DNA from: Isurus oxyrinchus
Taxonomy: Eukaryota
Length of the DNA stretch: 64,000 bases
NCBI GenBank assembly: GCA_026770705.1
Contig: JANJGN010000005.1
Span: 121,706,001 to 121,770,000, forward strand
Direction: 5' to 3'
Part shown: positions 1 to 64,000 of the stretch, in pieces
How the letters are laid out: each line of letters begins with the position of its first letter
Position numbering within the stretch: position 1 is the first letter of the stretch
The notes under the pieces: generated by a model
What the model saw: the letters and a program-made list of their open reading frames with translations, nothing else
Database searches by the model: none
Told to the model about the DNA's origin: nothing
Translations under genes and position numbers: made by a program

Positions 1-600
1 GTGTATGTGAAATTTCAGAAAACCTTTACCATGGAGATCATTGAAGACGATTAAGGAGAATGGATTTAGTGGGAGGGCAGCAAACTGGATTAAAAACTGG
101 TCAAAAAAAGACAAAAATTGTGGGAGTTCGGAGCAATATTTCAGAGTGGTTGGAAGTGTTTGGTAGTATCCCACAAGATTCTTGTACTGAGACCACTTCA
201 TTCACTGCACACATTAGTGATTTGGATATAGGGCTAGAGGGAATTGCAGCCAAATTTGTAGCCGTTCTAAAATTGCAGGTATAGTAAATGATTCTGAGGA
301 CCAAAGGAATCTGAGTGTGTTATTGATAAAGTGGTGGAAGAGGCAATAAAGCGGCAGATGGAATTCAGTGTCAGTTGATGTGAGCTGGTACATTTTGAAT
401 AAAAAATAATAAGACTTTGGGGGAAATCTAGCTAAGTGATATGAAAGAGCAGAGAGATTTGCAGGATTAAGTTCATAAGATGTTAAAGGTAACATCTCAA
501 GTGGCTAAGCCATAAGAAAGCTAATGGTGTTTTGGAAAGAAGGATTGTTCCTTCCATGAAGAGCATCTTCCATGGAGAAAGATAAGTTGAGACCTTGGGT
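1..600 (+). mobile_element. Decayed CR1 LINE ORF2 (RT region) fragment
   Basis: Frame-broken CR1-like RT peptide (SEWLEVFGSIPQDS...HISDLDIGLEGIAAKF) in ORF 60..284; downstream sequence resembles CR1 RT C-terminal part. Confidence 0.65.
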
Positions 601-739
601 ATAAAACCTTGGGGTGGAAATATTTGTATCATCTCCCTATTTATCATCCACAGTTATATATGGAAGGTCTTGAGGCTCTGTATAGTGAAGGAGCTGAATA
701 CATTTCATTCTCTCTTGCTGGAGAGCTGCAGGCAGAGCA

Positions 740-1256
740 AAATGCAGCTTTGGGAGGATTACCTATAGTGCAGGGTGCCATTGACTGTATGCATATTGAG
801 TTACAGGCATTGCATGTCAACACTGAGATGTACTGCAAAAGAAAGGGAATCCACTCTATCAACATGACATTGGTGTACATGAGGAGTTATGCAGGTCAGT
901 GCCTGGTACCCTGACAGCAGTTATGATGCTTTCATTCTGTGGCCGTGCACTTCAGCTGTGCCATCTGCATTTAACCCAAGATGACAAGATGGCCACCGGG
1001 TGACAATGACTATCCTTTGATGACATGACTGATGATTCCAGTCCGCAAGCACACGCATGTGGGCAGCATGCATAGAACGAAAGTCATGCTGCCACACATA
1101 ATGTGATAGGGGAGACTGGCAACGTGTTGAGACAATGCCTCCACTACTTCACCTGCTCTGGTGGAGCCCTGCAGTACTCAGCTGAATGGATATCGAGGTT
1201 TGTGGTAGTATGCAGCATTCTACACAACCTTATCATCATGCTGGCACAGTCCTTGC
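740..1256 (+). pseudogene. Harbinger/PIF transposase remnant (HARBI1-type DDE)
   Basis: GLPIVQGAIDCMHI...KRKGIHSINMTLV motif; later GGALQYS-like and LHNL-like segments parallel the copy at 40270-41490; multiple stops; cut by LTR element at 1259. Confidence 0.85.
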
Positions 1257-1258
1257 TC

Positions 1259-2810
1259 TAGTATAAGGGTCTGGCACAAAAAGGGTTAATGTGGAGTTGA
1301 GAGTTATGCCCAGACAATGATGTAAGAAGCCACATAACCTAGATCCAGGGTCATTGTGGTGTTGAACAGAGATGTATGTAGACTTAAGCATGGAGATAGC
1401 TCTTAGCTTGTACCCTTTACTGTAAATAGCTCTAGTAGTTATTAAAGACTTACAGTTAACCTATGGAAGAATACGGAGACTTCTTTAAGACATACTGATC
1501 TATAACCACTACCCTCCCAACATGCTGGCAGCAATGGGATAAAAACCCAGAATCTTGCTAAACTGCAGAGACAAATCAAAATGTTAGCAGACTGAGAAAA
1601 TTTTAACAAAGCCTTCAGACCTGAAAAGAAGCTCCTCAAGAAGCAGAGGAAAAATCACCGGAAAATGCTCCAGAGGAAGGCCTGGAAGCTGAAGGCAGAG
1701 ATTTATAATGCAGCAGAAGACTCCATTGAATCCCCTTTGGAAGTACAGCTTCAGAATGCAGAGTCAACAGAACCTGAAGCCAAATTTTTGAAAATTCCAG
1801 GCTGCAGCTAGTCCTGAGAACCCCTTTAAGTAATTCATTATAGAAGTGTTAGAAAGAAATCCATCACTAAAACTTGATTCCCGAGTCAGAGCCTGAGCAT
1901 GTGGTGCCGGAAATTAAAAAAAAAGAGAACAAATTAATTTAATATTTCGGAAACATCGTGACTGCTCAGCTCAGTAAAAAAACAAGCAGAAGCTCCAATT
2001 CAACCGACTTGACAGTTTACAAAGTAAACAGCTGAACAAAGGAAGCCGGTAGGCAGCCATTGTTAAAATATTTTTTCAAGAAGAGCACCATCGCTATTTT
2101 GCAGAGCCCATCAAAACCAGCAAGCATGGGAAATCCCTTTGTCTCCGAGTGAACGGCGATGCCTTCTTGAAAATTAGACAACTCTTAAAGGTACACATGT
2201 ACTTTTAAATGTTTTTAACTTGGGTCAAAATTCCACGCTTCCAAGTCAATTTGGACTAATCCAAGGCCTAGAACAGTCACAAAATTGTAGACTTGGAGAA
2301 AAAAGTTCTTAAGATTCAGGTTTAAATAAAAAGCCAGAAGACCTGTAAGCAAAGGAAGATCTAACACTGAAAGAGGCAAACTAGATAGTTAGGCAATCAG
2401 AAATCTGTGAGCAGCACAGGACAATCTTAAGGAGAGAGAATAAAGTATGCTGTATAGATCAACCCTCAGTCCAGCTAGTTATGCAACAAAGACACATGAA
2501 CACTCTTAAATCAGGGAAAGCAATACCGGAACGGGCCAGCACCGCAACCATGCAATATTGTGGAGCAAAGTGGCCTTACAGGCAACGTCAATGTCATGCA
2601 AGTGCAGCCCAATGCCTCCATGGGTTGGACACTATGGCAAACCATGTAAGACAAAAACTCTGAAACGCGTTTCCCATTTTGGACCGTGGACATTTCTGTC
2701 AATCGCATAGAACAAATCTTAATTTAGATACAAGAAACAGCGTGACAGTCTTGTCAGACAAAGAACCATGGCTGAACGACCTCTGGCTTTGAACAACTGA
2801 CACACCACTT
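1259..2810 (+). mobile_element. Decayed Ty3/Gypsy-like LTR retrotransposon: 5' LTR (about 1259-1522), PBS, gag and protease remnants
   Basis: LTR start homologous to LTRs at 22391 and 23929; LTR ends in CA at 1522; zinc-knuckle-like remnant near 2550-2650; LDT protease-like codons near 2723. Confidence 0.75.
1523..1540 (+). promoter_or_regulatory. Primer binding site, probably tRNA-Leu
   Basis: TGCTGGCAGCAATGGGAT directly after the LTR; 15/18 match to TGGTGGCAGCGGTGGGAT, the complement of the vertebrate tRNA-Leu 3' end as I recall it. Confidence 0.65.
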
Positions 2811-2966
2811 GTTAAGACATACTGAACTGTAACCAACACCCTTTCAACACTTGCCACCAGCTAAAAACCGACCAGATAAGGATAGTCATTGAGCATTACA
2901 ACGTTTGCTTGGCAACAATGCAAAAAGAAAGGGCAACGCAAAATAAACATTCAAAACCAAACTTAT

Positions 2967-3643
2967 GGACTGAATTTTGTGATGGTCGGGCGTGTGTGAT
3001 TGGCGGGCCGGGGAGTGGTTGGGAAATGGGTCCACGACCGTGATCGGCCCCCAACCGTGATTTCATGCTGGCTGGCCAATTTACCACCAGCCAGTGTGAA
3101 ACATAAGCTGAGAAGCTGCCAGGGTGGGGGCAGGAAGAGGGCTGGCGACTAAGCCACCATGGGTGTGGGTCAGTGCTTCCACTGAACTCCCTGATGGCAG
3201 ACAAATGTCTCAGGGAGCTGCAGACCTCCAAATAATAAAGCACAAAAATGCTGCAAAAAAATGTCCATGCAGCACAATCAAGCACCTGAAAGCATACTTC
3301 ATTTAAATGTTGTCCCTAGATATTTCTTTTTAATTTGTATCCTAACGGAGATCTCATCCCGCCCTTAAATGAGGTTTCATCAAAATGTAAAGGCCGCCTG
3401 GCCTGTCCACCAACTGTGAAATTGGACAGGCCACAAAAAAGCGCTTACAGTTGCGCCATTAATGGGCTCAATTGTCTGCTTAATTTTTGGCGGGCGCTCT
3501 GCCGACTGCAGTGTGTGTCTGCCGAGCAAAACATCGCGCGAGTGCGCAATGACGTCGGGGACACTCGCCCGACATCATCTTGTGCAGTTTTATGCCCGTT
3601 TGCGTAGGGCCTATGCCCGCCCCCGGAATGTAAAGTTCTGCCC
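2967..3643. mobile_element. Harbinger-type MITE
   Basis: Ends GGACTGAATTTT...AAAGTTCTGCCC (imperfect TIR); internal similarity to 34659-35165. Confidence 0.65.
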
Positions 3644-3649
3644 TGTCTT

Positions 3650-5950
3650 AGCCTGTCCTAGTGCTACCTCCATGGCTGGTGGAAGACTGCTGACTTTTAT
3701 TGGTGAAACTTCAGATGGCCTTGTGTGATGACTTTGATCAGCTCTGGCTTTAGAGAAGACCTGGCTTTTGGACTGCAGCTCCTTGGCCTGGCCGGCATTA
3801 GGCTGGTCTGGTTGACGGCAGGCAACAGCATTGATGTAGTATCAGTTGTAGGAGCATGAATGCAGCCATCCTGAGAGAATCTGAAGCTGGTTGTTCAGAT
3901 ACCTTGTACACTGCAACATCTGGCCCAACTGTGTTACTAATTCACATGACCTCTGTTGCCATCTAGATCCTTGTCAGCCATTGCTTGATTGGGTTGGGGC
4001 TCAACGGTACAGGCAGAGTGGGACAGCAGAGCAAATTGTTAGTGTCAGCATCCACAATGTGCCCTTTATGGCAGTCACAGGGATGGTGGTCCAGGCGGTT
4101 GCAACTAAAACAGCAACCGAATTCCTGGTTAGTCCAGACTTCTGGTTAAGCAATGAACCTTTGACGGTCACTAGCTAAGTCTTCATGAGTGCTTGGTAGA
4201 AGTTACTGTTCCCAGGTCATACGGGAATGGAGGAACAATGGGCACTAACCTAGGCACCCTGTACATGTGTGAATGAATCCTCTCATATACATTGTAAGGC
4301 AGCTCGTCACTCTTATACAAGTCCAATAAACCTTTTCGTAATTTTTGAGCTAAGATGTGCATAATTAAGATACCTGGATGATACATTCATGATCTGTGAA
4401 TCTTCAACCACATGTAAGGATTTCCTTGTATACATTAATATGCTCCATCATGTGCACCAATTCACTTTCAAGATGGAGTAGGCGGACACACTCCCTTTCC
4501 TCAGTGTGTTAGTTGAGAAATTGCTAAAGGTTTCTCCACATCTGCCTACCACAAACCCACCTTCACCAGTCAAAATATGCATTAGGATTTGTATAGTTTC
4601 AAACGCTAATATTGACTTAATCAGCAACCTTGTAAATAGGAACTTGATATTTGTTCACCTGCAGGCATGGTGTAAAAATAGAGTGCATCAAAGCTATGTT
4701 GCAAGATAATGGCTATCCTTATTAAATCGTTGTTCACTGTGTCCCACAAACTTGCAAATGGGCCAAAGACTGCCATTTTCAGGCCTGAAAAGTGCCTGGT
4801 CTATCTCAAATGCTCAGGAGCTGGTGCAGACACGATGGGCCAAATGGCCCCCTTCTACACCGTAACAATTCTGTGATTCTGAAAAGGTAGCAGATTTGTG
4901 CTTCACTGAGCCACCTCCAGCTCCCTGGAGTGGCCCATCATTAATCGTAGTTATCTGAGCTGCTGTGACACCCTGCAAGCCTCTTTGAATGCTGGTATCC
5001 TCAGTCGTGACAGCAGCAAGTCTGAGCTTCCACGACTTCGGTCTGAGCTTCCATGTTGCAGCACTCAGACGTCAGGTGGCTTCTGCTTGTGTGCAATGGA
5101 AACTGATACATTGGCCATCAGACATTGCATTGAGGTGCACAAGTGTGCTAACGGAATTGCCCATCACTTCCATGCTGGAAAGGATGGGCGCCAAGCTCTT
5201 TTAATCAGTGTCAGATTTCATCTGCTGCTTAACATTGCAGACAGGCTTTCTAACAGGTCTGCCAATGCATCAGGCATTTCATTGTTCATACCCGTCAGTA
5301 TTCTTCTGTAGCCAACCTCATCAAAGTACTCACCTGAATTTTGTACAGAAGAACTTGTGTGTGGTCTCACAAGGGATATGGGTCAGTGAGTGTGGCACAA
5401 TGTCTTTGGGCAATGTGTCTGTCAAGGTTGAATAGAGGGCAGTGTATGCAAACTGTGAGATGTGGGTGTGAGGCTTGCAGTAGATCTATGTATATAAGGG
5501 TGAGATAAAGCTATGAGTAAGAGCTATGAGTTACAATTAATAGAGAATATTGGGTGGTGGGTGATAAGGTTGTGATGCATTGTGCTGTATGTGAGGCCAA
5601 TGGTGCAGTTGGTGGGATGTTGCATTTGAAAATGAATTAATTGACTTTGACCATTTATGAGGTTGTTGAACTTCTTGTGGCACAGCTTCCAGGAGTCTGG
5701 GACATAACTGCTGGCATTTACCGCCAGGACTGTCTGCTCCCATTCCTCTGCATGGTTTATCAGCAGAGATGTCTGATATTTCGTGGATACAGGACATCTC
5801 TACACCCCACACCTCCTCCACCCAGGCCTCCAGTGCACTGTGAGAGAACCTTAAAGCTGGTCTCTCTCTTTTGTGCCATAATTTATTCTTCTTCCTGTTC
5901 AGATTTTCGTCCACTGGTTCCAGCCAGAATGCACCTTTCCTTTAAGAGGT
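3650..5950 (-). pseudogene. Decayed Myb/SANT-like partner gene of a Harbinger transposon, convergent with the transposase at 740-1256
   Basis: KRERPALRFSHSALEAWVEEV and CHKKFNNL-like segments at 5640-5900 on the minus strand; same layout as element 39260-44314. Confidence 0.6.
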
Positions 5951-6633
5951 TCAGACTGGCTTTAAGCAGCGCTGCCTAGCTTTAAGTGGTGTAGCCTCAC
6001 ATAAATTTTGGCCTCTTCTGAGGCGCACAGCCACTCAACCTTCAACAATCATTAAGTTTAGCAGGCTAATGAAGCTGTCATGTTGCCTGTATCAGAAGCA
6101 AGAAAAGCAGGTTAATTATGCATCGCCATCTCCACACCCATTTCTGGGGCTATTGAATTTAGTCCCCATAGAGTTTTGTCGAGTTGCCCCATCAGTAAGT
6201 TTAGCTGTCCTTCTCTGTCTTGGTAAATGTGACTTAATGTACTTGGCCAAGGTGGGGAGTTGCAGGTTAGGGGGCAGCACATTAAACCACAAGATGTAGA
6301 ATGTGGGACCTGCAAGAAGTAACAGCCCCATTATTTTGATTTTTCTGATTTCTAGCAACAGTAAGAACAAAAGGAAGGAGTGATCTAAAGGTGCTCATCT
6401 CTGAAGTACTGAAACAACACCCACGATATTTCGTATTTTCTCTTTTTATTTTGTTTGGCCTTGCCCTGCAACAACATTAGCAGATATCCAAATCTCACTC
6501 GGCCCACTTTTTCCCCAATCATCTGCAGCCGAATTTCTCTTTTTTACTCACTCTTTTTCAGTTTCCTTGTTATACTTTCGTTCTGGTTTCCTCCATAGAA
6601 GTTGGATGTTCTTATATTTGATCAGCCCTTCAT

Positions 6634-8532
6634 AGTCGTCTCAATTTCTCTGCTCCTCTCACCCATTCTAACCTGTCTCTCTCTGAACTTACTGCACTCC
6701 ATTCTCTCAGGTCCAACCCTGACATTGTCATCAAACCCGCTGACAAGGGTGGTGCTGTTGTTTGGCGCACTGACCTCTACCTCGCGGAGGCTGAGCGTCA
6801 ACTCGCAGAGACTTCCTCCTACCTCTCCCTGGACCATGACCCCACCACTGAACATCAAGCTATTGTTTCCAGGACTGTCACTGACCTCATCTCCTCTGGG
6901 GATCTCCCTCCCACAGCTTCCAACCTGATAGTCGCCCAACCTCGGACAGCCCGCTTCTATCTCCTACCTAAAATCCACAAACAGAACTGCCCCGGTAGAC
7001 CGATCGTCTCAGCTTGCTCCTGCCCCACAGAACTCATTTCTCGTTATCTTGACTCCCTTCTCTCTCCCCTTGTCCAGTCCCTTCCCACCTATATCCGTGA
7101 TTCCTCTGACACCTTACGTCACATCAACAATTTCCAGTTCCCTGGCTCCAACCGCTTCCTCTTCACCATGGACGTCCAATCCCTCTACACCTCCATCCCC
7201 CACCGGGATGGTCTCAGGGCCCTTAGCTTCTTCCTCGAACAGAGGCCCGAACAATCCCCATCCACCACTACTCTCCTCCGTCTGGCTGAACTTGTTCTCA
7301 CGTTGAACAATTTCTCCTTCAACTCCTCTCACTTTCTCCAAATAAAAGGTGTGGCTATGGGTACCCGCATGGGCCCCAGCTATGCCTGTCTCTTTATGGG
7401 ATATGTGGAACATTCCTTGTTGCAGTCCTACCCCGGCCCCCTTCCACAACTTTTTCTCCGGTACATCGATGATTACTTCGGTGCCGCTTCATGCTCTCGT
7501 CGGGACTTGGAAAAATTTATTAATTTTGCTTCCAATCTCCACCCCTCCATCATTTTCACGTGGTCCATCTCTGACACTTCCCTTCCCTTCCTTGACCTCT
7601 CTGTCTCAATCTCTGGTGATAGACTGTCCACTAATATCCATTACAAACCCACCGACTCCCACAGCTACCTCGACTACAGCTCCTCACACCCCGCTTCCTG
7701 TAAGGACTCCATCCCATTCTCCCAGTTCCTTCGCCTTCGTCGCATCTGTTCCGATGATGCTATCTTCAAAAACGGTTCCTCTGACATGTCCTCCTTCTTC
7801 CTTAACCGAGGTTTTCCACCCACGGTCGTTGACAGGGCCCTCAACCGTGTCCGGCCCATCTCCCGCGCATCCTCCCTCACGCCTTCTCCTCCCTCCCAGA
7901 AACATGATAGGGTCCCCCTTGTCCTCACTTATCACCCCACCAGCCTCCGCATTCAAAGGATCATCCTCCGCCATTTCCGCCAACTCCAGCATGATGCCAC
8001 CACCAAACACATCTTCCCTTCACCCCCCTTATCGGCATTCCGTAGGGATCGCTCCCTCCGGGACACCCTGGTCCACTCCTCCATCACCCCCTACTCCTCA
8101 ACCCCCTCCTATGGCACCACCCCATGCCCACGCAAAAGATGTAACACCTGCCCCTTCACTTCCTCTCTCCTCACCGTCCAAGGGCCCAAACACTCCTTTC
8201 AAGTGAAGCAGTATTTCACTTGCATTTCCCCCAACTTAGTCTACTGCATTCGTTGCTCCCAATGTGGTCTCCTCTACATTGGAGAGACCAAACGTAAACT
8301 GGGCGACCGCTTTGCAGAACACCTGCGGTCTGTCCGCAAGAATGACCCAAACCTCCCTGTCGCTTGCCATTTTAACACTCCACCCTGCTCTCTTGCCCAC
8401 ATGTCTGTCCTTGGCTTACTGCATTGTTCCAGTGAAGCCCAACGCAAACTGGAGGAACAACACCTCATCTTCCGACTAGGCACCTTACAGCCTTCCGGTC
8501 TGAATATTGAATTCAATAACTTTAGGTCGTGA
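6634..8532 (+). CDS. Penelope-like reverse transcriptase + GIY-YIG endonuclease (5'-truncated, no stops or frameshifts, about 632 aa; native start missing)
   Basis: Frame is open well upstream of the ORF-track Met 7168: IVIKPADKGGAVVW, FYLLPKIHK, GRPIVS, MDVQSLYT, QIKGVAMGT, RYIDD, Cys linker CPRKRCNTCP, LVYCIRCSQCGLLYIGET, RFAEH, GLN. Confidence 0.92.
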   Translation, partial: SRLNFSAPLTHSNLSLSELTALHSLRSNPDIVIKPADKGGAVVWRTDLYLAEAERQLAETSSYLSLDHDPTTEHQAIVSRTVTDLISSGDLPPTASNLIVAQPRTARFYLLPKIHKQNCPGRPIVSACSCPTELISRYLDSLLSPLVQSLPTYIRDSSDTLRHINNFQFPGSNRFLFTMDVQSLYTSIPHRDGLRALSFFLEQRPEQSPSTTTLLRLAELVLTLNNFSFNSSHFLQIKGVAMGTRMGPSYACLFMGYVEHSLLQSYPGPLPQLFLRYIDDYFGAASCSRRDLEKFINFASNLHPSIIFTWSISDTSLPFLDLSVSISGDRLSTNIHYKPTDSHSYLDYSSSHPASCKDSIPFSQFLRLRRICSDDAIFKNGSSDMSSFFLNRGFPPTVVDRALNRVRPISRASSLTPSPPSQKHDRVPLVLTYHPTSLRIQRIILRHFRQLQHDATTKHIFPSPPLSAFRRDRSLRDTLVHSSITPYSSTPSYGTTPCPRKRCNTCPFTSSLLTVQGPKHSFQVKQYFTCISPNLVYCIRCSQCGLLYIGETKRKLGDRFAEHLRSVRKNDPNLPVACHFNTPPCSLAHMSVLGLLHCSSEAQRKLEEQHLIFRLGTLQPSGLNIEFNNFRS

Positions 8533-8812
8533 GCTCCCTCCCCCATCCCCACCCCCTTTCTGTTTCCCCCTTTTTTCCCCCCCTTTTTTTTCCCTATAAA
8601 TTTTACAGATTTTTCTTTTCCCACTTATTTTTAAATATTTTTAAATCTTTTATGCTCCCCCCACCCCCACTAGAGCTGTACCTTGAGTGCCCTACCATCC
8701 ATTCTTAATTAGCACATTCGTTTAGATAATATCACCAATTTTAACTTTAACACCTATGTGTTCTTTTGTCCCATTGTCACTGACATCTTTTGATGATCTG
8801 CTTCTATCACTG

Positions 8813-9690
8813 AGATAAAAACAAAGAGAACTGCGGATGCTGGAAATCCAAAACAAAAACAGAATTACCTGGAAAAACTCAGCAGGTCTGGCAGCATCGG
8901 CGGAGAAGAAAAGAGTTGACGTTTCGAGTCTTCATGACCCTTCGACAGAACTTGATTTCGAGTCCAGGAAAGAGTTGAAATATAAGCTGGTTTAAGGTGT
9001 GTGCGGGGGGGGGGGGGGGCGGAGAGAGAGAGAGAGACAGAGGTGCTTGTGTAGACAAACAAGCAGTGATAGAAGCAGATCATCAAAAGATGTCAGTGAC
9101 AATGGGACAAAAGAACACATAGGTGTTAAAGTTAAAGTTGGTGATATTATCTAAACGAATGTGCTAATTAAGAATGGATGGTAGGGCACTCAAGGTACAG
9201 CTCTAGTGGGGGTGGGGGGAGCATAAAAGATTTTAAAATATTTAAAAATAAGTGGGAAAAGAAAAATCTGTAAAATTTATAGGGAAAAAAAAGGGGAAAA
9301 AAAGGGGGAAACAGAAAGGGGGTGGGGATGGGGGAGGGAGCTCACGACCTAAAGTTATTGAATTCAATATTCAGACCGGAAGGCTGTAAGGTGCCTAGTC
9401 GGAAGATGAGGTGTTGTTCCTCCAGTTTGCGTTGGGCTTCACTGGAACAATGCAGTAAGCCAAGGACAGACATGTGGGCAAGAGAGCAGGGTGGAGTGTT
9501 AAAATGGCAAGCGACAGGGAGGTTTGGGTCATTCTTGCGGACAGACCGCAGGTGTTCTGCAAAGCGGTCGCCCAGTTTACGTTTGGTCTCTCCAATGTAG
9601 AGGAGACCACATGAAGACTCGAAACGTCAATTCTTTTCTTCTCCGCCGATGCTGCCAGACCTGCTGAGTTTTTCCAGGTAATTCTGTTTT
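8813..9690 (-). mobile_element. Second Penelope-like copy nested in the 3' UTR of the first: minus arm 8813-9612 plus a short inverted arm 9610-9690
   Basis: Bounded by exact 14-bp direct repeat TGCTTCTATCACTG (8799-8812 / 9691-9704); 9064-9612 is the near-exact reverse complement of 8262-8812. Confidence 0.88.
8914..8952 (-). ncRNA. Minimal type I hammerhead ribozyme motif (CUGUCGA core variant)
   Basis: Reverse complement reads AGTT-CTGTCGA-A-GGGTC-ATGAA-GACTC-GAAA-CGTC-AACT. Confidence 0.75.
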
Positions 9691-9813
9691 TGCTTCTATC
9701 ACTGCTTGTTTGTCTACACAAGCACCTCTGTCTCTCTCTCTCTCTCCGCCCCCCCCCCCCCCCACACACCTTAAACCAGCTTATATTTCAACTCTTTCCT
9801 GGACTCGAAATCA

Positions 9814-9852
9814 AGTTCTGTCGAAGGGTCATGAAGACTCGAAACGTCAACT
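9814..9852 (+). ncRNA. Minimal type I hammerhead ribozyme motif (CUGUCGA core variant)
   Basis: Stem I AGTT/AACT, core CTGTCGA, stem II GGGTC/GACTC, GAAA, palindromic ACGT stem III, GTC cleavage triplet. Confidence 0.75.
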
Positions 9853-10164
9853 CTTTTCTTCTCCGCCGATGCTGCCAGACCTGCTGAGTTTTTGCAGGTA
9901 ATTCTGTTTTTGTTCCTTCATTACTCACTTCTGCTCATTTAACACCTTTGAATCATCTGCCTTGTAACTGTGAATAAAATAAATGTCTTCCTTGCTGAAT
10001 TCATGGTTTACTTGCTCTGCCTGTTGCTTAATGGACCTTGATTATTCCCTAGAACATTTTAACGTTTTGTCCAACAAAATAATAACCTTCAACATAAACC
10101 TCTTCCCCTTTCCCCTGCTGAAATAACTATTATTGGTGACTTAATTGTCCACCATCGCACCAGC

Positions 10165-10610
10165 ACCAGCATGAATTGGTATTAAGTTGACAAGGGGGCT
10201 ATAAGGGGCCATTGGGGTGGGTGAGGGAGTATGAGAGGGCATTAAGTCAGCAAGGAGGTAAGGGGCCTTGGGGTTGGGTGGGGGACATAGTGAGCTTGGA
10301 GGGGGTCATGAGTGGCATGGGTGAGTCCTTTTGAAGTTATCTTGCAAAATGTTTCCGGAATCCAGATTATAGTTCATGACTCCTCTGAGTTCCTGGGAAG
10401 CTGGCCCAACTCCATGAAAATTGCTGAGGACTAGGAGATGCCTACTTCCACTATGAAGCCAGCCAGGTTGGGAATTCAGGGTGTGGGCTCACTCTCCACA
10501 CCGTTCTCCCATGCCAATGAAAATTGGGGGCACCAGGAATGCTGGAATAGCGTATCACCTGTTATTTTTAAAGGTCTGTGGAGTCTCCATAATTCTGTAA
10601 AAATCTGGCC
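10165..10610. mobile_element. Partial Harbinger-type MITE
   Basis: Ends in GTAAAAATCTGGCCC TIR-like motif; G-rich internal repeats similar to 54400-54500 and 56110-56385. Confidence 0.45.
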
Positions 10611-11605
10611 CATGGTGTTGCAAGATCCACTAAAGGAAAAACAGTAAAGAGAAAGAACATTTGGAGAGACCAAAGGCATCTCAGAGGCAGTCACCATATC
10701 TTGCGGGAAGTACAATGATCTATTTGCTTTCTCTACCTTTCATTCATATAACTGGGATGATTGTAATCTGTTCTACACTTGTTAGGGATAATGTTCCTAA
10801 TTTTCAATTTTCTCAAAACAAAAAACCCTAACCTAAAGCCACACATCCTTCTATTTTCTTTCTATTACATTGATCATCCTTCATATAAAAAATTTGAACA
10901 TTAGTGGCACCTCTGACAGGAACATAAGGTGCTTTTTCAACTCTAATTTTTGGAAGTGTATAAACTACTAATCTCTAAGATGTCCACATCAAAAGGTTAA
11001 ATGGAGCCTACTTGTGGAGACCTTTAGCCATGCGTAATCTTGGAAATCGTTGCAGGGAGTGGAATTTATGCTTCAGTATTTCGATATCTTGTCGACCACC
11101 TGAACTGTCAATCAAATTTTTGCTGAGTCTATAAACCTGCTATCCTCTAGTTCTTTTGCCAATTATCATAAGTCTCTGACCTCCAGTTACTGAGCCTTCT
11201 GCCACCAGAAACAGTTTCTCTTTATTGACCGAATCAATAGCCTCTATGATTTTGAACTTCTCTGTTAAATATTCCCTTAACTTTCTCTGCTCTAGGAAGA
11301 ACAACCCCAGCTTTTTTCCACTGCCATTTAACTAACATTCCATATCCTTGATACCATTATAAATGTGGCTATTGCAATTTATAATGTGAAAAAGTTGACA
11401 GGACATACAGAGATATGCAAGTCTTTTTAATAGATTACAGATATATAACCATTGCAGTGATGAAGGCACTGTATTACTAAGTCAATGCAGACTTGAAATT
11501 CCCAGGTTCAAGTCCTGGACTGCTATCACCTATGGCACCAGACCTCAACAAGAATCAGCACCTCATTGAGGGAATGAGAAAAATGGGGAATCAAAACTAT
11601 ATAAG

Positions 11606-12110
11606 ATAAAAACAAAATACTGCAGATGCTGGAAATCTGAAGCAAAAACAGAAAATGCTAGAAAAACTCAGCAGATCTAGCAGCATCTGTGGAGAGTGAA
11701 ACAGAGTTAACGTTTCGAGTCCTTGTGACCCTTCAGCTCTTAAGATAGTTATACTGTTTAAGAGGGGTCGAGCAGGTGAAGCTGAATAGATGGCCAGCGA
11801 TACATGGAGAGAAAGGAGAGATTGACAAATATGTCATGAACAAAAGGATAGATGGAGTGTTAATGGTAGTGATAAGGGCTAAAAAAGGTGCTGATTGTGG
11901 CGTAAAGGTAAGAAAGCAGAATGTGATAATAGCAGAACAAGGGTAGCATTGTGTGAAAGAACAATATGGAACAAGTAACAGATGGCCCTATTGGGGATGG
12001 GGTGGTGGGGAAGAAAAGGATAGAAAATGGGATAGAAGGGGGAATAAAAAAGGGATAAAACCATGGATAAATAAATAAAAGTAAGTGGATAAAAAATAAA
12101 AATGAAATAA
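11606..12110 (-). mobile_element. Older Penelope-like 3' UTR/pLTR fragment with damaged hammerhead
   Basis: CAGATGCTGGAAATCTGAAGCAAAAACAGAAAATGCTAGAAAAACTCAGCAG...GTTAACGTTTCGAGTCC is homologous to the other PLE tails; the core CUGANGA is partly deleted. Confidence 0.75.
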
Positions 12111-13039
12111 GACCCCTCTGCACTTACCTGACCCTCTCTGGGTTCTGGCACTTAGAGTAGCAGGACTGCTTATTGTCCCAGAAGTGGCCACCACTCCCGG
12201 TAGTGTTGCTGACGGCCTATCAGGTGGCTGGCAGCCTTGTGAGGCAGGACTTTATCCCGAATGAGGGCCAGGAGTCTCACCTCTGATCAATTAGTGCTCA
12301 TGGCTGTGGAACAGCTGGCATCAGCAGGAATATGTGCTTTGCTGACTCTTGGGGTGGCGGGATGTGAAACACCACCATCCATAAAATCCAGTGCCAGGAG
12401 ATGACAAGATTTAGGAGGTGGCCATGAATATGCTTGGCAGCATCTTTATGAAGACAAAAGTTTGAAGAGAGCAGGAGGGCATGTAAGTTTGAAGGAGACA
12501 GAGTAAGGGCAGTTGAGGTGAAGACTGAAATGACCAAAGTTAAGTTATTATTTGGGCCAGAGGCTGAGGGAAGGAAAAAGAGAGCATCCTCAGGGAGGAA
12601 CATTAGGTGCAATTTGGATAAATTATGAGCATTTTAAAGGAGCAGAGGGTAATTGAGGACTACGAGGAAGAGAACACTGTGTGATAGTAATGCAGGTACA
12701 GGATCCCTTATCCAGAATCCCAAGATCTGGAAGGACCCGAAAACAGGCAAATTGAAATTAGCATGCAAATCCTTTTATTCTTTATTTGATTCTCCTCATT
12801 CTGTGATATTTGTTATCTTTGTTTCAGCAAAGACTCTTCTGTACCTCTTCTTCGAGTTGTCCACTTCTTCTTAAGCATAACTGACAGATGGCCTTGTTAA
12901 GGAAGTCTGGGCAGTGTTATTTTTCTTACATATATATAAAAACAAAAAAACTGCAGATGCTGGAAATCCAAAACAAAAACAAAAACAGAATTACCTGGAA
13001 AAACTCAGCAGGTCTGGCAGCATCGGCGGGGAAGAAAAG

Positions 13040-13078
13040 AGTTGACGTTTCGAGTCCTCATGACCCTTCGACAGAACT
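13040..13078 (-). ncRNA. Hammerhead ribozyme motif (CUGUCGA variant)
   Basis: Same motif as 9814-9852, loop II ATGAG. Confidence 0.72.
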
Positions 13079-14520
13079 TGAGTTCGAGTCCAAGAAAGAG
13101 TTGAAATATAAGCTGGTTTAAGGTGTGTGTGTGGGGGGCGGGGAGAGAGAGAGAGAGAGAGAGAGGTGGAGTGGGGGGGTGTGGTTGTAGGGACAAACAA
13201 GCAGTGATAGAAGCAGATCATCAAAAGATGTCAACAACAATGGTACAGAAGAACACATAGGTGTTAAAGTTGGTGATATTATCTAAACGAATGTGCTAAT
13301 TAAGAATGGATGGTAGGGCACTCAAGGTATAGCTCTAGTGGGGGTGTTTTTTTAAAAAAAATAATGGAAATAGGTGGGAAAAGGAAAATCTTTAAAATTT
13401 ATTGGGAAAAAAAAGGAAAGGGGGAACAGAAAGGGGGTGGGGATGGAGGAGGGAGCTCACGACCTAAAGTTGTTGAATTCAATATTCAGTCCGGAAGGCT
13501 GTAAAGTGCCTAGTCGGAATATGAGGTGTTGTTCCTCCAGTTTGCGTTTGGCTTCACTGGAACAATGCAGCAAGCCAAGGGCAGACATGTGGGCAAGAGA
13601 GCAGGGTGGAGTGTTAAAATGGCAAGTGACAGGGAGGTTTGGGTCATTCTTGCAGACAGCCCGCAGGTGTTCTGCAAAGCGGTTGCCCAGTTTACGTTTG
13701 GTCTCTCCAATGTAGAGGAGACCACATTGGGAGCAACGAATGCAGTAGACTAACTTGGGGGAAATGCAAGTGAAATGCTGCTGCAAAACGTTAAAATGTT
13801 CTAGGGAATAATCAAGTGAAGCAGCATTTCACTTGCATTTCCCCCAACTTAGTCTACTGCATTCATTGCTCCCAATGTGGTCTCCTCTACATTGGAGAGA
13901 CCAAATGTAAACTGGGCGACCGCTTTGCAGAACACCTGCGGTCTGTCCGCAAGAATGACCCAAACCTCACTGTCGCTTGCCATTTTAACACTCCACCCTG
14001 CTCTCTTGCCCACATGTCTGTCCTTGGCTTGTTGCATTGTTCCAGTGAAGCCCAACGCAAACTGGAGGAACAACACCTCATCTTCCGACTAGGCACTTTA
14101 CAGCCTTCCGGACTGAATATTGAATTCAACAACTTTAGGTCGTGAGCTCCCTCCCCCATCCCCACCCCTTTCTGTTCCCCCTTTCCTTTTTTTTCCAATA
14201 AATTATAAAGATTTTCCTTTTCCCACCTATTTCCATTATTTTTAAAAAAAACACCCCCACTAGAGCTATACCTTGAGTGCCCTACCATCCATTCTTAATT
14301 AGCACATTCGTTTAGATAATATCACCAACTTTAACTTTAACACCTATGTGTTCTTCTGTACCATTGTTGTTGACATCTTTTGATGATCTGCTTCTATCAC
14401 TGCTTGTTTGTCCCTACAACCACACCCCCCCTCCACCTCTCTCTCTCTCTCTCTCTCCGCCCCCCCCCACACACACCTTAAACCAGCTTATATTTCAACT
14501 CTTTCTTGGACTCGAACTCA

Positions 14521-14559
14521 AGTTCTGTCGAAGGGTCATGAGGACTTGAAACGTCAACT
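14521..14559 (+). ncRNA. Hammerhead ribozyme motif (CUGUCGA variant, stem II C>T)
   Basis: AGTTCTGTCGAAGGGTCATGAGGACTTGAAACGTCAACT. Confidence 0.68.
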
Positions 14560-15723
14560 CTTTTCTTCTCCGCCGATGCTGCCAGACCTGCTGAGTTTTT
14601 CCAGGTAATTCTGTTTTTATTTCTCTTACAGTTGGCAACGCCGGTTATATCGGAGATGTCAGGAAAGTACTGGGAGAATGCATCTGGATAGCTCTCTGAC
14701 TTCATCCCATCGCTGGTCACATTTCCCAGGGACAGCTGGGGAGTAGGAGGAGGAACCTTCAGGCCAGTGGCAGGTATCCAATTCAGGCTGTTAAGGGGGT
14801 CATTAACTGTGATTTTGTGCAGAGCTTTGAATGTTGTAGGAGACGCACAGGTCTTGTGGAGCTTCAGCTCATCAACTATAATGAGGTGAGAGCACAATAG
14901 CGGGAGGCTGTTGTTTGTTACTTTATTTTTTCATAGTTTATTTTATTTCATGTATTATAAGCATTTTATGTATTGTAAGTAGAGGACTCAAAATCTGTAA
15001 AATCCCCAAATCCGGCACACATCCAGTCCGGAGCTTCCTAGATATGGGGTCCAGTGCCTGTGTGAATTTTGATGCTCGTGTGATGGTACAAGGGGAAGCT
15101 TCCAGGAAGGAGAAAGGTGTTTCCGCTAGTGAGTGACATTTCAATAAATATCAGTACATCAACTTAGTCATACACAATTATGTCATAAATGGTGAGTGAG
15201 TAGATATTCTGGGGGGAAATGCCGAGAGTGATAGATTTGTTGATCTGTTGACAGAAGCCAGGGAGATGGTAGTTAATGAGTTGAGTAGAATGGGAAGGAG
15301 ATTATTTTAGTCAAGCGCATATCTTAACTTCATCAAAATTGCAACATGGCTACTGGCTTAGCCACTTAATCACTGTATTTGACATGTGGGGTTGCTTGAG
15401 TTAACAGAGATTTATGCCAGGGTAAGCCTGGCAGACAATGCTGAGTTACAGAGAGGGTAGCCATGGCTTTTGCAAGGGTTTAAAAACCTGATGGTAGAAT
15501 AGAAGCTACTTTATAGAGTAATGATGGTTGAAATAGAGATTGGTGAAGGGACTACCTGAGGAGGGGAGATGAAATGTTGATGTGACTGGGTGAGAAGAGA
15601 TCTGGGTCCAAAATGAGCTGTAAAAAGGGAGATAGAAGTACTGGTCTTGGATCTGGAGTGGCTGCTAAAATGCATAGGCATGAAGGGTTCTATCTGCATG
15701 GCAGAGATTACACAAAACATGTA

Positions 15724-18700
15724 AGACAGGATTTTAACTCAGGACCCTTTTCCCTGACCGGAATCTTCTTGTAGCATTGAGTGTCCCGATCGTGGGACTG
15801 TACAGGACTTCTGCTCTTTGGCGGAACGGCTGGCCACACACAACGGTGCAGCAGGCAGCCAATTAGATATTAATGGACGAGGTGCCTAGCCACTTGTGCG
15901 ATGGGCCCGGGTAGGAAGTTAACAATTTCACCGTTACCTCATGGGATTGAAGGTCTTGGTGCCATATTTAAAGGACACATGGACTGGCATTTATGAGGGC
16001 AATAACTTGGGGAGGGTGTCCCAGAAATTAGATTCCTGACCCCCGTAGAACAGGAGTCTGCAGAAATGGCAGGGGAGTCAGAAATCTGGAGTGCAAAGGG
16101 ACTAATTCAGAAATCTGGAGTGCAAAGGGACTTGGGAGTCCTAGTCCAGGATTCTCTTAAGGTTAACTTGCAGGTTGGGTCGGTTGTTAGGAAGGCAAAT
16201 GCAATGTTGGCATTTATTTCGAGAGGACTAGAATATAAAAGCAGGAATGTGCTGCTGAGGCTTTATAAGGCTCTGGTTAGACCACATTTAGAATATTGTG
16301 AGCAATTTTGGGCCCCGTATCTCAGGAAGTATGTGCTCGCTCTGGAGAGGGTCCAGAGGAGGTTCACGAGAACGATCCCAGGAATGAAAGGCTTAACATG
16401 GGAGGAACATTTGAGGACTCTGGGTCTATACTCGATGGAGTTTAGAAGGATGAGGGGGGATTTGATTGAAACTTACAGAATACTGAAAGGCCTGGATAGA
16501 ATGGACGTGGGGAAGATGTTTCCATTAGTAGGAGAGACTAGGACCTGAGGGCACAGCCTCAGAGTAAAGGGAAGACCTTTTAGAACAGAGATGTGGAGAA
16601 ACTTCTTTAGCCAGAGAGTGGTGAATCTATGGAATTCATTGCCACAGAAGGCTGTGGAGGCCAGGTCATTGAGTGTATTTAAGAGCGAGATAGATAGGTT
16701 CTTGATTGGTAAGGGGATGAAAGGTTACGAGGAGAAGGCGGGAGAATGGGTTTGAGAAACTTATCAGCCATGATTGAATGGCGGAGCAGACTCAATAGGC
16801 TGAATGGCCTAATTTCTGCTCCTATGTCTCATGGTCTTATGGGAGGATGGTTGTTGATCATGTGCGGTCAGAGAGGCATCAGAGTGAAGATGTCTCCAGC
16901 CTGATATTCAGAACTGGGCATACAGGATACAGACATGATATCTTGATGGGGAAAGAGAACTTGCATAACCGTCAGCTAATTCTTTGTGTTCTCCACTACA
17001 GGTACTCACAGTCACAACAGACGGCGAAAGCAGCCTGTAGCAAGCCCGACCTCCACCTCTGCAGATGATGAAATGAACCAGTCAGGGGATGCACTGTCAT
17101 GTCATTCCCCTGCATCCTCCACCAGGGCAGAGACATTCACCTCAGTGGTTACACTTTTGAGATTATACTCAGTGTCACAGTCTGATGATCACATCATAGA
17201 CACACCCTTGCAGTTGATGAAGAATCTGACAGCTGAAGTCCCTGACAATCAGAGGATTGTTGGAGACCAGGGCCATTCTGATCCCCATGCAGGAACCTGT
17301 TGGAGATGCAGAGATAGGCAGGGGAACATCTGGCAGGTTTGCCAGAGGCCATATACAGCCTTGAGCTAAAGTTGGAGGAGTCCACCCAAGTCTTGAGTGC
17401 TGATATGGCTCTGCCATGTGAGCATATGACATCCTCCTTGAAGAGGTTGGCAACCACCATGGGGAACCAGGTCCAGGAGAACACTCAGTAGCTGCTGGTT
17501 ATGCACTGGAACCTGTATTCAGTCACACTGGCCATGGGCTGCATACAGCATTGGCTAGGCGAGAGGTACGAGCACTTTGATCTCTCTCCAGGTGCATCTG
17601 TTCCTCCTGGAGTCAGGGAGGTGCCATCGGGTACCAAGGAGCACCAGCAAGTCACCCTGAGAACACCATCTTAGGGCGCCATAAGGGTGTGCTATCACCG
17701 CTCCTCCTCTCTGCTAGTGTTCTCATCGCCTCCAGCAGGTGAGGTTGAAGAGGATGCAATTGCACTTGTGCAGAAAATTCTCAGCAGGCTGGAGCCCTCT
17801 AGGCCTCAGACTGTAAGAGAAGTGCAGCCAAAGTCAACTCAGGCAACAGTGTGTAGCGTTCATTAGGCTGCCTCCAGTTCAGCTGCAGATGTCGGGGTTG
17901 CACCAAGACATAGTGTTAGGAAACGTAAGATGACAAAATTGTAAAGGCACAAAGGTGGCAGGGGTGCCTATTCATTCTATGGATATTATAAGTCATGTGT
18001 TAACATGTGGTTTAGATCAATTTATTCATGTGCATTTAATGGTCATTTTGTTGGGAGTTGCTCGTCCTGATGGGTGTATCTAAGGGTATGACACTTCAAT
18101 GATTCTCATTGATGTTTGATGTGGGCTTCTGCAAGGTTGTGTAGGTGTAGCAGGCCACAGTGAACCTGGATACTCTCTGTGGCATGCACTGCAGCGCTCC
18201 AGCTGAGCAGCCCAGGTAGTGGAACTTCATCTTCAGCGTTCCAGTGGTCTGTTCTATTGTTGCCCTTGTTGAGGCATGGGCAGCATTATAGCTTTCTTCT
18301 GCTGGGCTTTAGGGGTTCTGCACAGGTATCTTGAGCCAGGCCTTCCGAGGATATCCCCAGGAGCCACCCCTGCAGTTGCTGAGGGTGAGCAAACAGTTGT
18401 GGCACCTGAGACTGAGTGAGAAATTAAGAGTCATGAGAGCTCCTTGGGAATGGAGCACAGATCTGCAAGATTTGTTTGCGGTGATCACAGACCAGCTGCA
18501 CATTGAGAGAGTGAAAACCTTTTCAGTTTATGAAGGCCGCTGGCTGATCCAGGGAGTTAGTAGCCCAACAGGTGTGCAGTCAATTGCCCCTTTTACCTGT
18601 GGAAATTCAGCCATGGCACCAAACCCCACAGCTCTTGCTGCTTGGCTCTTCGGGTCTGTGGTGAATCTCACAAATTCATTGGCTCTTCTGAACAGGACAT

Positions 18701-20032
18701 TGGTAACCTACTGATGCATTTGTATGTGGCTGACTGCGAGATGGCACGCGTCCCCAGTGGAATGATCCGGTAGCGTAGAAATTCAACGCCATGGTTACCT
18801 TTAAAGCTACTGGCATTGGATTGCTACCCAGTCCACAGGAACTTAGATCACCCGGAAGCAGCTGACTTGGTGAAAATCCCTGGACATCCCTGGCTGTTTC
18901 TGACATTACTCACTGACGTTTGCAGGTAGTTTGTTTGCATGTGGTATATTTGATTATGCGCCAATACTTGGCATCTCACGAGACCCCTGGTTGCCATCAT
19001 TTGAGTTGCCTGACCCTCTGCTGGTGCCCCTTATTGGAATTCTGGCCATTGTTGCACCTGGCCCTTAAGCACCCTCTGCCGATTCCTCTCCAGAAGCATC
19101 GGAACTAGCAGAAGCACTGGGTGCAGTTGACCCATCTAGTCTGCTTGAGGTGAAATACAGACACAGGGCAGGCAAGGATCTGGTCAACACAGCCTTTAAG
19201 ACCCTCTCTCCTGACCTGAGAACTTTTGACCAATGGGGAGCATTGGCTATGCCCTTATCTCCACCCATACCACCATGGATACCTCCATCCTCGACTTGTA
19301 CTCCGGTGATCTCTTCTTGTAGTTGCAGCCATGTTCCTGGAAGTTCCTACATTGATCCTGGAGCTTGAAACCATCACCCTGCATCCTCCCTCAGTCACCC
19401 TTCCTCCATCACCCTTGACCTGCCTTCTGCTACTCTCAACTCTCAGGGCCTTACCTTTGGCCTTCCCTCTATAATCCTGTATCTCTGCACTTAACTGACC
19501 ATTTGTCGACATTGACCTTCCCTGTGTCATCCAGCTTCCTCCATCTGTCCCACATGAGTCCTCATAGGTTCTCCATGACTCTTCCTCCCTCTGTCAGCCA
19601 TGTCCCGATCCCTTGCGCTGCCACCACCTAATCTCAATACTTGAATCCCTACCCTCTGGTGGTCCAGCAAAACTTCCCATAAAAGAAAAGCAGCTCCTAC
19701 TCAGTCCAAATCCAGCAGGAAGACCACCTTGCCTGCTGCACGCCATCTTTAACCAGTTGTGAATCTGAAAGCATGTGCTTCTCATTCACTGCAGTTAATT
19801 GCTAAGGTACCATTTAATCTGGTGAAATGGTGATTTAATGAGTATGCATGACATGCTAATGCATTACAAATAGGTCTCTGCCGCTTCCTATTGGGAAGCT
19901 TGATCTGTCTTCAGCCCTCTTGGTTCCCTACTTTCATCCCACTGTCAGGAAGTTGATATTTCACTTACCACACAATTATGTGTGCTTACCAACCTCGTTT
20001 CTCGCTACCAGTAGCAGCACAAGATTCTGCCC
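15724..20032. mobile_element. Decayed Harbinger transposon: Myb-like gene remnant on +, transposase remnant on - (about 18150-19150)
   Basis: Minus-strand PMPVALKVTMALNFYATGSF and FPQVKGAIDCT motifs; right end AAGATTCTGCCC; left TIR degenerate. Confidence 0.75.
16078..16840 (+). mobile_element. 5'-truncated CR1 LINE 3' end
   Basis: QRDLGVLV...LYKALVRPHLEYCEQFWAPY...RGDLIETYRIL; CR1-type 3' UTR ending TATGTCTCATGGTCTTATG. Confidence 0.92.
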
Positions 20033-20229
20033 TCTATCTTCTATTTCAAGTATTGAAATGTGAAGATACCTCTTCCAAAAGAGGAAAGCCAGCCTATGGC
20101 AACTCTCTGTTGCCGTCAAAGCTCAGATGGCTGACATCTTGGCCCTGGGAAGGGAACCTTCAAAGTGACACAGCAGTCTTGAACTCTGTTTTTGTGCAGA
20201 GCTGTATAGGGTAAGGTGAATATTGAGTC

Positions 20230-21900
20230 CAGTGGAAAGAATGCCAATTCACTGAACTCTGTCCAGGATGGTGTTGAGCTTCTTGAGCATTGTAGCAACA
20301 GCAGGTGAGTGGTGAGTACTCTATCATGCTAATAAACTATGTGAATTATCTGAAGGCTTTGAGGGGTTAGGAGGTGAGCCACTCATTGCAAACTACTTAG
20401 CCCCTGTCTTGTTCTTGCAACCATGGTGTTAATATAGCTAGTCCAGTTCAGCCTCTGGTCAATAGTGACCACTAAGGTATTGATTATGGGACACTAGGCG
20501 ATGGTGGTTGAACGTCAGGAGACGGTGCCTAGGCCTTCTTTTGTTTGAGATGCTTTATTACCTGACACTTAACATTATGTGAATGTCACCTTTCACTTGT
20601 GAGTCCAAACCTGGATATATGCCAGGAAGTGCTGTAGGTTTATATGGGCTGTTTTTTTTTTAACTGAATGAAGCTGAATGCTGTGGAGTCGGGAACAGTC
20701 CCAGTCTTAACTTTATGACAACAAGAATATCATTGATGAAGCAGCTGTAGATGGTTAGGCTGAGATGATTCACTGAGGAACCCCTACAATGATGACTTAG
20801 GGCTGTGATTATTGTCTTCTGACAGCCACAGTTGCCTTTCCTCATGAAAAATCCAGCCACTGAATGGTTTTCTTACTGATCACCATAGAGTTCAGTTTTG
20901 TTAATGATGCTCAGGGCCATAATTGGTCGAAAGCTGCTTTAATGTCAAGAGTCAAGCTATCCTCACCTCTCATCAGGCATTTCACTGTTACATCCATGTC
21001 TATAGTAAGGCTGTGATGATTCGGAGCAGAGAGACCCTGGGAGAAACCTAACTGAGTGTTGATGATCAGGTTATTGGTAAGTAGGTATAACTTGATGCTA
21101 CTATCGATGGTTCCTTTAACTACCTTTACAATAATTGATTAAGGGCTAATAGAGAAGTAATTTGCTGAATTATATTTGTTTTGTTTCTTGTGGATAGAGC
21201 ATATTAATCACTCAAGTTTTGGCTGATGACTGTCAGAGCTGCACTGGCACAACAACCAGGAAGTTATCAAAGCCTTGCTGTATCTGTTGCATTCAACTGC
21301 TTTTTAAAATCTCATGGAGTGAACCAAATTGGTTATACATTGTAACTAAGTTACAGGCAATCTTGTCCATTCAGCATTTTTCGCAGACACTTGTAAATAC
21401 TTCAGCTTTGTATCTTTCATTCATCTGCCTAGTTTCTCCATAGTTGAAGATGGACATTTCAAGGGTCTTCCGCTCCCAGTAGTTACCATATTTTCCATCA
21501 CCATTCTCGATTGGATTTGGTCAGGCTACAGAGCTTTGCCATGATCCATTGATGATTGAACTGCATGACTTGCTGAGTTTGGTACTTAGCGTGCAAATAG
21601 CCGTATGTAGTACCTCATTTTAAGTTGACCCTGATGCTGGTCCTGGCATGCCATTCTACACTTTACACAGAACCAGGGGTACTCTCCTGGCCTGATGGTG
21701 AGGTCTGAGGGATATGTTGGGCCATAAAATTATGACAGTGTGCAATTATTCTAATATCCTATGGCACCTCCAGTTTCTAGATCTGCTGTTCATCTACCCT
21801 ATGTAGCACAGCAGTAGTGCTGCAGTACATGGTAGACAATTTACTCCATGTAGTGGTGAGATTTTATTTTCATGTAGGACTGTGGAATGATTATGCTCCA
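20230..21900 (-). mobile_element. Old CR1/L2-group LINE fragment (same family as 54680-55820)
   Basis: Patchy nucleotide similarity to 55100-55800 (e.g. TCCAGGATGGTGTTGAGCTTCTTGAG, GCTGCTTTAATGTCAAG). Confidence 0.65.
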
Positions 21901-22261
21901 CCTGTAGACAGGCAGGTTGGTGGTTTTAGCCCTTTTGATGATTTGGTGCATTCAAGTTAGGGTGGCACGTATTAGTATTCTTTGAGTCCAAGAATCTCTA
22001 GTTTTCCTTAACTATAGACAGAAAATCTATATGAGACTTAGTCAGAAGATATGAAGAGAAACCTTCTGACTTTAAGGGGATAATTTTGATTTTGGGTGAT
22101 ATTGAATCAGCAGCCTGTTTTCAGTGCTGTCAATGTAAGTGAAAATCGTGAGAGATGTGAAACAGGTTGCTGATTTGCTGTCGCGCAAAGTCAGAATTAC
22201 CCCATTGTAGTTAAAGTTTAACTAGACAGCATCCCTTCAAGTTATTTTCCTCAGATTCTTA

Positions 22262-24307
22262 CTAAAAAAAGACTTACATTTATATAGCACCCTTCATAAA
22301 CTCAGGGCATCCCAAAGTGCTATACAGCTAATGAAGTACTTTTTAAAGTCACTATTGTAATACAGGAATTGTAGCAGCCAATTTGCAAACTAGTATAAGG
22401 ATCTGGCATGTGTAGGGTTAACGTGGGACTGAGTACAGTACCACCCACACAGTGATGTAAGAGGAGAAAATAAACCGTGGTACAAAGGGAACCCTACTCT
22501 CCAGTTACACAGAAACGGAGACAATCCAGGCAAGGGAAGCAATACCCTAACTGACCAGTAGAGTGACCATCCCAGTGCTGTGGAACAAAGTGCTCCCACA
22601 GGCAAGCTCAGTGCCCTGCCATTTCAGCCCAATGCTTCCAATGTATCAGAATTGCCAAAATATCTAAATGCACAGAAGACCCAAAGATGATTCATGAGAT
22701 CGAGACTGCACACCAAAAGGACTTACAGCTATGCTTCTTGGGTGAGGTCAAAGATCCTGGATTTTTGTATTGGAATGCAGATATTTCAGCTAATGGCCAT
22801 CTCGCAAACTTTAAATTGGATACGGGAGCCAGTGCTATGGTCCGATTGGACAAAGAACTGTGGTCGAAAGATCTTGACCTCGATCAACAGACACAGGACT
22901 CTATGGGCCTGAACATGATTTCTGGTCATAGGCATGATTCTGGAACCACTAAGGTATGGCAGTAAACAAATCTTTGTGCTGCTGTACGTCATCCGTAACC
23001 AGCCTTTTTCTTTCTTGAGCAGAGATGCCTGTGTAGCCCAGAATCTCCTCAAAACAGCAGAATATGTCAAGACAACACAGTCGTAAATTAAACAGAACTG
23101 AAAGTTCCTGAGAACTCAAACAAGAAAGAATGTCCTGACTGGGACTTCCGCTCTGAACTGTGTACTCTCTTTGAAGAGCAGGTTTTGTTCATTTCCTTTA
23201 TGGGTGCCAGAAAACCCTTGTGGTCAGACCGCTCAGATGGTTATCATGATGCCTTCAATGGAGGATAGACAAGAAAGCAACCAACAACCAGAAGAGCCTC
23301 AATCTCCGGTTCCGACGGCTGTTGATGAAGTCAACACTGAGACCACAGAGTAAACACTGCAACTCCAGCCAGCATGACAGTGCCACAAATGATGCTGGAA
23401 TCAAGTAGCAGCTGCCCATTGCCAACAGCACACCACACAGCCTAACACAACTGTGAGCTTACTGAAAAACCACATCCTCATAACAAGAAAGGCCATCTTC
23501 TGTCAGTGAGGACATCACGACGACCCACACAATGAAAGTAAATGAGGAAAAAATAAGATGGAGATGAGCACAATGATGGTATGCTTCGGAAAAAATGGGA
23601 TAGAATAACAACCACCTAACGCCACAGCTGCTGAACCAACAAAGAGCTGTTCAATACCAAGGAAAGAAAAAAGAGGATAAAAAGGTATCCAGATGTCAGA
23701 ACAACCTCCAAATTAACAGAGCCTACCTGCAATGACAGAGACTACTACTCCTCCGATAGTAGTGCAATCGAGATTTGGAAGTGTCGAAAGGCCTCCAGAC
23801 CACCTGAACCTATGAACTCAGAGACTTGAAGGAGGGAGATGGGGTTGTAATTCCGATGTAAATACATGAGGTAAAGTAGAATAATTTGAAGTACTTTGGA
23901 TAAAGACTTTTGGGGTGGGGGGGGGCAGTGTATTATAAGGGTCTAGCACATAAAGGATTAACATGGGACTGAGTACAGTACCACCCACACAGTGATGCAA
24001 GCGAATACATGACCCGCACTTAGGGGTCAGTCCAGTGCTGGACAGAGCCGTGTGCATAAGCAAGCATGGAGACAGCTCCTAGCTTGAACCCTTTGCAGCA
24101 TATGTGTACATAGTTTTTGTAGTTAATGACTACATGCACTTAAGAATGCGATGACTTCATTAAGACTTACTGAACAGTATCCAAACCTCTACAAACAACA
24201 GCGTTCCACAAACAACAGTGGCATAATGAATAATCGGTTTTAATGATAATGGTTAAGGGATAAATACTGGTCAGGACACCAGGGAGAACTCCCTGCACTT
24301 TTCAAAT
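22262..24307 (-). mobile_element. Deu-domain SINE split by an LTR element (SINE parts 22262-22390 and about 24194-24307)
   Basis: Both halves are reverse-complement matches to the SINE at 29020-30113. Confidence 0.75.
22391..24193 (+). mobile_element. Internally deleted Ty3/Gypsy-like LTR retrotransposon
   Basis: Partial 5' LTR 22391-22460 matches 3' LTR 23929-24193 (GGGACTGAGTACAGTACCACCCACACAGTGATG); polypurine tract before 23929; protease motif FKLDTGAS in ORF 22687..22965. Confidence 0.85.
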
Positions 24308-25066
24308 TCACCTATTAGTACTATAATCTAGTTGTCTAAGTGACCTAGTAGTCAAAAATAATGCACATATTGAAATTGATAAAATTAATTTTATAACATT
24401 TGAGCAACTAAGAGTGAGATTCCTCCTGTCAGTACTTTTTTCCGAAAAGTTAGTGGGAGCATACAATATTGGAAATCTCAATTTTTAATTATGCCGCATT
24501 TTTAAATTTTAAGAACCCTGGAGAAAAATATATTTCATATTTAACAAATGTTGACTACATTCATTGTAAGCGTTATGCTTCAGGAGCAGAACTTCATATA
24601 AACATTACTAGCATTTCGAGTTACGTTTGCCACTGGAACAATATCAAATTCCATGAAGAAAGTCAAAGCCTAAGTTTTCAGATCTTGGAAACTTGTGCAT
24701 GGTACAGATATTTAATGAATAATAAATGAAATGCTTGTTGCATAAAGATTCATCAGGAAAAGGTTTGGGGTGGTAGGGGCTTATACTGTAAATAATAAAT
24801 TGTAGAATGCAGCCACGCTTGTAGAAAATAACTATTTGAGGGATGGCGCATGAACTGAAAGCTGTAATTTTGACAGGTGGCAAGGTGTCATGTCACCAGG
24901 CCCTTCTAAAGTCTTATATCTCATACTCATTGATTAATGGCTCTAATTAAGGAATGAAATCAAGCATGTGAAGACAGGGGATCGCTTAAGGTCCTTGTTT
25001 GGTAGTTTTCTCATCCAGGTGCATAGCTCATCCATCTAAATATCACTGTTCTTTCATTTATTACAG

Positions 25067-25162
25067 CTGGATGATACCAAACATGAACTGTAGGGGATTC
25101 AGGCTGCTCTGTTCATTGCTAAGCACACGCTTGATATATCATATTCTAAGATATTACACAAG
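25067..25162 (+). pseudogene. Candidate 96-nt phase-0 exon of the coiled-coil host gene, containing an in-frame TAG
   Basis: ctttcatttattacag acceptor, AAG|gtgatt donor; translates LDDTKHEL*GIQAALFIAKHTLDISYSKILHK. Confidence 0.4.
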
Positions 25163-26126
25163 GTGATTGAGTTCATCTGAGTAACCAGTTCTTTTAGGAA
25201 ATGCTCAGTGCATAATTTTTTTCCATTGGATTATTTTGTTTTTCTTAGACTATCCATATTATTTTTAGAGCTGCCCTGTTTTTGCATCTGTATGTTCTTA
25301 TTCTTTCATAGCTGCTCATTTCATGTTCGCTGTATTTGAAAATTAGATCTGATCTTTGTAGTCCCTGGAAACTCAAAGTTCAGAAATAATTAAAGCAAAG
25401 GGAACCAAAAAGCTTTGAAACTCATTTGATAAAAAAAAAACTTGATGTTTTCTGCTGTCAGAGTCGGAGAGGGAGGAAACAGTCTGCAGAGATGGAGTAG
25501 AAAGGGATTTCTAAAATATCCTATTAAATCAGGTTGAATCAATGATTCCAGCACTGTTTGTTTGCTCCGCGAGTGAAGCCACACAAACTGCTTACTAACA
25601 AGGCCTAAAGTCAGACATTACATTGCATAGCTAAATAAGTCCCCTGAGAGGGTAAGCAGCTGCTTTTTGGCCTCCATTATAATGCTTTATTATTGAATCC
25701 CCTATTGGTTTTAGGTGTGAGGTAGTCAGAGGGAGCCACCACCTGGAGTCTCTTGTGTACTAGGTGGAATTATGAATCATTTAAAATCCTACATAATACG
25801 TGATATTTAAAGGAAATGTCTGATTAAACGAGCTGCATTACTGATGAAGCGCAAATTTCTATACGGGTGCTCCACGGCTTGCATACGTTCATTTAGATTT
25901 CTGTGATAGTTTTAGTTTGCCTAACTTAAGAAGAAAAAGAAATCATGCCTTTAGAATAAGAATTTCAATAAAAGTCTTCAACCGAGATTTGTTTCATATC
26001 AAATGATATTTGGTATTCTATGATTAAAAAAGATTTTAAATTCATAAAAATTGGACTCGCCCAACTGCATTCACATATTATAGCTAGCTGTTTTGGCATC
26101 TGCAGAACAAAAAAAATGGATTTCTG

Positions 26127-26362
26127 NNNNNNNNNNNNNNNNNNNNNNNNNNNNNNNNNNNNNNNNNNNNNNNNNNNNNNNNNNNNNNNNNNNNNNNNNN
26201 NNNNNNNNNNNNNNNNNNNNNNNNNNNNNNNNNNNNNNNNNNNNNNNNNNNNNNNNNNNNNNNNNNNNNNNNNNNNNNNNNNNNNNNNNNNNNNNNNNNN
26301 NNNNNNNNNNNNNNNNNNNNNNNNNNNNNNNNNNNNNNNNNNNNNNNNNNNNNNNNNNNNNN
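26127..26362. other. Assembly gap (236 N)
   Basis: Run of n. Confidence 1.
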
Positions 26363-29282
26363 TACGACATTGTCCATCAATAAAGACCATCCGGTTTTTT
26401 GCATGAGAATATGTAATTTTCAAGAAAGTAATGCCCTTCTGACTTCTGATAAAACAGATTCTACATATGGTTTGTATTATACACAAGCTTAAAAGCTGGC
26501 CTCATCATACTTTGATTTCAGTCTTGTAGCATAATTAGGTCAGTAGCCAGTTTAATAATTTTATTTATATTTGATGTGCTGTGCCTTTATCCTGTATCTA
26601 AGAACATTCCTGTAATATATTTTAACATATTAGTGTCTGGATCTTCAATTTACTTATATGTTTGCATGTATGCATAAAGGCAAAATAAGGGTGGAGATGA
26701 CGGGGTGAGATGGCATGTCTGAATTTTCCAAAAGGTTTTAACTTGTTACAAACATAAATGTACCTCAAAATGGATATACATAGTGTATAATTATAAATGT
26801 TTTGCAATGGAAAAATAATGACTAGCAAAATTAATGGATATTCGAAAACTGCGGCCTTCAGTTTTCTGCAGGGACAGTGCATAATATTACCTTCATTCTC
26901 TACATGTACAAATCTGTGGCATTCATGATAGCAGCATTTGATACCAGATCACTGTCTGTGCAGCTGTGCCTTAATATGGCTATCAACTACTCAACCTCTG
27001 TGGCTGTGAAATGCATTAGATAGGATATTTCATGGCTTTTTCAATATATTTAGAAAATTCTTTTTGTTATTTCCATTTTTATACCCTTATTCAGTTTGAT
27101 ATGAATTACAGCTTTGTAAATTTTTTGTATAGGAATTGCCATGTTAAAATATGGCTACTTCACTGATGTAAGAGAATGTGCTCAAGGAATGGGGAGGGTA
27201 GGAATTGTGAGTACGTACTTAAGATTGGGGATGGGGGCAGGGGGAACTGTGGTACAGTTCCTGGAAAATATAACCAATAGCTGGTGAAATATTTCCATTT
27301 CCCACTCTTTATCACTTGGTATTAATAGATTTTAATGAAGTCCAATTTATTGCACCAAACCGAAGCCGATTCTTTAACTATAACTATTAACAAGTCTTCT
27401 ATTGTAAATTATTTTTCAGTAAACTAAGAGGACTTATGCTCAACGGAGCTTTTGATTCACTTCTTCTGAAGTTATAGCAGCGGAGCAAAGAAGCACTGAG
27501 GAAATTTGCTCTCTGTCTCAGTGAATTAAGAGGGAAGGACACTGGAATGAAGTATTCTTAAGGAAAAAAATTACTTCTTAATTGCTTTTGCTTTCTAAAC
27601 CTCTGCCCCTCTCTACTGTCCAATCTGGTTTCCATTGCCGCAGCAATGAAAAATCACAAATGATGTTTCCTGTGATCATGACCTAGGGTGCATTTTCCCT
27701 CCTTGACCTCTCTATAACCTTTGACATGGCTGACAACACTCAGTTTCCCCAATCCATCCCCCCTCTCAATCTCTCCACTGACTGTGCACTAGCGGACTAC
27801 TTTTCAGGCTTTTGTTTACCTTCATTTAGGCATCGGGAAAACCATTTTTTTTTGATCCCTACCACAAATTCTATATCCTTTCCATTTCCTCCTCCAACCA
27901 CAATCTTGGGTTGAACCAGACTGGTCACAATCCTTAAATTCTATTCAACCCCGAGTTGTGAGGCCAGGGTGTGGGGGATAGTCTGGTCTGGTTCAGGGTT
28001 AGTTGGGGAAGGTGGTCGGGGCGGGGGATTAGCCAGGATGAATGCAGGGGGGATAGTTAGGTGGTCGGGGTTAGTCAGGTTGGGCGGATGGTCAAAGGGA
28101 TAGTCAGGACGGGTTGGGGGTTGTCAGGTCGGGCTGGGGCTGTGGTCAGGGAGTTGGAGGTAGTTGGATGACTGGGGCTTGGGATGGTCGGGTGGTTGGT
28201 GGGGGTGATCTGGGGTGTCATTTGTGATGTTCAGTTGACTTACACAGCTGTTAGGCCAGGTGTTAAACTGTGTAACATTTCCTGGGTAAGTATCTGCACA
28301 AGTCTTGCCCTAAGCTCAGATCAGAGACATTCGCAGAAGGTCCCAAGTGGCAGGGAAATAGCCCATCGGGTGTTTAAACTTTCCAGGCAATTTCTGTGTA
28401 TGTCTGTGCTTCAAGACTTCTGCGGAGTCCTCACGAGCATTTCCTAACATACGTCCCATTTCTGGCAATCCGGAGACCGGAAAATTTGGCCCATCATCTC
28501 ATTCTTTTCCTCATTGTCCATTTTTATCTGCATATGGCTCTGCGAAGCTTAGGATACTTTTCTATTTTACTGAACCAGACTAACATTTTGTGTCTTTTGA
28601 CTTGCTTGCCAGTTTTTTTTAAAACAGTTGCAAAGTCCAGCAAATATTTTCTCAGTGCCTATGGATAAGCTGGTAATTGAACATTATATAAAATCCTCAG
28701 CTGCAAAACTGGTAAAAGACTAAAAATTAACTACATATGTTAAGGAATATATATAAAATGCAAGCTATGTTTTTATGGTATTTACAGAATAATGCACACT
28801 TTTGAAATTTGATCCCGTGAACAGCAATAATCCATTTAATACAATTTGAGTTACTCAGTCACTAAATCAGTGGCCCTAATGTTATATTTTGCATGGCACA
28901 ATTATTCTATTCTTATAAAAAAGAGTATTCTCCAACTCACTATGAGTCATGGGAGATCAATTTCAGTATGTTGTGCGCCTGTATCTTCTATATGTATATG
29001 AATGTTTCCTGTTCATCCATGTGTCAGCCATGTTGGTAGTACCTTTGCCTCTGAATCAGAAGGTTGTGTAGGACTTGAGCGCAAAAATCAAGGTTGACAA
29101 TCTAGTGCAGTATTAAGGGAGTGCTGCACTGTTGGAGGTGCTGTTTTTATTTGATGAAAGTTTAAACTAACATTCCTCTCAAAGTGGACATCAAAGATCC
29201 CATGGCACTATTTTAAAGAAGCTCAAGGCATTATCTCTCGTGTCACGGCCAATATTTATCCCTCAATCACCATGACAAAAGC

Positions 29283-29955
29283 TATTTTAACACTCCACCC
29301 TGCTCTCTTGCCCACATGTCTGTCCTTGGCTTGCTGCATTGTTCCAGTGAAGCCAAACGCAAACTGGAGGAACAACACCTCATCTTCCGACTAGGCACTT
29401 TACAGCCTTCCGGACTGAATATTGAATTCAACAACTTTAGGTCGTGAGCTCCCTCCCCCATCCCCACCCCTTTCTGTTTCCCCTTTCCTTTTTTTTCCAA
29501 TAAATTATAAAGATTTTCCTTTTCCCACCTATTGCCATTATAAAAAAAAACACCCCCACTAGAGCTATACCTTGAGTGCCCTACCATCCATTCTTAATTA
29601 GCACATTCGTTTAGATAATATCACCAACTTTAACTTTAACACCTATGTGTTCTATTGTACTATTGTCGTTGACATCTTTTGATGATCTGCTTCTATCACT
29701 GCTTGTTTGTCCATACAACCACACCCCCCCACCACCTCTCTCTCTCTTTATCTCTCCGCCCCCCACACACACACACCTTAAACCAGCTTATATTTCAACT
29801 CTTTCTTGGACTCGAACTCAAGTTCTGTCGAAGGGTCATGAGGACTCGAAACGTCAACTCTTTTCTTCTCCGCCGATGCTGCCAGACCTGCTGAGTTTTT
29901 CCAGGTAATTCTGTTTTTGTTTTGGATTTCCAGCATCTGCAGTTTTTTTGTTTTT
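29283..29955 (+). mobile_element. 5'-truncated Penelope-like copy (end of GIY-YIG + full 3' UTR/tail)
   Basis: Near-identical to 13982-14616; exact 11-bp TSD ATGACAAAAGC (29272-29282 / 29956-29966). Confidence 0.93.
29821..29859 (+). ncRNA. Hammerhead ribozyme motif (CUGUCGA variant)
   Basis: AGTTCTGTCGAAGGGTCATGAGGACTCGAAACGTCAACT. Confidence 0.75.
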
Positions 29956-31565
29956 ATGACAAAAGCAGATTGTTGGTTTGAGGGAAGTTGCAAATTAGCT
30001 GCTGTGTTTCCCCTACATTGCAGCAGTGACTACATTTTAAAAATACTTTTTTTGGCTATAAAGAGCTTTGGGACGTTTGGTGGTTTTTAAAGATGCTATG
30101 TAAATGCTTGTCTGGGTTAATCATAGCCAAAGTTAATCTTGGTAAATTGATTAGCTCACACATAAGTTTCTTCTAATGATCTTTCAAGACAATGGAGAGA
30201 GAAGAACTGTGATTTAGAATTTACAGAGAAATTTTCTCTCTGATAGATCAGGGTTCAAATCTGCGAATAACCTGTGCCTGTTGATTGCAATGCAAACACT
30301 AAAGGAATATACAAGGATAATTGGTGGACATTTGCGTGCAATATGGCACGCTTTAATTAAACATTTGGTTTGGAATGTTTATTTTGTTTTGTATTGTGAC
30401 CAAGTTGATGCTATAATGGACAGTGACAGAGGGAAGATGAGCTGTGGTATGTTATCGAATGGAAATTGTACTTACTGGTATCTTACTTGGATGAGTCTTC
30501 AGTTGACCTTGGCAGGAAGTGGCTGTCTAGGTTGCCTCCAACCTTCCTTCTTTTTCCCCTCCTCCTCCTCCTCCTCGTGTTTTTGTTTGTCAACTGTTTG
30601 TTATATAACTGGTGGTCAGGGTTGAGCTCTCATGATGGTGAGATTGAGTAGCGTGCACCATGAGTTTTGACACCCAACCTGCTGAGCACTGCAGGGGTCC
30701 TCTAGGGTAGGCAGGCAATGGATGTTGTTTCCGCATGCCATTTTGTATGATAGCGTTAATTTTAATGTATGCATGTTGCGCAGTGGAGTCATCAGCCACT
30801 TGGTCAGTGGATAGCACTTGTTACCCAGTAGCCATCCTTTGGTTTGCAATAGTGGCTCAAATGTAGCTGACTGCCACACATGAAGGCACCGTGACTGTGG
30901 CCAGAATATTGAGTATTAACCTGCATGATTCGCTACCTATGGCCATGTACCAGCTGGATGGTGAAGACATGGAATCACTTTTGGTTCCAGTATATAGCAT
31001 GGTTGACATGTGACACCTGCAAAGTGATGTGCATGCAGTCAATGGCATGCTGCACAGTGCGAAAGACTGCTTGCTCACTCTACCTGCTAGTCTCAGACAA
31101 GAGTGAATAAAATATCATTAGTTCTCATTGAGTAGAGAGCTTCTTTGACCTCTATTATGCAATAGTGTCCATTACGTAATAGTGTATTACAAATTGCAAG
31201 ATGTTGCAAAGATTTTCAGCTCCTGCCTGGAAGGAGTTAAATACATAAATCTTCATTGCCATGGTCACCTTTACAACCTCTGGTATTGTGGTTCTTGTCC
31301 TGCTCTCAGACTGCAGTTGTGGCTGCAGTAGGTCATAGAATTCAATGAAGATGTCCTTACTGAAACACAGACTTCTTACACATTATCCCTCTCTGAGGTT
31401 TGGACAGGTTGCACGATGGGCAGATATAGCCTCCTGCTGAGAACCCTTCTCCCCTTATCCTGCTTCTTCCAGCAGCCTCCTGTACATTTTCCAAGTTACG
31501 TTGTATTCCAAAGATGCCTGCTAGGGCACCAGTATTTGGGAGCAGTTGCTTTTTGCAAAGACCAA

Positions 31566-31980
31566 GGGGCTGAATTTTACACTTATGTCAGGAACCCTGA
31601 GCCCATCTCCATTTGGATGGCTCATGCCACAGCCATTGAATGACTATCAGAAAATCATGCCCTGAGATCTGTTGCCAGTCACATGGCCAGGAGACCTCTT
31701 GTCCCAGCAGTGACACTGGGAGAGATGGCCCTGCTGGGCAATCCTGAAGAAGAGACGCTGATGGAACTGGGACTTAAAGGCGCTTTGCTGGGCCTTGCCA
31801 ACCTGGGGGTGGGAGGGTAGCTGGGATTGTCTGGGGGATGTGGGAGGGGAAACCCAGAGTGGAAAATTACCTTGCAGGGTTGACTCCGATGGGGACAGGG
31901 CGTCCGATAAGGAGGCATGCCCACCCTTGCCTTGCTACCAGTCCACCAGGTTTTACTTGGCAGGATGGACACTTGGCCCC
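31566..31980. mobile_element. Harbinger-type MITE
   Basis: Starts GGGGCTGAATTTTAC, ends TTGGCCCC; internal similarity to 12110-12390 and 48009-48451. Confidence 0.5.
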
Positions 31981-32202
31981 TGTAGACCATTTGTAATTTT
32001 AAGCAACTATAGAGAGCATCAAATATTCATAGTGTCTTATTCAGAACAGCCAGAACAATTCAACCGGCAAGTTATCTGTAGGTAGTTGATGATCCATTTA
32101 AATAGAGCTGGTTGGAGTTCGTTACTGTTGTTTAAAGCATGTTTACCTGTACCAGGCTAAAGGAGAGTGGCGATTGGAGCATAGAGCTCTAAAATGGCTG
32201 TC

Positions 32203-32292
32203 TGTGTGTGTGTGTGCGTGTGCGTGTGTGTGCGTGCGCATGTGTGTGCGTGCGCGTGTGTGTGTATGCGCGTGTGTGTGTATGCACGTGTG
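32203..32292. repeat. Imperfect (TG/CG)n microsatellite
   Basis: Alternating purine-pyrimidine tract. Confidence 0.95.
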
Positions 32293-32779
32293 CTAATGCC
32301 CTCACCAGCATAGTGTTCAACTTTGTCCCACAAGTGTGTGCGCGCATGTTGCAGATGCTTTTTTGGAGCTCTGAGGCAGTATTGCCCATGAGGATTTTGA
32401 TGCATGCTAAATTTGTGGTGATCAGGTCATCATATTTGCTACATGATGCAAAATATCTGCAATATTAATGAAACAAATGCAAAATCTTTAGAAAATAGGT
32501 TTGAGGTTTTAAACTGTCAACAGCCAAGAGCAATACACTTACTGCCAGAGCCAGGCGAATAGCTTCAAAAGGATTTTGCATTCCAACAATTCCCCAAAGC
32601 AAGCCTGCTATATACATTCTCAAACGGTGGTGACAATCTGTTAACGGAAATGTTCTGTTTCTGACAGTGTACTCCAGTTTATTTAAAAAAAAAATAAATT
32701 TCCTCAAGAGTAAATTATCTTAATTTTGTAAGAATTAATATATTATGATGCTCAGGGAGGGAAAATAATTAACAGGTAT

Positions 32780-33320
32780 CTTTGTATCAACTTTAGTGGA
32801 CCTTTAATTCATGGCCAACCTTCTGTAATCTCTCCTTTTATGCCAATAGCTATGACCAACCTCCTGTTATCTCCAGATTTGTGCCAATAGTTCCCTATTC
32901 CTTTCAATCCCTTATTTAACAGATTTATTAAGATGAAGACGGATCACTTTAGATCTTGCTATACCTCCCCACCTTGCCAAAATTGTACATTTCAACCCTC
33001 ATTAGTAGCCAGTCAATGCTGTACATTATTCACACACCTCAACTATTTTGCAGAACCACCAACTACCAGCTAAACAAAACCAAGTTCTTCAGTTAGTATC
33101 CCTTGTGTCACTAGATTCCCCAAGGAAATTTCAAAAGTAAAGGGACCGCTATCTTTCCAAAGGCTGGCTCAGCTTTTGCAGCGATTCACAGAGTGGTCCT
33201 ACAGATCTAAATGTATCATCATTTCGAGGCACCCTGAAAGAACAAAAACAAAGAGGGTAACAAATTGCGGACTATTTTTGTTGTTTCATTGAGCAAGTGA
33301 CCTTTCAGCTTCCAGGTCAC
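32780..33320 (-). repeat. Unclassified old interspersed repeat, inverted homolog of 57430-57900
   Basis: Shared blocks such as CACACACCTCA, AACCAAGTT.TTCAGTTAG, TGTGTCACTAGA, TTCACAGAGTGGTCC, AGGTAACAAA-like. Confidence 0.75.
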
Positions 33321-34658
33321 TAGCAATTTGAAAACTGAACTACATTCTGATGAACATAGTCACAGTCTGACTAGCTAAGTGGTTCCTATCTAAGAGCAAT
33401 GTGGTTGTTTTTCCTTGCTTAATTGGGGATGCATGATACATAATGGTCTAGTGAATGACATGCATACTCATACCCATTGCTGTAATTTTAGCAGAACTCT
33501 ATTATCTGGCTCCAAAAATGAACAACTTCAATTAGCCACATATCTGTGGCCGATTCGCCACGTGACCAGTGGTAAGTGTATTGGACAACACTGCTTTAAG
33601 GCATTGAGAAAATGTGTACAAACAATCCTGAATTCTCGCCCAATACATCAAGCAGAAATTATCTTAGTAAGATAAAAGTCAGAAATTCCATAGCCAATGA
33701 CTTAATCAATAACTGTAACAACCATATTTTCTTTCTAAAATGAGAGGCATTTCTTCACTGTTCTGAAGAGCAGTTAAACTCTCATTGACTGCATCTTCCA
33801 CAGTCCCCAACAACCATTTAAAGCTTTGTCTCAGGCTGTTTATTTAAGAGTATGAAGGTGCTGATGTCCTTTATAGACAGCTGAGAAACCCTGGGCCACA
33901 GTTTGCCATGAATGACTGTCTCTTGTGCTGCCTCAAAATATTATTTTAAAACTACTGTTACAAATAGGTAAGGAGGGGTCGAATGAGTCTCCTCTTTGCC
34001 CTCTTCCCATTTGTCTGAAATAGCTTTTTTGTTTGAAAGGCTATACCTGCCATTTTAGTGAATACTTAACTACTTATGTGTTTCGACCATTAAAAAACCA
34101 ACAAGATAAGTTTTCTTGGGTCTAACAAAGAAAGAGGTTAGCTTTATTATACTTAAATCGATCCAAGTAAAATAATAAAATACATACCGACTTTCATATG
34201 CACACATACTCGAAGTTCACTCACACATAAATACAGATTACAGAGTGGGGAAAGATAGGTTGGCCAAATTAGATTCCATAAAAAAAAATAAGAGATTACA
34301 GTCTGTTGTCTGGTGACTCAGCTGGCTTCAGGCTGAATTCGATAGTCTCGATGCCCCCGATATAAAGATGTAGACAACTGAGTTGGTTGTTCTTCGGGAG
34401 AAAGCAGTGCTGGGTTGGATTCTTTTAAGAAAGTTCTGCAGCAGGGTGCCCCTGGAAGGTCGCAGTCAACAAACAGGGCTAGAAGCTTACCAGGTAGGTT
34501 AGAGGAAACTGGAGGCAGGATGAACCCAGTTTAGGTCTTCTCCATTTGCTGCTTGTCCTCAGTTCTGCTGAGAAAACATGTACTGAAAACATACAAAGGT
34601 TGGCTTGTCATGTGACTTTCATCCTCCAACTGCCAGGGGAATTTTTAAAAAACACACT

Positions 34659-35165
34659 GGGGAGGATATTTCCCCCATCCAGCAGGTTCGGCGGGGGTGG
34701 TCAAAAGAACGCGCACGGTAGCACTCAGCACTGCCTGTGTGTGAGGGCGGGAGGAGGGCAAAAGCGCAAGTTCGCGCATACCTGTGTGTGTGCACTGGAA
34801 AAGCTCCCTGAGGCACAGAGCTGCCTCAGGGAGATGAAGAGTTTAAAATCTTGTGATTCTGTTACAAGAACAGGGACATGTTATTGATGAAATGTTAAAG
34901 TTTTTATTTTATTTATATTTACTGGTGGAAACCTCATGCTGCCCGTGGGTGAGGCTTCCTAAAAAAATGCAAAGGCCGCTTGGCATTTTCATCTGCCTGC
35001 CAACTGTAAGGTTGGATGGGCAGCGAAAAATTTCTTTCAATTATAAACTTTAATGGCCTTAATACGCCAAAATATCACGCAATGTCAGGACGTACGCCCA
35101 ACGTCATTGTTTTACTCTCTGGCGGGTCAGGAGTGCGCCCGCCTGACGAGCATTATATTCTGGCC
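34659..35165. mobile_element. Harbinger-type MITE related to 2967-3643
   Basis: Shared AAGGCCGC.TGGC, CCAACTGT.A..TTGGA and TTAATGG.C blocks; ends TATTCTGGCC. Confidence 0.6.
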
Positions 35166-37272
35166 ATTGTCTGTGTATTTCAAAGGTGACTTTATTAGAT
35201 TATGTCTAGAAGCTAACTTAGCCAAGGTCCCATTATCCAAACCATTAGTCCTAATGGCCTGTCTCCAACAGTGAATACCTCAGGTGATTGCCATAGATGC
35301 CTTGTTCATGAGACAGGAGATGTGAGCCCTTTGCACTCCCCTGATGTTATTGTCTTTGATGGGTTTTGTGGATGGACTGTCTCCACTCCAATGAATTTGT
35401 ATGTGAAAACTATAGTAATGCAAATTGGAGTTAGCCATCTTGGGTTGTGCGTTCAAATCACTTTAGTCTCTTTGTTTTTCAAAAGTCTGCTTTTAGAAGT
35501 TCAATTCAGATTTCCAGCCGGCGGAGTAAAAATTAACATTTGGCAAAAGCACATCTTCATGGCACCAATTCTGTTTTTCAACTTTGTAGTCTACAAAGAT
35601 CTCACAGCCTAACAGGGTGGTAGAGGCAGTAACTCTCAGCACGTTTAAAAAGTTCTTGGATGCTTACATGAAAATCCATGACCTGCAGGACTATGGACCA
35701 AGTGTTGGAAGGTGAGATTAGGTGGGGTGCTCTTTGTCAAGCGGCATGGACGCACTGTCTCCTTCCATGTTGTAAATTTTCTAGGATTCCATCCCACTGA
35801 TGTTTGGTGGTTAAAGTTCAAGCTTTTATTACTCTGCCATGATCAGATTTTTTTTGTTTTATTTATGATACTTGCCAATTACTTTTACATTTCCTTTCTG
35901 CTATCTGTAGTGAGGCTACAGGTTTTGCACCACTTCAAACAAGGTATGTAGGTTTTCCACTGGGGATTATTCTTTATCTTTGCTTTATGGAAGGTGTACA
36001 AATGAAAGTCAGTCTGGATCAGAGATGCATCATACCCACCTGCTGATACCCCACAACTTTATGTACAGCAGAGGCGCTCCTCCACACAATTTACTTCAAA
36101 AAGGAATCCCTCACTGATTAAGCACAGATGTAGCCCTTCTCATCATAGGCACTATTTTTCCCATGTCTATTAAGATCATCACTGCCCTGTACACCTGTGC
36201 TGGAGTGTCATGCCAGACTGCCAATAGGTTAATCTGACATGGAAACTAAACAAATCAAGCAAAACACGAGTGCATTGTTCTCTTAGCAATTTTACTAGCT
36301 ATCATGTCAGTGTGACAGATGGAATTTTATTGAGTGGTTGAGGTCTGCAAAGTATAAGGTGTCATAGATAATATATACACTTGGCCATAGTGTGACTTTC
36401 CTGTTGACTCCCTTTATCAATGGAAAGATTTACAGGAAAGGATACCACATAGTACACAAAGTACCACATATGTTTTTGATGGCATAATAAGTTCATAATT
36501 ATTGCTAAGCATCTTCACTGGTCATGTAAGAGTAGTTTAAACTTTGTTGTATTTTCACAAATTTCTCCATTTTGGTAAGAAATTTCACATTTTTAATATT
36601 TTTTCAAAAAAGGCTTGTTTATGGTATTTTAGCTCATACCTTAATCCCTTGTGAATGTTATGATTGCTTATTTTGCTACCTGTAAAATTTAAACTTAAAA
36701 GTGAAGGGGCTCTGTGGCTTTTACTTCCTGGTTTGCTTGCTGAGAATATTGCAATGTGATTGGCTGCTGGATGTCATCATTGTTGCTGGATGCCTGGAGA
36801 TTTCCTTGACATGGCACCGGATTCCAAATGATATTGGGAAAGAGGAAATCACTACAGAGATTGCTAGATCTTTGTGGGCAGCTTTCTTCGAGGTCAGTGC
36901 CAAGCACTGTTGCTTCGTTGCTGACCACCGCCTCTATTTTTCTTTCTCATCCTCTTACTTTCCAATGGGCGAAAGCAAAGGAATATTATTAAGAAGTGAG
37001 GCTGCCTTGAAAATAGGTATTTTAGATTTAATTACTTTCATTTGTACTAAGGCTGTTGTCTCTTGTTGAAGAGCAAGAAGGAAAGATAGTAGCATTTAAA
37101 ATTCAACATACGCAACAATTGAGCAGGACTGCCAGATTGTTACAAAGTGTATTAAGTTTTTATTTGGTGACCGGAATGTTGCTATCATTAGCAGATTTTA
37201 CTGGGTGAACAAGGTTATCGCTAATGAAACGCATATGTGCGTAGGTTAAAATACTTGAATTATTAAGACAAT

Positions 37273-38528
37273 GGGCGGAATCATCCCAGATTTTCCTAAC
37301 TGCGGTAGCAGGCAGGCAAAAGGACATTTTACCTGTTGGCTGCAATGTGGCTTTTTATGCCACATTGTCCTCTTCCCACCTCATTAATTATGCAGCCACA
37401 GGAAACATGCTGTCTCGCTGGCGGGCGGCATCTGAATTGTCCGTCATGCTGTTACCACACCGTTTCTTCACTCTGGATGTCATATCTAAACAGCAGCCGT
37501 GCACACAGTTCTCAATGCTTGCAGCCCAGGACTGCTCCAGTGAAGACATAGCCCTGAAAGCCAAGAAAAGTTCAGTAACCCGTCACTGGAATGCCTTTTG
37601 GAGATCTGCCGTGATGTCTTCCACCCCCGCTCCGACTGCAGGAGGTTCAGCAATCTCACCACTCTGGCTTGGGAGGTGGTGGCAGTGGTGGTCAATGACA
37701 ACGCTACACAGATGAGGTTGGCCATCCAGTGCAGAAAGAGGATGAATGATCTCATATGTGCTGCCAGAGTAAGGCAACCGTCTCATCACTCTGAACTCTC
37801 ACACTCACAAGGCCATCACACATTCACTGGCAACTCACTCATTGCCAGCTCACGGTACATCAGCACTCTCTCACGCACACCCCACATCTCCTTCTGGCCT
37901 CAGCCCCTCTGGAGACTGCCCCCTCAGCCCTCACCATCTTGAGGCCACTTTCACAAATCAGCAAGTGCACAACCCTGGGATAATCCCCTTCCCCAAACAA
38001 GCCCAAGCCCTGCAGCTGTTGAAAAGCCCTGCAGCCCCTTTCTCCCCCTTCCCCAAACAAGCTCAAGCCCTGCAGCTGTTGAAAAGCTACCCCCCCCCCT
38101 TCCAGCTGGTTTGGTAGATGGAGACCTGCCCGTGAGCCCCCCTAAAAGTGATGTGTTGCTGCCTGCGAAGCCTGGCGCTGATGACCGTGAGTGCTGCCTG
38201 AAGCAAGGTAGGCAAACAAGCCCTGAGTGAAGTGCAGCTTACCAGATGCACGTCGCTTATGTATAGTCGTGAAACACATGCTGAGGCGGTTGGATGACCC
38301 AGTGTGGGGGGATGATTCCAGTGGGCAGGGACTATAATGATATGCAGATGCATTAAAACGATGTTCCGGACGTCCGGTGGCGGGAAACGTGGCCCACCAT
38401 GGACAGGTGGAGTGCACAATCCCAAATGCTTTCATGATGTTGTGAAACCAATTTATGGCCTTCCCGCCATATTGTTCGCTCACACCTGTTGTGACGCCAG
38501 ACACCAGTGGCGACGGAAAATTCCAGCC
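37273..38528 (+). mobile_element. Non-autonomous Harbinger deletion derivative retaining the first Myb/SANT exon
   Basis: Left end is the reverse-complement homolog of 44250-44314, right end of 39260-39550; TLAWEVVAVVVNDNATQMRLAIQCRKRMNDL followed by gtaagg donor; TIR-like GGGCGGAAT / TTCCAGCC. Confidence 0.8.
37985..38087. repeat. Two-copy tandem repeat, 60-bp period
   Basis: CCCCTTCCCCAAACAAGC(C/T)CAAGCCCTGCAGCTGTTGAAAAGC occurs twice. Confidence 0.9.
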
Positions 38529-40269
38529 AATGTGCAATTTACTATTATAATGTTTGGTATGATATTTATTCATAAATAAAGTCAATTTTTTATAAATCAC
38601 ATGGGAGGTGGGCACGGTTAGAATGGCCAGTATTTATTGCCCTCCCTAATTGCCTTTGATAAGAAGTTGGTAAGTCACCATCTTGAACCTTGGTAGTGTG
38701 TTGTATAGGTATATTTACAGGACTGTTAAGTAGAGGGTGCCAGAATTTTGACCCAGCGACAATGAAGGAATGGTGGTCCAGTCAGGAAGATTTATGGCTT
38801 TGGAGGGGAAATTGTAGGCAGTAGTGTTCCCATGCACCTGCTGTCCTTGTTCTTCCGGTGATAGAGGTTGTGGGTTGAGAAGGTGCCATCAAAGAAGCTT
38901 TGGTGAGTTCCTGCAGTGCACCTTGTAGAAGTTACACACTGTAGCCATGATGTGTTGACAACAGAGAGAATAAATAGTTAAAGTGTTGGTTGGCATGCCA
39001 GTTAAGTGGGTTGCATTGTTCTGCATAGTACCAAGCTTCTTGAATGTTGCTGGCGCTGCAGTCATCAGGCAAGTATGGAGTATTCCATCACATTCCTGTT
39101 ATGTGTCTTGTAGATGGCGGAATGGCTTTGGGAAGTTGAGAGGTAAGATATCTGTTGCAAAATATCCAACCTCTGACCTGCTGTTACAGCAATAGTATAT
39201 TTGGCTGTTCCAATTTCTTGTCACTGGTGAACCCCAGGATGTTTATGATGGGGGATTCAGGGCACTGGCGACGGGTATGATAGGTGGCATGCGCGGACAA
39301 TATGGCACAATCGGTTTCACGATGGCAGGAAGGCAGGCCTCGATTGTCTGCTCAGCCCTCTGACAGTGGGTTGCATTTCCCGCCAGTGGTTGTCGGGGAG
39401 CTCATTGTAACACATCAACATCTCATTGAAAGGCTATCCCTCCAGGCTCTTGGATTCCACCAGATCATCCGTCCATGTTGGTGGGAAAGCACGTTGATGT
39501 GTTTCACAACAGCACACAGGCGACGTACACTTGGCGGCCTTCACTTTGGGGGAACTGAAGTGAGTGAGCAGCATCATTTTCCACAGCTCACCAGAGCTGC
39601 CTGTTGCTTTGAGGGCTTCAGGGGCGCCGGGAAGCCTGCGTGAAGTGCTGCCCTGCCTCGGAGGCAACTGTTGCTGTTGTTGGTGGGGTGGGGGGTGCAA
39701 CTGCTGCGCAGGCGTTGGATCCTGCGCACAAGAAATTGAGGTGGGGGGCAGGGTAGGTGAGGGAAATGGCCACGCATAAACTGACCATTCATCTGCAACT
39801 GAGACAGTTCAGGCGCAACAATAGTGATATGATTGGGGTCAGGTTCCTAGCCTGCCCACCCATGCAAGCAATGCGGAGGCACCAAAGTGCCACCAAGCGC
39901 TCCAGAACTTACCCCCAACCCCCCCCTCAGGCACAGACTGCGAGTCCGCGGTCACTTTACTGGATCGCGGAGCAGTTGGACTGCACGCGTTGTACAATCT
40001 TCTCGACAACGCTGGCCGTGTATCAGTCATTGCCGGAGATGCTCATAGCCCCTTGCAATCTCAGCATCCCGGTTTGGGACAGTGTCCCCCATGTCACAGT
40101 TTGACAGTGCAGCCATGCAGTGCACTCACCTGTGGCCAAGGGGTGGCCAGCACTCTCCAGGAAGCATTAAGGGGCAGTCATATAGGGCCAAAAACAGTGC
40201 TAAGTACAGCCATGGTAACCATGTCTCTCTCTCTTTCTTTCGTGCCGCAGGAGGACCATGTCAGGAGCA

Positions 40270-41490
40270 GGGAGACTGGTGACCTAGCTGTATGCCTGAT
40301 GACCTACAGAGAGCAAAGAAGACGGAGAAGAGAGAGGGACTGAGGTGCCTGACCGTGCACAGGCACAAGCAGCAATCTCAGGAAGAAGGGACTGCTGGGG
40401 CTCTCACATACATTGCCCGGAGCGACAGCGACCAGGTGGCTGGTCGGTGTCTAGCGACACCCAGGGTCTATAGACGTTGCCTGTCATTTCTGCAGATGAC
40501 CGAGAACCAGTGTCGCTGATGACTGCCTCTGTCTAAGGATCTGGTTGCTCACATCTGCTATCTGCTGCTTGACTTGGTGCCAAGGGCACATGGAGGGCAA
40601 CAGGTGCTAGTGGCTGTGAAAGTGACCGTGGACACAATTTTTATGTCACTGACTCCTTTCAGGGCTCCACAGAAGACCTCTGGGATATCACAAGCCGCCA
40701 CCCACAAATGCATCTAAGAAGTCACGAATGCCATCTTCTCAAAGGCACACAACTTTGTGCATTTCTCCCAGGACCTGGACAGCCAGGATGCAAAGGCCAT
40801 TGGGTTCGCTGGATCTTGAGATTCCCACAGGTGCAGGGTGCAATCGACTGCATCCATGTGGCATTCAGGTCTCCATCGCTGCACATGGCGGACAACATCA
40901 ACTGCAAGGGATTCCACTCATTGTGCAGCTGGTATGTGACCACCAGAAACACATCCTGCAAGTATGCGCACAGTTTCTAGAGATTGTGAACGCTGCCTAC
41001 ATCCTCAGTCAGTCACAGATCCCTGGAGTCTTCCACGTTCCACAGAAGCTGCAGGGATGGCTCCTTGGGGACAAGGGCTACCTGCAGAGGCTGTGGCTGA
41101 TGACATCCATGTGGTGGTTTCAGACTGCAGCAGAGCGACGGTATAATGTGGCTCATGCTGCAGCTTGCAACTTGGCGGAGCAGACCATCGGGATGCTGAT
41201 GATAAGGCTCCAGTGCCTGAACGAGTCGGGTGGAGCCCTGCAATACAGTCTGCAGAGGGTGTCGTGCATTGTCATTGTCTGCTGTGCCCTTTACAGCCTG
41301 GCACTCCAATGGGGAAACGAACTGGCTGAGGAGGAGATGGAGGATCTGCATGTCTCCTCCGATGAGGAAGACACTGACGGGGATGAGGGTGAGGAGGTCT
41401 TCGGAGGTGACAATGACGGGGATAAGGCCCTTGCACTGGTTACATGAGGCAGGCATGCTCAGGAGGCCCTCATACCTGCTAGATTTATGA
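40270..41490 (+). pseudogene. Harbinger DDE transposase pseudogene
   Basis: RVYRRCLSFLQMTENQC, FPQVQGAIDCIHV, CKGFHS, GWLLGDKGY, ERRYNVAH, EQTIGML, acidic tail; several frameshifts and stops. Confidence 0.92.
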
Positions 41491-42249
41491 AGGATGGTGA
41501 CGACATGCAGTGAGATGACCCCCTAGATCCTCATAGCGCCTTTATGAACGTTTGACTCCACTCTGTTTTATGGCAGTGCAAATACCCTGTGAGAATGCTC
41601 CTGTCATGGAGATGCAGTGGAGGCCTTAATAGTTGCTCGATTGCAGGAGGATGATAGTGACAAGCAGTGAGGACACTCCATAGATCTTCACATAGCCCCT
41701 GATAATGTCTGACTTCTGTCTGACTGAGGGCAGCTCGCTTGCGTTCTGTGATCAGGGTTATATCATGGAGATGCAGCCATGAAACTTTAGAAGCATCTGG
41801 TGCTTTGTCCGCCTTCAGTACCTGAGCCCTTCAGGAGCTGGAGCACAGCATCAGTGGTCACAGATGCTGAGGAGATGGGAGCCAGCTACTCCTTAAGGGT
41901 GCTGAGAGCGCACAGAGAGAATGAGAGAACTCTGTGGCGCCTTCCCACTACATTCTGGCAGTAATGACTAGCACCGCCAAGGTACAGGCATCAGTAATGT
42001 TTCCAGGGAGTGTGCGACCAGACCATCACTTTGGTCTGAAGGCTGCACAGAGCACAGGGAAGAGGCCCTGGACTGAGACACCTGCCTTTATCTCCTGCAG
42101 AAAGGTTTCATATCTGAGTGACAAGAACACTGCTCAAGGAGCCATAGGCAGGGAGACATTCTTGGGAGTTTATTGACTATAGTGAACAGTATGTACAAGT
42201 GACTAACACCTGTGCACAGGTTATGCAACTAATTCTCCTTAGTTTTCCT

Positions 42250-44040
42250 AACCCCGACACTACATCTTGGTACTCTGTGGACATCTACAGCAGAGGCTGA
42301 GGCAGTCTGCTGACTGCGATGACTGTGATGACTTTGGCGGCAATACTCTGGAGGGCCAAGACTTGGAGGGCCCTGGCCTGCTTTCAGGGTACTGCTGTGT
42401 AGCTGTGGCACCTTCCTCAGCTTGTGAAGCTGGAGCTACTGAGGGTACAGGAAGAGGGGATTCAGATGGGCCGGTCACTCCCAGAGCCACCTGGGTGAAT
42501 GGGCCCACCTGTTGATCATCCTCCCTGTGGGTGCTCATAGGCCCCTGGCTGACTCTTTGAGGGGAAGGGGTAGCTGAAGTGAGCCCTAGCTGCCCCGCAC
42601 CCCTCTCATGTACACTATGTAGGCCAACTTTGACATCAGCAGTGGAGCTGAGCACATGCAGCAATGCAGGAGGTCTCCATGGTGGCTGCCATCCTACCAG
42701 TGCTGACCTCGGTGCTTTGGCATGCTGGCACTATCAGCTCAGCCTGAAGGTGGATGGACTCCTCCATTGTGCCTTGCAATCTGAAGAGTGCAGCAGACAT
42801 CCCTTCCTGATGTTCCTGAGCTTGCTTTTGCATCTCCAGCAACTGTGACATGACCAAGCCCAGAGGTTCGTCATGTGAGTTGGACTCAGAAAATTTCTGG
42901 CCTCCAGCAGTCCTCCAAATTCCGGGGACTTGGGAAGTCCTTGCCACCGCCTGCTGCGGATCAGACAGTGTGATGTGCTTACTAGATTGTGATCCTGTGT
43001 CTATTCTAAAGCTAGGTCCCACCAAGACGTGTGTCACTGCGCTGGTGGAGGGTGTGGGTGAGCGCTGTGACGGAACTTCGAGGAGGGTGCCTTCAGATTC
43101 CCCTCCGGAGGTTTCTTCGGGGCTTGATTGGAGGCCCCGGGTCATGGACTCTGTCAGCTGTTTGGCAGATGTGCCTGCGAAAGCACGGAGAGATAATTAG
43201 TGCATGGCAGTGGCCTGTAAAAGAGGACATATCACTCACGGCCTGGTTGTCTGATGGATGTTGCATTGCTGGATCCTCACTTGGTAGAGCAGTGCCAACC
43301 TCACCGTCAGCACAGGACCGGTCCAGATCCTCGCCAGTCAGCTGGATGACTCTGTTTTCAAAGTCTGTGAGGACCTTGATTGTGGGCATTCTGCCACCAG
43401 TCTGCAACCTCTCTCTCTTGTTATGTGCCAGCTTGTCCCTCATGGATAGAGATGGAGAAAGTGTAAGTAGGATGCCTGCCAGACCAGATGATAAATGTCC
43501 CTGAAACAAAAACAAAAAGTGCTAGAAAAACTCAGAATAAGAGTCACACGGACTCGAAACGTTAACTCTGTCTTTCTCTCTACAGATGCTGTCAGATCTG
43601 CTGAGTTTTTCCAGCACTTTTTTTGTTTTTGTTTCAGATTTCCAGCATCCGTGGTATTTTACCTCTATTTTAGATAAATGTGCCTGGCCTGTGTGGGTGG
43701 TGAGTGGTCCAATAGATGGCTGAGGACAAAGGTATGTGTGAGAGTGTGAATTGTGATGTCCCTTGATCTGACAGAGTGAGGGCCTTGTGGATGTGTGCTG
43801 TGTTTGTGAGTGTGTGAGTTGAGAGTGATGAAAAAGTGGCACAGGATGGCTGTCCTCTCCTAAAGGGCGTTGGCACTGACCCCCACTGCTACCGTCTCCC
43901 AAGCCTTGGTCACATTGCCCAACCTACAGCCAGAGCGGGAGTACAGGATATCCCAGCGGGCCTCCACAGCATCCACAGTCACTCGTGGGACCCGTCATTA
44001 AACCGGGGTGCTGTGGTCTTTTTTCCTTTGCTGGCCATGT
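42250..44040 (-). pseudogene. Harbinger Myb/SANT-like (MSANTD/NAIF1-type) gene remnant, about 3 exons
   Basis: MASKGKKTTAPRFND (exon 1), DKLAHNKRERLQTGGRMPTIKVLTDFENRVIQL (exon 2), S/T-rich plus coiled-coil exon 3. Confidence 0.8.
43504..43672 (+). mobile_element. 169-bp mini Penelope-like insertion (damaged hammerhead + tail) with an inverted 5' end
   Basis: 43504-43534 is a reverse-complement copy of the internal tail; flanked by GATAAATGTCCCTG (43490-43503) / GATAAATGTGCCTG (43673-43686). Confidence 0.85.
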
Positions 44041-44384
44041 CTCCTGGGCCATGGCGGTGAGCTGGTAGCGATGAGCAGTATGCTGGTGGCTGCCTTTTAA
44101 ACATGGTGGCCAGTATGATGCAATGGCGGAGTGATGGCGGGAAGGCAAAAGAGAGCCCGCCTGTCATGGAAACGGCGTGTTTCCCGGGAGTGCATAAATA
44201 ATGAGGCGGGTTTGGGATGATATGCCGCGAAAACCCGCCATCATCGGCGGCGGGTAGGATGCCTTTTTGCCCACCCACTACTGCACTTAGTGCAAATTTG
44301 GGAAAATTTCGCCCTTAGTGATGGTAATGTCCTTGAATGTGGAGGTGGTCATTGCCTCATGTGGAGTGAATGTTACTTATGTTA

Positions 44385-44855
44385 TTAAGAATGGATGATA
44401 GGGCACTAGTGGGGGTGGGCGGAGCATAAAAGATTTAAAAATATTTAAAATATTTTAAAATACCCCCATTAGAGCTATACCTTGAGTGCCCTACCATCCA
44501 TTCTTAATTAGCACATTCGTTTAGATAATATCACCAACTTCGACACCTATGTGTTCTTTTGTTCTGCTGTCTGTGACATCTTTTGATGATCTGCTTCTAT
44601 CACTGCTTTTGCCTACAACCACACCACCCCCCCTCCACTTCTCTCCCCCCACCCAACCCCACCCCCCACCACCTTAAACCAGCTTATATTTCACCCCTTT
44701 CTGGGATTCGCCTAGTTCTGTCGAAGGGTCATGAGGACTCGAAACGTCAACTCTTTTTTTCTCTGCCGATGCTGCCAGATCTGCTGAGTTTTTCCAGGTA
44801 ATTCTGTTTTTGTTTTGTATTTCCAGCATTCGCAGTTTTTTGTTTTTTGTTTTTA
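44385..44855 (+). mobile_element. Penelope-like 3' UTR copy with short inverted 5' arm (44385-44460); hammerhead at 44714-44752
   Basis: Homologous to 29555-29955; the first ~75 bp are reverse complement of the 3' UTR. Confidence 0.88.
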
Positions 44856-45263
44856 TCACTTTTCCACTTTGTTGGCTAGATGCTAGTGTTGTAGCTAGAC
44901 TGGAATAGCTCGGCTAGTGGCACAGCTAGTTCACAAACACAAATCCTCAACATGACAGCCAGGGTGTTGTCATTATTATTCACCAAATTATGATGATCAT
45001 TTTTACCTGTTTGTGCTTCATAATTAGCTTAAGCCTGAATTCAAATCTTAATTTAGCTATAGAGTGCTTTAGCCCTGTCAACTGTTGTGGGTAAAGTAGT
45101 AGCTTACCTGTGATTTAATTGCAACATATAAGCAGCTCCTTTCAAATGTTAAAAATAGTTTATTTGGCTAAAGTTACAATGAATGTATAGCTTACCATTT
45201 CCAAATTTGCATGTCTTTTTCATAAGATCATTACGCATTTAGACATTTATTTCCTAATTGAAG

Positions 45264-45422
45264 GTTCAAAAGAAGAAAGTCACCATTATTGACCTGAAAG
45301 ATCAAATGAAACAACTTCAGCAGCAATACAATGAATCGGTGGAGGACAATGGACGCTTACGAGCCCGACTTGAAGCTTGGATTATCACTGCGCAAAGTGA
45401 ACAAGATATCCTTTCAAATGAG
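45264..45422 (+). CDS. Internal exon of an unidentified coiled-coil protein gene (159 nt, phase 0-0)
   Basis: ttgaag acceptor, GAG|gtaata donor; VQKKKVTIIDLKDQMKQLQQQYNESVEDNGRLRARLEAWIITAQSEQDILSNE; non-repeat AT-rich flanks. Confidence 0.75.
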
Positions 45423-45469
45423 GTAATATCCAGAATTTTTAATAAATATTCTGACAAATGTATCTGAAA

Positions 45470-46132
45470 TGCATAGATCTTTGAAGGTGTCAGAACATTT
45501 TGAGATAGCAGTTAGCAGAACATATGGGACCTTGGGCTACATAGAAGTATTGAGTACAAAAGGCATTAGGCTGAACATATATAAAATTTTGGTTAGGCCA
45601 CAACTAGAGTATTGTGTACAGTTCTGGTCACCAGACTTCAGGAAGAATGTGAAGGTCCTTGAGAGGAGATTTACTAGAATGATTCAAGGAATGAAGGAAT
45701 TCAACTATGTGATGGCTCGGTGAAGCTGGGGTTGCTCTCTTGGAGCAAAGGAGATTTGATAGATATATATAAGATTATGGCAGGTTTAGATAAGGTAGGC
45801 AAAGAAAAGTTATTCCCAATAGCTAATGATACAAAGACTAGGGGACACAGTTTTGAGATTTAGATTTTGGGCAAGAGATATGAGGAGGTTGGGGGGTTGG
45901 TGTGAGAAAGAACTTTTATGCAGCGAGTGGTAATGACCTAAAACTCACTGCCATGCGGGTGGTGGAAGCGGAGATGATCAATGATTTCAAAAGAAAATTT
46001 AATAGGCACTTAAGGGAAATAAACTACAAAGGGTACAGGCCTAGAGTGGGGAATGGGCCTGACTGGATTGCTCAATAGAAAGCCAGCATGAACTCAGTGG
46101 GCTAAATGGTCTCCTTCTATGCTTTTATGACT
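45470..46132 (+). mobile_element. Decayed CR1 3' end
   Basis: IYKILVRPQLEYCVQFWSP; CR1-type 3' UTR. Confidence 0.88.
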
Positions 46133-46168
46133 CTTAAGTAATTATTTTTTTAATTTATAAATCTACAG

Positions 46169-46252
46169 GTCTTTTGTAAAGAAGACATAATCCATCAACT
46201 AAGAATGAAACAATTAGCTCAAGAGGAAAAATGTAATATAGCAGAAGAACAG
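46169..46252 (+). CDS. Internal exon of the same gene (84 nt, phase 0-0, GC donor)
   Basis: ctacag acceptor, CAG|gcaagt donor; VFCKEDIIHQLRMKQLAQEEKCNIAEEQ. Confidence 0.68.
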
Positions 46253-48008
46253 GCAAGTTTTTAAAGTTTTGTTTCATGTCAATATAGCGTGTTATGCAAA
46301 CAAGTTTATTAACTGAGATAATTTTTATTCTTAACATACATATATAAGATTCAGTGGACTTCCATTAAATTTTCAACTTCTCATATTTTATATATTTATA
46401 TATTCCAAACTAACTTGAGTTGTATCAATATATGTTCCAATAATTTACCTCATCCAGCATCCGACAGTTTATTCAGGCTTTCAATGGAGAGAACCATTAT
46501 GGCATACTGACTCCAAGATGTTACCCCATTATTTTCCCTTCCCTCAATTTGTAGGGTGCCCCTATGATGTGATGCATCAGTTATTTTCTCCATAAGGATT
46601 CCAAACTGGATAAAAACCTATTCCAATAAGATAGGAAGGGGTCAGCTTCAATTAACTGTGCATGGCGATGGGAGGTTGAGGTTAAGAAACAGAAATCCAG
46701 ATTAGAGATGAAGAATTTCAAATTTGAAATGGTGAAAGAGGGAGGCGTATTAGAGAAAGATATTCTTTGACTGAATAGAAAGAGATGGAAACCTTAAAGA
46801 TAGGCATATGATAAAACTAATGCAAACAATGCTAAGGAATATCGTGAGGAATGTGAGAAATGCAGCCGGGGAGCAAGGGTGAAAAGTAGAAGGGCCAAAA
46901 GAAAACTTATAAAAATCTCGGTAATATAAAAGGAAATAAAAACAGTTTTTATAAGGAGATTAAAAGTGAAAGAATAATTGGAGAGAGTGTAGGATTTCTC
47001 AGAGATTAAGAGGGACTCTAGTTTGCGAAGTTAAAAGTATTGGGGACAACATAGTTTATATCAGCTTTTACAAATAATAAAGAGAGAATGTTGGTGTACT
47101 AGGGGAGAATTTTCAATGTAAGCTGTTTTCTTCCATAAATGTGCATATAATTTTGCTCCTTTTCTTGCTACGCATCTTTTCTTTATTCCCAAAGAGGTGG
47201 TGGGCCAGTAATAGACAACCCTGCTGAGAGTCTGGGACCAGGGATCTCACAAAACAGTGGATTTAAAGTGTTCATTGATTGCCAAGATAAGCTAACAAAT
47301 TGCTTATTGTTTTTGATTCTTGGGGAAACAACTTCATAGCGTAGCTTATTAGAATTTGAATCATAAGTTAGATTCCCTGCTCTTATTTAAAAACTTGTAT
47401 GAACACACTTTGCTTTAAAGACCAATTCTTCATTCTTTTCCAAATCTTTAATATGGAAGAATGGGAGGCAGTTTTCGGCATACACCCAAAATGGCTCGAC
47501 TGCCTGCCTGAAGCTAGCATTTTTGGATTCAAGTGATGCTTGAACTGTGAATGCCTCCCTGCAACTCACCAGTAAGGTAGTGTGGCAAACCAGCTTGGTC
47601 CTATCCTGGGCCTCTAGGAATGAAGGAACGAGAACTTAATTTATTGGTATTGGGGCTCACTAGGTTGTTGGAACTGGAAGATTTCTGTGGATCCAGGATT
47701 ACAAATTTCTTCAGCTGTAGATGGTTTTTAATATAAGTGAAATTTGATTCAGTTGGTATACTTTGTCCATCCATGAACATGTCAAGAGCTCAATAATGCA
47801 GGACCCTTTATGGAATGGTTAAATTAAAAAGAAAGCTAGGAAAGCAAAGAGAAGCAATTAAAAATATATTGGCAAGCTGAATCAAGGAAAACCCAAAGAT
47901 GTTTTATAAACACTAAAAGAGAAAGAGTAAAGAGTAGTGCAGATTAGAAATGAAAAGGTTAATTGTGTATGGAGGAGCAAGTTGTAAGTATGGTTCTTAG
48001 ATTCATAG

Positions 48009-48451
48009 GACTGGATTTTAGAGGGTGCCAAAGTTGCCACCTCCTTGGTTAAAAGGTCGGCGGGGTGTGGTGGAGGCGCACGGCAACAGCTTGCCCCCAC
48101 TCCAGTCAGCTGCCCCACAGCCATTTAACACTTAGAGAAGTTTTAATTGGCCTGAAGCAGACCTTCTGCCCCATCTGGGCAGAAAGTTCCTTCTCCAAGA
48201 GCTGCCAGCCAATTGTATGTCCAGCAGCTCTCTGGTCCCAGCAGTGCCATTGGTGGACATTGCTGGAACTGCATCTAGTCCGGCATATCGAGGAGCCAGG
48301 TGACGAATGCATATTAAAAACTGGGGGGACAGCATGTTGCCAGGATCATGCTGGCAGGCTGAGGGGGCAGGGAGGCAGCGGGCATGGCCCTCACTGGATT
48401 TTAAATGCCCTATATGTTCAAATCCACCATAGGGGAGCTTAAATCCAGCCC
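48009..48451. mobile_element. Harbinger-type MITE
   Basis: GGACTGGATTTTA...TAAATCCAGCCC inverted termini. Confidence 0.65.
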
Positions 48452-49000
48452 ATAGCCATTACAGCACAGAAAGGGGCCATTTGGCCCATGGAGTGCGGCT
48501 GGAAAACAGGGCTTTTCTGGGATTTGAGCCCAGGACGTCTTGCATACTTTGACTAAGAACCACAAAGTAAGACAAGCCAATGATTATTTAGTGCCTGCTT
48601 CCACAAAAGAGAGGGATGAAGCAGACATTGTAATTAAGATGTGTGAAATATTGGATAGGATAAACGTAGTGAGGGAGGCAATATTGAGGAGGAATTATTG
48701 GACAACCTCAGCCTCTTTGAAACTAAATGAACCACTAGACCCGGATGAAATGTATTCCAAGCTGCTCAGAGAAGCAAGGGAAGAAATAGTAGAAACTCTG
48801 ACCATTTTTTGACTCTCTCTAGCTACAGATATGGTACTGTTTAAAAAGGGAAGGATAGCCAGAGTAATTGCAGGCCTATCAGCTAACTTTGGTGGTGGGA
48901 AATTAATTGGAAGAATGCTGAAGGATGGTATAAGTCATCATTATGGATGATCCATCAGCATGGATTATTCAAGGACAGTCAGTATGGATTTGTTAAGGGC

Positions 49001-52000
49001 ATAAAAACATAGAACAGAAGAAATAGGAGCAGGGGTCGGCCATTCGGCCACTCAAGCCTGCCCTGCCTTCCAATAAGATCATGGCTGATCTGCCTCAGGC
49101 CTCAACTCCTCTTTTGTGCCAGCTCCTCACAGTCCTCAACTCCCCAATACTTCAAAAATCTATGTACATCCTCTTTAAATATTTCCGTGATCTAGCCTTC
49201 ACAACTCGCTGGAGTAGAGAATTCCAGGTATTCACTATTGTTTGAGAGAGCAAATTTCTTCGTATCTCAGTTTTAAATGCGTGCATTCTATAACTATGTC
49301 CCCTAGTTCTAGATTCCTCCACTAATGGAAGCATCATCTCAACATCTACCTTGTCAAGCCCCCTCAGAATCTTGTACATTTCAATAAGATCACCCTCCAT
49401 TCTCCTGAACTCTCATGAATAAAGGCCTAACCTTTTTAGCTGTTCTTGGTAAATCAACCCTTTCATATCAGGAATTGGCCTAGTGAATCTCTGTTGAACT
49501 GCCTCCAATGCCAGTATATCCTTTCTTAAATATGGGGACCAAAACCATAAACAGCACTCCAGGTACGGCCTCACCAACACCCTGTACAGTTGTAACAAGA
49601 CTTCCCTATTTTTAAATTCCAACCCCCTTGCAATACAGGCCTAAATTCCATTTGCCCTCTCAATTACTCGCTGTATCTGCATGTTAACTTCCTGTGTTTC
49701 ATGCACAAGAACACCCAGATCCTTCTGTGCTGAGGTTTTGGGAGTCTCCAGTTAAATAGTAGTCTACTTTTTGATTCCTCCTACCAAAGTGCATGATCTC
49801 ACATTTTCCTACATTAAACCCTATCTGCCAAGTGTTTGCCCACTCACTCAACCTATCTATGTCCCCTTGCAGATTCCTTATATCTTCATCACAACATGCC
49901 TCCCATCTATTTTTGTATCATCAGCAAATTTCAATACATTACACTCTGCCCCCTCCTCCAACTCATTAACATAGATAGTAAATATTTGAGGCCCTAGGAC
50001 TGATCCTTGTGGCACTCCACTAGTTATGTCTTTGCAGCCTGAAAAAGCCCCATTAATCCTGACTTTCTGTTTTCTGTGTGTTGAAAAATCCTGAACCCAT
50101 GCTAATACATTACCCCTAATACTGTGAGCTCCTGTATTGTAGAATAACCTTTTATGTGGTACTTATGGAATGCCTTCTGGAAATCCATCTACCGGTTCCC
50201 CTTTATCAACTCTGCTTGTTATATCCTCGAAGAACTCTAGCAAATTTGTCAAACATGATTTCCCTTTCACAAAACCATGTTGATTCTGTTCGATTGCGAT
50301 AAGCTTTTCTAAATGTCCTGCTATTTCTTCCTTAACAATGGACCCCAGCATTTTCCCAATGACAGATGTTAGGCTGACTAGCTATAGTTTCCTGATTCTT
50401 GCCTCCCTCCCTCTTTGAACAGGGGTGTCATATTAGCAGTTTTCCAATCCGCTGGAACCCTCCTGAAATACAGTGAGTTCTGGAATATTTCGACCAATGC
50501 CTCCACTATCTCTGCAGCCACTCCCTTTAAAACCTTTGGATGCAGGCCATCAGGTCCTGGCGACTTGTCTGCCTTTAGCCCCAATAGTTTGTCAAATACT
50601 TTATCCCTCATGATGGAGATTGTTACACGATCTTTCCTCCCATTAGCTCCTTGCATATCTGTTATCTTTGGGATGTTTATAGTGTCCTCCACTGTGAAGA
50701 CCGATGCAAAATATTGGTTTAAATTATCTGCTGTTTCCCTGTTCCCCATTATCAATTCTCCAGCTGCATCCTCCAAGAGCTCACCCTCACTTTAGCCACT
50801 CTCTCTTTTTATATACCTGTGGAACCTCTTGCTGTGTATTTTTACATTTCTTGCCAATTTCCTTTCATTATCAATTTTCTCCCTCTTTATTAGCTTTTTA
50901 GTTCCTTAAAAAAATCCCAATCCTCTGGCCTACCACTAGTTTTTGCCACTTTGTATGCCTTTGTTTTTGATTGGATATTCTCCTGACCACCTTTGTTAAC
51001 CATGGGTAGTTCATCCTTTTCATCGAGTCCTTCTTTTTGACCGGGATAAATTTTTTGCTGAGTGTTATGAAATATCTGCTTAAATATCTGCCAGTGCTCA
51101 TCCACTGACCTTTCCCTTAGTCCATTTTCCCAGTCTGCTTTAGACAATCCTTTCTTCATACCTCTGCAATGCCCCTTATTTAAGTTGACACTAGTTTGAG
51201 ACCCGAGTTGCTCGTCCTCAAACTGAATTTGAAATTCTACCATGTTGTGATTGTTGTCCTCTAGAGGATCCTTAACTACGATATCCCTGATTAACCCCAC
51301 TTCATTACACATTACCAGATCTAAAATAGCCTGTTCCCGGGTAGGTTCTCCAACATATTACTCTAAAAACAATCCCTGTTGCACTCTACAAATTCGTCTT
51401 CCATGTTACCCCTGCCAATCTGATTTGTCCAGTCGATATGCAGATTAAAATCACCCATGACAATTGTAGCGCCCTTCTTACACACCTCCATTATTTCCCG
51501 ACTTAGACCTTGTCCTACAGTGAGGAAATTCTTTGGGGGCCTATAGATGACTCCCACCCATGACCTCTTCCTCCTGCTATTCCTTATTTCCACCCAAACT
51601 GATTCCACATCACGACTTATTGTACCTATATCAGTACTAACCACCACACTGATACCTTCCTTTATTAACAAAGCTACCCCACCTCCTTTTCCTTTTTCCC
51701 TATTTTTTCGGAATGTCGAACACCCTTGAATATTGACTTCCTAGTCTTAGTCACCCTGCAAACACGTCTCTGTAATAACTAGCAAGTCATTCATTTATTT
51801 CTATTTGTGCCATCAACTCATCTATCTTGTTACAAATGCTACGTGCATTCAGATAAAGAGCCATAAGCTTTGACTTTGTACCATTATTGCTCATTCTGGT
51901 TCTGATTTCTTCTGCTTATATTTTCTGCCTCTCCTTGTCACACTTTGATTATTGTTCGCCTCTTCACTACCCTGCACCTCTTCTCTCTCGTTTCTTTTTG

Positions 52001-53552
52001 TTTTTTTTCAACATCCCTTCAATTGAACCCTCACCCCACTAATTAATTTGAAGTCCTATAGGACTTTAAACTAATTGTATAACCCTAGTTATACCATTCG
52101 CCAGGACAGTGATCCCAGCATGGTTCAAATGAAACCCATCCCAATGGAACAGCTCTCTCCTCCAGAACTAGTGCCAGTGCCACATGAATCGAAGCCCATT
52201 TCTCCCGCACCAGTCTTTGAGCCATGCATTTACCTCTCTCATCTTATTTACTGTATGCCAATTTGCACGTGGCTCAGGTATTGATCCAGAGATTACTACC
52301 TTTGTGGCTCTGCTTTTTAATTTAGCCCCAAGCTGCTTGTAGTCCCTCAGCAGAACCTCTTTCCTAATCCTAGCCATATTATTGGTACCAACATGAGCCA
52401 TGACAACTGTATCCTTCCTCTCCCACTCCCAAGTTCCTCTCCAGCCCAGAAGAGACGCCCTTAACCTAGAGACCAGGTAGGCAACGCAGCCTTCAGGACT
52501 CTCTATCTTTGCTGCAGAGAACAGTATCCATTCCCCTAACTGTGCTATCCCCCATCACTACTACATTTCTCTTTTCTCCCCTCACTTGAATGACACTCTG
52601 TAGCACGGTGCTGTGGCCAGTTCGCTAATTCTCCCTGCAGTCTGTGCCCTCGTCCACACTGGGAGCAAGAATCTCTTACCTATTGGTCAAAGGTACTGGC
52701 TGAGGCTCCTCCAAAACTAAATTCTGGATCCCCATACCTGCCTCACTCGCAGTCACACCCTCCTGTCGCTAACCATGGTCCAAATTTGAAGTAATTAATC
52801 TAAGGGAAGTGACTATTTTCTGAAACACAGTCCAGGTACCTCTCTCCCTCCATGATATGCCACAGTGTCCACAGCACGGACTCCAGCTCATCAACTCTGA
52901 GCCGAAGTTCCTCGAGCAGCCAACACTTGCTGCAGATGTGGTCACCACGGACCACACCGCCGACCACTGGCGACCACCAGCACCACATACTATAGCTGCA
53001 ACACATCGCCTACCCAGACATCTCTATTCTATTTGATTAATTAATTTAGATGTTAAATATTTTAAAAGTGAATTTCTTAACTGTACTCTTCAGCTGTAAT
53101 AACGTCTCCTGATTTAAACCAATTGGCCAATCAAAAGAGTCACAGAAGAGATACCCACCAATCACCTACCAGCTTTCCTTTGATGTCACACTTTGGCTCT
53201 GACATGTAGAAACAGGTTTAAGGGGATCTCTGCCGCTGGTTTTTATCTGCCGCTGCCCTTCTCACACACAGGTCAGCTCCCTGTGTCCGAACTCCCGGCT
53301 CTCCCCGCTGTTTTAAACTGAGCTCCCAGCTCTCTCCTCGCTGTTATAAACTGAACTCCCCGCTCCCCTCGCTGTTTTAAACTGAACTCCCGTCTCTCCT
53401 CGTTGTTTTGAACTGAACTCCCAGTTTTCTCCTCGCTGTTTTGAACTGATCTCCCGGCTCTTTCCTTGCTGTTTTGAACTGAACCCCCGGCTCTCTTCTC
53501 GCTGTTTTAAACTGAAACTCCTTCCTCTCTCCTCATTTGGTGTGTTCTCCAT
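49001..53552 (-). mobile_element. Near full-length decayed CR1 LINE: 5' UTR, ORF1 (zinc finger/coiled coil + SGNH esterase), ORF2 (APE + RT), 3' UTR
   Basis: HICSKCWLLEELRLRVDELE; HVGTNN...VVISG; VESVWVEI...GVIYRPP...MGDFN; KSPGPDGLHPKVLK; QHGFVKGKSCLTNLLEFF; YRVLVRPYLE; many frameshifts. Confidence 0.93.
53285..53522. repeat. ~32-bp tandem repeat (about 7-8 units) in the CR1 5' UTR
   Basis: Unit approximately CCCGGCTCTCCTCGCTGTTTTAAACTGAACT. Confidence 0.9.
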
Positions 53553-53899
53553 GGCAAGTAGCACCTGACTAACAACTAAATTTTTTGAGCAGTAAACAAG
53601 GAGAGTTGAGAAGAATAGCCCGTTTGAGGTTGTCTATCTGGATTTCAACAAGATTTTTGACAAGGTCCCACATAGCAGACTGATCAGTAAATGGATAGCT
53701 CATGGGACCCAAGGAAAAGTGGCAGGTTGGATCCAAGATTGGCTTAGTGGCAGGAAGCAAAGGGTCATGATTGATTGGCGGTTTTGTGACTGCAAGGCTG
53801 ATTCAGGGCTCCCTACTGGGCCCCTGGCTGTTCGTGGCACATATCAATGATTCAGACTTAAATATAGGGTACATAATTAATAAGATTATAAGATGATCA

Positions 53900-54300
53900 A
53901 AAATAGAAATAGAATAGGCCATTTGGCCCATCAAGCCTGCTCTGCCATTCAGTAAGATCAAGGCTGATCTGATTGTGGCATTAACTCCACTTTCCTGCCT
54001 GTCCGCCATAACCCTTAACTCCGTTGTAGATCAAAAATTTGTCTAACTCAATCTTGAACATGTTCAATGGCCCAGTCTCCACAGATTTCTGGGGAAGAGA
54101 ATTCCAAAGGCTAACAACCTCCTGAGAGAAGAGACTCCTCCTTATCTCTGTCTCAAATAGAAGACCCCTTGTTTTTTTAAATTGTACCGCCTAACTCTAG
54201 ATTCCCCCATGAGGGGAAACATTGCCTCAGCATCTACCCTGTCAAACCTCCTCAGAACCTTATGTTTCAATAAGATTACCTCTCAATTTGCTAAACTCCA
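53900..54300 (-). mobile_element. CR1 3' end fragment
   Basis: Similar to 49020-49390. Confidence 0.8.
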
Positions 54301-54679
54301 AGTCTGTAATAGTTACTTAGAACTTTATTTTCACCTTAGCATAGCTCCTGAGGTCTACCCATAGTGACTACTGGGTGAGTTGACATAGAGGCTGTAGAGG
54401 AAAGGTTGGTGGGTGGGGGGGCATGGGTTGGTATCATTTGGCACTAAGTTGGCACAGGGACTATCAGGGGCCATGATGGGGGTGGGGGGGTGGGGTGTGG
54501 TGTTATGAGAAAGGTTGGAATTTCACTAGAGAGGAGATTTACAGGGATGTTGCCAGGGCTGGAAAATTGCAGCTATGAGGAAAGATCAGATGGCTGGGGG
54601 TGTTCTCCTTGGAACAGAGGAGATTGAGAGTTAATTTCTTTGAGATGTACTAAATTGTGAGGAGTCTTGTTAAAGTTTT

Positions 54680-55820
54680 TTCCTCTTTCACGGGATGTGG
54701 GCTTCGCTGGCTAGGCCAACGTTTATTGCCCATCCCTAATTGCCCTTGAGAAGGTGGTGGTGAGCTGCCTTCTTGAATCGATGCAGTCCACGTGGTGTAG
54801 GTACACCTACAGTGCTGTTAGGGAGGGAGTTCCAGGATTTTGACCCATGACAGTGAAGGAACAGTAATATATTTCCAAGTCAGGATGGTGAGTGGCTTGG
54901 AGGGGAACTTGCCAGTGGTGGTGTTCCCATGTGTCTGCTGCCCTTGTTCTTCTAGATGGTAGTGGTCGTGGGTTTGGAAGGTGCTGTCTAAGGAGCCATG
55001 GTGAGTTCTTGGAGTGCATCTTGTAGATGGTACACACTGCTGCCACTGTGCGTCGGTGGTGAAGGGAGTGAATGTTTGTGGATGGGGTGCCAATCAAGTG
55101 GGCTGCTTTGTCCTGGATGGCGTCAAGCCTCTTGAGTGTTGTTGGAGCTACACTCATCCAGGCAAGTAGCAAGTATTCCATCACACCCCTGACTTGTGCT
55201 TTGTAGATGGTGGATAGGCTTTGGGGAGTCAGGAGGTGAATTACTCACTGCAGGATTCCTAGCCTCTGAGCTGCTCTTGTAGTCACAGTATTTATATAGC
55301 TAGCCCAGTTCATTTTCTGGTCAATGGTAACCTCCTGGATGTTGATTTAGTGGGGGGATTCAGTGATGGTAGTGCCATTAGATGTCAAGGGGTGATGGTT
55401 GGATTGTCTCTTGTTGGAGATGGTCATTGCCTGACACTTCTGTGGCGTGAATGTTACTTACTGCTTGTCAGCCCAAGCCTGGATATTGTCCAGGTCTTGC
55501 TGTCAAATGCTGCCTTGATATCAAGGGCAGTCACTCTCATTTCACCTCTGGAGTTCAGCTCTTTTGTCCATGTTTGAAGCAAGGCTGTAATGAGGTCAGG
55601 AGCTGAATGATCCTGGCAGAACTCAAACTGAGCATCGGTGAGCAGATTATTGCTAAGCAAGTGCCATTTGATAGCACTGTTGATGACCCCCTCCATCACT
55701 TTACTGGTGATCGAGAGTAGACAGTTGGGGTGGTAATTGGCTGGGTTGGACTTGTCCTGCGTTTTGTGTACAGGACACGCCTGAGCAATTTTCCACATTG
55801 CTGGGTGGATGCCAGTGTTG
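54680..55820 (-). mobile_element. CR1/L2-group LINE 3' portion with internal deletion, inserted in a CR1 tail (54520-54675 and 55820-56110)
   Basis: WKIAQACPVHK...NPANY...VTALDIKAAFD and MEY...WMSVAPTTLKRLDAIQDKAAHLIG...SLHHRRTVAA. Confidence 0.88.
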
Positions 55821-57429
55821 TGGATGGAAAGAGCTTATTTATCTTAGCAGAGAGATCAGTGTCCGGGGGCATAGATTTAAAGTGATTGGTAGGAGTATTT
55901 GAGGGGTGATGAAGAAAAAACGTTTCACCCAGAAGGTTGTAGGGGTCTGGATCTCACTGCCTGAAAAGATGGTAAAGACAGAAAACTTCATTTCATTTGA
56001 AAAGTGCCTGGACATATACTGAAGTGCTGTAATCCGCAGGGCTACGGACCAAATGTTGGAAAGTGGGATTAGGCTGGATAGCATAGTTTTGTCGTTTCTA
56101 TGATTCTATGAGTTGGCACTAAGTTGGCATAGGGGCTATTAATTAACATACAACTGGGACAAAATCCCAGAGAACTAAGGCGGGTCTTTTATCCAACCTG
56201 TCTCAGCACTCAGCAGCCCCTGTGACCACCTCTAATTTGCGTCCGGTAGCAGCAGACCTGACTCTATCCCGCGCTTGCCACCAAAATGAAAATCGCAGCT
56301 TTCGGGGCACTTTTTCTTGAGGTGGGTGCACGGGCTGGGAAATTTCCAGACTCCAGCTATCTGCCTCCAAGATGAAAATCCAGTCCATTTTTCTTTTAGA
56401 AATGCCTTGATTGAAAACATTTTTTTTGCCATTTACTGATTTCTTACTGCAATTTCAGACCTTTAATTATTTGATAATGATGTTAATGACACAGTGTATG
56501 TTTCTGAAAATTATACAGTCATTCATGTATTTACTGCCAAAAAATGTTATCCAGTTTGTTTCATGGCATGTGATCCCATAAATGTGTTAAAAGACAGTGG
56601 ATTGCCTTGTTCTTACCCCAGCAATGTCCTGCTTTTGTACGGTATATGTCTTGCCGTATCTAATGTACTTGCCAAACAGATTAGATTAACTTTGCTTATC
56701 TTTATTCACAACTTTCTTTGGTTATAATACCAAAGGACTTTCTATTTTCTGTGCAAAAAACTTCTGGGCTGACACAGCTCCTTCAAACTATCTAGATGCT
56801 ATTCTGCTCTGTGTAGTTGCTAAAATGAAATGCACTTCATACAATAGTATTTTTGGGCTTCTGCAATTTGATTGTATCAATTGTAAGAAAGAGTTTTTGC
56901 TTAAAGTACAATTGGTGATCAGGTGCAAGTTGTGCTCAAAATTGTGCTAGTTTTGCAATTTTTTTTTATCTGTTCAAACTTATTTGCATATTGTCAAAAT
57001 TTTGCATGAGCTTGTGCAGTTGGACAGCGTTTTAAAATGTAATTTTAAAATATATTTCTTTGTATTAAAAAGAATTCCATGGTGTATTTATGACTGGTGC
57101 AGTTTTATTATTTTTAATTAATTTATTGATTAAGCATTTTTAATCAGAGCATCTAGTCTAGCGTTGTCCAATATACTTGTCACTTGCCACACATGTCAAA
57201 ATGGTCACATATGACTAATTGATGCTGTCCACTTTTACAGTCACACATTACTGAGTTGTGTTAAAGTTGCAGCAGTGGGTATGAGTATGGGTGTCACTTG
57301 CTAGACTGCTAATTGTTGTACGTCCCGAATTGAGCAATGAAGAATGAACCATGTTGCTGTTAGATAGGAGTCACCTATTGATCAGACTATGACCATGTTT
57401 ATCAGAATATAGTTCGGTTGTCAGGTTTC

Positions 57430-57900
57430 TACTGACCTGGAAGCTTAAGGGCCACTTAGTCAATGAAAGAAGAAAAACAATCTGCTTTGTTACCTTCTTT
57501 TCCTGTATTCTCTGGATGCCTCTAAATGACAATACATTTAAATCTATGGGACCACTCTGTGAAGCACTGTGAAAGCAGGATTGGCCTTTGGAAGGACATT
57601 GCTCTGATTGCTCTTGAAATTTTCTTGGAGAGTCTAGTGACACAGTGAGTGCTAACTGAATAACTTGGTTTGCATAGCTGTAATTGGTGTTTTTTAGAAA
57701 ATAAGTGAGGTGTGTGAGTGGTGGACAGCACTGCATAGTTGCCACTGAGGGTTAAAATGTGCAATTTTGGCAAGTTGGGGTGTGTAGCAAGACCCAAAGT
57801 CCTCTGGATATCTGTGGAAATGAGCTACTGAAAGGAATAGAATGCTATTGGCATAAAAGGAGAGTTTACAGAACACTGCACATGATCCAAGGGCCTATTG
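57430..57900 (+). repeat. Unclassified old interspersed repeat, homolog of 32780-33320
   Basis: See the 32780-33320 entry. Confidence 0.75.
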
Positions 57901-58850
57901 AATTTCTGGATGCTGTGTTTGGAAATGGCAGGCGACAGAACCTGAGCAAAAGTTGGACCGCAGAAGTAATACATAGAGGTCTGTTGATTATTTTCCCTCC
58001 CCGAGCCTCCTGATATATCAGTTCTGTTTCTTTTTTTAAAAAGAGACTGTTTATTCTTGAGGAAATTTGTTTTTTTGAAATAAACTGGAGCACAATGTTA
58101 GAAACAGAATACTTCAGTTAACAGATTGCCACCACCCTTTGAGAGCATATACAGCACATTTGCTTTGCTGAACAGTTGGTTTACAAAACTCTTTTGAGGC
58201 TCTTCTCCTGATTTTTTTTTTATTTGATTGAAGTGTGGCTATTTGCAGTGCAGTAGCTTGTGGAAACTCTATTTACATTGCATGTCGGTTGGCACTTGAA
58301 ATTCTCAATCTTTTTATGCTGGTTTGGCTGATTTTGGTTGAGTTGTGCTAACACCAACTTGATCTAGTGGAAACTCCATGCCTATATTTGTGTTTCGAGA
58401 TCAATCCAAGAGTACAGGAGCAGTATGAGTTCCTTTCAATTTTCTTGCGTAAATGACTAAAACCAAGGTGCTAATTACTTTCCATATTTGAATACATTGC
58501 AGGTTAGTGACTGGTTTGACTCAAATGTTGCTACTTCATTGAAAACAATCAGAGTACTTGAATTACTTAGGTTTTTTTAGTGGCAAAAAATTGCAACTTT
58601 TTCTGAATGTATTTCATTTTTATTTTTCTGAGCACTATAAAACTATGTAAAATTACATTGAATATACAGCACAGAAACAAGCCATTCAGCCCCACCAATG
58701 TTTATGCTTCGCTTGGGCTAATTTTCTTGGGTAATCAGTTAGCTTCACTAATCCAAGCTAAATTGGCTCTTTCTTTTTCACGTTTTTGAGCCGACATGAT
58801 TTTGCAAATAGAACACTTGTAATTGAACAACTTTTCAAAATTTATTTTAG

Positions 58851-58997
58851 ATCCAGCATCAAGAGAAGCTGCTGGAGCAACAACATCAGAAATACATGGC
58901 TTCAGTTAACATAGTTGAAAAGCATCAGCAGATGATTCATTCTTTAGAAGAGGACCTTCAAACTGCCATGATTGCAGAAAGGGAAATGGCTACTCAG
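58851..58997 (+). CDS. Internal exon of the coiled-coil gene (147 nt, phase 0-0)
   Basis: tttattttag acceptor, CAG|gtaaaa donor; IQHQEKLLEQQHQKYMASVNIVEKHQQMIHSLEEDLQTAMIAEREMATQ. Confidence 0.78.
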
Positions 58998-60174
58998 GTA
59001 AAACAAGAATACTATTTTTAAATACAGACATTATAACCGTATTATGAAAGTACTATTATTTAATACTGTTAGCGTATTACGATTGTGTAATGGATAAGCT
59101 CAATGCTTTGCCACTTTGTGTAACTTCTGTGGATCACAGCATATAAGTTGACCTTTGAATCCTTGAAAAATCCTACCAAAATTGGGGGTTGATTTATACA
59201 CTAAGTATAAAATATGAACTGCTGGTGTTGTGTTCGGGATTTTGAAATGTGAAAAAAGGATAACATTAGTAATTCAAATTAAATTAATATGACACATTTA
59301 TTGAATGAATTAATTGCAAACATGATCCTTAAATGACTTATTGAGGCTATTATGATCACAGCTGGTGTTAATTGCTGCGCAAACCAAATCCCAAAGGGAA
59401 ACTTGGCTCATGGGCCATAACTTTTTTCTTTATATTCTGAAAACGAGAAGAAAATGTACTAATCTCAGCAGTAAGCGGTTCAGTAACACTTATTTGGGAT
59501 TTTTAAAAATTAAAAGTAAAAGTTTTATTATCAAGAATAAAAGAAAACTTAATCACACAAGATTGCAGTTACACAATTAAGGTTAGCCTTACAAAATATT
59601 CCCAAAAAACACCCCTCTGCTTGGTCAAACCCACAAGCAAACACCTCCCAGGCAACACTCCCTTATTTAGATGTCTAAACATGAAATCTAGTAATATTAT
59701 CCAAAGCAAACTGCTGTTGCCTCAATAAAGGCATACCACGTGACATTTACCCTCATCCACTCTGCAGCGGAATCCATTTCAGAATAAAACTGCTTGTTGC
59801 AGCCCATAATTTTTCTGGCTTGACTGGATGGCTGAACAAACAACATCCTCTCCCAGCCCAGAGCTCCAGCTGTAGCTTATCAGCTCAAACAACTCCAGCT
59901 ATCTCCCCAACTAAGCCCTCCATACTAACTCTGAAATACCTTTTTTCTTGCCTTTCAACTCTGGTTCCATTGTTCTCACACCTCTTTGAACCTCAAATCC
60001 TTCCAAAGATAAAAGTTGTTATGTCTTTAGCTCGCCTTTGCTTTTGGGTTAATAAGGTATAATACCCTCACTACTGTTGACGTATGGAACTCCTGCAAGA
60101 TGCAAACATGTTTCTTTGTACCTCTGACTCCCCTTTGATATTCAAACAAACTCTCAACTTATCTAAAAATGCAA

Positions 60175-60543
60175 GGGGAGGCAATAGCATAGTGGTATTG
60201 TTGCTGGACTAGTAATCCAGAGACCCAGGGTAATGTTCTGGGGACCTGGGTTTGAATCCTTCTATAGCAGTTGGTGGAATTTAAATTTAATAAAAATCTG
60301 GAATTAAAAGCCTAATGATGACCATGAAACCATTGTTGATTGTCTTAAAAACCCATCTGGTTCACTAATCTCCTTTAGGGAAGGAAATCTGCTGTCCTTC
60401 CCTGACCTGGCCTATATGTGACTCCAGGGCAAGGTTAATATATTCCACAGCAATGTGTCTTACATGCCCCCTGAACAAGGGCAATTAGGGATGGGCAATA
60501 AATGCCGGCCAGTGATGCCCACATCTCATGAAGAAAAAAAAAA
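60175..60543 (+). mobile_element. tRNA-derived SINE with a LINE-derived 3' tail
   Basis: A-box-like TAGCATAGTGG, B-box-like GGTTTGAATCC, tail AAGGGCAATTAGGGATGGGCAATAAATG...CCCACATC, then poly-A. Confidence 0.85.
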
Positions 60544-60719
60544 TGTTACACCTAACCTATTCACAAACCTGGAGACAACCTGGCTCCTATCAATCTCTTT
60601 CCCAGCTTAATTAAATCTCCCTCACTCACGCACACAGTCTTTTTTACAGAATAACACAATATCCCCCAAAAATATATAAAACAATAACATCGATTCTTAC
60701 AAGGCACACATCCAAAAGT

Positions 60720-61720
60720 TGAACTACAGATGTTAGACCCCCTGGTGTACTGCAATTTGGGTGTTATTTCTTCACTGCCACCACTTGATCTCATTGGTTA
60801 TCTGGGATCTGAACAATGTTCCACAGTAACACAAAAACAAAAATTGCTGGAAAAACTCAGCAGGTCTGACAGCATCTGTGGAGAAGAAGACAGAGTTAAC
60901 ATTTCGAGTCCGTATGACTCTTCATCAGAACTGGTTCCACGCTAGTAAGCTGTATTCTTTGCATAGGACACTCGGGTGCCTATTCCACACATTATCGATC
61001 GACAACTTCACTCCACCTCATCCATCCAACCTCTGTCATGGACATACACAAAAACTCCAGCAGGGAACTTGATTTTCAGCGTGGTTTTATGTTTGAAAAT
61101 TATGATAATTTTGTTCTGTTGGCCATACAGGTTAATACCACTCTGAATCTTGACTTCCCATGTCCTGTGGTTTTCACTATAACTGTTTTTGAACCATTTC
61201 AATCCATAGTTTGGTTGCTGGTCATATTAAAATTCATGGGTGTTTCATCCATGTTGCCGATGTGACATAATGGGTACTTGTGTTTTTGCCACTGTCTGAT
61301 GATGAATTGCTGAAAATTAGTAATTTTGGCATTGAGATATTTTGGTAGTCTCTGAGTGATCTTGATCTTCTGCCACACTGGACTGTTTAATTCCATAAAT
61401 TGGCTATGCCAACTAGCTGTTGCTCTGAAATCTTTGCTTGATTCATGGCCCACATAAGTGCCTATATATGCATTGCATTTCTGGCGATGATGAAACCATT
61501 CTGATGATATTTGAGGACCCATTCTGATAGATACTTCTCAAGATCAGGCCAGTAGCTGATCCCTGTTCTCATGGCGCTTTTAATCTTGGAAATCTTCTTC
61601 AGGGCAGATTCCTCCTTCTTCAATTCTCCCTGTGTAGCACAGTTATTTGATGAGTTAGCAAATGTTACAACTTCTACCTCAAAACCTGCTTCATATTTCA
61701 TTCTTTTGCTGGATGACCCA
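60720..61720 (-). pseudogene. pogo/POGK-like transposase remnant (Brinker-type DBD, CENP-B HTH, DDE_1)
   Basis: KRMKYEAGFEVEVV, YWPDLEKYLSEWV, FRATASW, HIGNMDETPMNFNM, KTTGH; stops and frameshifts. Confidence 0.88.
60894..60932 (-). ncRNA. Hammerhead motif with canonical CUGAUGA core, inside a ~110-bp mini PLE insertion (60825-60933)
   Basis: Reverse complement AGTT-CTGATGA-A-GAGTC-ATACG-GACTC-GAAA-TGTT-AACT; flanked by GTTCCAC repeats (60818-60824 / 60934-60940). Confidence 0.75.
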
Positions 61721-63691
61721 TTTCTCTTTGCCGTTCGCCAGGCATAGTCTGCTCTGTGTGGGTGTGTCTTAAACTCCCACACATCTTGGTAACACAGCCA
61801 TATTGCCAGGTTGATTGCATGCGCCGACTTATAAGGTGAGTAAAGCAAGCATTTCTGAAGTGAAAAATTGAGGTGACTCCTAATGCGAGTATAGCATTTC
61901 TTAATAGAAAAGGCAGTGTGAGGGGGAGGGTAGTCAACTCCTTTGCCGAGCTAAGGCCTAAACATAATTTTTGTGTTGAGAAAATGGGGTCGACTTATAT
62001 GCCACGATCTAAGATTAATTATCTTAAAATTGTTTGTTTTCAGGAAAAGAGTGCTTAAAAAATCCATCTCCTCAATTTACATTTTCTTATTAAAATTTTA
62101 AACATGCACTTTGCTTCTGAATCTTAAAATATACCTGTGCCGTACATGAACTCTAAATGATGTTTGCCTCGTTTTGCTGTGGACGTCCTTTGTTAGGAGA
62201 TAAGCGGCCTTACTTTAAATGTGAATTGTTGTGATGTTGGTGCACTTGAGTGTATTTGGAAGGATGCAAGTGGAAGTATTTCAGATGATTTGAACTTATC
62301 CTGTAAATTTGTTTGTAAAGTAATGCATGTTTAAAAAGTGATCTTCCACTTTTAGACAAATAATTCTTCGAACAGCAGTGCATCCATATTTCCACCCCCA
62401 ATTTTGCTGGAGCTCTTATTTCAATACCCTTCTCCCTAACTCTCGATTTTCTGCTCCCTCCTTAGGCTCCTGGATTCCCATTCACCTTTCTCTGGTTTCT
62501 GAACTCTCATGCACATCTCATCATTGATCTCTCATTCCTCCATTTGTACTCAGCAGTGCCTCAGTTAGGTGGGGGGACTGAGGTAGGGATGGTGATGACA
62601 GCACTTAATTCAAATATATGCTCAATAGATTGCATTTTAAAACATTTAATAGACAGTTGTTTAAATTTGTTTGTGTTTCGCTGGACAATATTTCTCAACC
62701 TGGCTGGTTCAAAATGGACAATCTGCCTGAAATCTTTGGAAAGGCCATATTACATCTGTTTTAACATTTTCACTTTCTCAGCCCACTGTCTTCCTCTGCA
62801 GTAAATGTGATAGAGAATACAATGCCAGAGTGGGGCTCTTGAACCACACCAGGCAATGCTTAACACAGAGTTGACCACCACAATGCAAACCATCATCTTA
62901 CAAGTTAGAAGGCTGCCACTAGGTATAAAATGTGTGAGCAGTAAGAAAAGTAAAAGAACTGCTCTATAAGAATGCAACAGTTGTGACATTTCTACTTAGA
63001 AGAATTAAGTTTAACAACGAATATAAAATGTATTTTGTCATTCCTACTTTTCATTTCCCCTTACTGTTTAATAAATTTGTATGTCAGTTAAAGCCTATGT
63101 CACAGTTTAATGTATTGTTTTTTCCACCCTTCAAAGGTAAAAAGTATCATGTGCAGATATGTGGTAGAAGTCGAAGAAGATTCTCTGTTCAATCCTAGGG
63201 CATACCACAAATTTACTAGATATTATGACAAAGCAAAAGGATGTTGTGAGACAGTGAGATTAATGATTAGGTTTGGTATGTAAAGTGGGTATTGAAGTGT
63301 AGAGATCTACACATAGCCTGTTGATTTCATTGAGGTCACAAGTAGATTGTCATCTGCTTTCCTTCTGGATGCAGTGGGCCTGCAGTAAAGTATTTGTTTA
63401 GAATTTTCAGTACTTATTGTCTGAATCATAGAAGGGGATGGTTACAGCACAGAAGGAGGCCATTTGGCTTGTCATATCCATGCTGGCTCTCTGCTAGAGT
63501 AACTCACCAATCCCAATCCACTGCCTTTTCCCCGTAACTATGCTTATAGTGTTTTGCCTGCTGAACAGAGGAGTTTTTCTGTGCCTGTGGACAGCAGGAG
63601 GTATAGATCCCCTCTATCTGAATTGGATTTTTTAAGTCACTTTGGACTTCTGTTATTTTGGGGCAGTAGGCAACCCATTTCCATGTAGGAG

Positions 63692-63840
63692 AGCAAACTA
63701 CTGCAAATAGTAGAAATCTGAATTAAATACAGAAAATGCTGCAAATATTAAACTGGTCTGGAAGCATCTGTGGAGAGAGAAACGTGTTTGAGAGAAAAAT
63801 CCTTGATGAGAATTTACAGCATTTTCTGTCTTTATTCAAT
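63692..63840 (-). mobile_element. Old PLE tail fragment with a short inverted arm
   Basis: GAAATCTGAATTAAATACAGAAAATGCTG...AGCATCTGTGGAGAGAGAAAC followed by CAGCATTTTCTGT. Confidence 0.65.
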
Positions 63841-64000
63841 TTGTATGTATTTCAGGCTGGACTGATTACTTCCTCAAAGGACATCAGTGAGTCAATTGGA
63901 TTTTTTATAATAATCCAGCAAATTTTATGGTCACTTTTTTTTTGTGCTAGCTAATCAATCGCCAGTCTAATTAAACTCAATTTCATAACTCGTGGGATGG

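Follow-up and report, generated by a model that had tools for sequence, protein, structure and literature searches.

Can a hammerhead motif whose core carries U in place of the conserved A at position 6 still matter to the element that contains it? Positions 9814-9852 of the window, i.e. the whole 64,000-nt stretch of Isurus oxyrinchus DNA analysed here, raise this question for a Penelope-like element (PLE), a class in which the role of hammerheads has been described as unclear (PMC8557442).

The initial annotation listed six copies of the motif with a CTGTCGA core, and all six are present letter for letter at exactly its coordinates: they begin at 9814, 14521, 29821 and 44714 on the plus strand and at 8914 and 13040 on the minus strand. 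Their common sequence is AGTT-CTGTCGA-A-GGGTC-ATGA(A/G)-GACT(C/T)-GAAA-CGTC-AACT. The relative that it described at 60894-60932 indeed has a CTGATGA core and a GAGTC/GACTC stem II; this minus-strand copy ends in the triplet GUU, versus GUC in the six U6 copies. Three partial copies, at 9610-9695, 11609-11734 and 43539-43651, were missed by that annotation. The relevant features are as follows (percentages are identities).

6622-8532, plus strand: 5'-truncated, stop-free frame of 636 aa with reverse transcriptase (RT) and GIY-YIG domains and a C-x4-C-x2-C linker; 98% DNA identity to the full-length copy L104 over 6633-8812.
8818-9612, minus strand: partial copy in inverted orientation, comprising the ORF end, 3' UTR and pseudo-LTR and facing the ORF copy tail-to-tail; 97%.
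8914-8952, minus strand: U6 hammerhead motif on the sense strand of the inverted copy's ORF.
9610-9695, plus strand: partial motif copy that begins in loop II, core absent, at the fold-back junction with the inverted copy.
9691-9914, plus strand: short pseudo-LTR copy around the flagged motif, stopping about 100 nt past the motif start, at the first 3'-end cluster; 96% to the natural copy L104.
9814-9852, plus strand: minimal type I hammerhead motif, U6 at 9821, predicted cut at 9848/9849.
11609-11734, minus strand: older-type stub beginning at offset +9.
12939-13785, minus strand: partial copy with the U6 motif at 13040-13078; 89%.
13812-14622, plus strand: partial copy with the U6 motif at 14521-14559, head-to-head with 12939-13785; 91%.
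29281-29954, plus strand: partial copy with the U6 motif at 29821-29859; 88%.
43539-43651, plus strand: older-type stub beginning just past the core, offset +10.
44462-44846, plus strand: partial copy of an intermediate subfamily with the U6 motif at 44714-44752; 85%.
60827-60932, minus strand: older stub beginning at the motif front edge, with an A6 core and a GUU cut triplet in its motif (60894-60932); 81%.

In hammerhead numbering, stem I is AGUU/AACU and the core reads C3 U4 G5 U6 C7 G8 A9, followed by an extra A. Stem II pairs GGGUC with GACUC around a 5-nt loop; G12 A13 A14 come next, stem III is reduced to the palindrome A-C-G-U, and C17 closes the cut triplet. This agrees with the proposal that the motif is a minimal PLE hammerhead: its layout is that of metazoan PLEs except for U6. 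Set against the consensus in Figure S3 of Cervera and De la Pena 2014 (PMC4209133), it has stems I and II, the extra base (A) between 9 and 10.1, the G10.1-C11.1 pair, palindromic positions 15.2-16.2 and an NUH triplet. Both systems further share a type I topology in both pseudo-LTRs, a 4-bp stem I, a loopless palindromic stem III (C-G) and many solo truncated copies. The difference lies in the core. Where the published consensus and the Figure S3 rows compared have A6, with U3-A8 as the core variant there, all six copies here depart from canonical CUGANGA by U6; in this genome, U6 belongs to the dominant active lineage and C6 to a side lineage. By inspection, no other register that restores CUGANGA retains stem I and C3-G8. 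At E ≤ 1, no Rfam hammerhead family matched the window, even at the A6 copy, so these models do not cover the minimal form.

The layout of the minimal PLE hammerhead is already known, and the U6 core in this family appears to be the new part. In the literature that we searched on hammerhead core variants and Penelope-like elements we found neither a natural A6U hammerhead nor A6U kinetics, and an earlier mention is possible. Lunse et al. 2017 reportedly deals with PLE hammerhead dimers and may list core variants.

The host is an EN+ Penelope-like element, with RT and, C-terminally, a GIY-YIG domain in a single ORF (918 aa in L104), tandem pseudo-LTRs, inverted truncated copies and a tail. The window frame matches RVT_1 at E=7.6e-08, above the Pfam cut-off, and GIY-YIG at E=6.5e-04 (20.4 bits, slightly below the cut-off of 22.6). 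Tandem units of 3.34 kb occur at L087-L089, and copy 3' ends form two clusters in the element. As read in translations, the C-x4-C-x2-C linker, between RT and endonuclease, fits the C-x2-5-C-x2-C pattern of Neptune and Nematis (Craig 2021, PMC8557442), and this zinc-finger linker marks a Neptune/Nematis-type element. With the EN+ elements of these groups the family also has in common the single ORF, the domain order and the tandem and inverted truncated copies. Canonical hammerheads are universal in Neptune and Nematis according to that account, whereas the core here is non-canonical. The named relatives of best identity are Chiloscyllium (bamboo shark) proteins, at 65-69%.

The element appears recently amplified. 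Across the 4.98-Gb genome, 69 scored matches are stop-free and 99-100% identical; the full 926-aa frame is present in 31, at 99% identity. We fetched 30 intact-frame loci, those with the best stop-free frames, and in every one the element's own motif is U6 and sense to the ORF. It sits about 400 nt past the stop and, if a 5' pseudo-LTR is present, about 150 nt ahead of the frame: both pseudo-LTRs carry it, as expected of a PLE minimal hammerhead.

The initial annotation recommended counting core variants genome-wide, an A6 consensus being the outcome that would have made the local copies atypical. The opposite was found. The exact motif pattern has 115,210 matches in 4.98 Gb and its reversed-pattern control none. 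Position 6 is A in 6,985 of them and C in 2,500; the remaining 105,725 are U or G, and G6 is absent among the 100 matches listed of the 115,210. The exact pattern favours young copies, so that old, decayed A6 families are under-counted. A structure descriptor with position 6 left free gave 26 distinct matches in 1.36 Mb and none in three shuffles. In the 1.36 Mb chosen independently of the motif we counted 134 copies, 95 of them readable at position 6: 60 U, 33 A and 2 C. Together with the intact-frame loci, the genome counts rule out a local artefact or mere decayed copies. A search that requires CUGANGA overlooks about 94% of the exact-pattern copies in this genome.

U6 is also kept beyond this assembly. 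Contigs of two organisms and of one metagenome run show no T-to-A difference of at least 5% anywhere in the stretch, and in four runs of two organisms and one metagenome the motif differs only at N7 and at a CpG site (40 of 56 rows listed). The young subfamilies of those two organisms and of the metagenome run differ just upstream of the motif. Because both organisms' contigs keep U6, the change likely predates their split and was amplified further in each. RNA-labelled contigs X15 and X17 contain the U6 form, an observation of presence that is silent on transcription and ends.

When did A6U arise? We built a tree from the flanks only (149 of 187 copies) and compared 184 copies column by column in 12 groups, which are partly set by motif letters and in which C6 and A6 copies are oversampled. 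The oldest rung of the resulting ladder has the A6 core CUGAAGA together with a mismatched C-A in stem I, at about 9% divergence. Next come the CUGAUGA families, at 8%, one side branch of which acquired GGGUC and GUC. A6U is first seen in a GAGUC/AUACG/GUU background, 6.4% diverged, and these early U6 types number 7,930 exact copies. GGGUC, the AUGAG loop, GUC and C7 followed in turn, the youngest groups being about 1% diverged. By sequence, then, A6U is an old change in a lineage that remained active and not the mark of its last burst. The claim that A6U is fixed in the younger lineage holds for the intact-frame loci, but the change is not restricted to the youngest copies.

Position 6 changed again within the U6 lineage. 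A C6 (CUGCUGA) sub-lineage makes up 27 of the 100 listed copies of one intermediate subfamily and is tied to an upstream flank variant, 6 of 6 copies with that variant carrying it (both hand counts; C6 copies at L283, L285, L286, L288, L294, L296 and L298-L300). Since C6 tracks the flank variant, we rule out mere decay as its origin. A10.2G and U17C are found alike in an extinct A6 side branch (L035, L046, L050, L056, L059) and in the U6 trunk, which may reflect convergence or recombination between lineages.

A side effect of the core change concerns reading frames. In the CUGAUGA subfamilies (60894-60932, minus strand, in the window), A6-U7-G8 is the AUG of a 9-codon upstream frame, which A6U and A6C remove. 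Loss of this AUG is a weak alternative reason for A6U, because a later loop change created another upstream AUG.

Was the motif maintained after A6U? A young intact copy differs from the first U6 group at 37 of 266 ORF third positions and 47 of 301 3' UTR positions, versus 23 of 531 ORF first and second positions. The motif differs at 5 of 39 positions, equal to the neutral rate. The five changes lie at N7, at two loop II sites, at N17 (U to C, which leaves a permitted cut triplet) and at 10.2 (an A-U pair becoming G·U). Constrained sites changed in 1 of 30 cases against 84 of 567 (14.7%) in the background of ORF third positions and 3' UTR (binomial p=0.05), and the ten other core letters in none (p=0.20, not significant), both tests resting on one lineage. 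Along the trunk, neither indels nor pair-breaking changes occur in the motif, while its 46-nt upstream flank was heavily rewritten. The only stem change inside the U6 lineage is one-sided (the wobble), and two-sided covariation in the stems is absent within it. Elsewhere, a C-A to U-A repair of stem I separates old subfamilies and one copy of another A6 family has AGGTC/GACCT in stem II. Altogether, these comparisons lend modest support to selection on the fold; selection on catalysis itself would go beyond what the core test at p=0.20 conveys.

Upstream of the motif (9790-9813), 20 nt in the youngest subfamilies have evolved into a near duplicate of the 3' strand of stem II with GAAA added, and in predicted folds they compete with the hammerhead. 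We considered an upstream hairpin that pairs U6 as the reason for the change and rejected it: folding predicts this pairing in a single subfamily (p=0.98 for the 29821 copy, as against 0.12-0.13 for the youngest), and A6U is far older than the upstream sequence. In predicted monomer folds, stem I seldom forms in any subfamily.

The ends of inserted copies bear on whether templates are cut. Copy 3' ends, likely RT start sites, form one cluster at about +97-104 and another at about +125-137, counted from the motif start. With the predicted cut at +35, they lie some 60-100 nt further downstream, so the copies must be copied through the motif. For 5' ends at offsets 31-39, 639 of 107,933 downstream anchors pass a four-mismatch filter, or about 2% after filter correction, an estimate since random flank passes about 28% of the time. 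In the A6-rich class, 56 of 6,373 anchors pass, and that anchor also catches some early U6 copies. Sampled DNA has ends at 31-37 in 2 of 78 U6 and 4 of 56 A6 copies. In both the A6 and the U6 lineages, then, about 98% of copies extend past the predicted cut, from which it follows that templates are mostly uncut. Cleavage looks dispensable for copying, and to this extent the suggestion that self-cleavage had become dispensable is borne out by the copies' ends.

The alternative suggestion, that the fold is kept for RT recognition, finds little support: the priming sites lie well past the cut, and truncation of an Anolis Poseidon template back to +20 of the ORF, beyond the C3/G8 core, leaves it functional (PMC11167929).

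A different set of 5' ends falls at the motif front edge, as in 60827-60932, 43539-43651, 11609-11734 and the sampled loci, in A6 and U6 copies, often as head-to-head fold-backs. With fold-back partners counted separately, 5' ends lie at -5 to +15 in 25 of 78 U6 and 29 of 56 A6 sampled copies. This pile-up may mark the RNA start.

Taking these results together, we tentatively favour one reading, at a probability of about 0.48. The U6 motif lies in the pseudo-LTR of a recently amplified Penelope-like element; its self-cleavage is likely weakened, and most copying likely uses uncut RNA; weak selection for a cut that happens rarely and under certain conditions probably maintains the fold. Reverse transcription would start 3' of the cut. 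Cleavage within the 3' pseudo-LTR would then leave the ORF separated from the priming region, so that a slow ribozyme would cost little and may even help. Read-through being the same in A6 families, no gain from weakening is visible in the junctions. Residual cutting would need a dimer, since stem III amounts to no more than the palindrome A-C-G-U; the element's protein or a particular metal may be needed as well, by analogy with a related element and with A6C. A rare dimer- or protein-dependent cut of this kind could suffice to keep the fold under selection.

What is known of other hammerheads is consistent with a slow U6 motif. PLE minimal hammerheads are slow even with a canonical core (PMC4209133). 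The natural A6C motif of phage Bcep176 (Perreault 2011, PMC3088659; Naghdi 2020, PMC7151607) shares with ours a change at core position 6; it is slow but active, with detectable cleavage below 0.1 per minute that favours Mn2+. Bcep176 offers a single phage motif with C; here the letter is U, in a minimal, dimer-type motif with about 105,000 exact genomic copies and a readable order of changes. Another parallel is Poseidon_Ac of Anolis (Frangieh 2024, PMC11167929). It resembles our element in two RT start regions downstream of the motif, which yield the tail signature, and in insertion from uncleaved RNA; its hammerhead cuts only with protein, and catalytic mutants had no effect on insertion in vitro. 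It differs in that it belongs to the Poseidon clade, its ORF begins inside the motif and the motif is active, whereas the element here has its AUG 174 nt past the motif start, a Neptune/Nematis zinc-finger linker and a candidate ribozyme motif.

The U6 motif might instead have lost catalysis altogether, with its sequence or fold maintained for some non-catalytic function, such as defining an RNA 5' end or promoter, or shaping an RNP. We hold this to be rather unlikely, although several lines agree with it: 5' ends pile up at the front edge and not at the cut, as expected of transcript starts; Penelope of D. virilis is known to contain an internal promoter (PMC2377424); canonical hammerheads are lacking in Naiad and in most Chlamys PLEs, which thrive all the same (PMC8557442); and RNA-seq ends at the cut are absent in Anolis (PMC11167929). 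Yet the changes after A6U fell on sites free in a ribozyme (N7, loop II, N17) plus the wobble, and not at random; the recurrence of U17C and A10.2G in two lineages fits ribozyme selection, or recombination between lineages; and a core changed at the same position, A6C, retains some activity. At the other extreme, U6 could be a fully working variant, rescued by the element's protein or by dimer contacts, with cleavage used where DNA shows little trace (read-through release, RNA turnover or translation). Protein-assisted cleavage in Poseidon, the persistence of the fold through the whole U6 succession and in the runs of two organisms, and the cap-independent translation that hammerhead cleavage can drive (PMC13725137) agree with it, as do 140 junctions exactly at the predicted cut, versus 34 and 40 one base to either side (3.5-4x). 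But in a comprehensive mutagenesis of one hammerhead all CUGA-turn changes had low activity except the C3-G8 swap, and no second change rescued them (PMC9901934). The junction peak, too, is reproduced without cleavage. The AACU that follows the cut is complementary to the motif's own AGUU, and 31 of 100 listed cut-site junctions have at least 4 letters of microhomology to the element's own inverted sequence (hand count). A fold-back model with mild microhomology preference places 20.7% of events (16-27%) at the cut versus 21.9% observed, a model that fits the control window 23-31 poorly, so that the peak argues neither for cleavage nor against it. In the A6-rich class, 15 of 48 events lie at offsets 33-35 versus 22 at 36-39 (hand count, nine duplicated rows counted once): no excess, at low power. 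Full function is, in our estimate, improbable.

Least probable of all, and a slim chance in our judgement, is that the motif has been free of selection since A6U and was conserved by chance along one master-copy lineage. The neutral overall rate of motif change, the p values of 0.05 and 0.20, and two different non-A letters at position 6 in amplifying lineages would all suit such drift. A motif free of indels and pair-breaking changes next to a rewritten upstream region, and differences confined to N7 and the CpG site in the rows listed for two organisms and a metagenome, do not. A bolder extension of our preferred reading, that of weakened self-cleavage, would be that position 6 is detuned time and again in shark Penelope-like elements (A to U, U to C), making the hammerhead a gated switch, silent during reverse transcription and firing only with its own protein or another cue; A6U would then have been selected and have helped to replace the A6 predecessors, and large families of such ribozymes would be missed by current descriptors. 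We regard this as a long shot.

The family is a natural experiment: A6, U6 and C6 alleles stand in a known order within one otherwise conserved 39-nt motif, and the non-canonical allele is carried by the most successful lineage and by intact, expressible elements. It provides genomic support for the Anolis result in vitro that copying needs no efficient cleavage, and its natural alleles allow a direct test of what hammerheads do in Penelope-like elements. If U6 cleaves, the core consensus of natural hammerheads is extended.

Several minor observations concern the element and its neighbours. A possible short 5' UTR intron spans L104:556-645 (its start corresponding to window positions 9898-9914), with a donor-like CAG/GTAATT site 84 nt past the motif start and an AG just ahead of the ORF AUG; it would span the 3'-end clusters and is absent from the oldest subfamilies. 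In many of 760 matches, as at L301-L303, an old motif copy is fused internally, at ATTAA, to a different repeat with a GCCC end, which looks like a second element targeting ATTAA. A candidate GAAA-less sister family was rejected: it had 0 matches, and its apparent rows are this different repeat. The sub-threshold Rfam MIR397 match at 13742-13858 is the head-to-head junction of two element copies and no microRNA gene. A weak match to the Brinker DNA-binding domain lies at 61462-61950 (minus strand; E=0.004, below the cut-off). Finally, a DDE_Tnp_4 transposase-like frame (E=3e-12) occupies 40653-41447 on the plus strand, unrelated to the hammerhead finding.

Follow-up and report, generated by a model that had tools for sequence, protein, structure and literature searches.

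PLE copies in the window

The window, i.e., the whole stretch of 64,000 nucleotides of shark DNA analysed here, carries a reference PLE (copy A), an inverted insertion downstream of it (insertion B) whose two arms are joined through a short filler, and further PLE copies (Table 1). In copy A a single ORF combines the RT (RVT_1, E=7.6e-8) with a C-terminal GIY-YIG domain (E=6.5e-4, below the Pfam cut-off), which is the layout of an endonuclease-bearing PLE. The encoded protein P0001 contains a CX2-5CxxC linker, two cysteines inside the GIY-YIG motif and a DKG motif (residues 502, 541 and 41), and all three features belong to the definitions of Neptune/Nematis-type PLEs in PMC8557442. By these definitions copy A is a predicted endonuclease-bearing PLE of the Neptune/Nematis type, the linker motif being common to both clades. 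Among the 120 homologues listed, the named entries with the highest identity (64-73%) come from cartilaginous fishes (Chiloscyllium, Rhincodon, Mobula, Hypanus), which by itself points to a shark or ray as the probable host. Although its 636-codon frame is open, copy A lacks the tail at its 3' end, and no convincing target duplication flanks it (6600-6640 and 9905-9945).

A pattern search detected a hammerhead core-like motif in seven PLE-family copies; Rfam gave no hammerhead match at gathering or E-value thresholds. In the pLTR of the long family the core is a variant one (14525-14551), and the short copy F has a canonical core on the minus strand (60902-60928).

Table 1. Positions of the PLE copies, the arms and junction of insertion B, and the donor of the filler (window coordinates).
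Feature	Position	Strand	Description
PLE copy A	6622..9914	+	Open 636-codon frame (6622-8532) with RT and GIY-YIG; tail-less 3' end; interrupted by A2; reference
Comparator A2	8813..9692	.	Inverted, nested in A; tailed minus arm 8813-9612, tail-less plus arm 9610-9692
A2 junction and duplication	8799-8812/9691-9704		3-nt microhomology, no filler; 14-bp duplication at the positions given
Donor of filler	10037..10069	+	Non-PLE AT-rich DNA, single in the window; 2,848 bp separate it from the target duplication
Left target-site duplication copy	12917..12930	+	14 bp, one mismatch; extra TA repeat of 5 nt next to it (12931-12935)
Insertion B left arm	12936..13785	-	5'-truncated PLE (GIY-YIG end and pLTR) with 3' tail (about 12936-12979); matches strictly up to 13782
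Odd base	13783..13783	.	Differs from both element and donor; added without template, misincorporated or mutated later
Filler	13784..13816	-	Inverted copy of the donor; 26 nt foreign, 5 nt overlap with right arm, 2 nt overlap with left arm
Insertion B right arm	13812..14618	+	Same region without tail; its start lies 5 nt 5' of the element position at which the left arm ends
Right target-site duplication copy	14617..14630	+	14 bp; first 2 nt overlap the element end
Comparator E	43501..43672	.	Short inverted insertion, related family; tail-less minus arm, tailed plus arm
E junction and duplication	43490-43503/43673-43686		Few unmappable junction bases; 14-bp duplication at the positions given
Copy D	44384-44847		Internal inverted piece; target duplication looked for, not found

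All three inverted copies with a target duplication (A2, B and E) pair one tailed arm with one tail-less arm. The tail measures 38-44 nt in A2 and B, and E is likewise tailed on one arm. In A2 the tailed arm is 800 nt and the tail-less arm 83 nt long. The tail-less end also terminates copies A and F, both without a partner arm, and because it occurs alone in these copies it is regarded as a real start point.

The comparators differ in history. A2 lies inside the pLTR of the nearly identical copy A (2/646 differences) and is bounded by a 14-bp duplication, pointing to a recent self-insertion. Copy D begins (44384-44460) with an inverted internal piece that carries a small deletion and is similar to the A subfamily; it looks like internal priming. 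The 5' truncation points of A2, of copy C and of both arms of B fall within about 170 nt (copy A 8199-8369), near the start of the endonuclease domain.

A locally copied filler joins the arms of insertion B

Insertion B (12936-14618) is flanked by a 14-bp duplication with one mismatch and is therefore regarded as a single event. Both arms start at the 3' end of the element, both match the GIY-YIG domain, and they overlap over about 800 nt. The tail is confined to the left arm and five junction bases are confined to the right arm, a distribution with a chance of about 0.002-0.003. Since each arm thus has sequence that is absent from the other, a simple fold-back of one strand is ruled out.

The filler was first noticed in a sequence-only reading of this DNA as the exact reverse complement of 10037-10069, and both the coordinates and the identity proved right. 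The match covers 33 nt, breaks off at the very next base in both directions and has a self-BLAST E-value of 2e-9. The 33-mer has no second copy and no match of at least 11 nt elsewhere in the 64 kb, with 6e-15 matches expected by chance in the window, and no part of the donor or its flanks is repeated there. Exact matches of at least 18 nt in the window, those between PLE copies left aside, number ten; only the filler/donor pair links a PLE junction to unrepeated DNA, and the remaining nine are tandem, low-complexity or between copies of other repeats. A PLE origin of the filler, which would have contradicted the sequence-only reading, was rejected, as the filler is absent from copy A, which spans that position.

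The donor had been described as non-PLE DNA about 120 bp past the 3' end of the neighbouring PLE, and its start indeed lies about 120 nt beyond the end of copy A. The distance of 3.7 kb given in the same reading had to be corrected, as it counts the left arm of insertion B. Measured to the start of the target duplication, i.e., to the empty site, the donor is 2,848 bp (about 2.85 kb) away.

At the right junction the filler shares the five bases TCAAG with the plus arm, as had been noted, and these bases (13812-13816) equal positions 8199-8203 of copy A. With the five common bases included, the right arm starts at copy A position 8199. At the left junction two bases overlap (13784-13785) after the single mismatched base 13783. 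The strict match of the left arm reaches copy A 8207; counting the first two filler bases as element, with a mismatch at 13783, places its end at 8204. When the five shared bases are assigned to the donor, the right arm is also placed at 8204, so that both arms end at the same base and enclose a 31-nt donor loop.

Viewed as cDNA, the strand departs from the element after the five bases that also open the donor, a further 28 nt are copied, and the final two bases pair with CA. The right-arm cDNA contains 52 CA sites, of which this one, immediately preceding the departure point, is the closest. The two-nucleotide overlap requires one mismatch and could be due to chance (about 1 in 16). Candidate 5-nt priming sites up to 3 kb away in either direction number 11, and nothing singles out the one used. 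The junction as a whole folds as a long hairpin with the filler as its loop. In the window Rfam reported no family at the gathering score; miRNA-precursor matches at the junction lie below gathering and reflect the hairpin only.

A 5-bp inverted repeat at 10032-10073 brackets the donor almost exactly, an arrangement found within 1 nt at 1.1% of window positions. The idea that a donor hairpin set the limits of the copy was dropped, as the fold is weak (-1.3 kcal/mol), is not the best one in wider context and was considered post hoc.

The expectation that other junction spacers would also be locally templated was not borne out. At five other junction stretches searched in the window, the best local templates were 11-14 nt long and lay in other repeats or low-complexity DNA, and none of them counts. 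A mappable filler is thus present at one of the four inverted PLE junctions in the window, that of insertion B. The 5' junction of copy C (29272-29295) mirrors the left junction of B: a 2-nt overlap and one mismatch precede the element sequence. Its duplication is 11 bp long.

Divergence and age of the arms

The arms of insertion B were compared after masking three indel-rich tracts, which left 708 columns. They differ at 16 of 694 clean columns (2.3%). Each arm differs from copy C by about 2% (11/532 and 9/538) and from copy A by 5%. The inner parts of the arms are not more alike than the rest: 10 of the 16 substitutions lie in the inner ~30%, half of them at CpG.

Of the eight substitutions between the arms in the part that copy C also covers, two have both states present in other copies (simulated p=0.034, which is optimistic), and the same holds for two indels. 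These variants weakly suggest that the arms may derive from two RNA templates. The support is weak because all four are slippage-prone, being located at run boundaries or in a short tandem duplication, so that recurrent change is likely.

Copy A and A2 differ at 2 of 646 columns, compared with 16 of 694 between the arms of B (Fisher p=0.0014). Judged by this divergence copy A is probably younger than insertion B, unless the arms of B had already divergent sources. An exact 33-mer would survive 2.3% divergence with a probability of about 0.46, and the patch may therefore be as old as insertion B.

A model with two primed ends

We propose that insertion B was primed from both target ends and that its completion involved a closure of the polymerase theta type, which left the filler behind as a templated repair patch; in our judgement this has an even chance of being right. 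The process would begin with a staggered cut by the PLE protein at the target, of which the 14-bp duplication is the visible trace. Both target ends would then be extended, each from a different start site, the tail end in one case and the tail-less end in the other. Such extension would yield two cDNA ends of the same sense, which are unable to pair. In A2 these ends would have been closed by direct microhomology and in B through the patch.

For the patch, synthesis of the right-arm cDNA would have ended near element position 8199. The terminal 5 nt would then have primed on the bottom strand of the donor ~2.85 kb away and been extended by 28 nt. The copy and the microhomology are seen in the DNA, and the direction of synthesis is deduced from them. 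Two nucleotides at the new 3' end would next have paired with element cDNA; the simplest way would be a snap-back onto the same strand, right next to the departure point. Extension from there would produce sense-strand element DNA, which could anneal to the tailed cDNA at the opposite end. The proposal of the sequence-only reading, that a strand left the element template, copied a local template via microhomology and returned to the element in opposite orientation, is supported by the junction.

The combination of a tailed and a tail-less arm fits priming from both target ends, with the two start sites published for a PLE RT. In PMC11167929 two RT start sites of the Poseidon element bound the tail, both target strands are extended and a dimer is predicted. 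The text of that paper does not discuss inverted pLTRs and leaves the later integration steps unvalidated, and Poseidon belongs to another PLE clade than copy A. For polymerase theta, PMC7454005 describes 2-35-bp insertions that begin and finish at microhomologies, some of them templated many kb away, and PMC11292364 describes stem-loop extension from two terminal base pairs. By analogy, the polymerase which copied the donor and snapped back is more likely to have been host polymerase theta than the PLE RT.

The filler had also been read as a direct footprint of how inverted pLTRs form. That reading is weakened, as one of the four inverted junctions in the window has a mappable filler and the patch therefore looks like an optional joining step. 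In the proposed model the inversion itself would arise from two-ended priming, with the patch as one optional way of closing it.

Several points count against the mechanism. It is based on a single case, and no sequence feature points to the enzyme. In addition, snap-back would make the arm parts near the centre identical at birth, yet the inner part is not more alike. In a more far-reaching version, which we find unlikely, the PLE RT itself would come off the RNA, invade chromosomal DNA kilobases away, copy the patch and snap back, with a dimer routinely priming both ends. If patches are made by the RT in this way, junction fillers in the shark genome would be a fossil record of PLE integration intermediates and their contacts with local DNA, and also a route by which PLEs capture host DNA.

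Alternative origins of the filler

The same junction would result if insertion B had integrated as a (near-)perfect palindrome of ~1.7 kb whose centre broke later, with a few bases lost on each side and a templated patch rejoining and stabilising it. The filler would then record the revision of a palindrome and not its integration. The arms of B end within 0-8 nt of the same element position, unlike those of A2 and E; such a common stopping point is also what a perfect palindrome would show after a subsequent break in its centre, and the long hairpin with the filler in its loop agrees with it. The review PMC8701086 describes a perfect palindrome in the mouse with frequent rearrangements at the centre and stabilisation by short spacers. 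However, deletions make up 93% of the 118 rearrangements in that review and inclusion of a spacer is uncommon. A later break would also leave the origin of the equal arms unexplained, the variants shared with other copies hint at two templates, and A2 and E are inverted copies that arose here with unequal arms. We consider a later repair of the palindrome rather unlikely, although it is the strongest competitor of the proposed model.

It had been left open whether the template was chromosomal DNA or a host or readthrough RNA. A jump of the PLE RT from element RNA to a local RNA, either a host transcript or read-through from copy A, and back to the element has precedents, as co-insertion of a nearby pre-mRNA has been reported once for L1 (bioRxiv 2022.05.18.492429) and 'extra template' junctions are known for R2 (PMC11331408). 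The base at 13783 could likewise be a non-templated addition by the RT, provided that synthesis ran from left to right on plus-strand RNA. For read-through from copy A, however, the evidence is unfavourable: copy A looks younger than B (2/646 compared with 16/694), AATAAA signals at 9973 and 9978 stand between A and the donor, upstream of the latter, and the direction primed by the five bases needs the bottom strand of the donor, opposite to the A transcript. Pfam scans of 14 long ORFs and of 299 of the 368 stop-to-stop ORFs of at least 60 aa gave only transposon-type domains and weak matches below cut-off; the other 69 ORFs lie in PLE copies, in the transposase region near 40-41.5 kb, near 52.8-53.6 kb, or among the 14 long ORFs. 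With no host-gene domain in the 299 scanned ORFs a host gene as source of the RNA was dropped, although a transcript may exist and such a scan would miss short exons. Junctions of group II introns that copy neighbouring DNA in vivo depended on polymerase theta and were different from the template-switch products of the RT (PMC3280974). Because of the age of copy A, the AATAAA signals, the opposite strand and the missing host-gene domain, read-through from copy A is unlikely as the template and DNA is more probable, and we regard an RNA jump of any kind as distinctly improbable. That the match misleads us, either because the 33-mer stems from an unrecognised repeat (another copy or the source element) or because the junction is an assembly error, seems very unlikely. 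The window does contain an assembly gap, and PLE inverted structures are known to trouble assemblies (PMC8557442). But the donor and its flanks are without a repeat in the 64 kb and the match ends sharply on both sides. The structure is not a fold-back of reads, given 16 differences between the arms in 694 columns and the 14-bp duplication around them; a graph misjoin would presumably require long overlaps and not 5 and 2 nt.

Comparison with known systems

Templated closure during a two-ended insertion, the reading we prefer, resembles several systems in part. Inverted pLTRs, one-sided tails and captured host spacers in PLEs are reported in PMC3846280, where self-priming is proposed. Like insertion B, the inverted-pLTR insertions in PMC3846280 and PMC8557442 have a head-to-head inverted 5'-truncated copy, a 30-40-nt tail at one end and a target duplication. 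Palindromes are described at their junctions, self-priming on an antisense template is proposed, and the available text of both papers describes no locally copied chromosomal filler. A literature search, in which subscription papers including older Penelope work were thinly covered, found neither a locally templated filler at a PLE inversion junction nor a report of two-ended priming for inverted pLTRs.

With polymerase theta end joining (PMC7454005, PMC11292364) insertion B shares a short copy, microhomology at one end and perhaps at both, a template kilobases distant and a putative 2-bp snap-back. The insert is short (33 nt), exact and templated in cis from 2,848 bp away; the microhomology is clear at one end (5 nt) and amounts to 2 nt with one mismatch at the other. 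Unlike in standard polymerase theta joining, the joined ends in B are the cDNA ends of a retroelement.

For L1, as proposed for B, both target ends prime and the cDNA ends are joined by microcomplementarity (bioRxiv 10.1101/2024.08.27.596794). The same study lists 22 templated insertions from non-L1 local DNA <250 bp, and local inversions at L1 breaks are reported in bioRxiv 2024.12.14.628481. Two differences are evident. In twin priming of L1 the second primer anneals internally and the arms are mostly non-overlapping, whereas ~800 nt are duplicated in B. L1 templates typically lie within 15 bp of the site (supplements may list farther ones), compared with 2,848 bp for the donor of B. In the 'snap-back' and 'extra template' 5' junctions of R2 (PMC11331408) and at the junction fillers of linear group II introns (PMC3280974), synthesis continues from the cDNA 3' end before joining, with nearby DNA, the cDNA itself or another RNA as template. 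Both are similar to B, but their junctions connect cDNA to target, whereas that of B connects arm to arm within an inverted duplication.

The filler is thus a known type of repair scar, well beyond chance, in a setting for which we found no report, and it has been seen once; what is unusual is the distance of the donor and the position inside a PLE inversion. The locus offers a countable alternative to self-priming, in which a pair of arms, one tailed and one tail-less, is the sign of two-ended priming, and the mode of closure can be read from the junction. Together with its neighbours, insertion B gives a testable model of how inverted pLTRs form, with one case of a filler. Judging from four in 64 kb, the shark genome should hold very many such inverted PLE junctions, and the two-ended model can therefore be tested by computation alone.

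Other repeats in the window

Short elements of 90-140 nt at 11598-11734, 43539-43672, 60828-60932 and 63694-63783 have the PLE 3' end and tail in common and form a distinct subfamily; they are possibly non-autonomous passengers. The assembly gap comprises 236 N (26127-26362) in an AT-rich stretch. Fragments of a DDE_Tnp_4 transposase were found at 18099-18308 (minus strand) and 40653-41447. Decayed LINE pieces with matches to RT, endonuclease and a GDSL-esterase-like domain are located at 49881-52554 (minus strand), 53596-53847 and 55457-55834 (minus strand).
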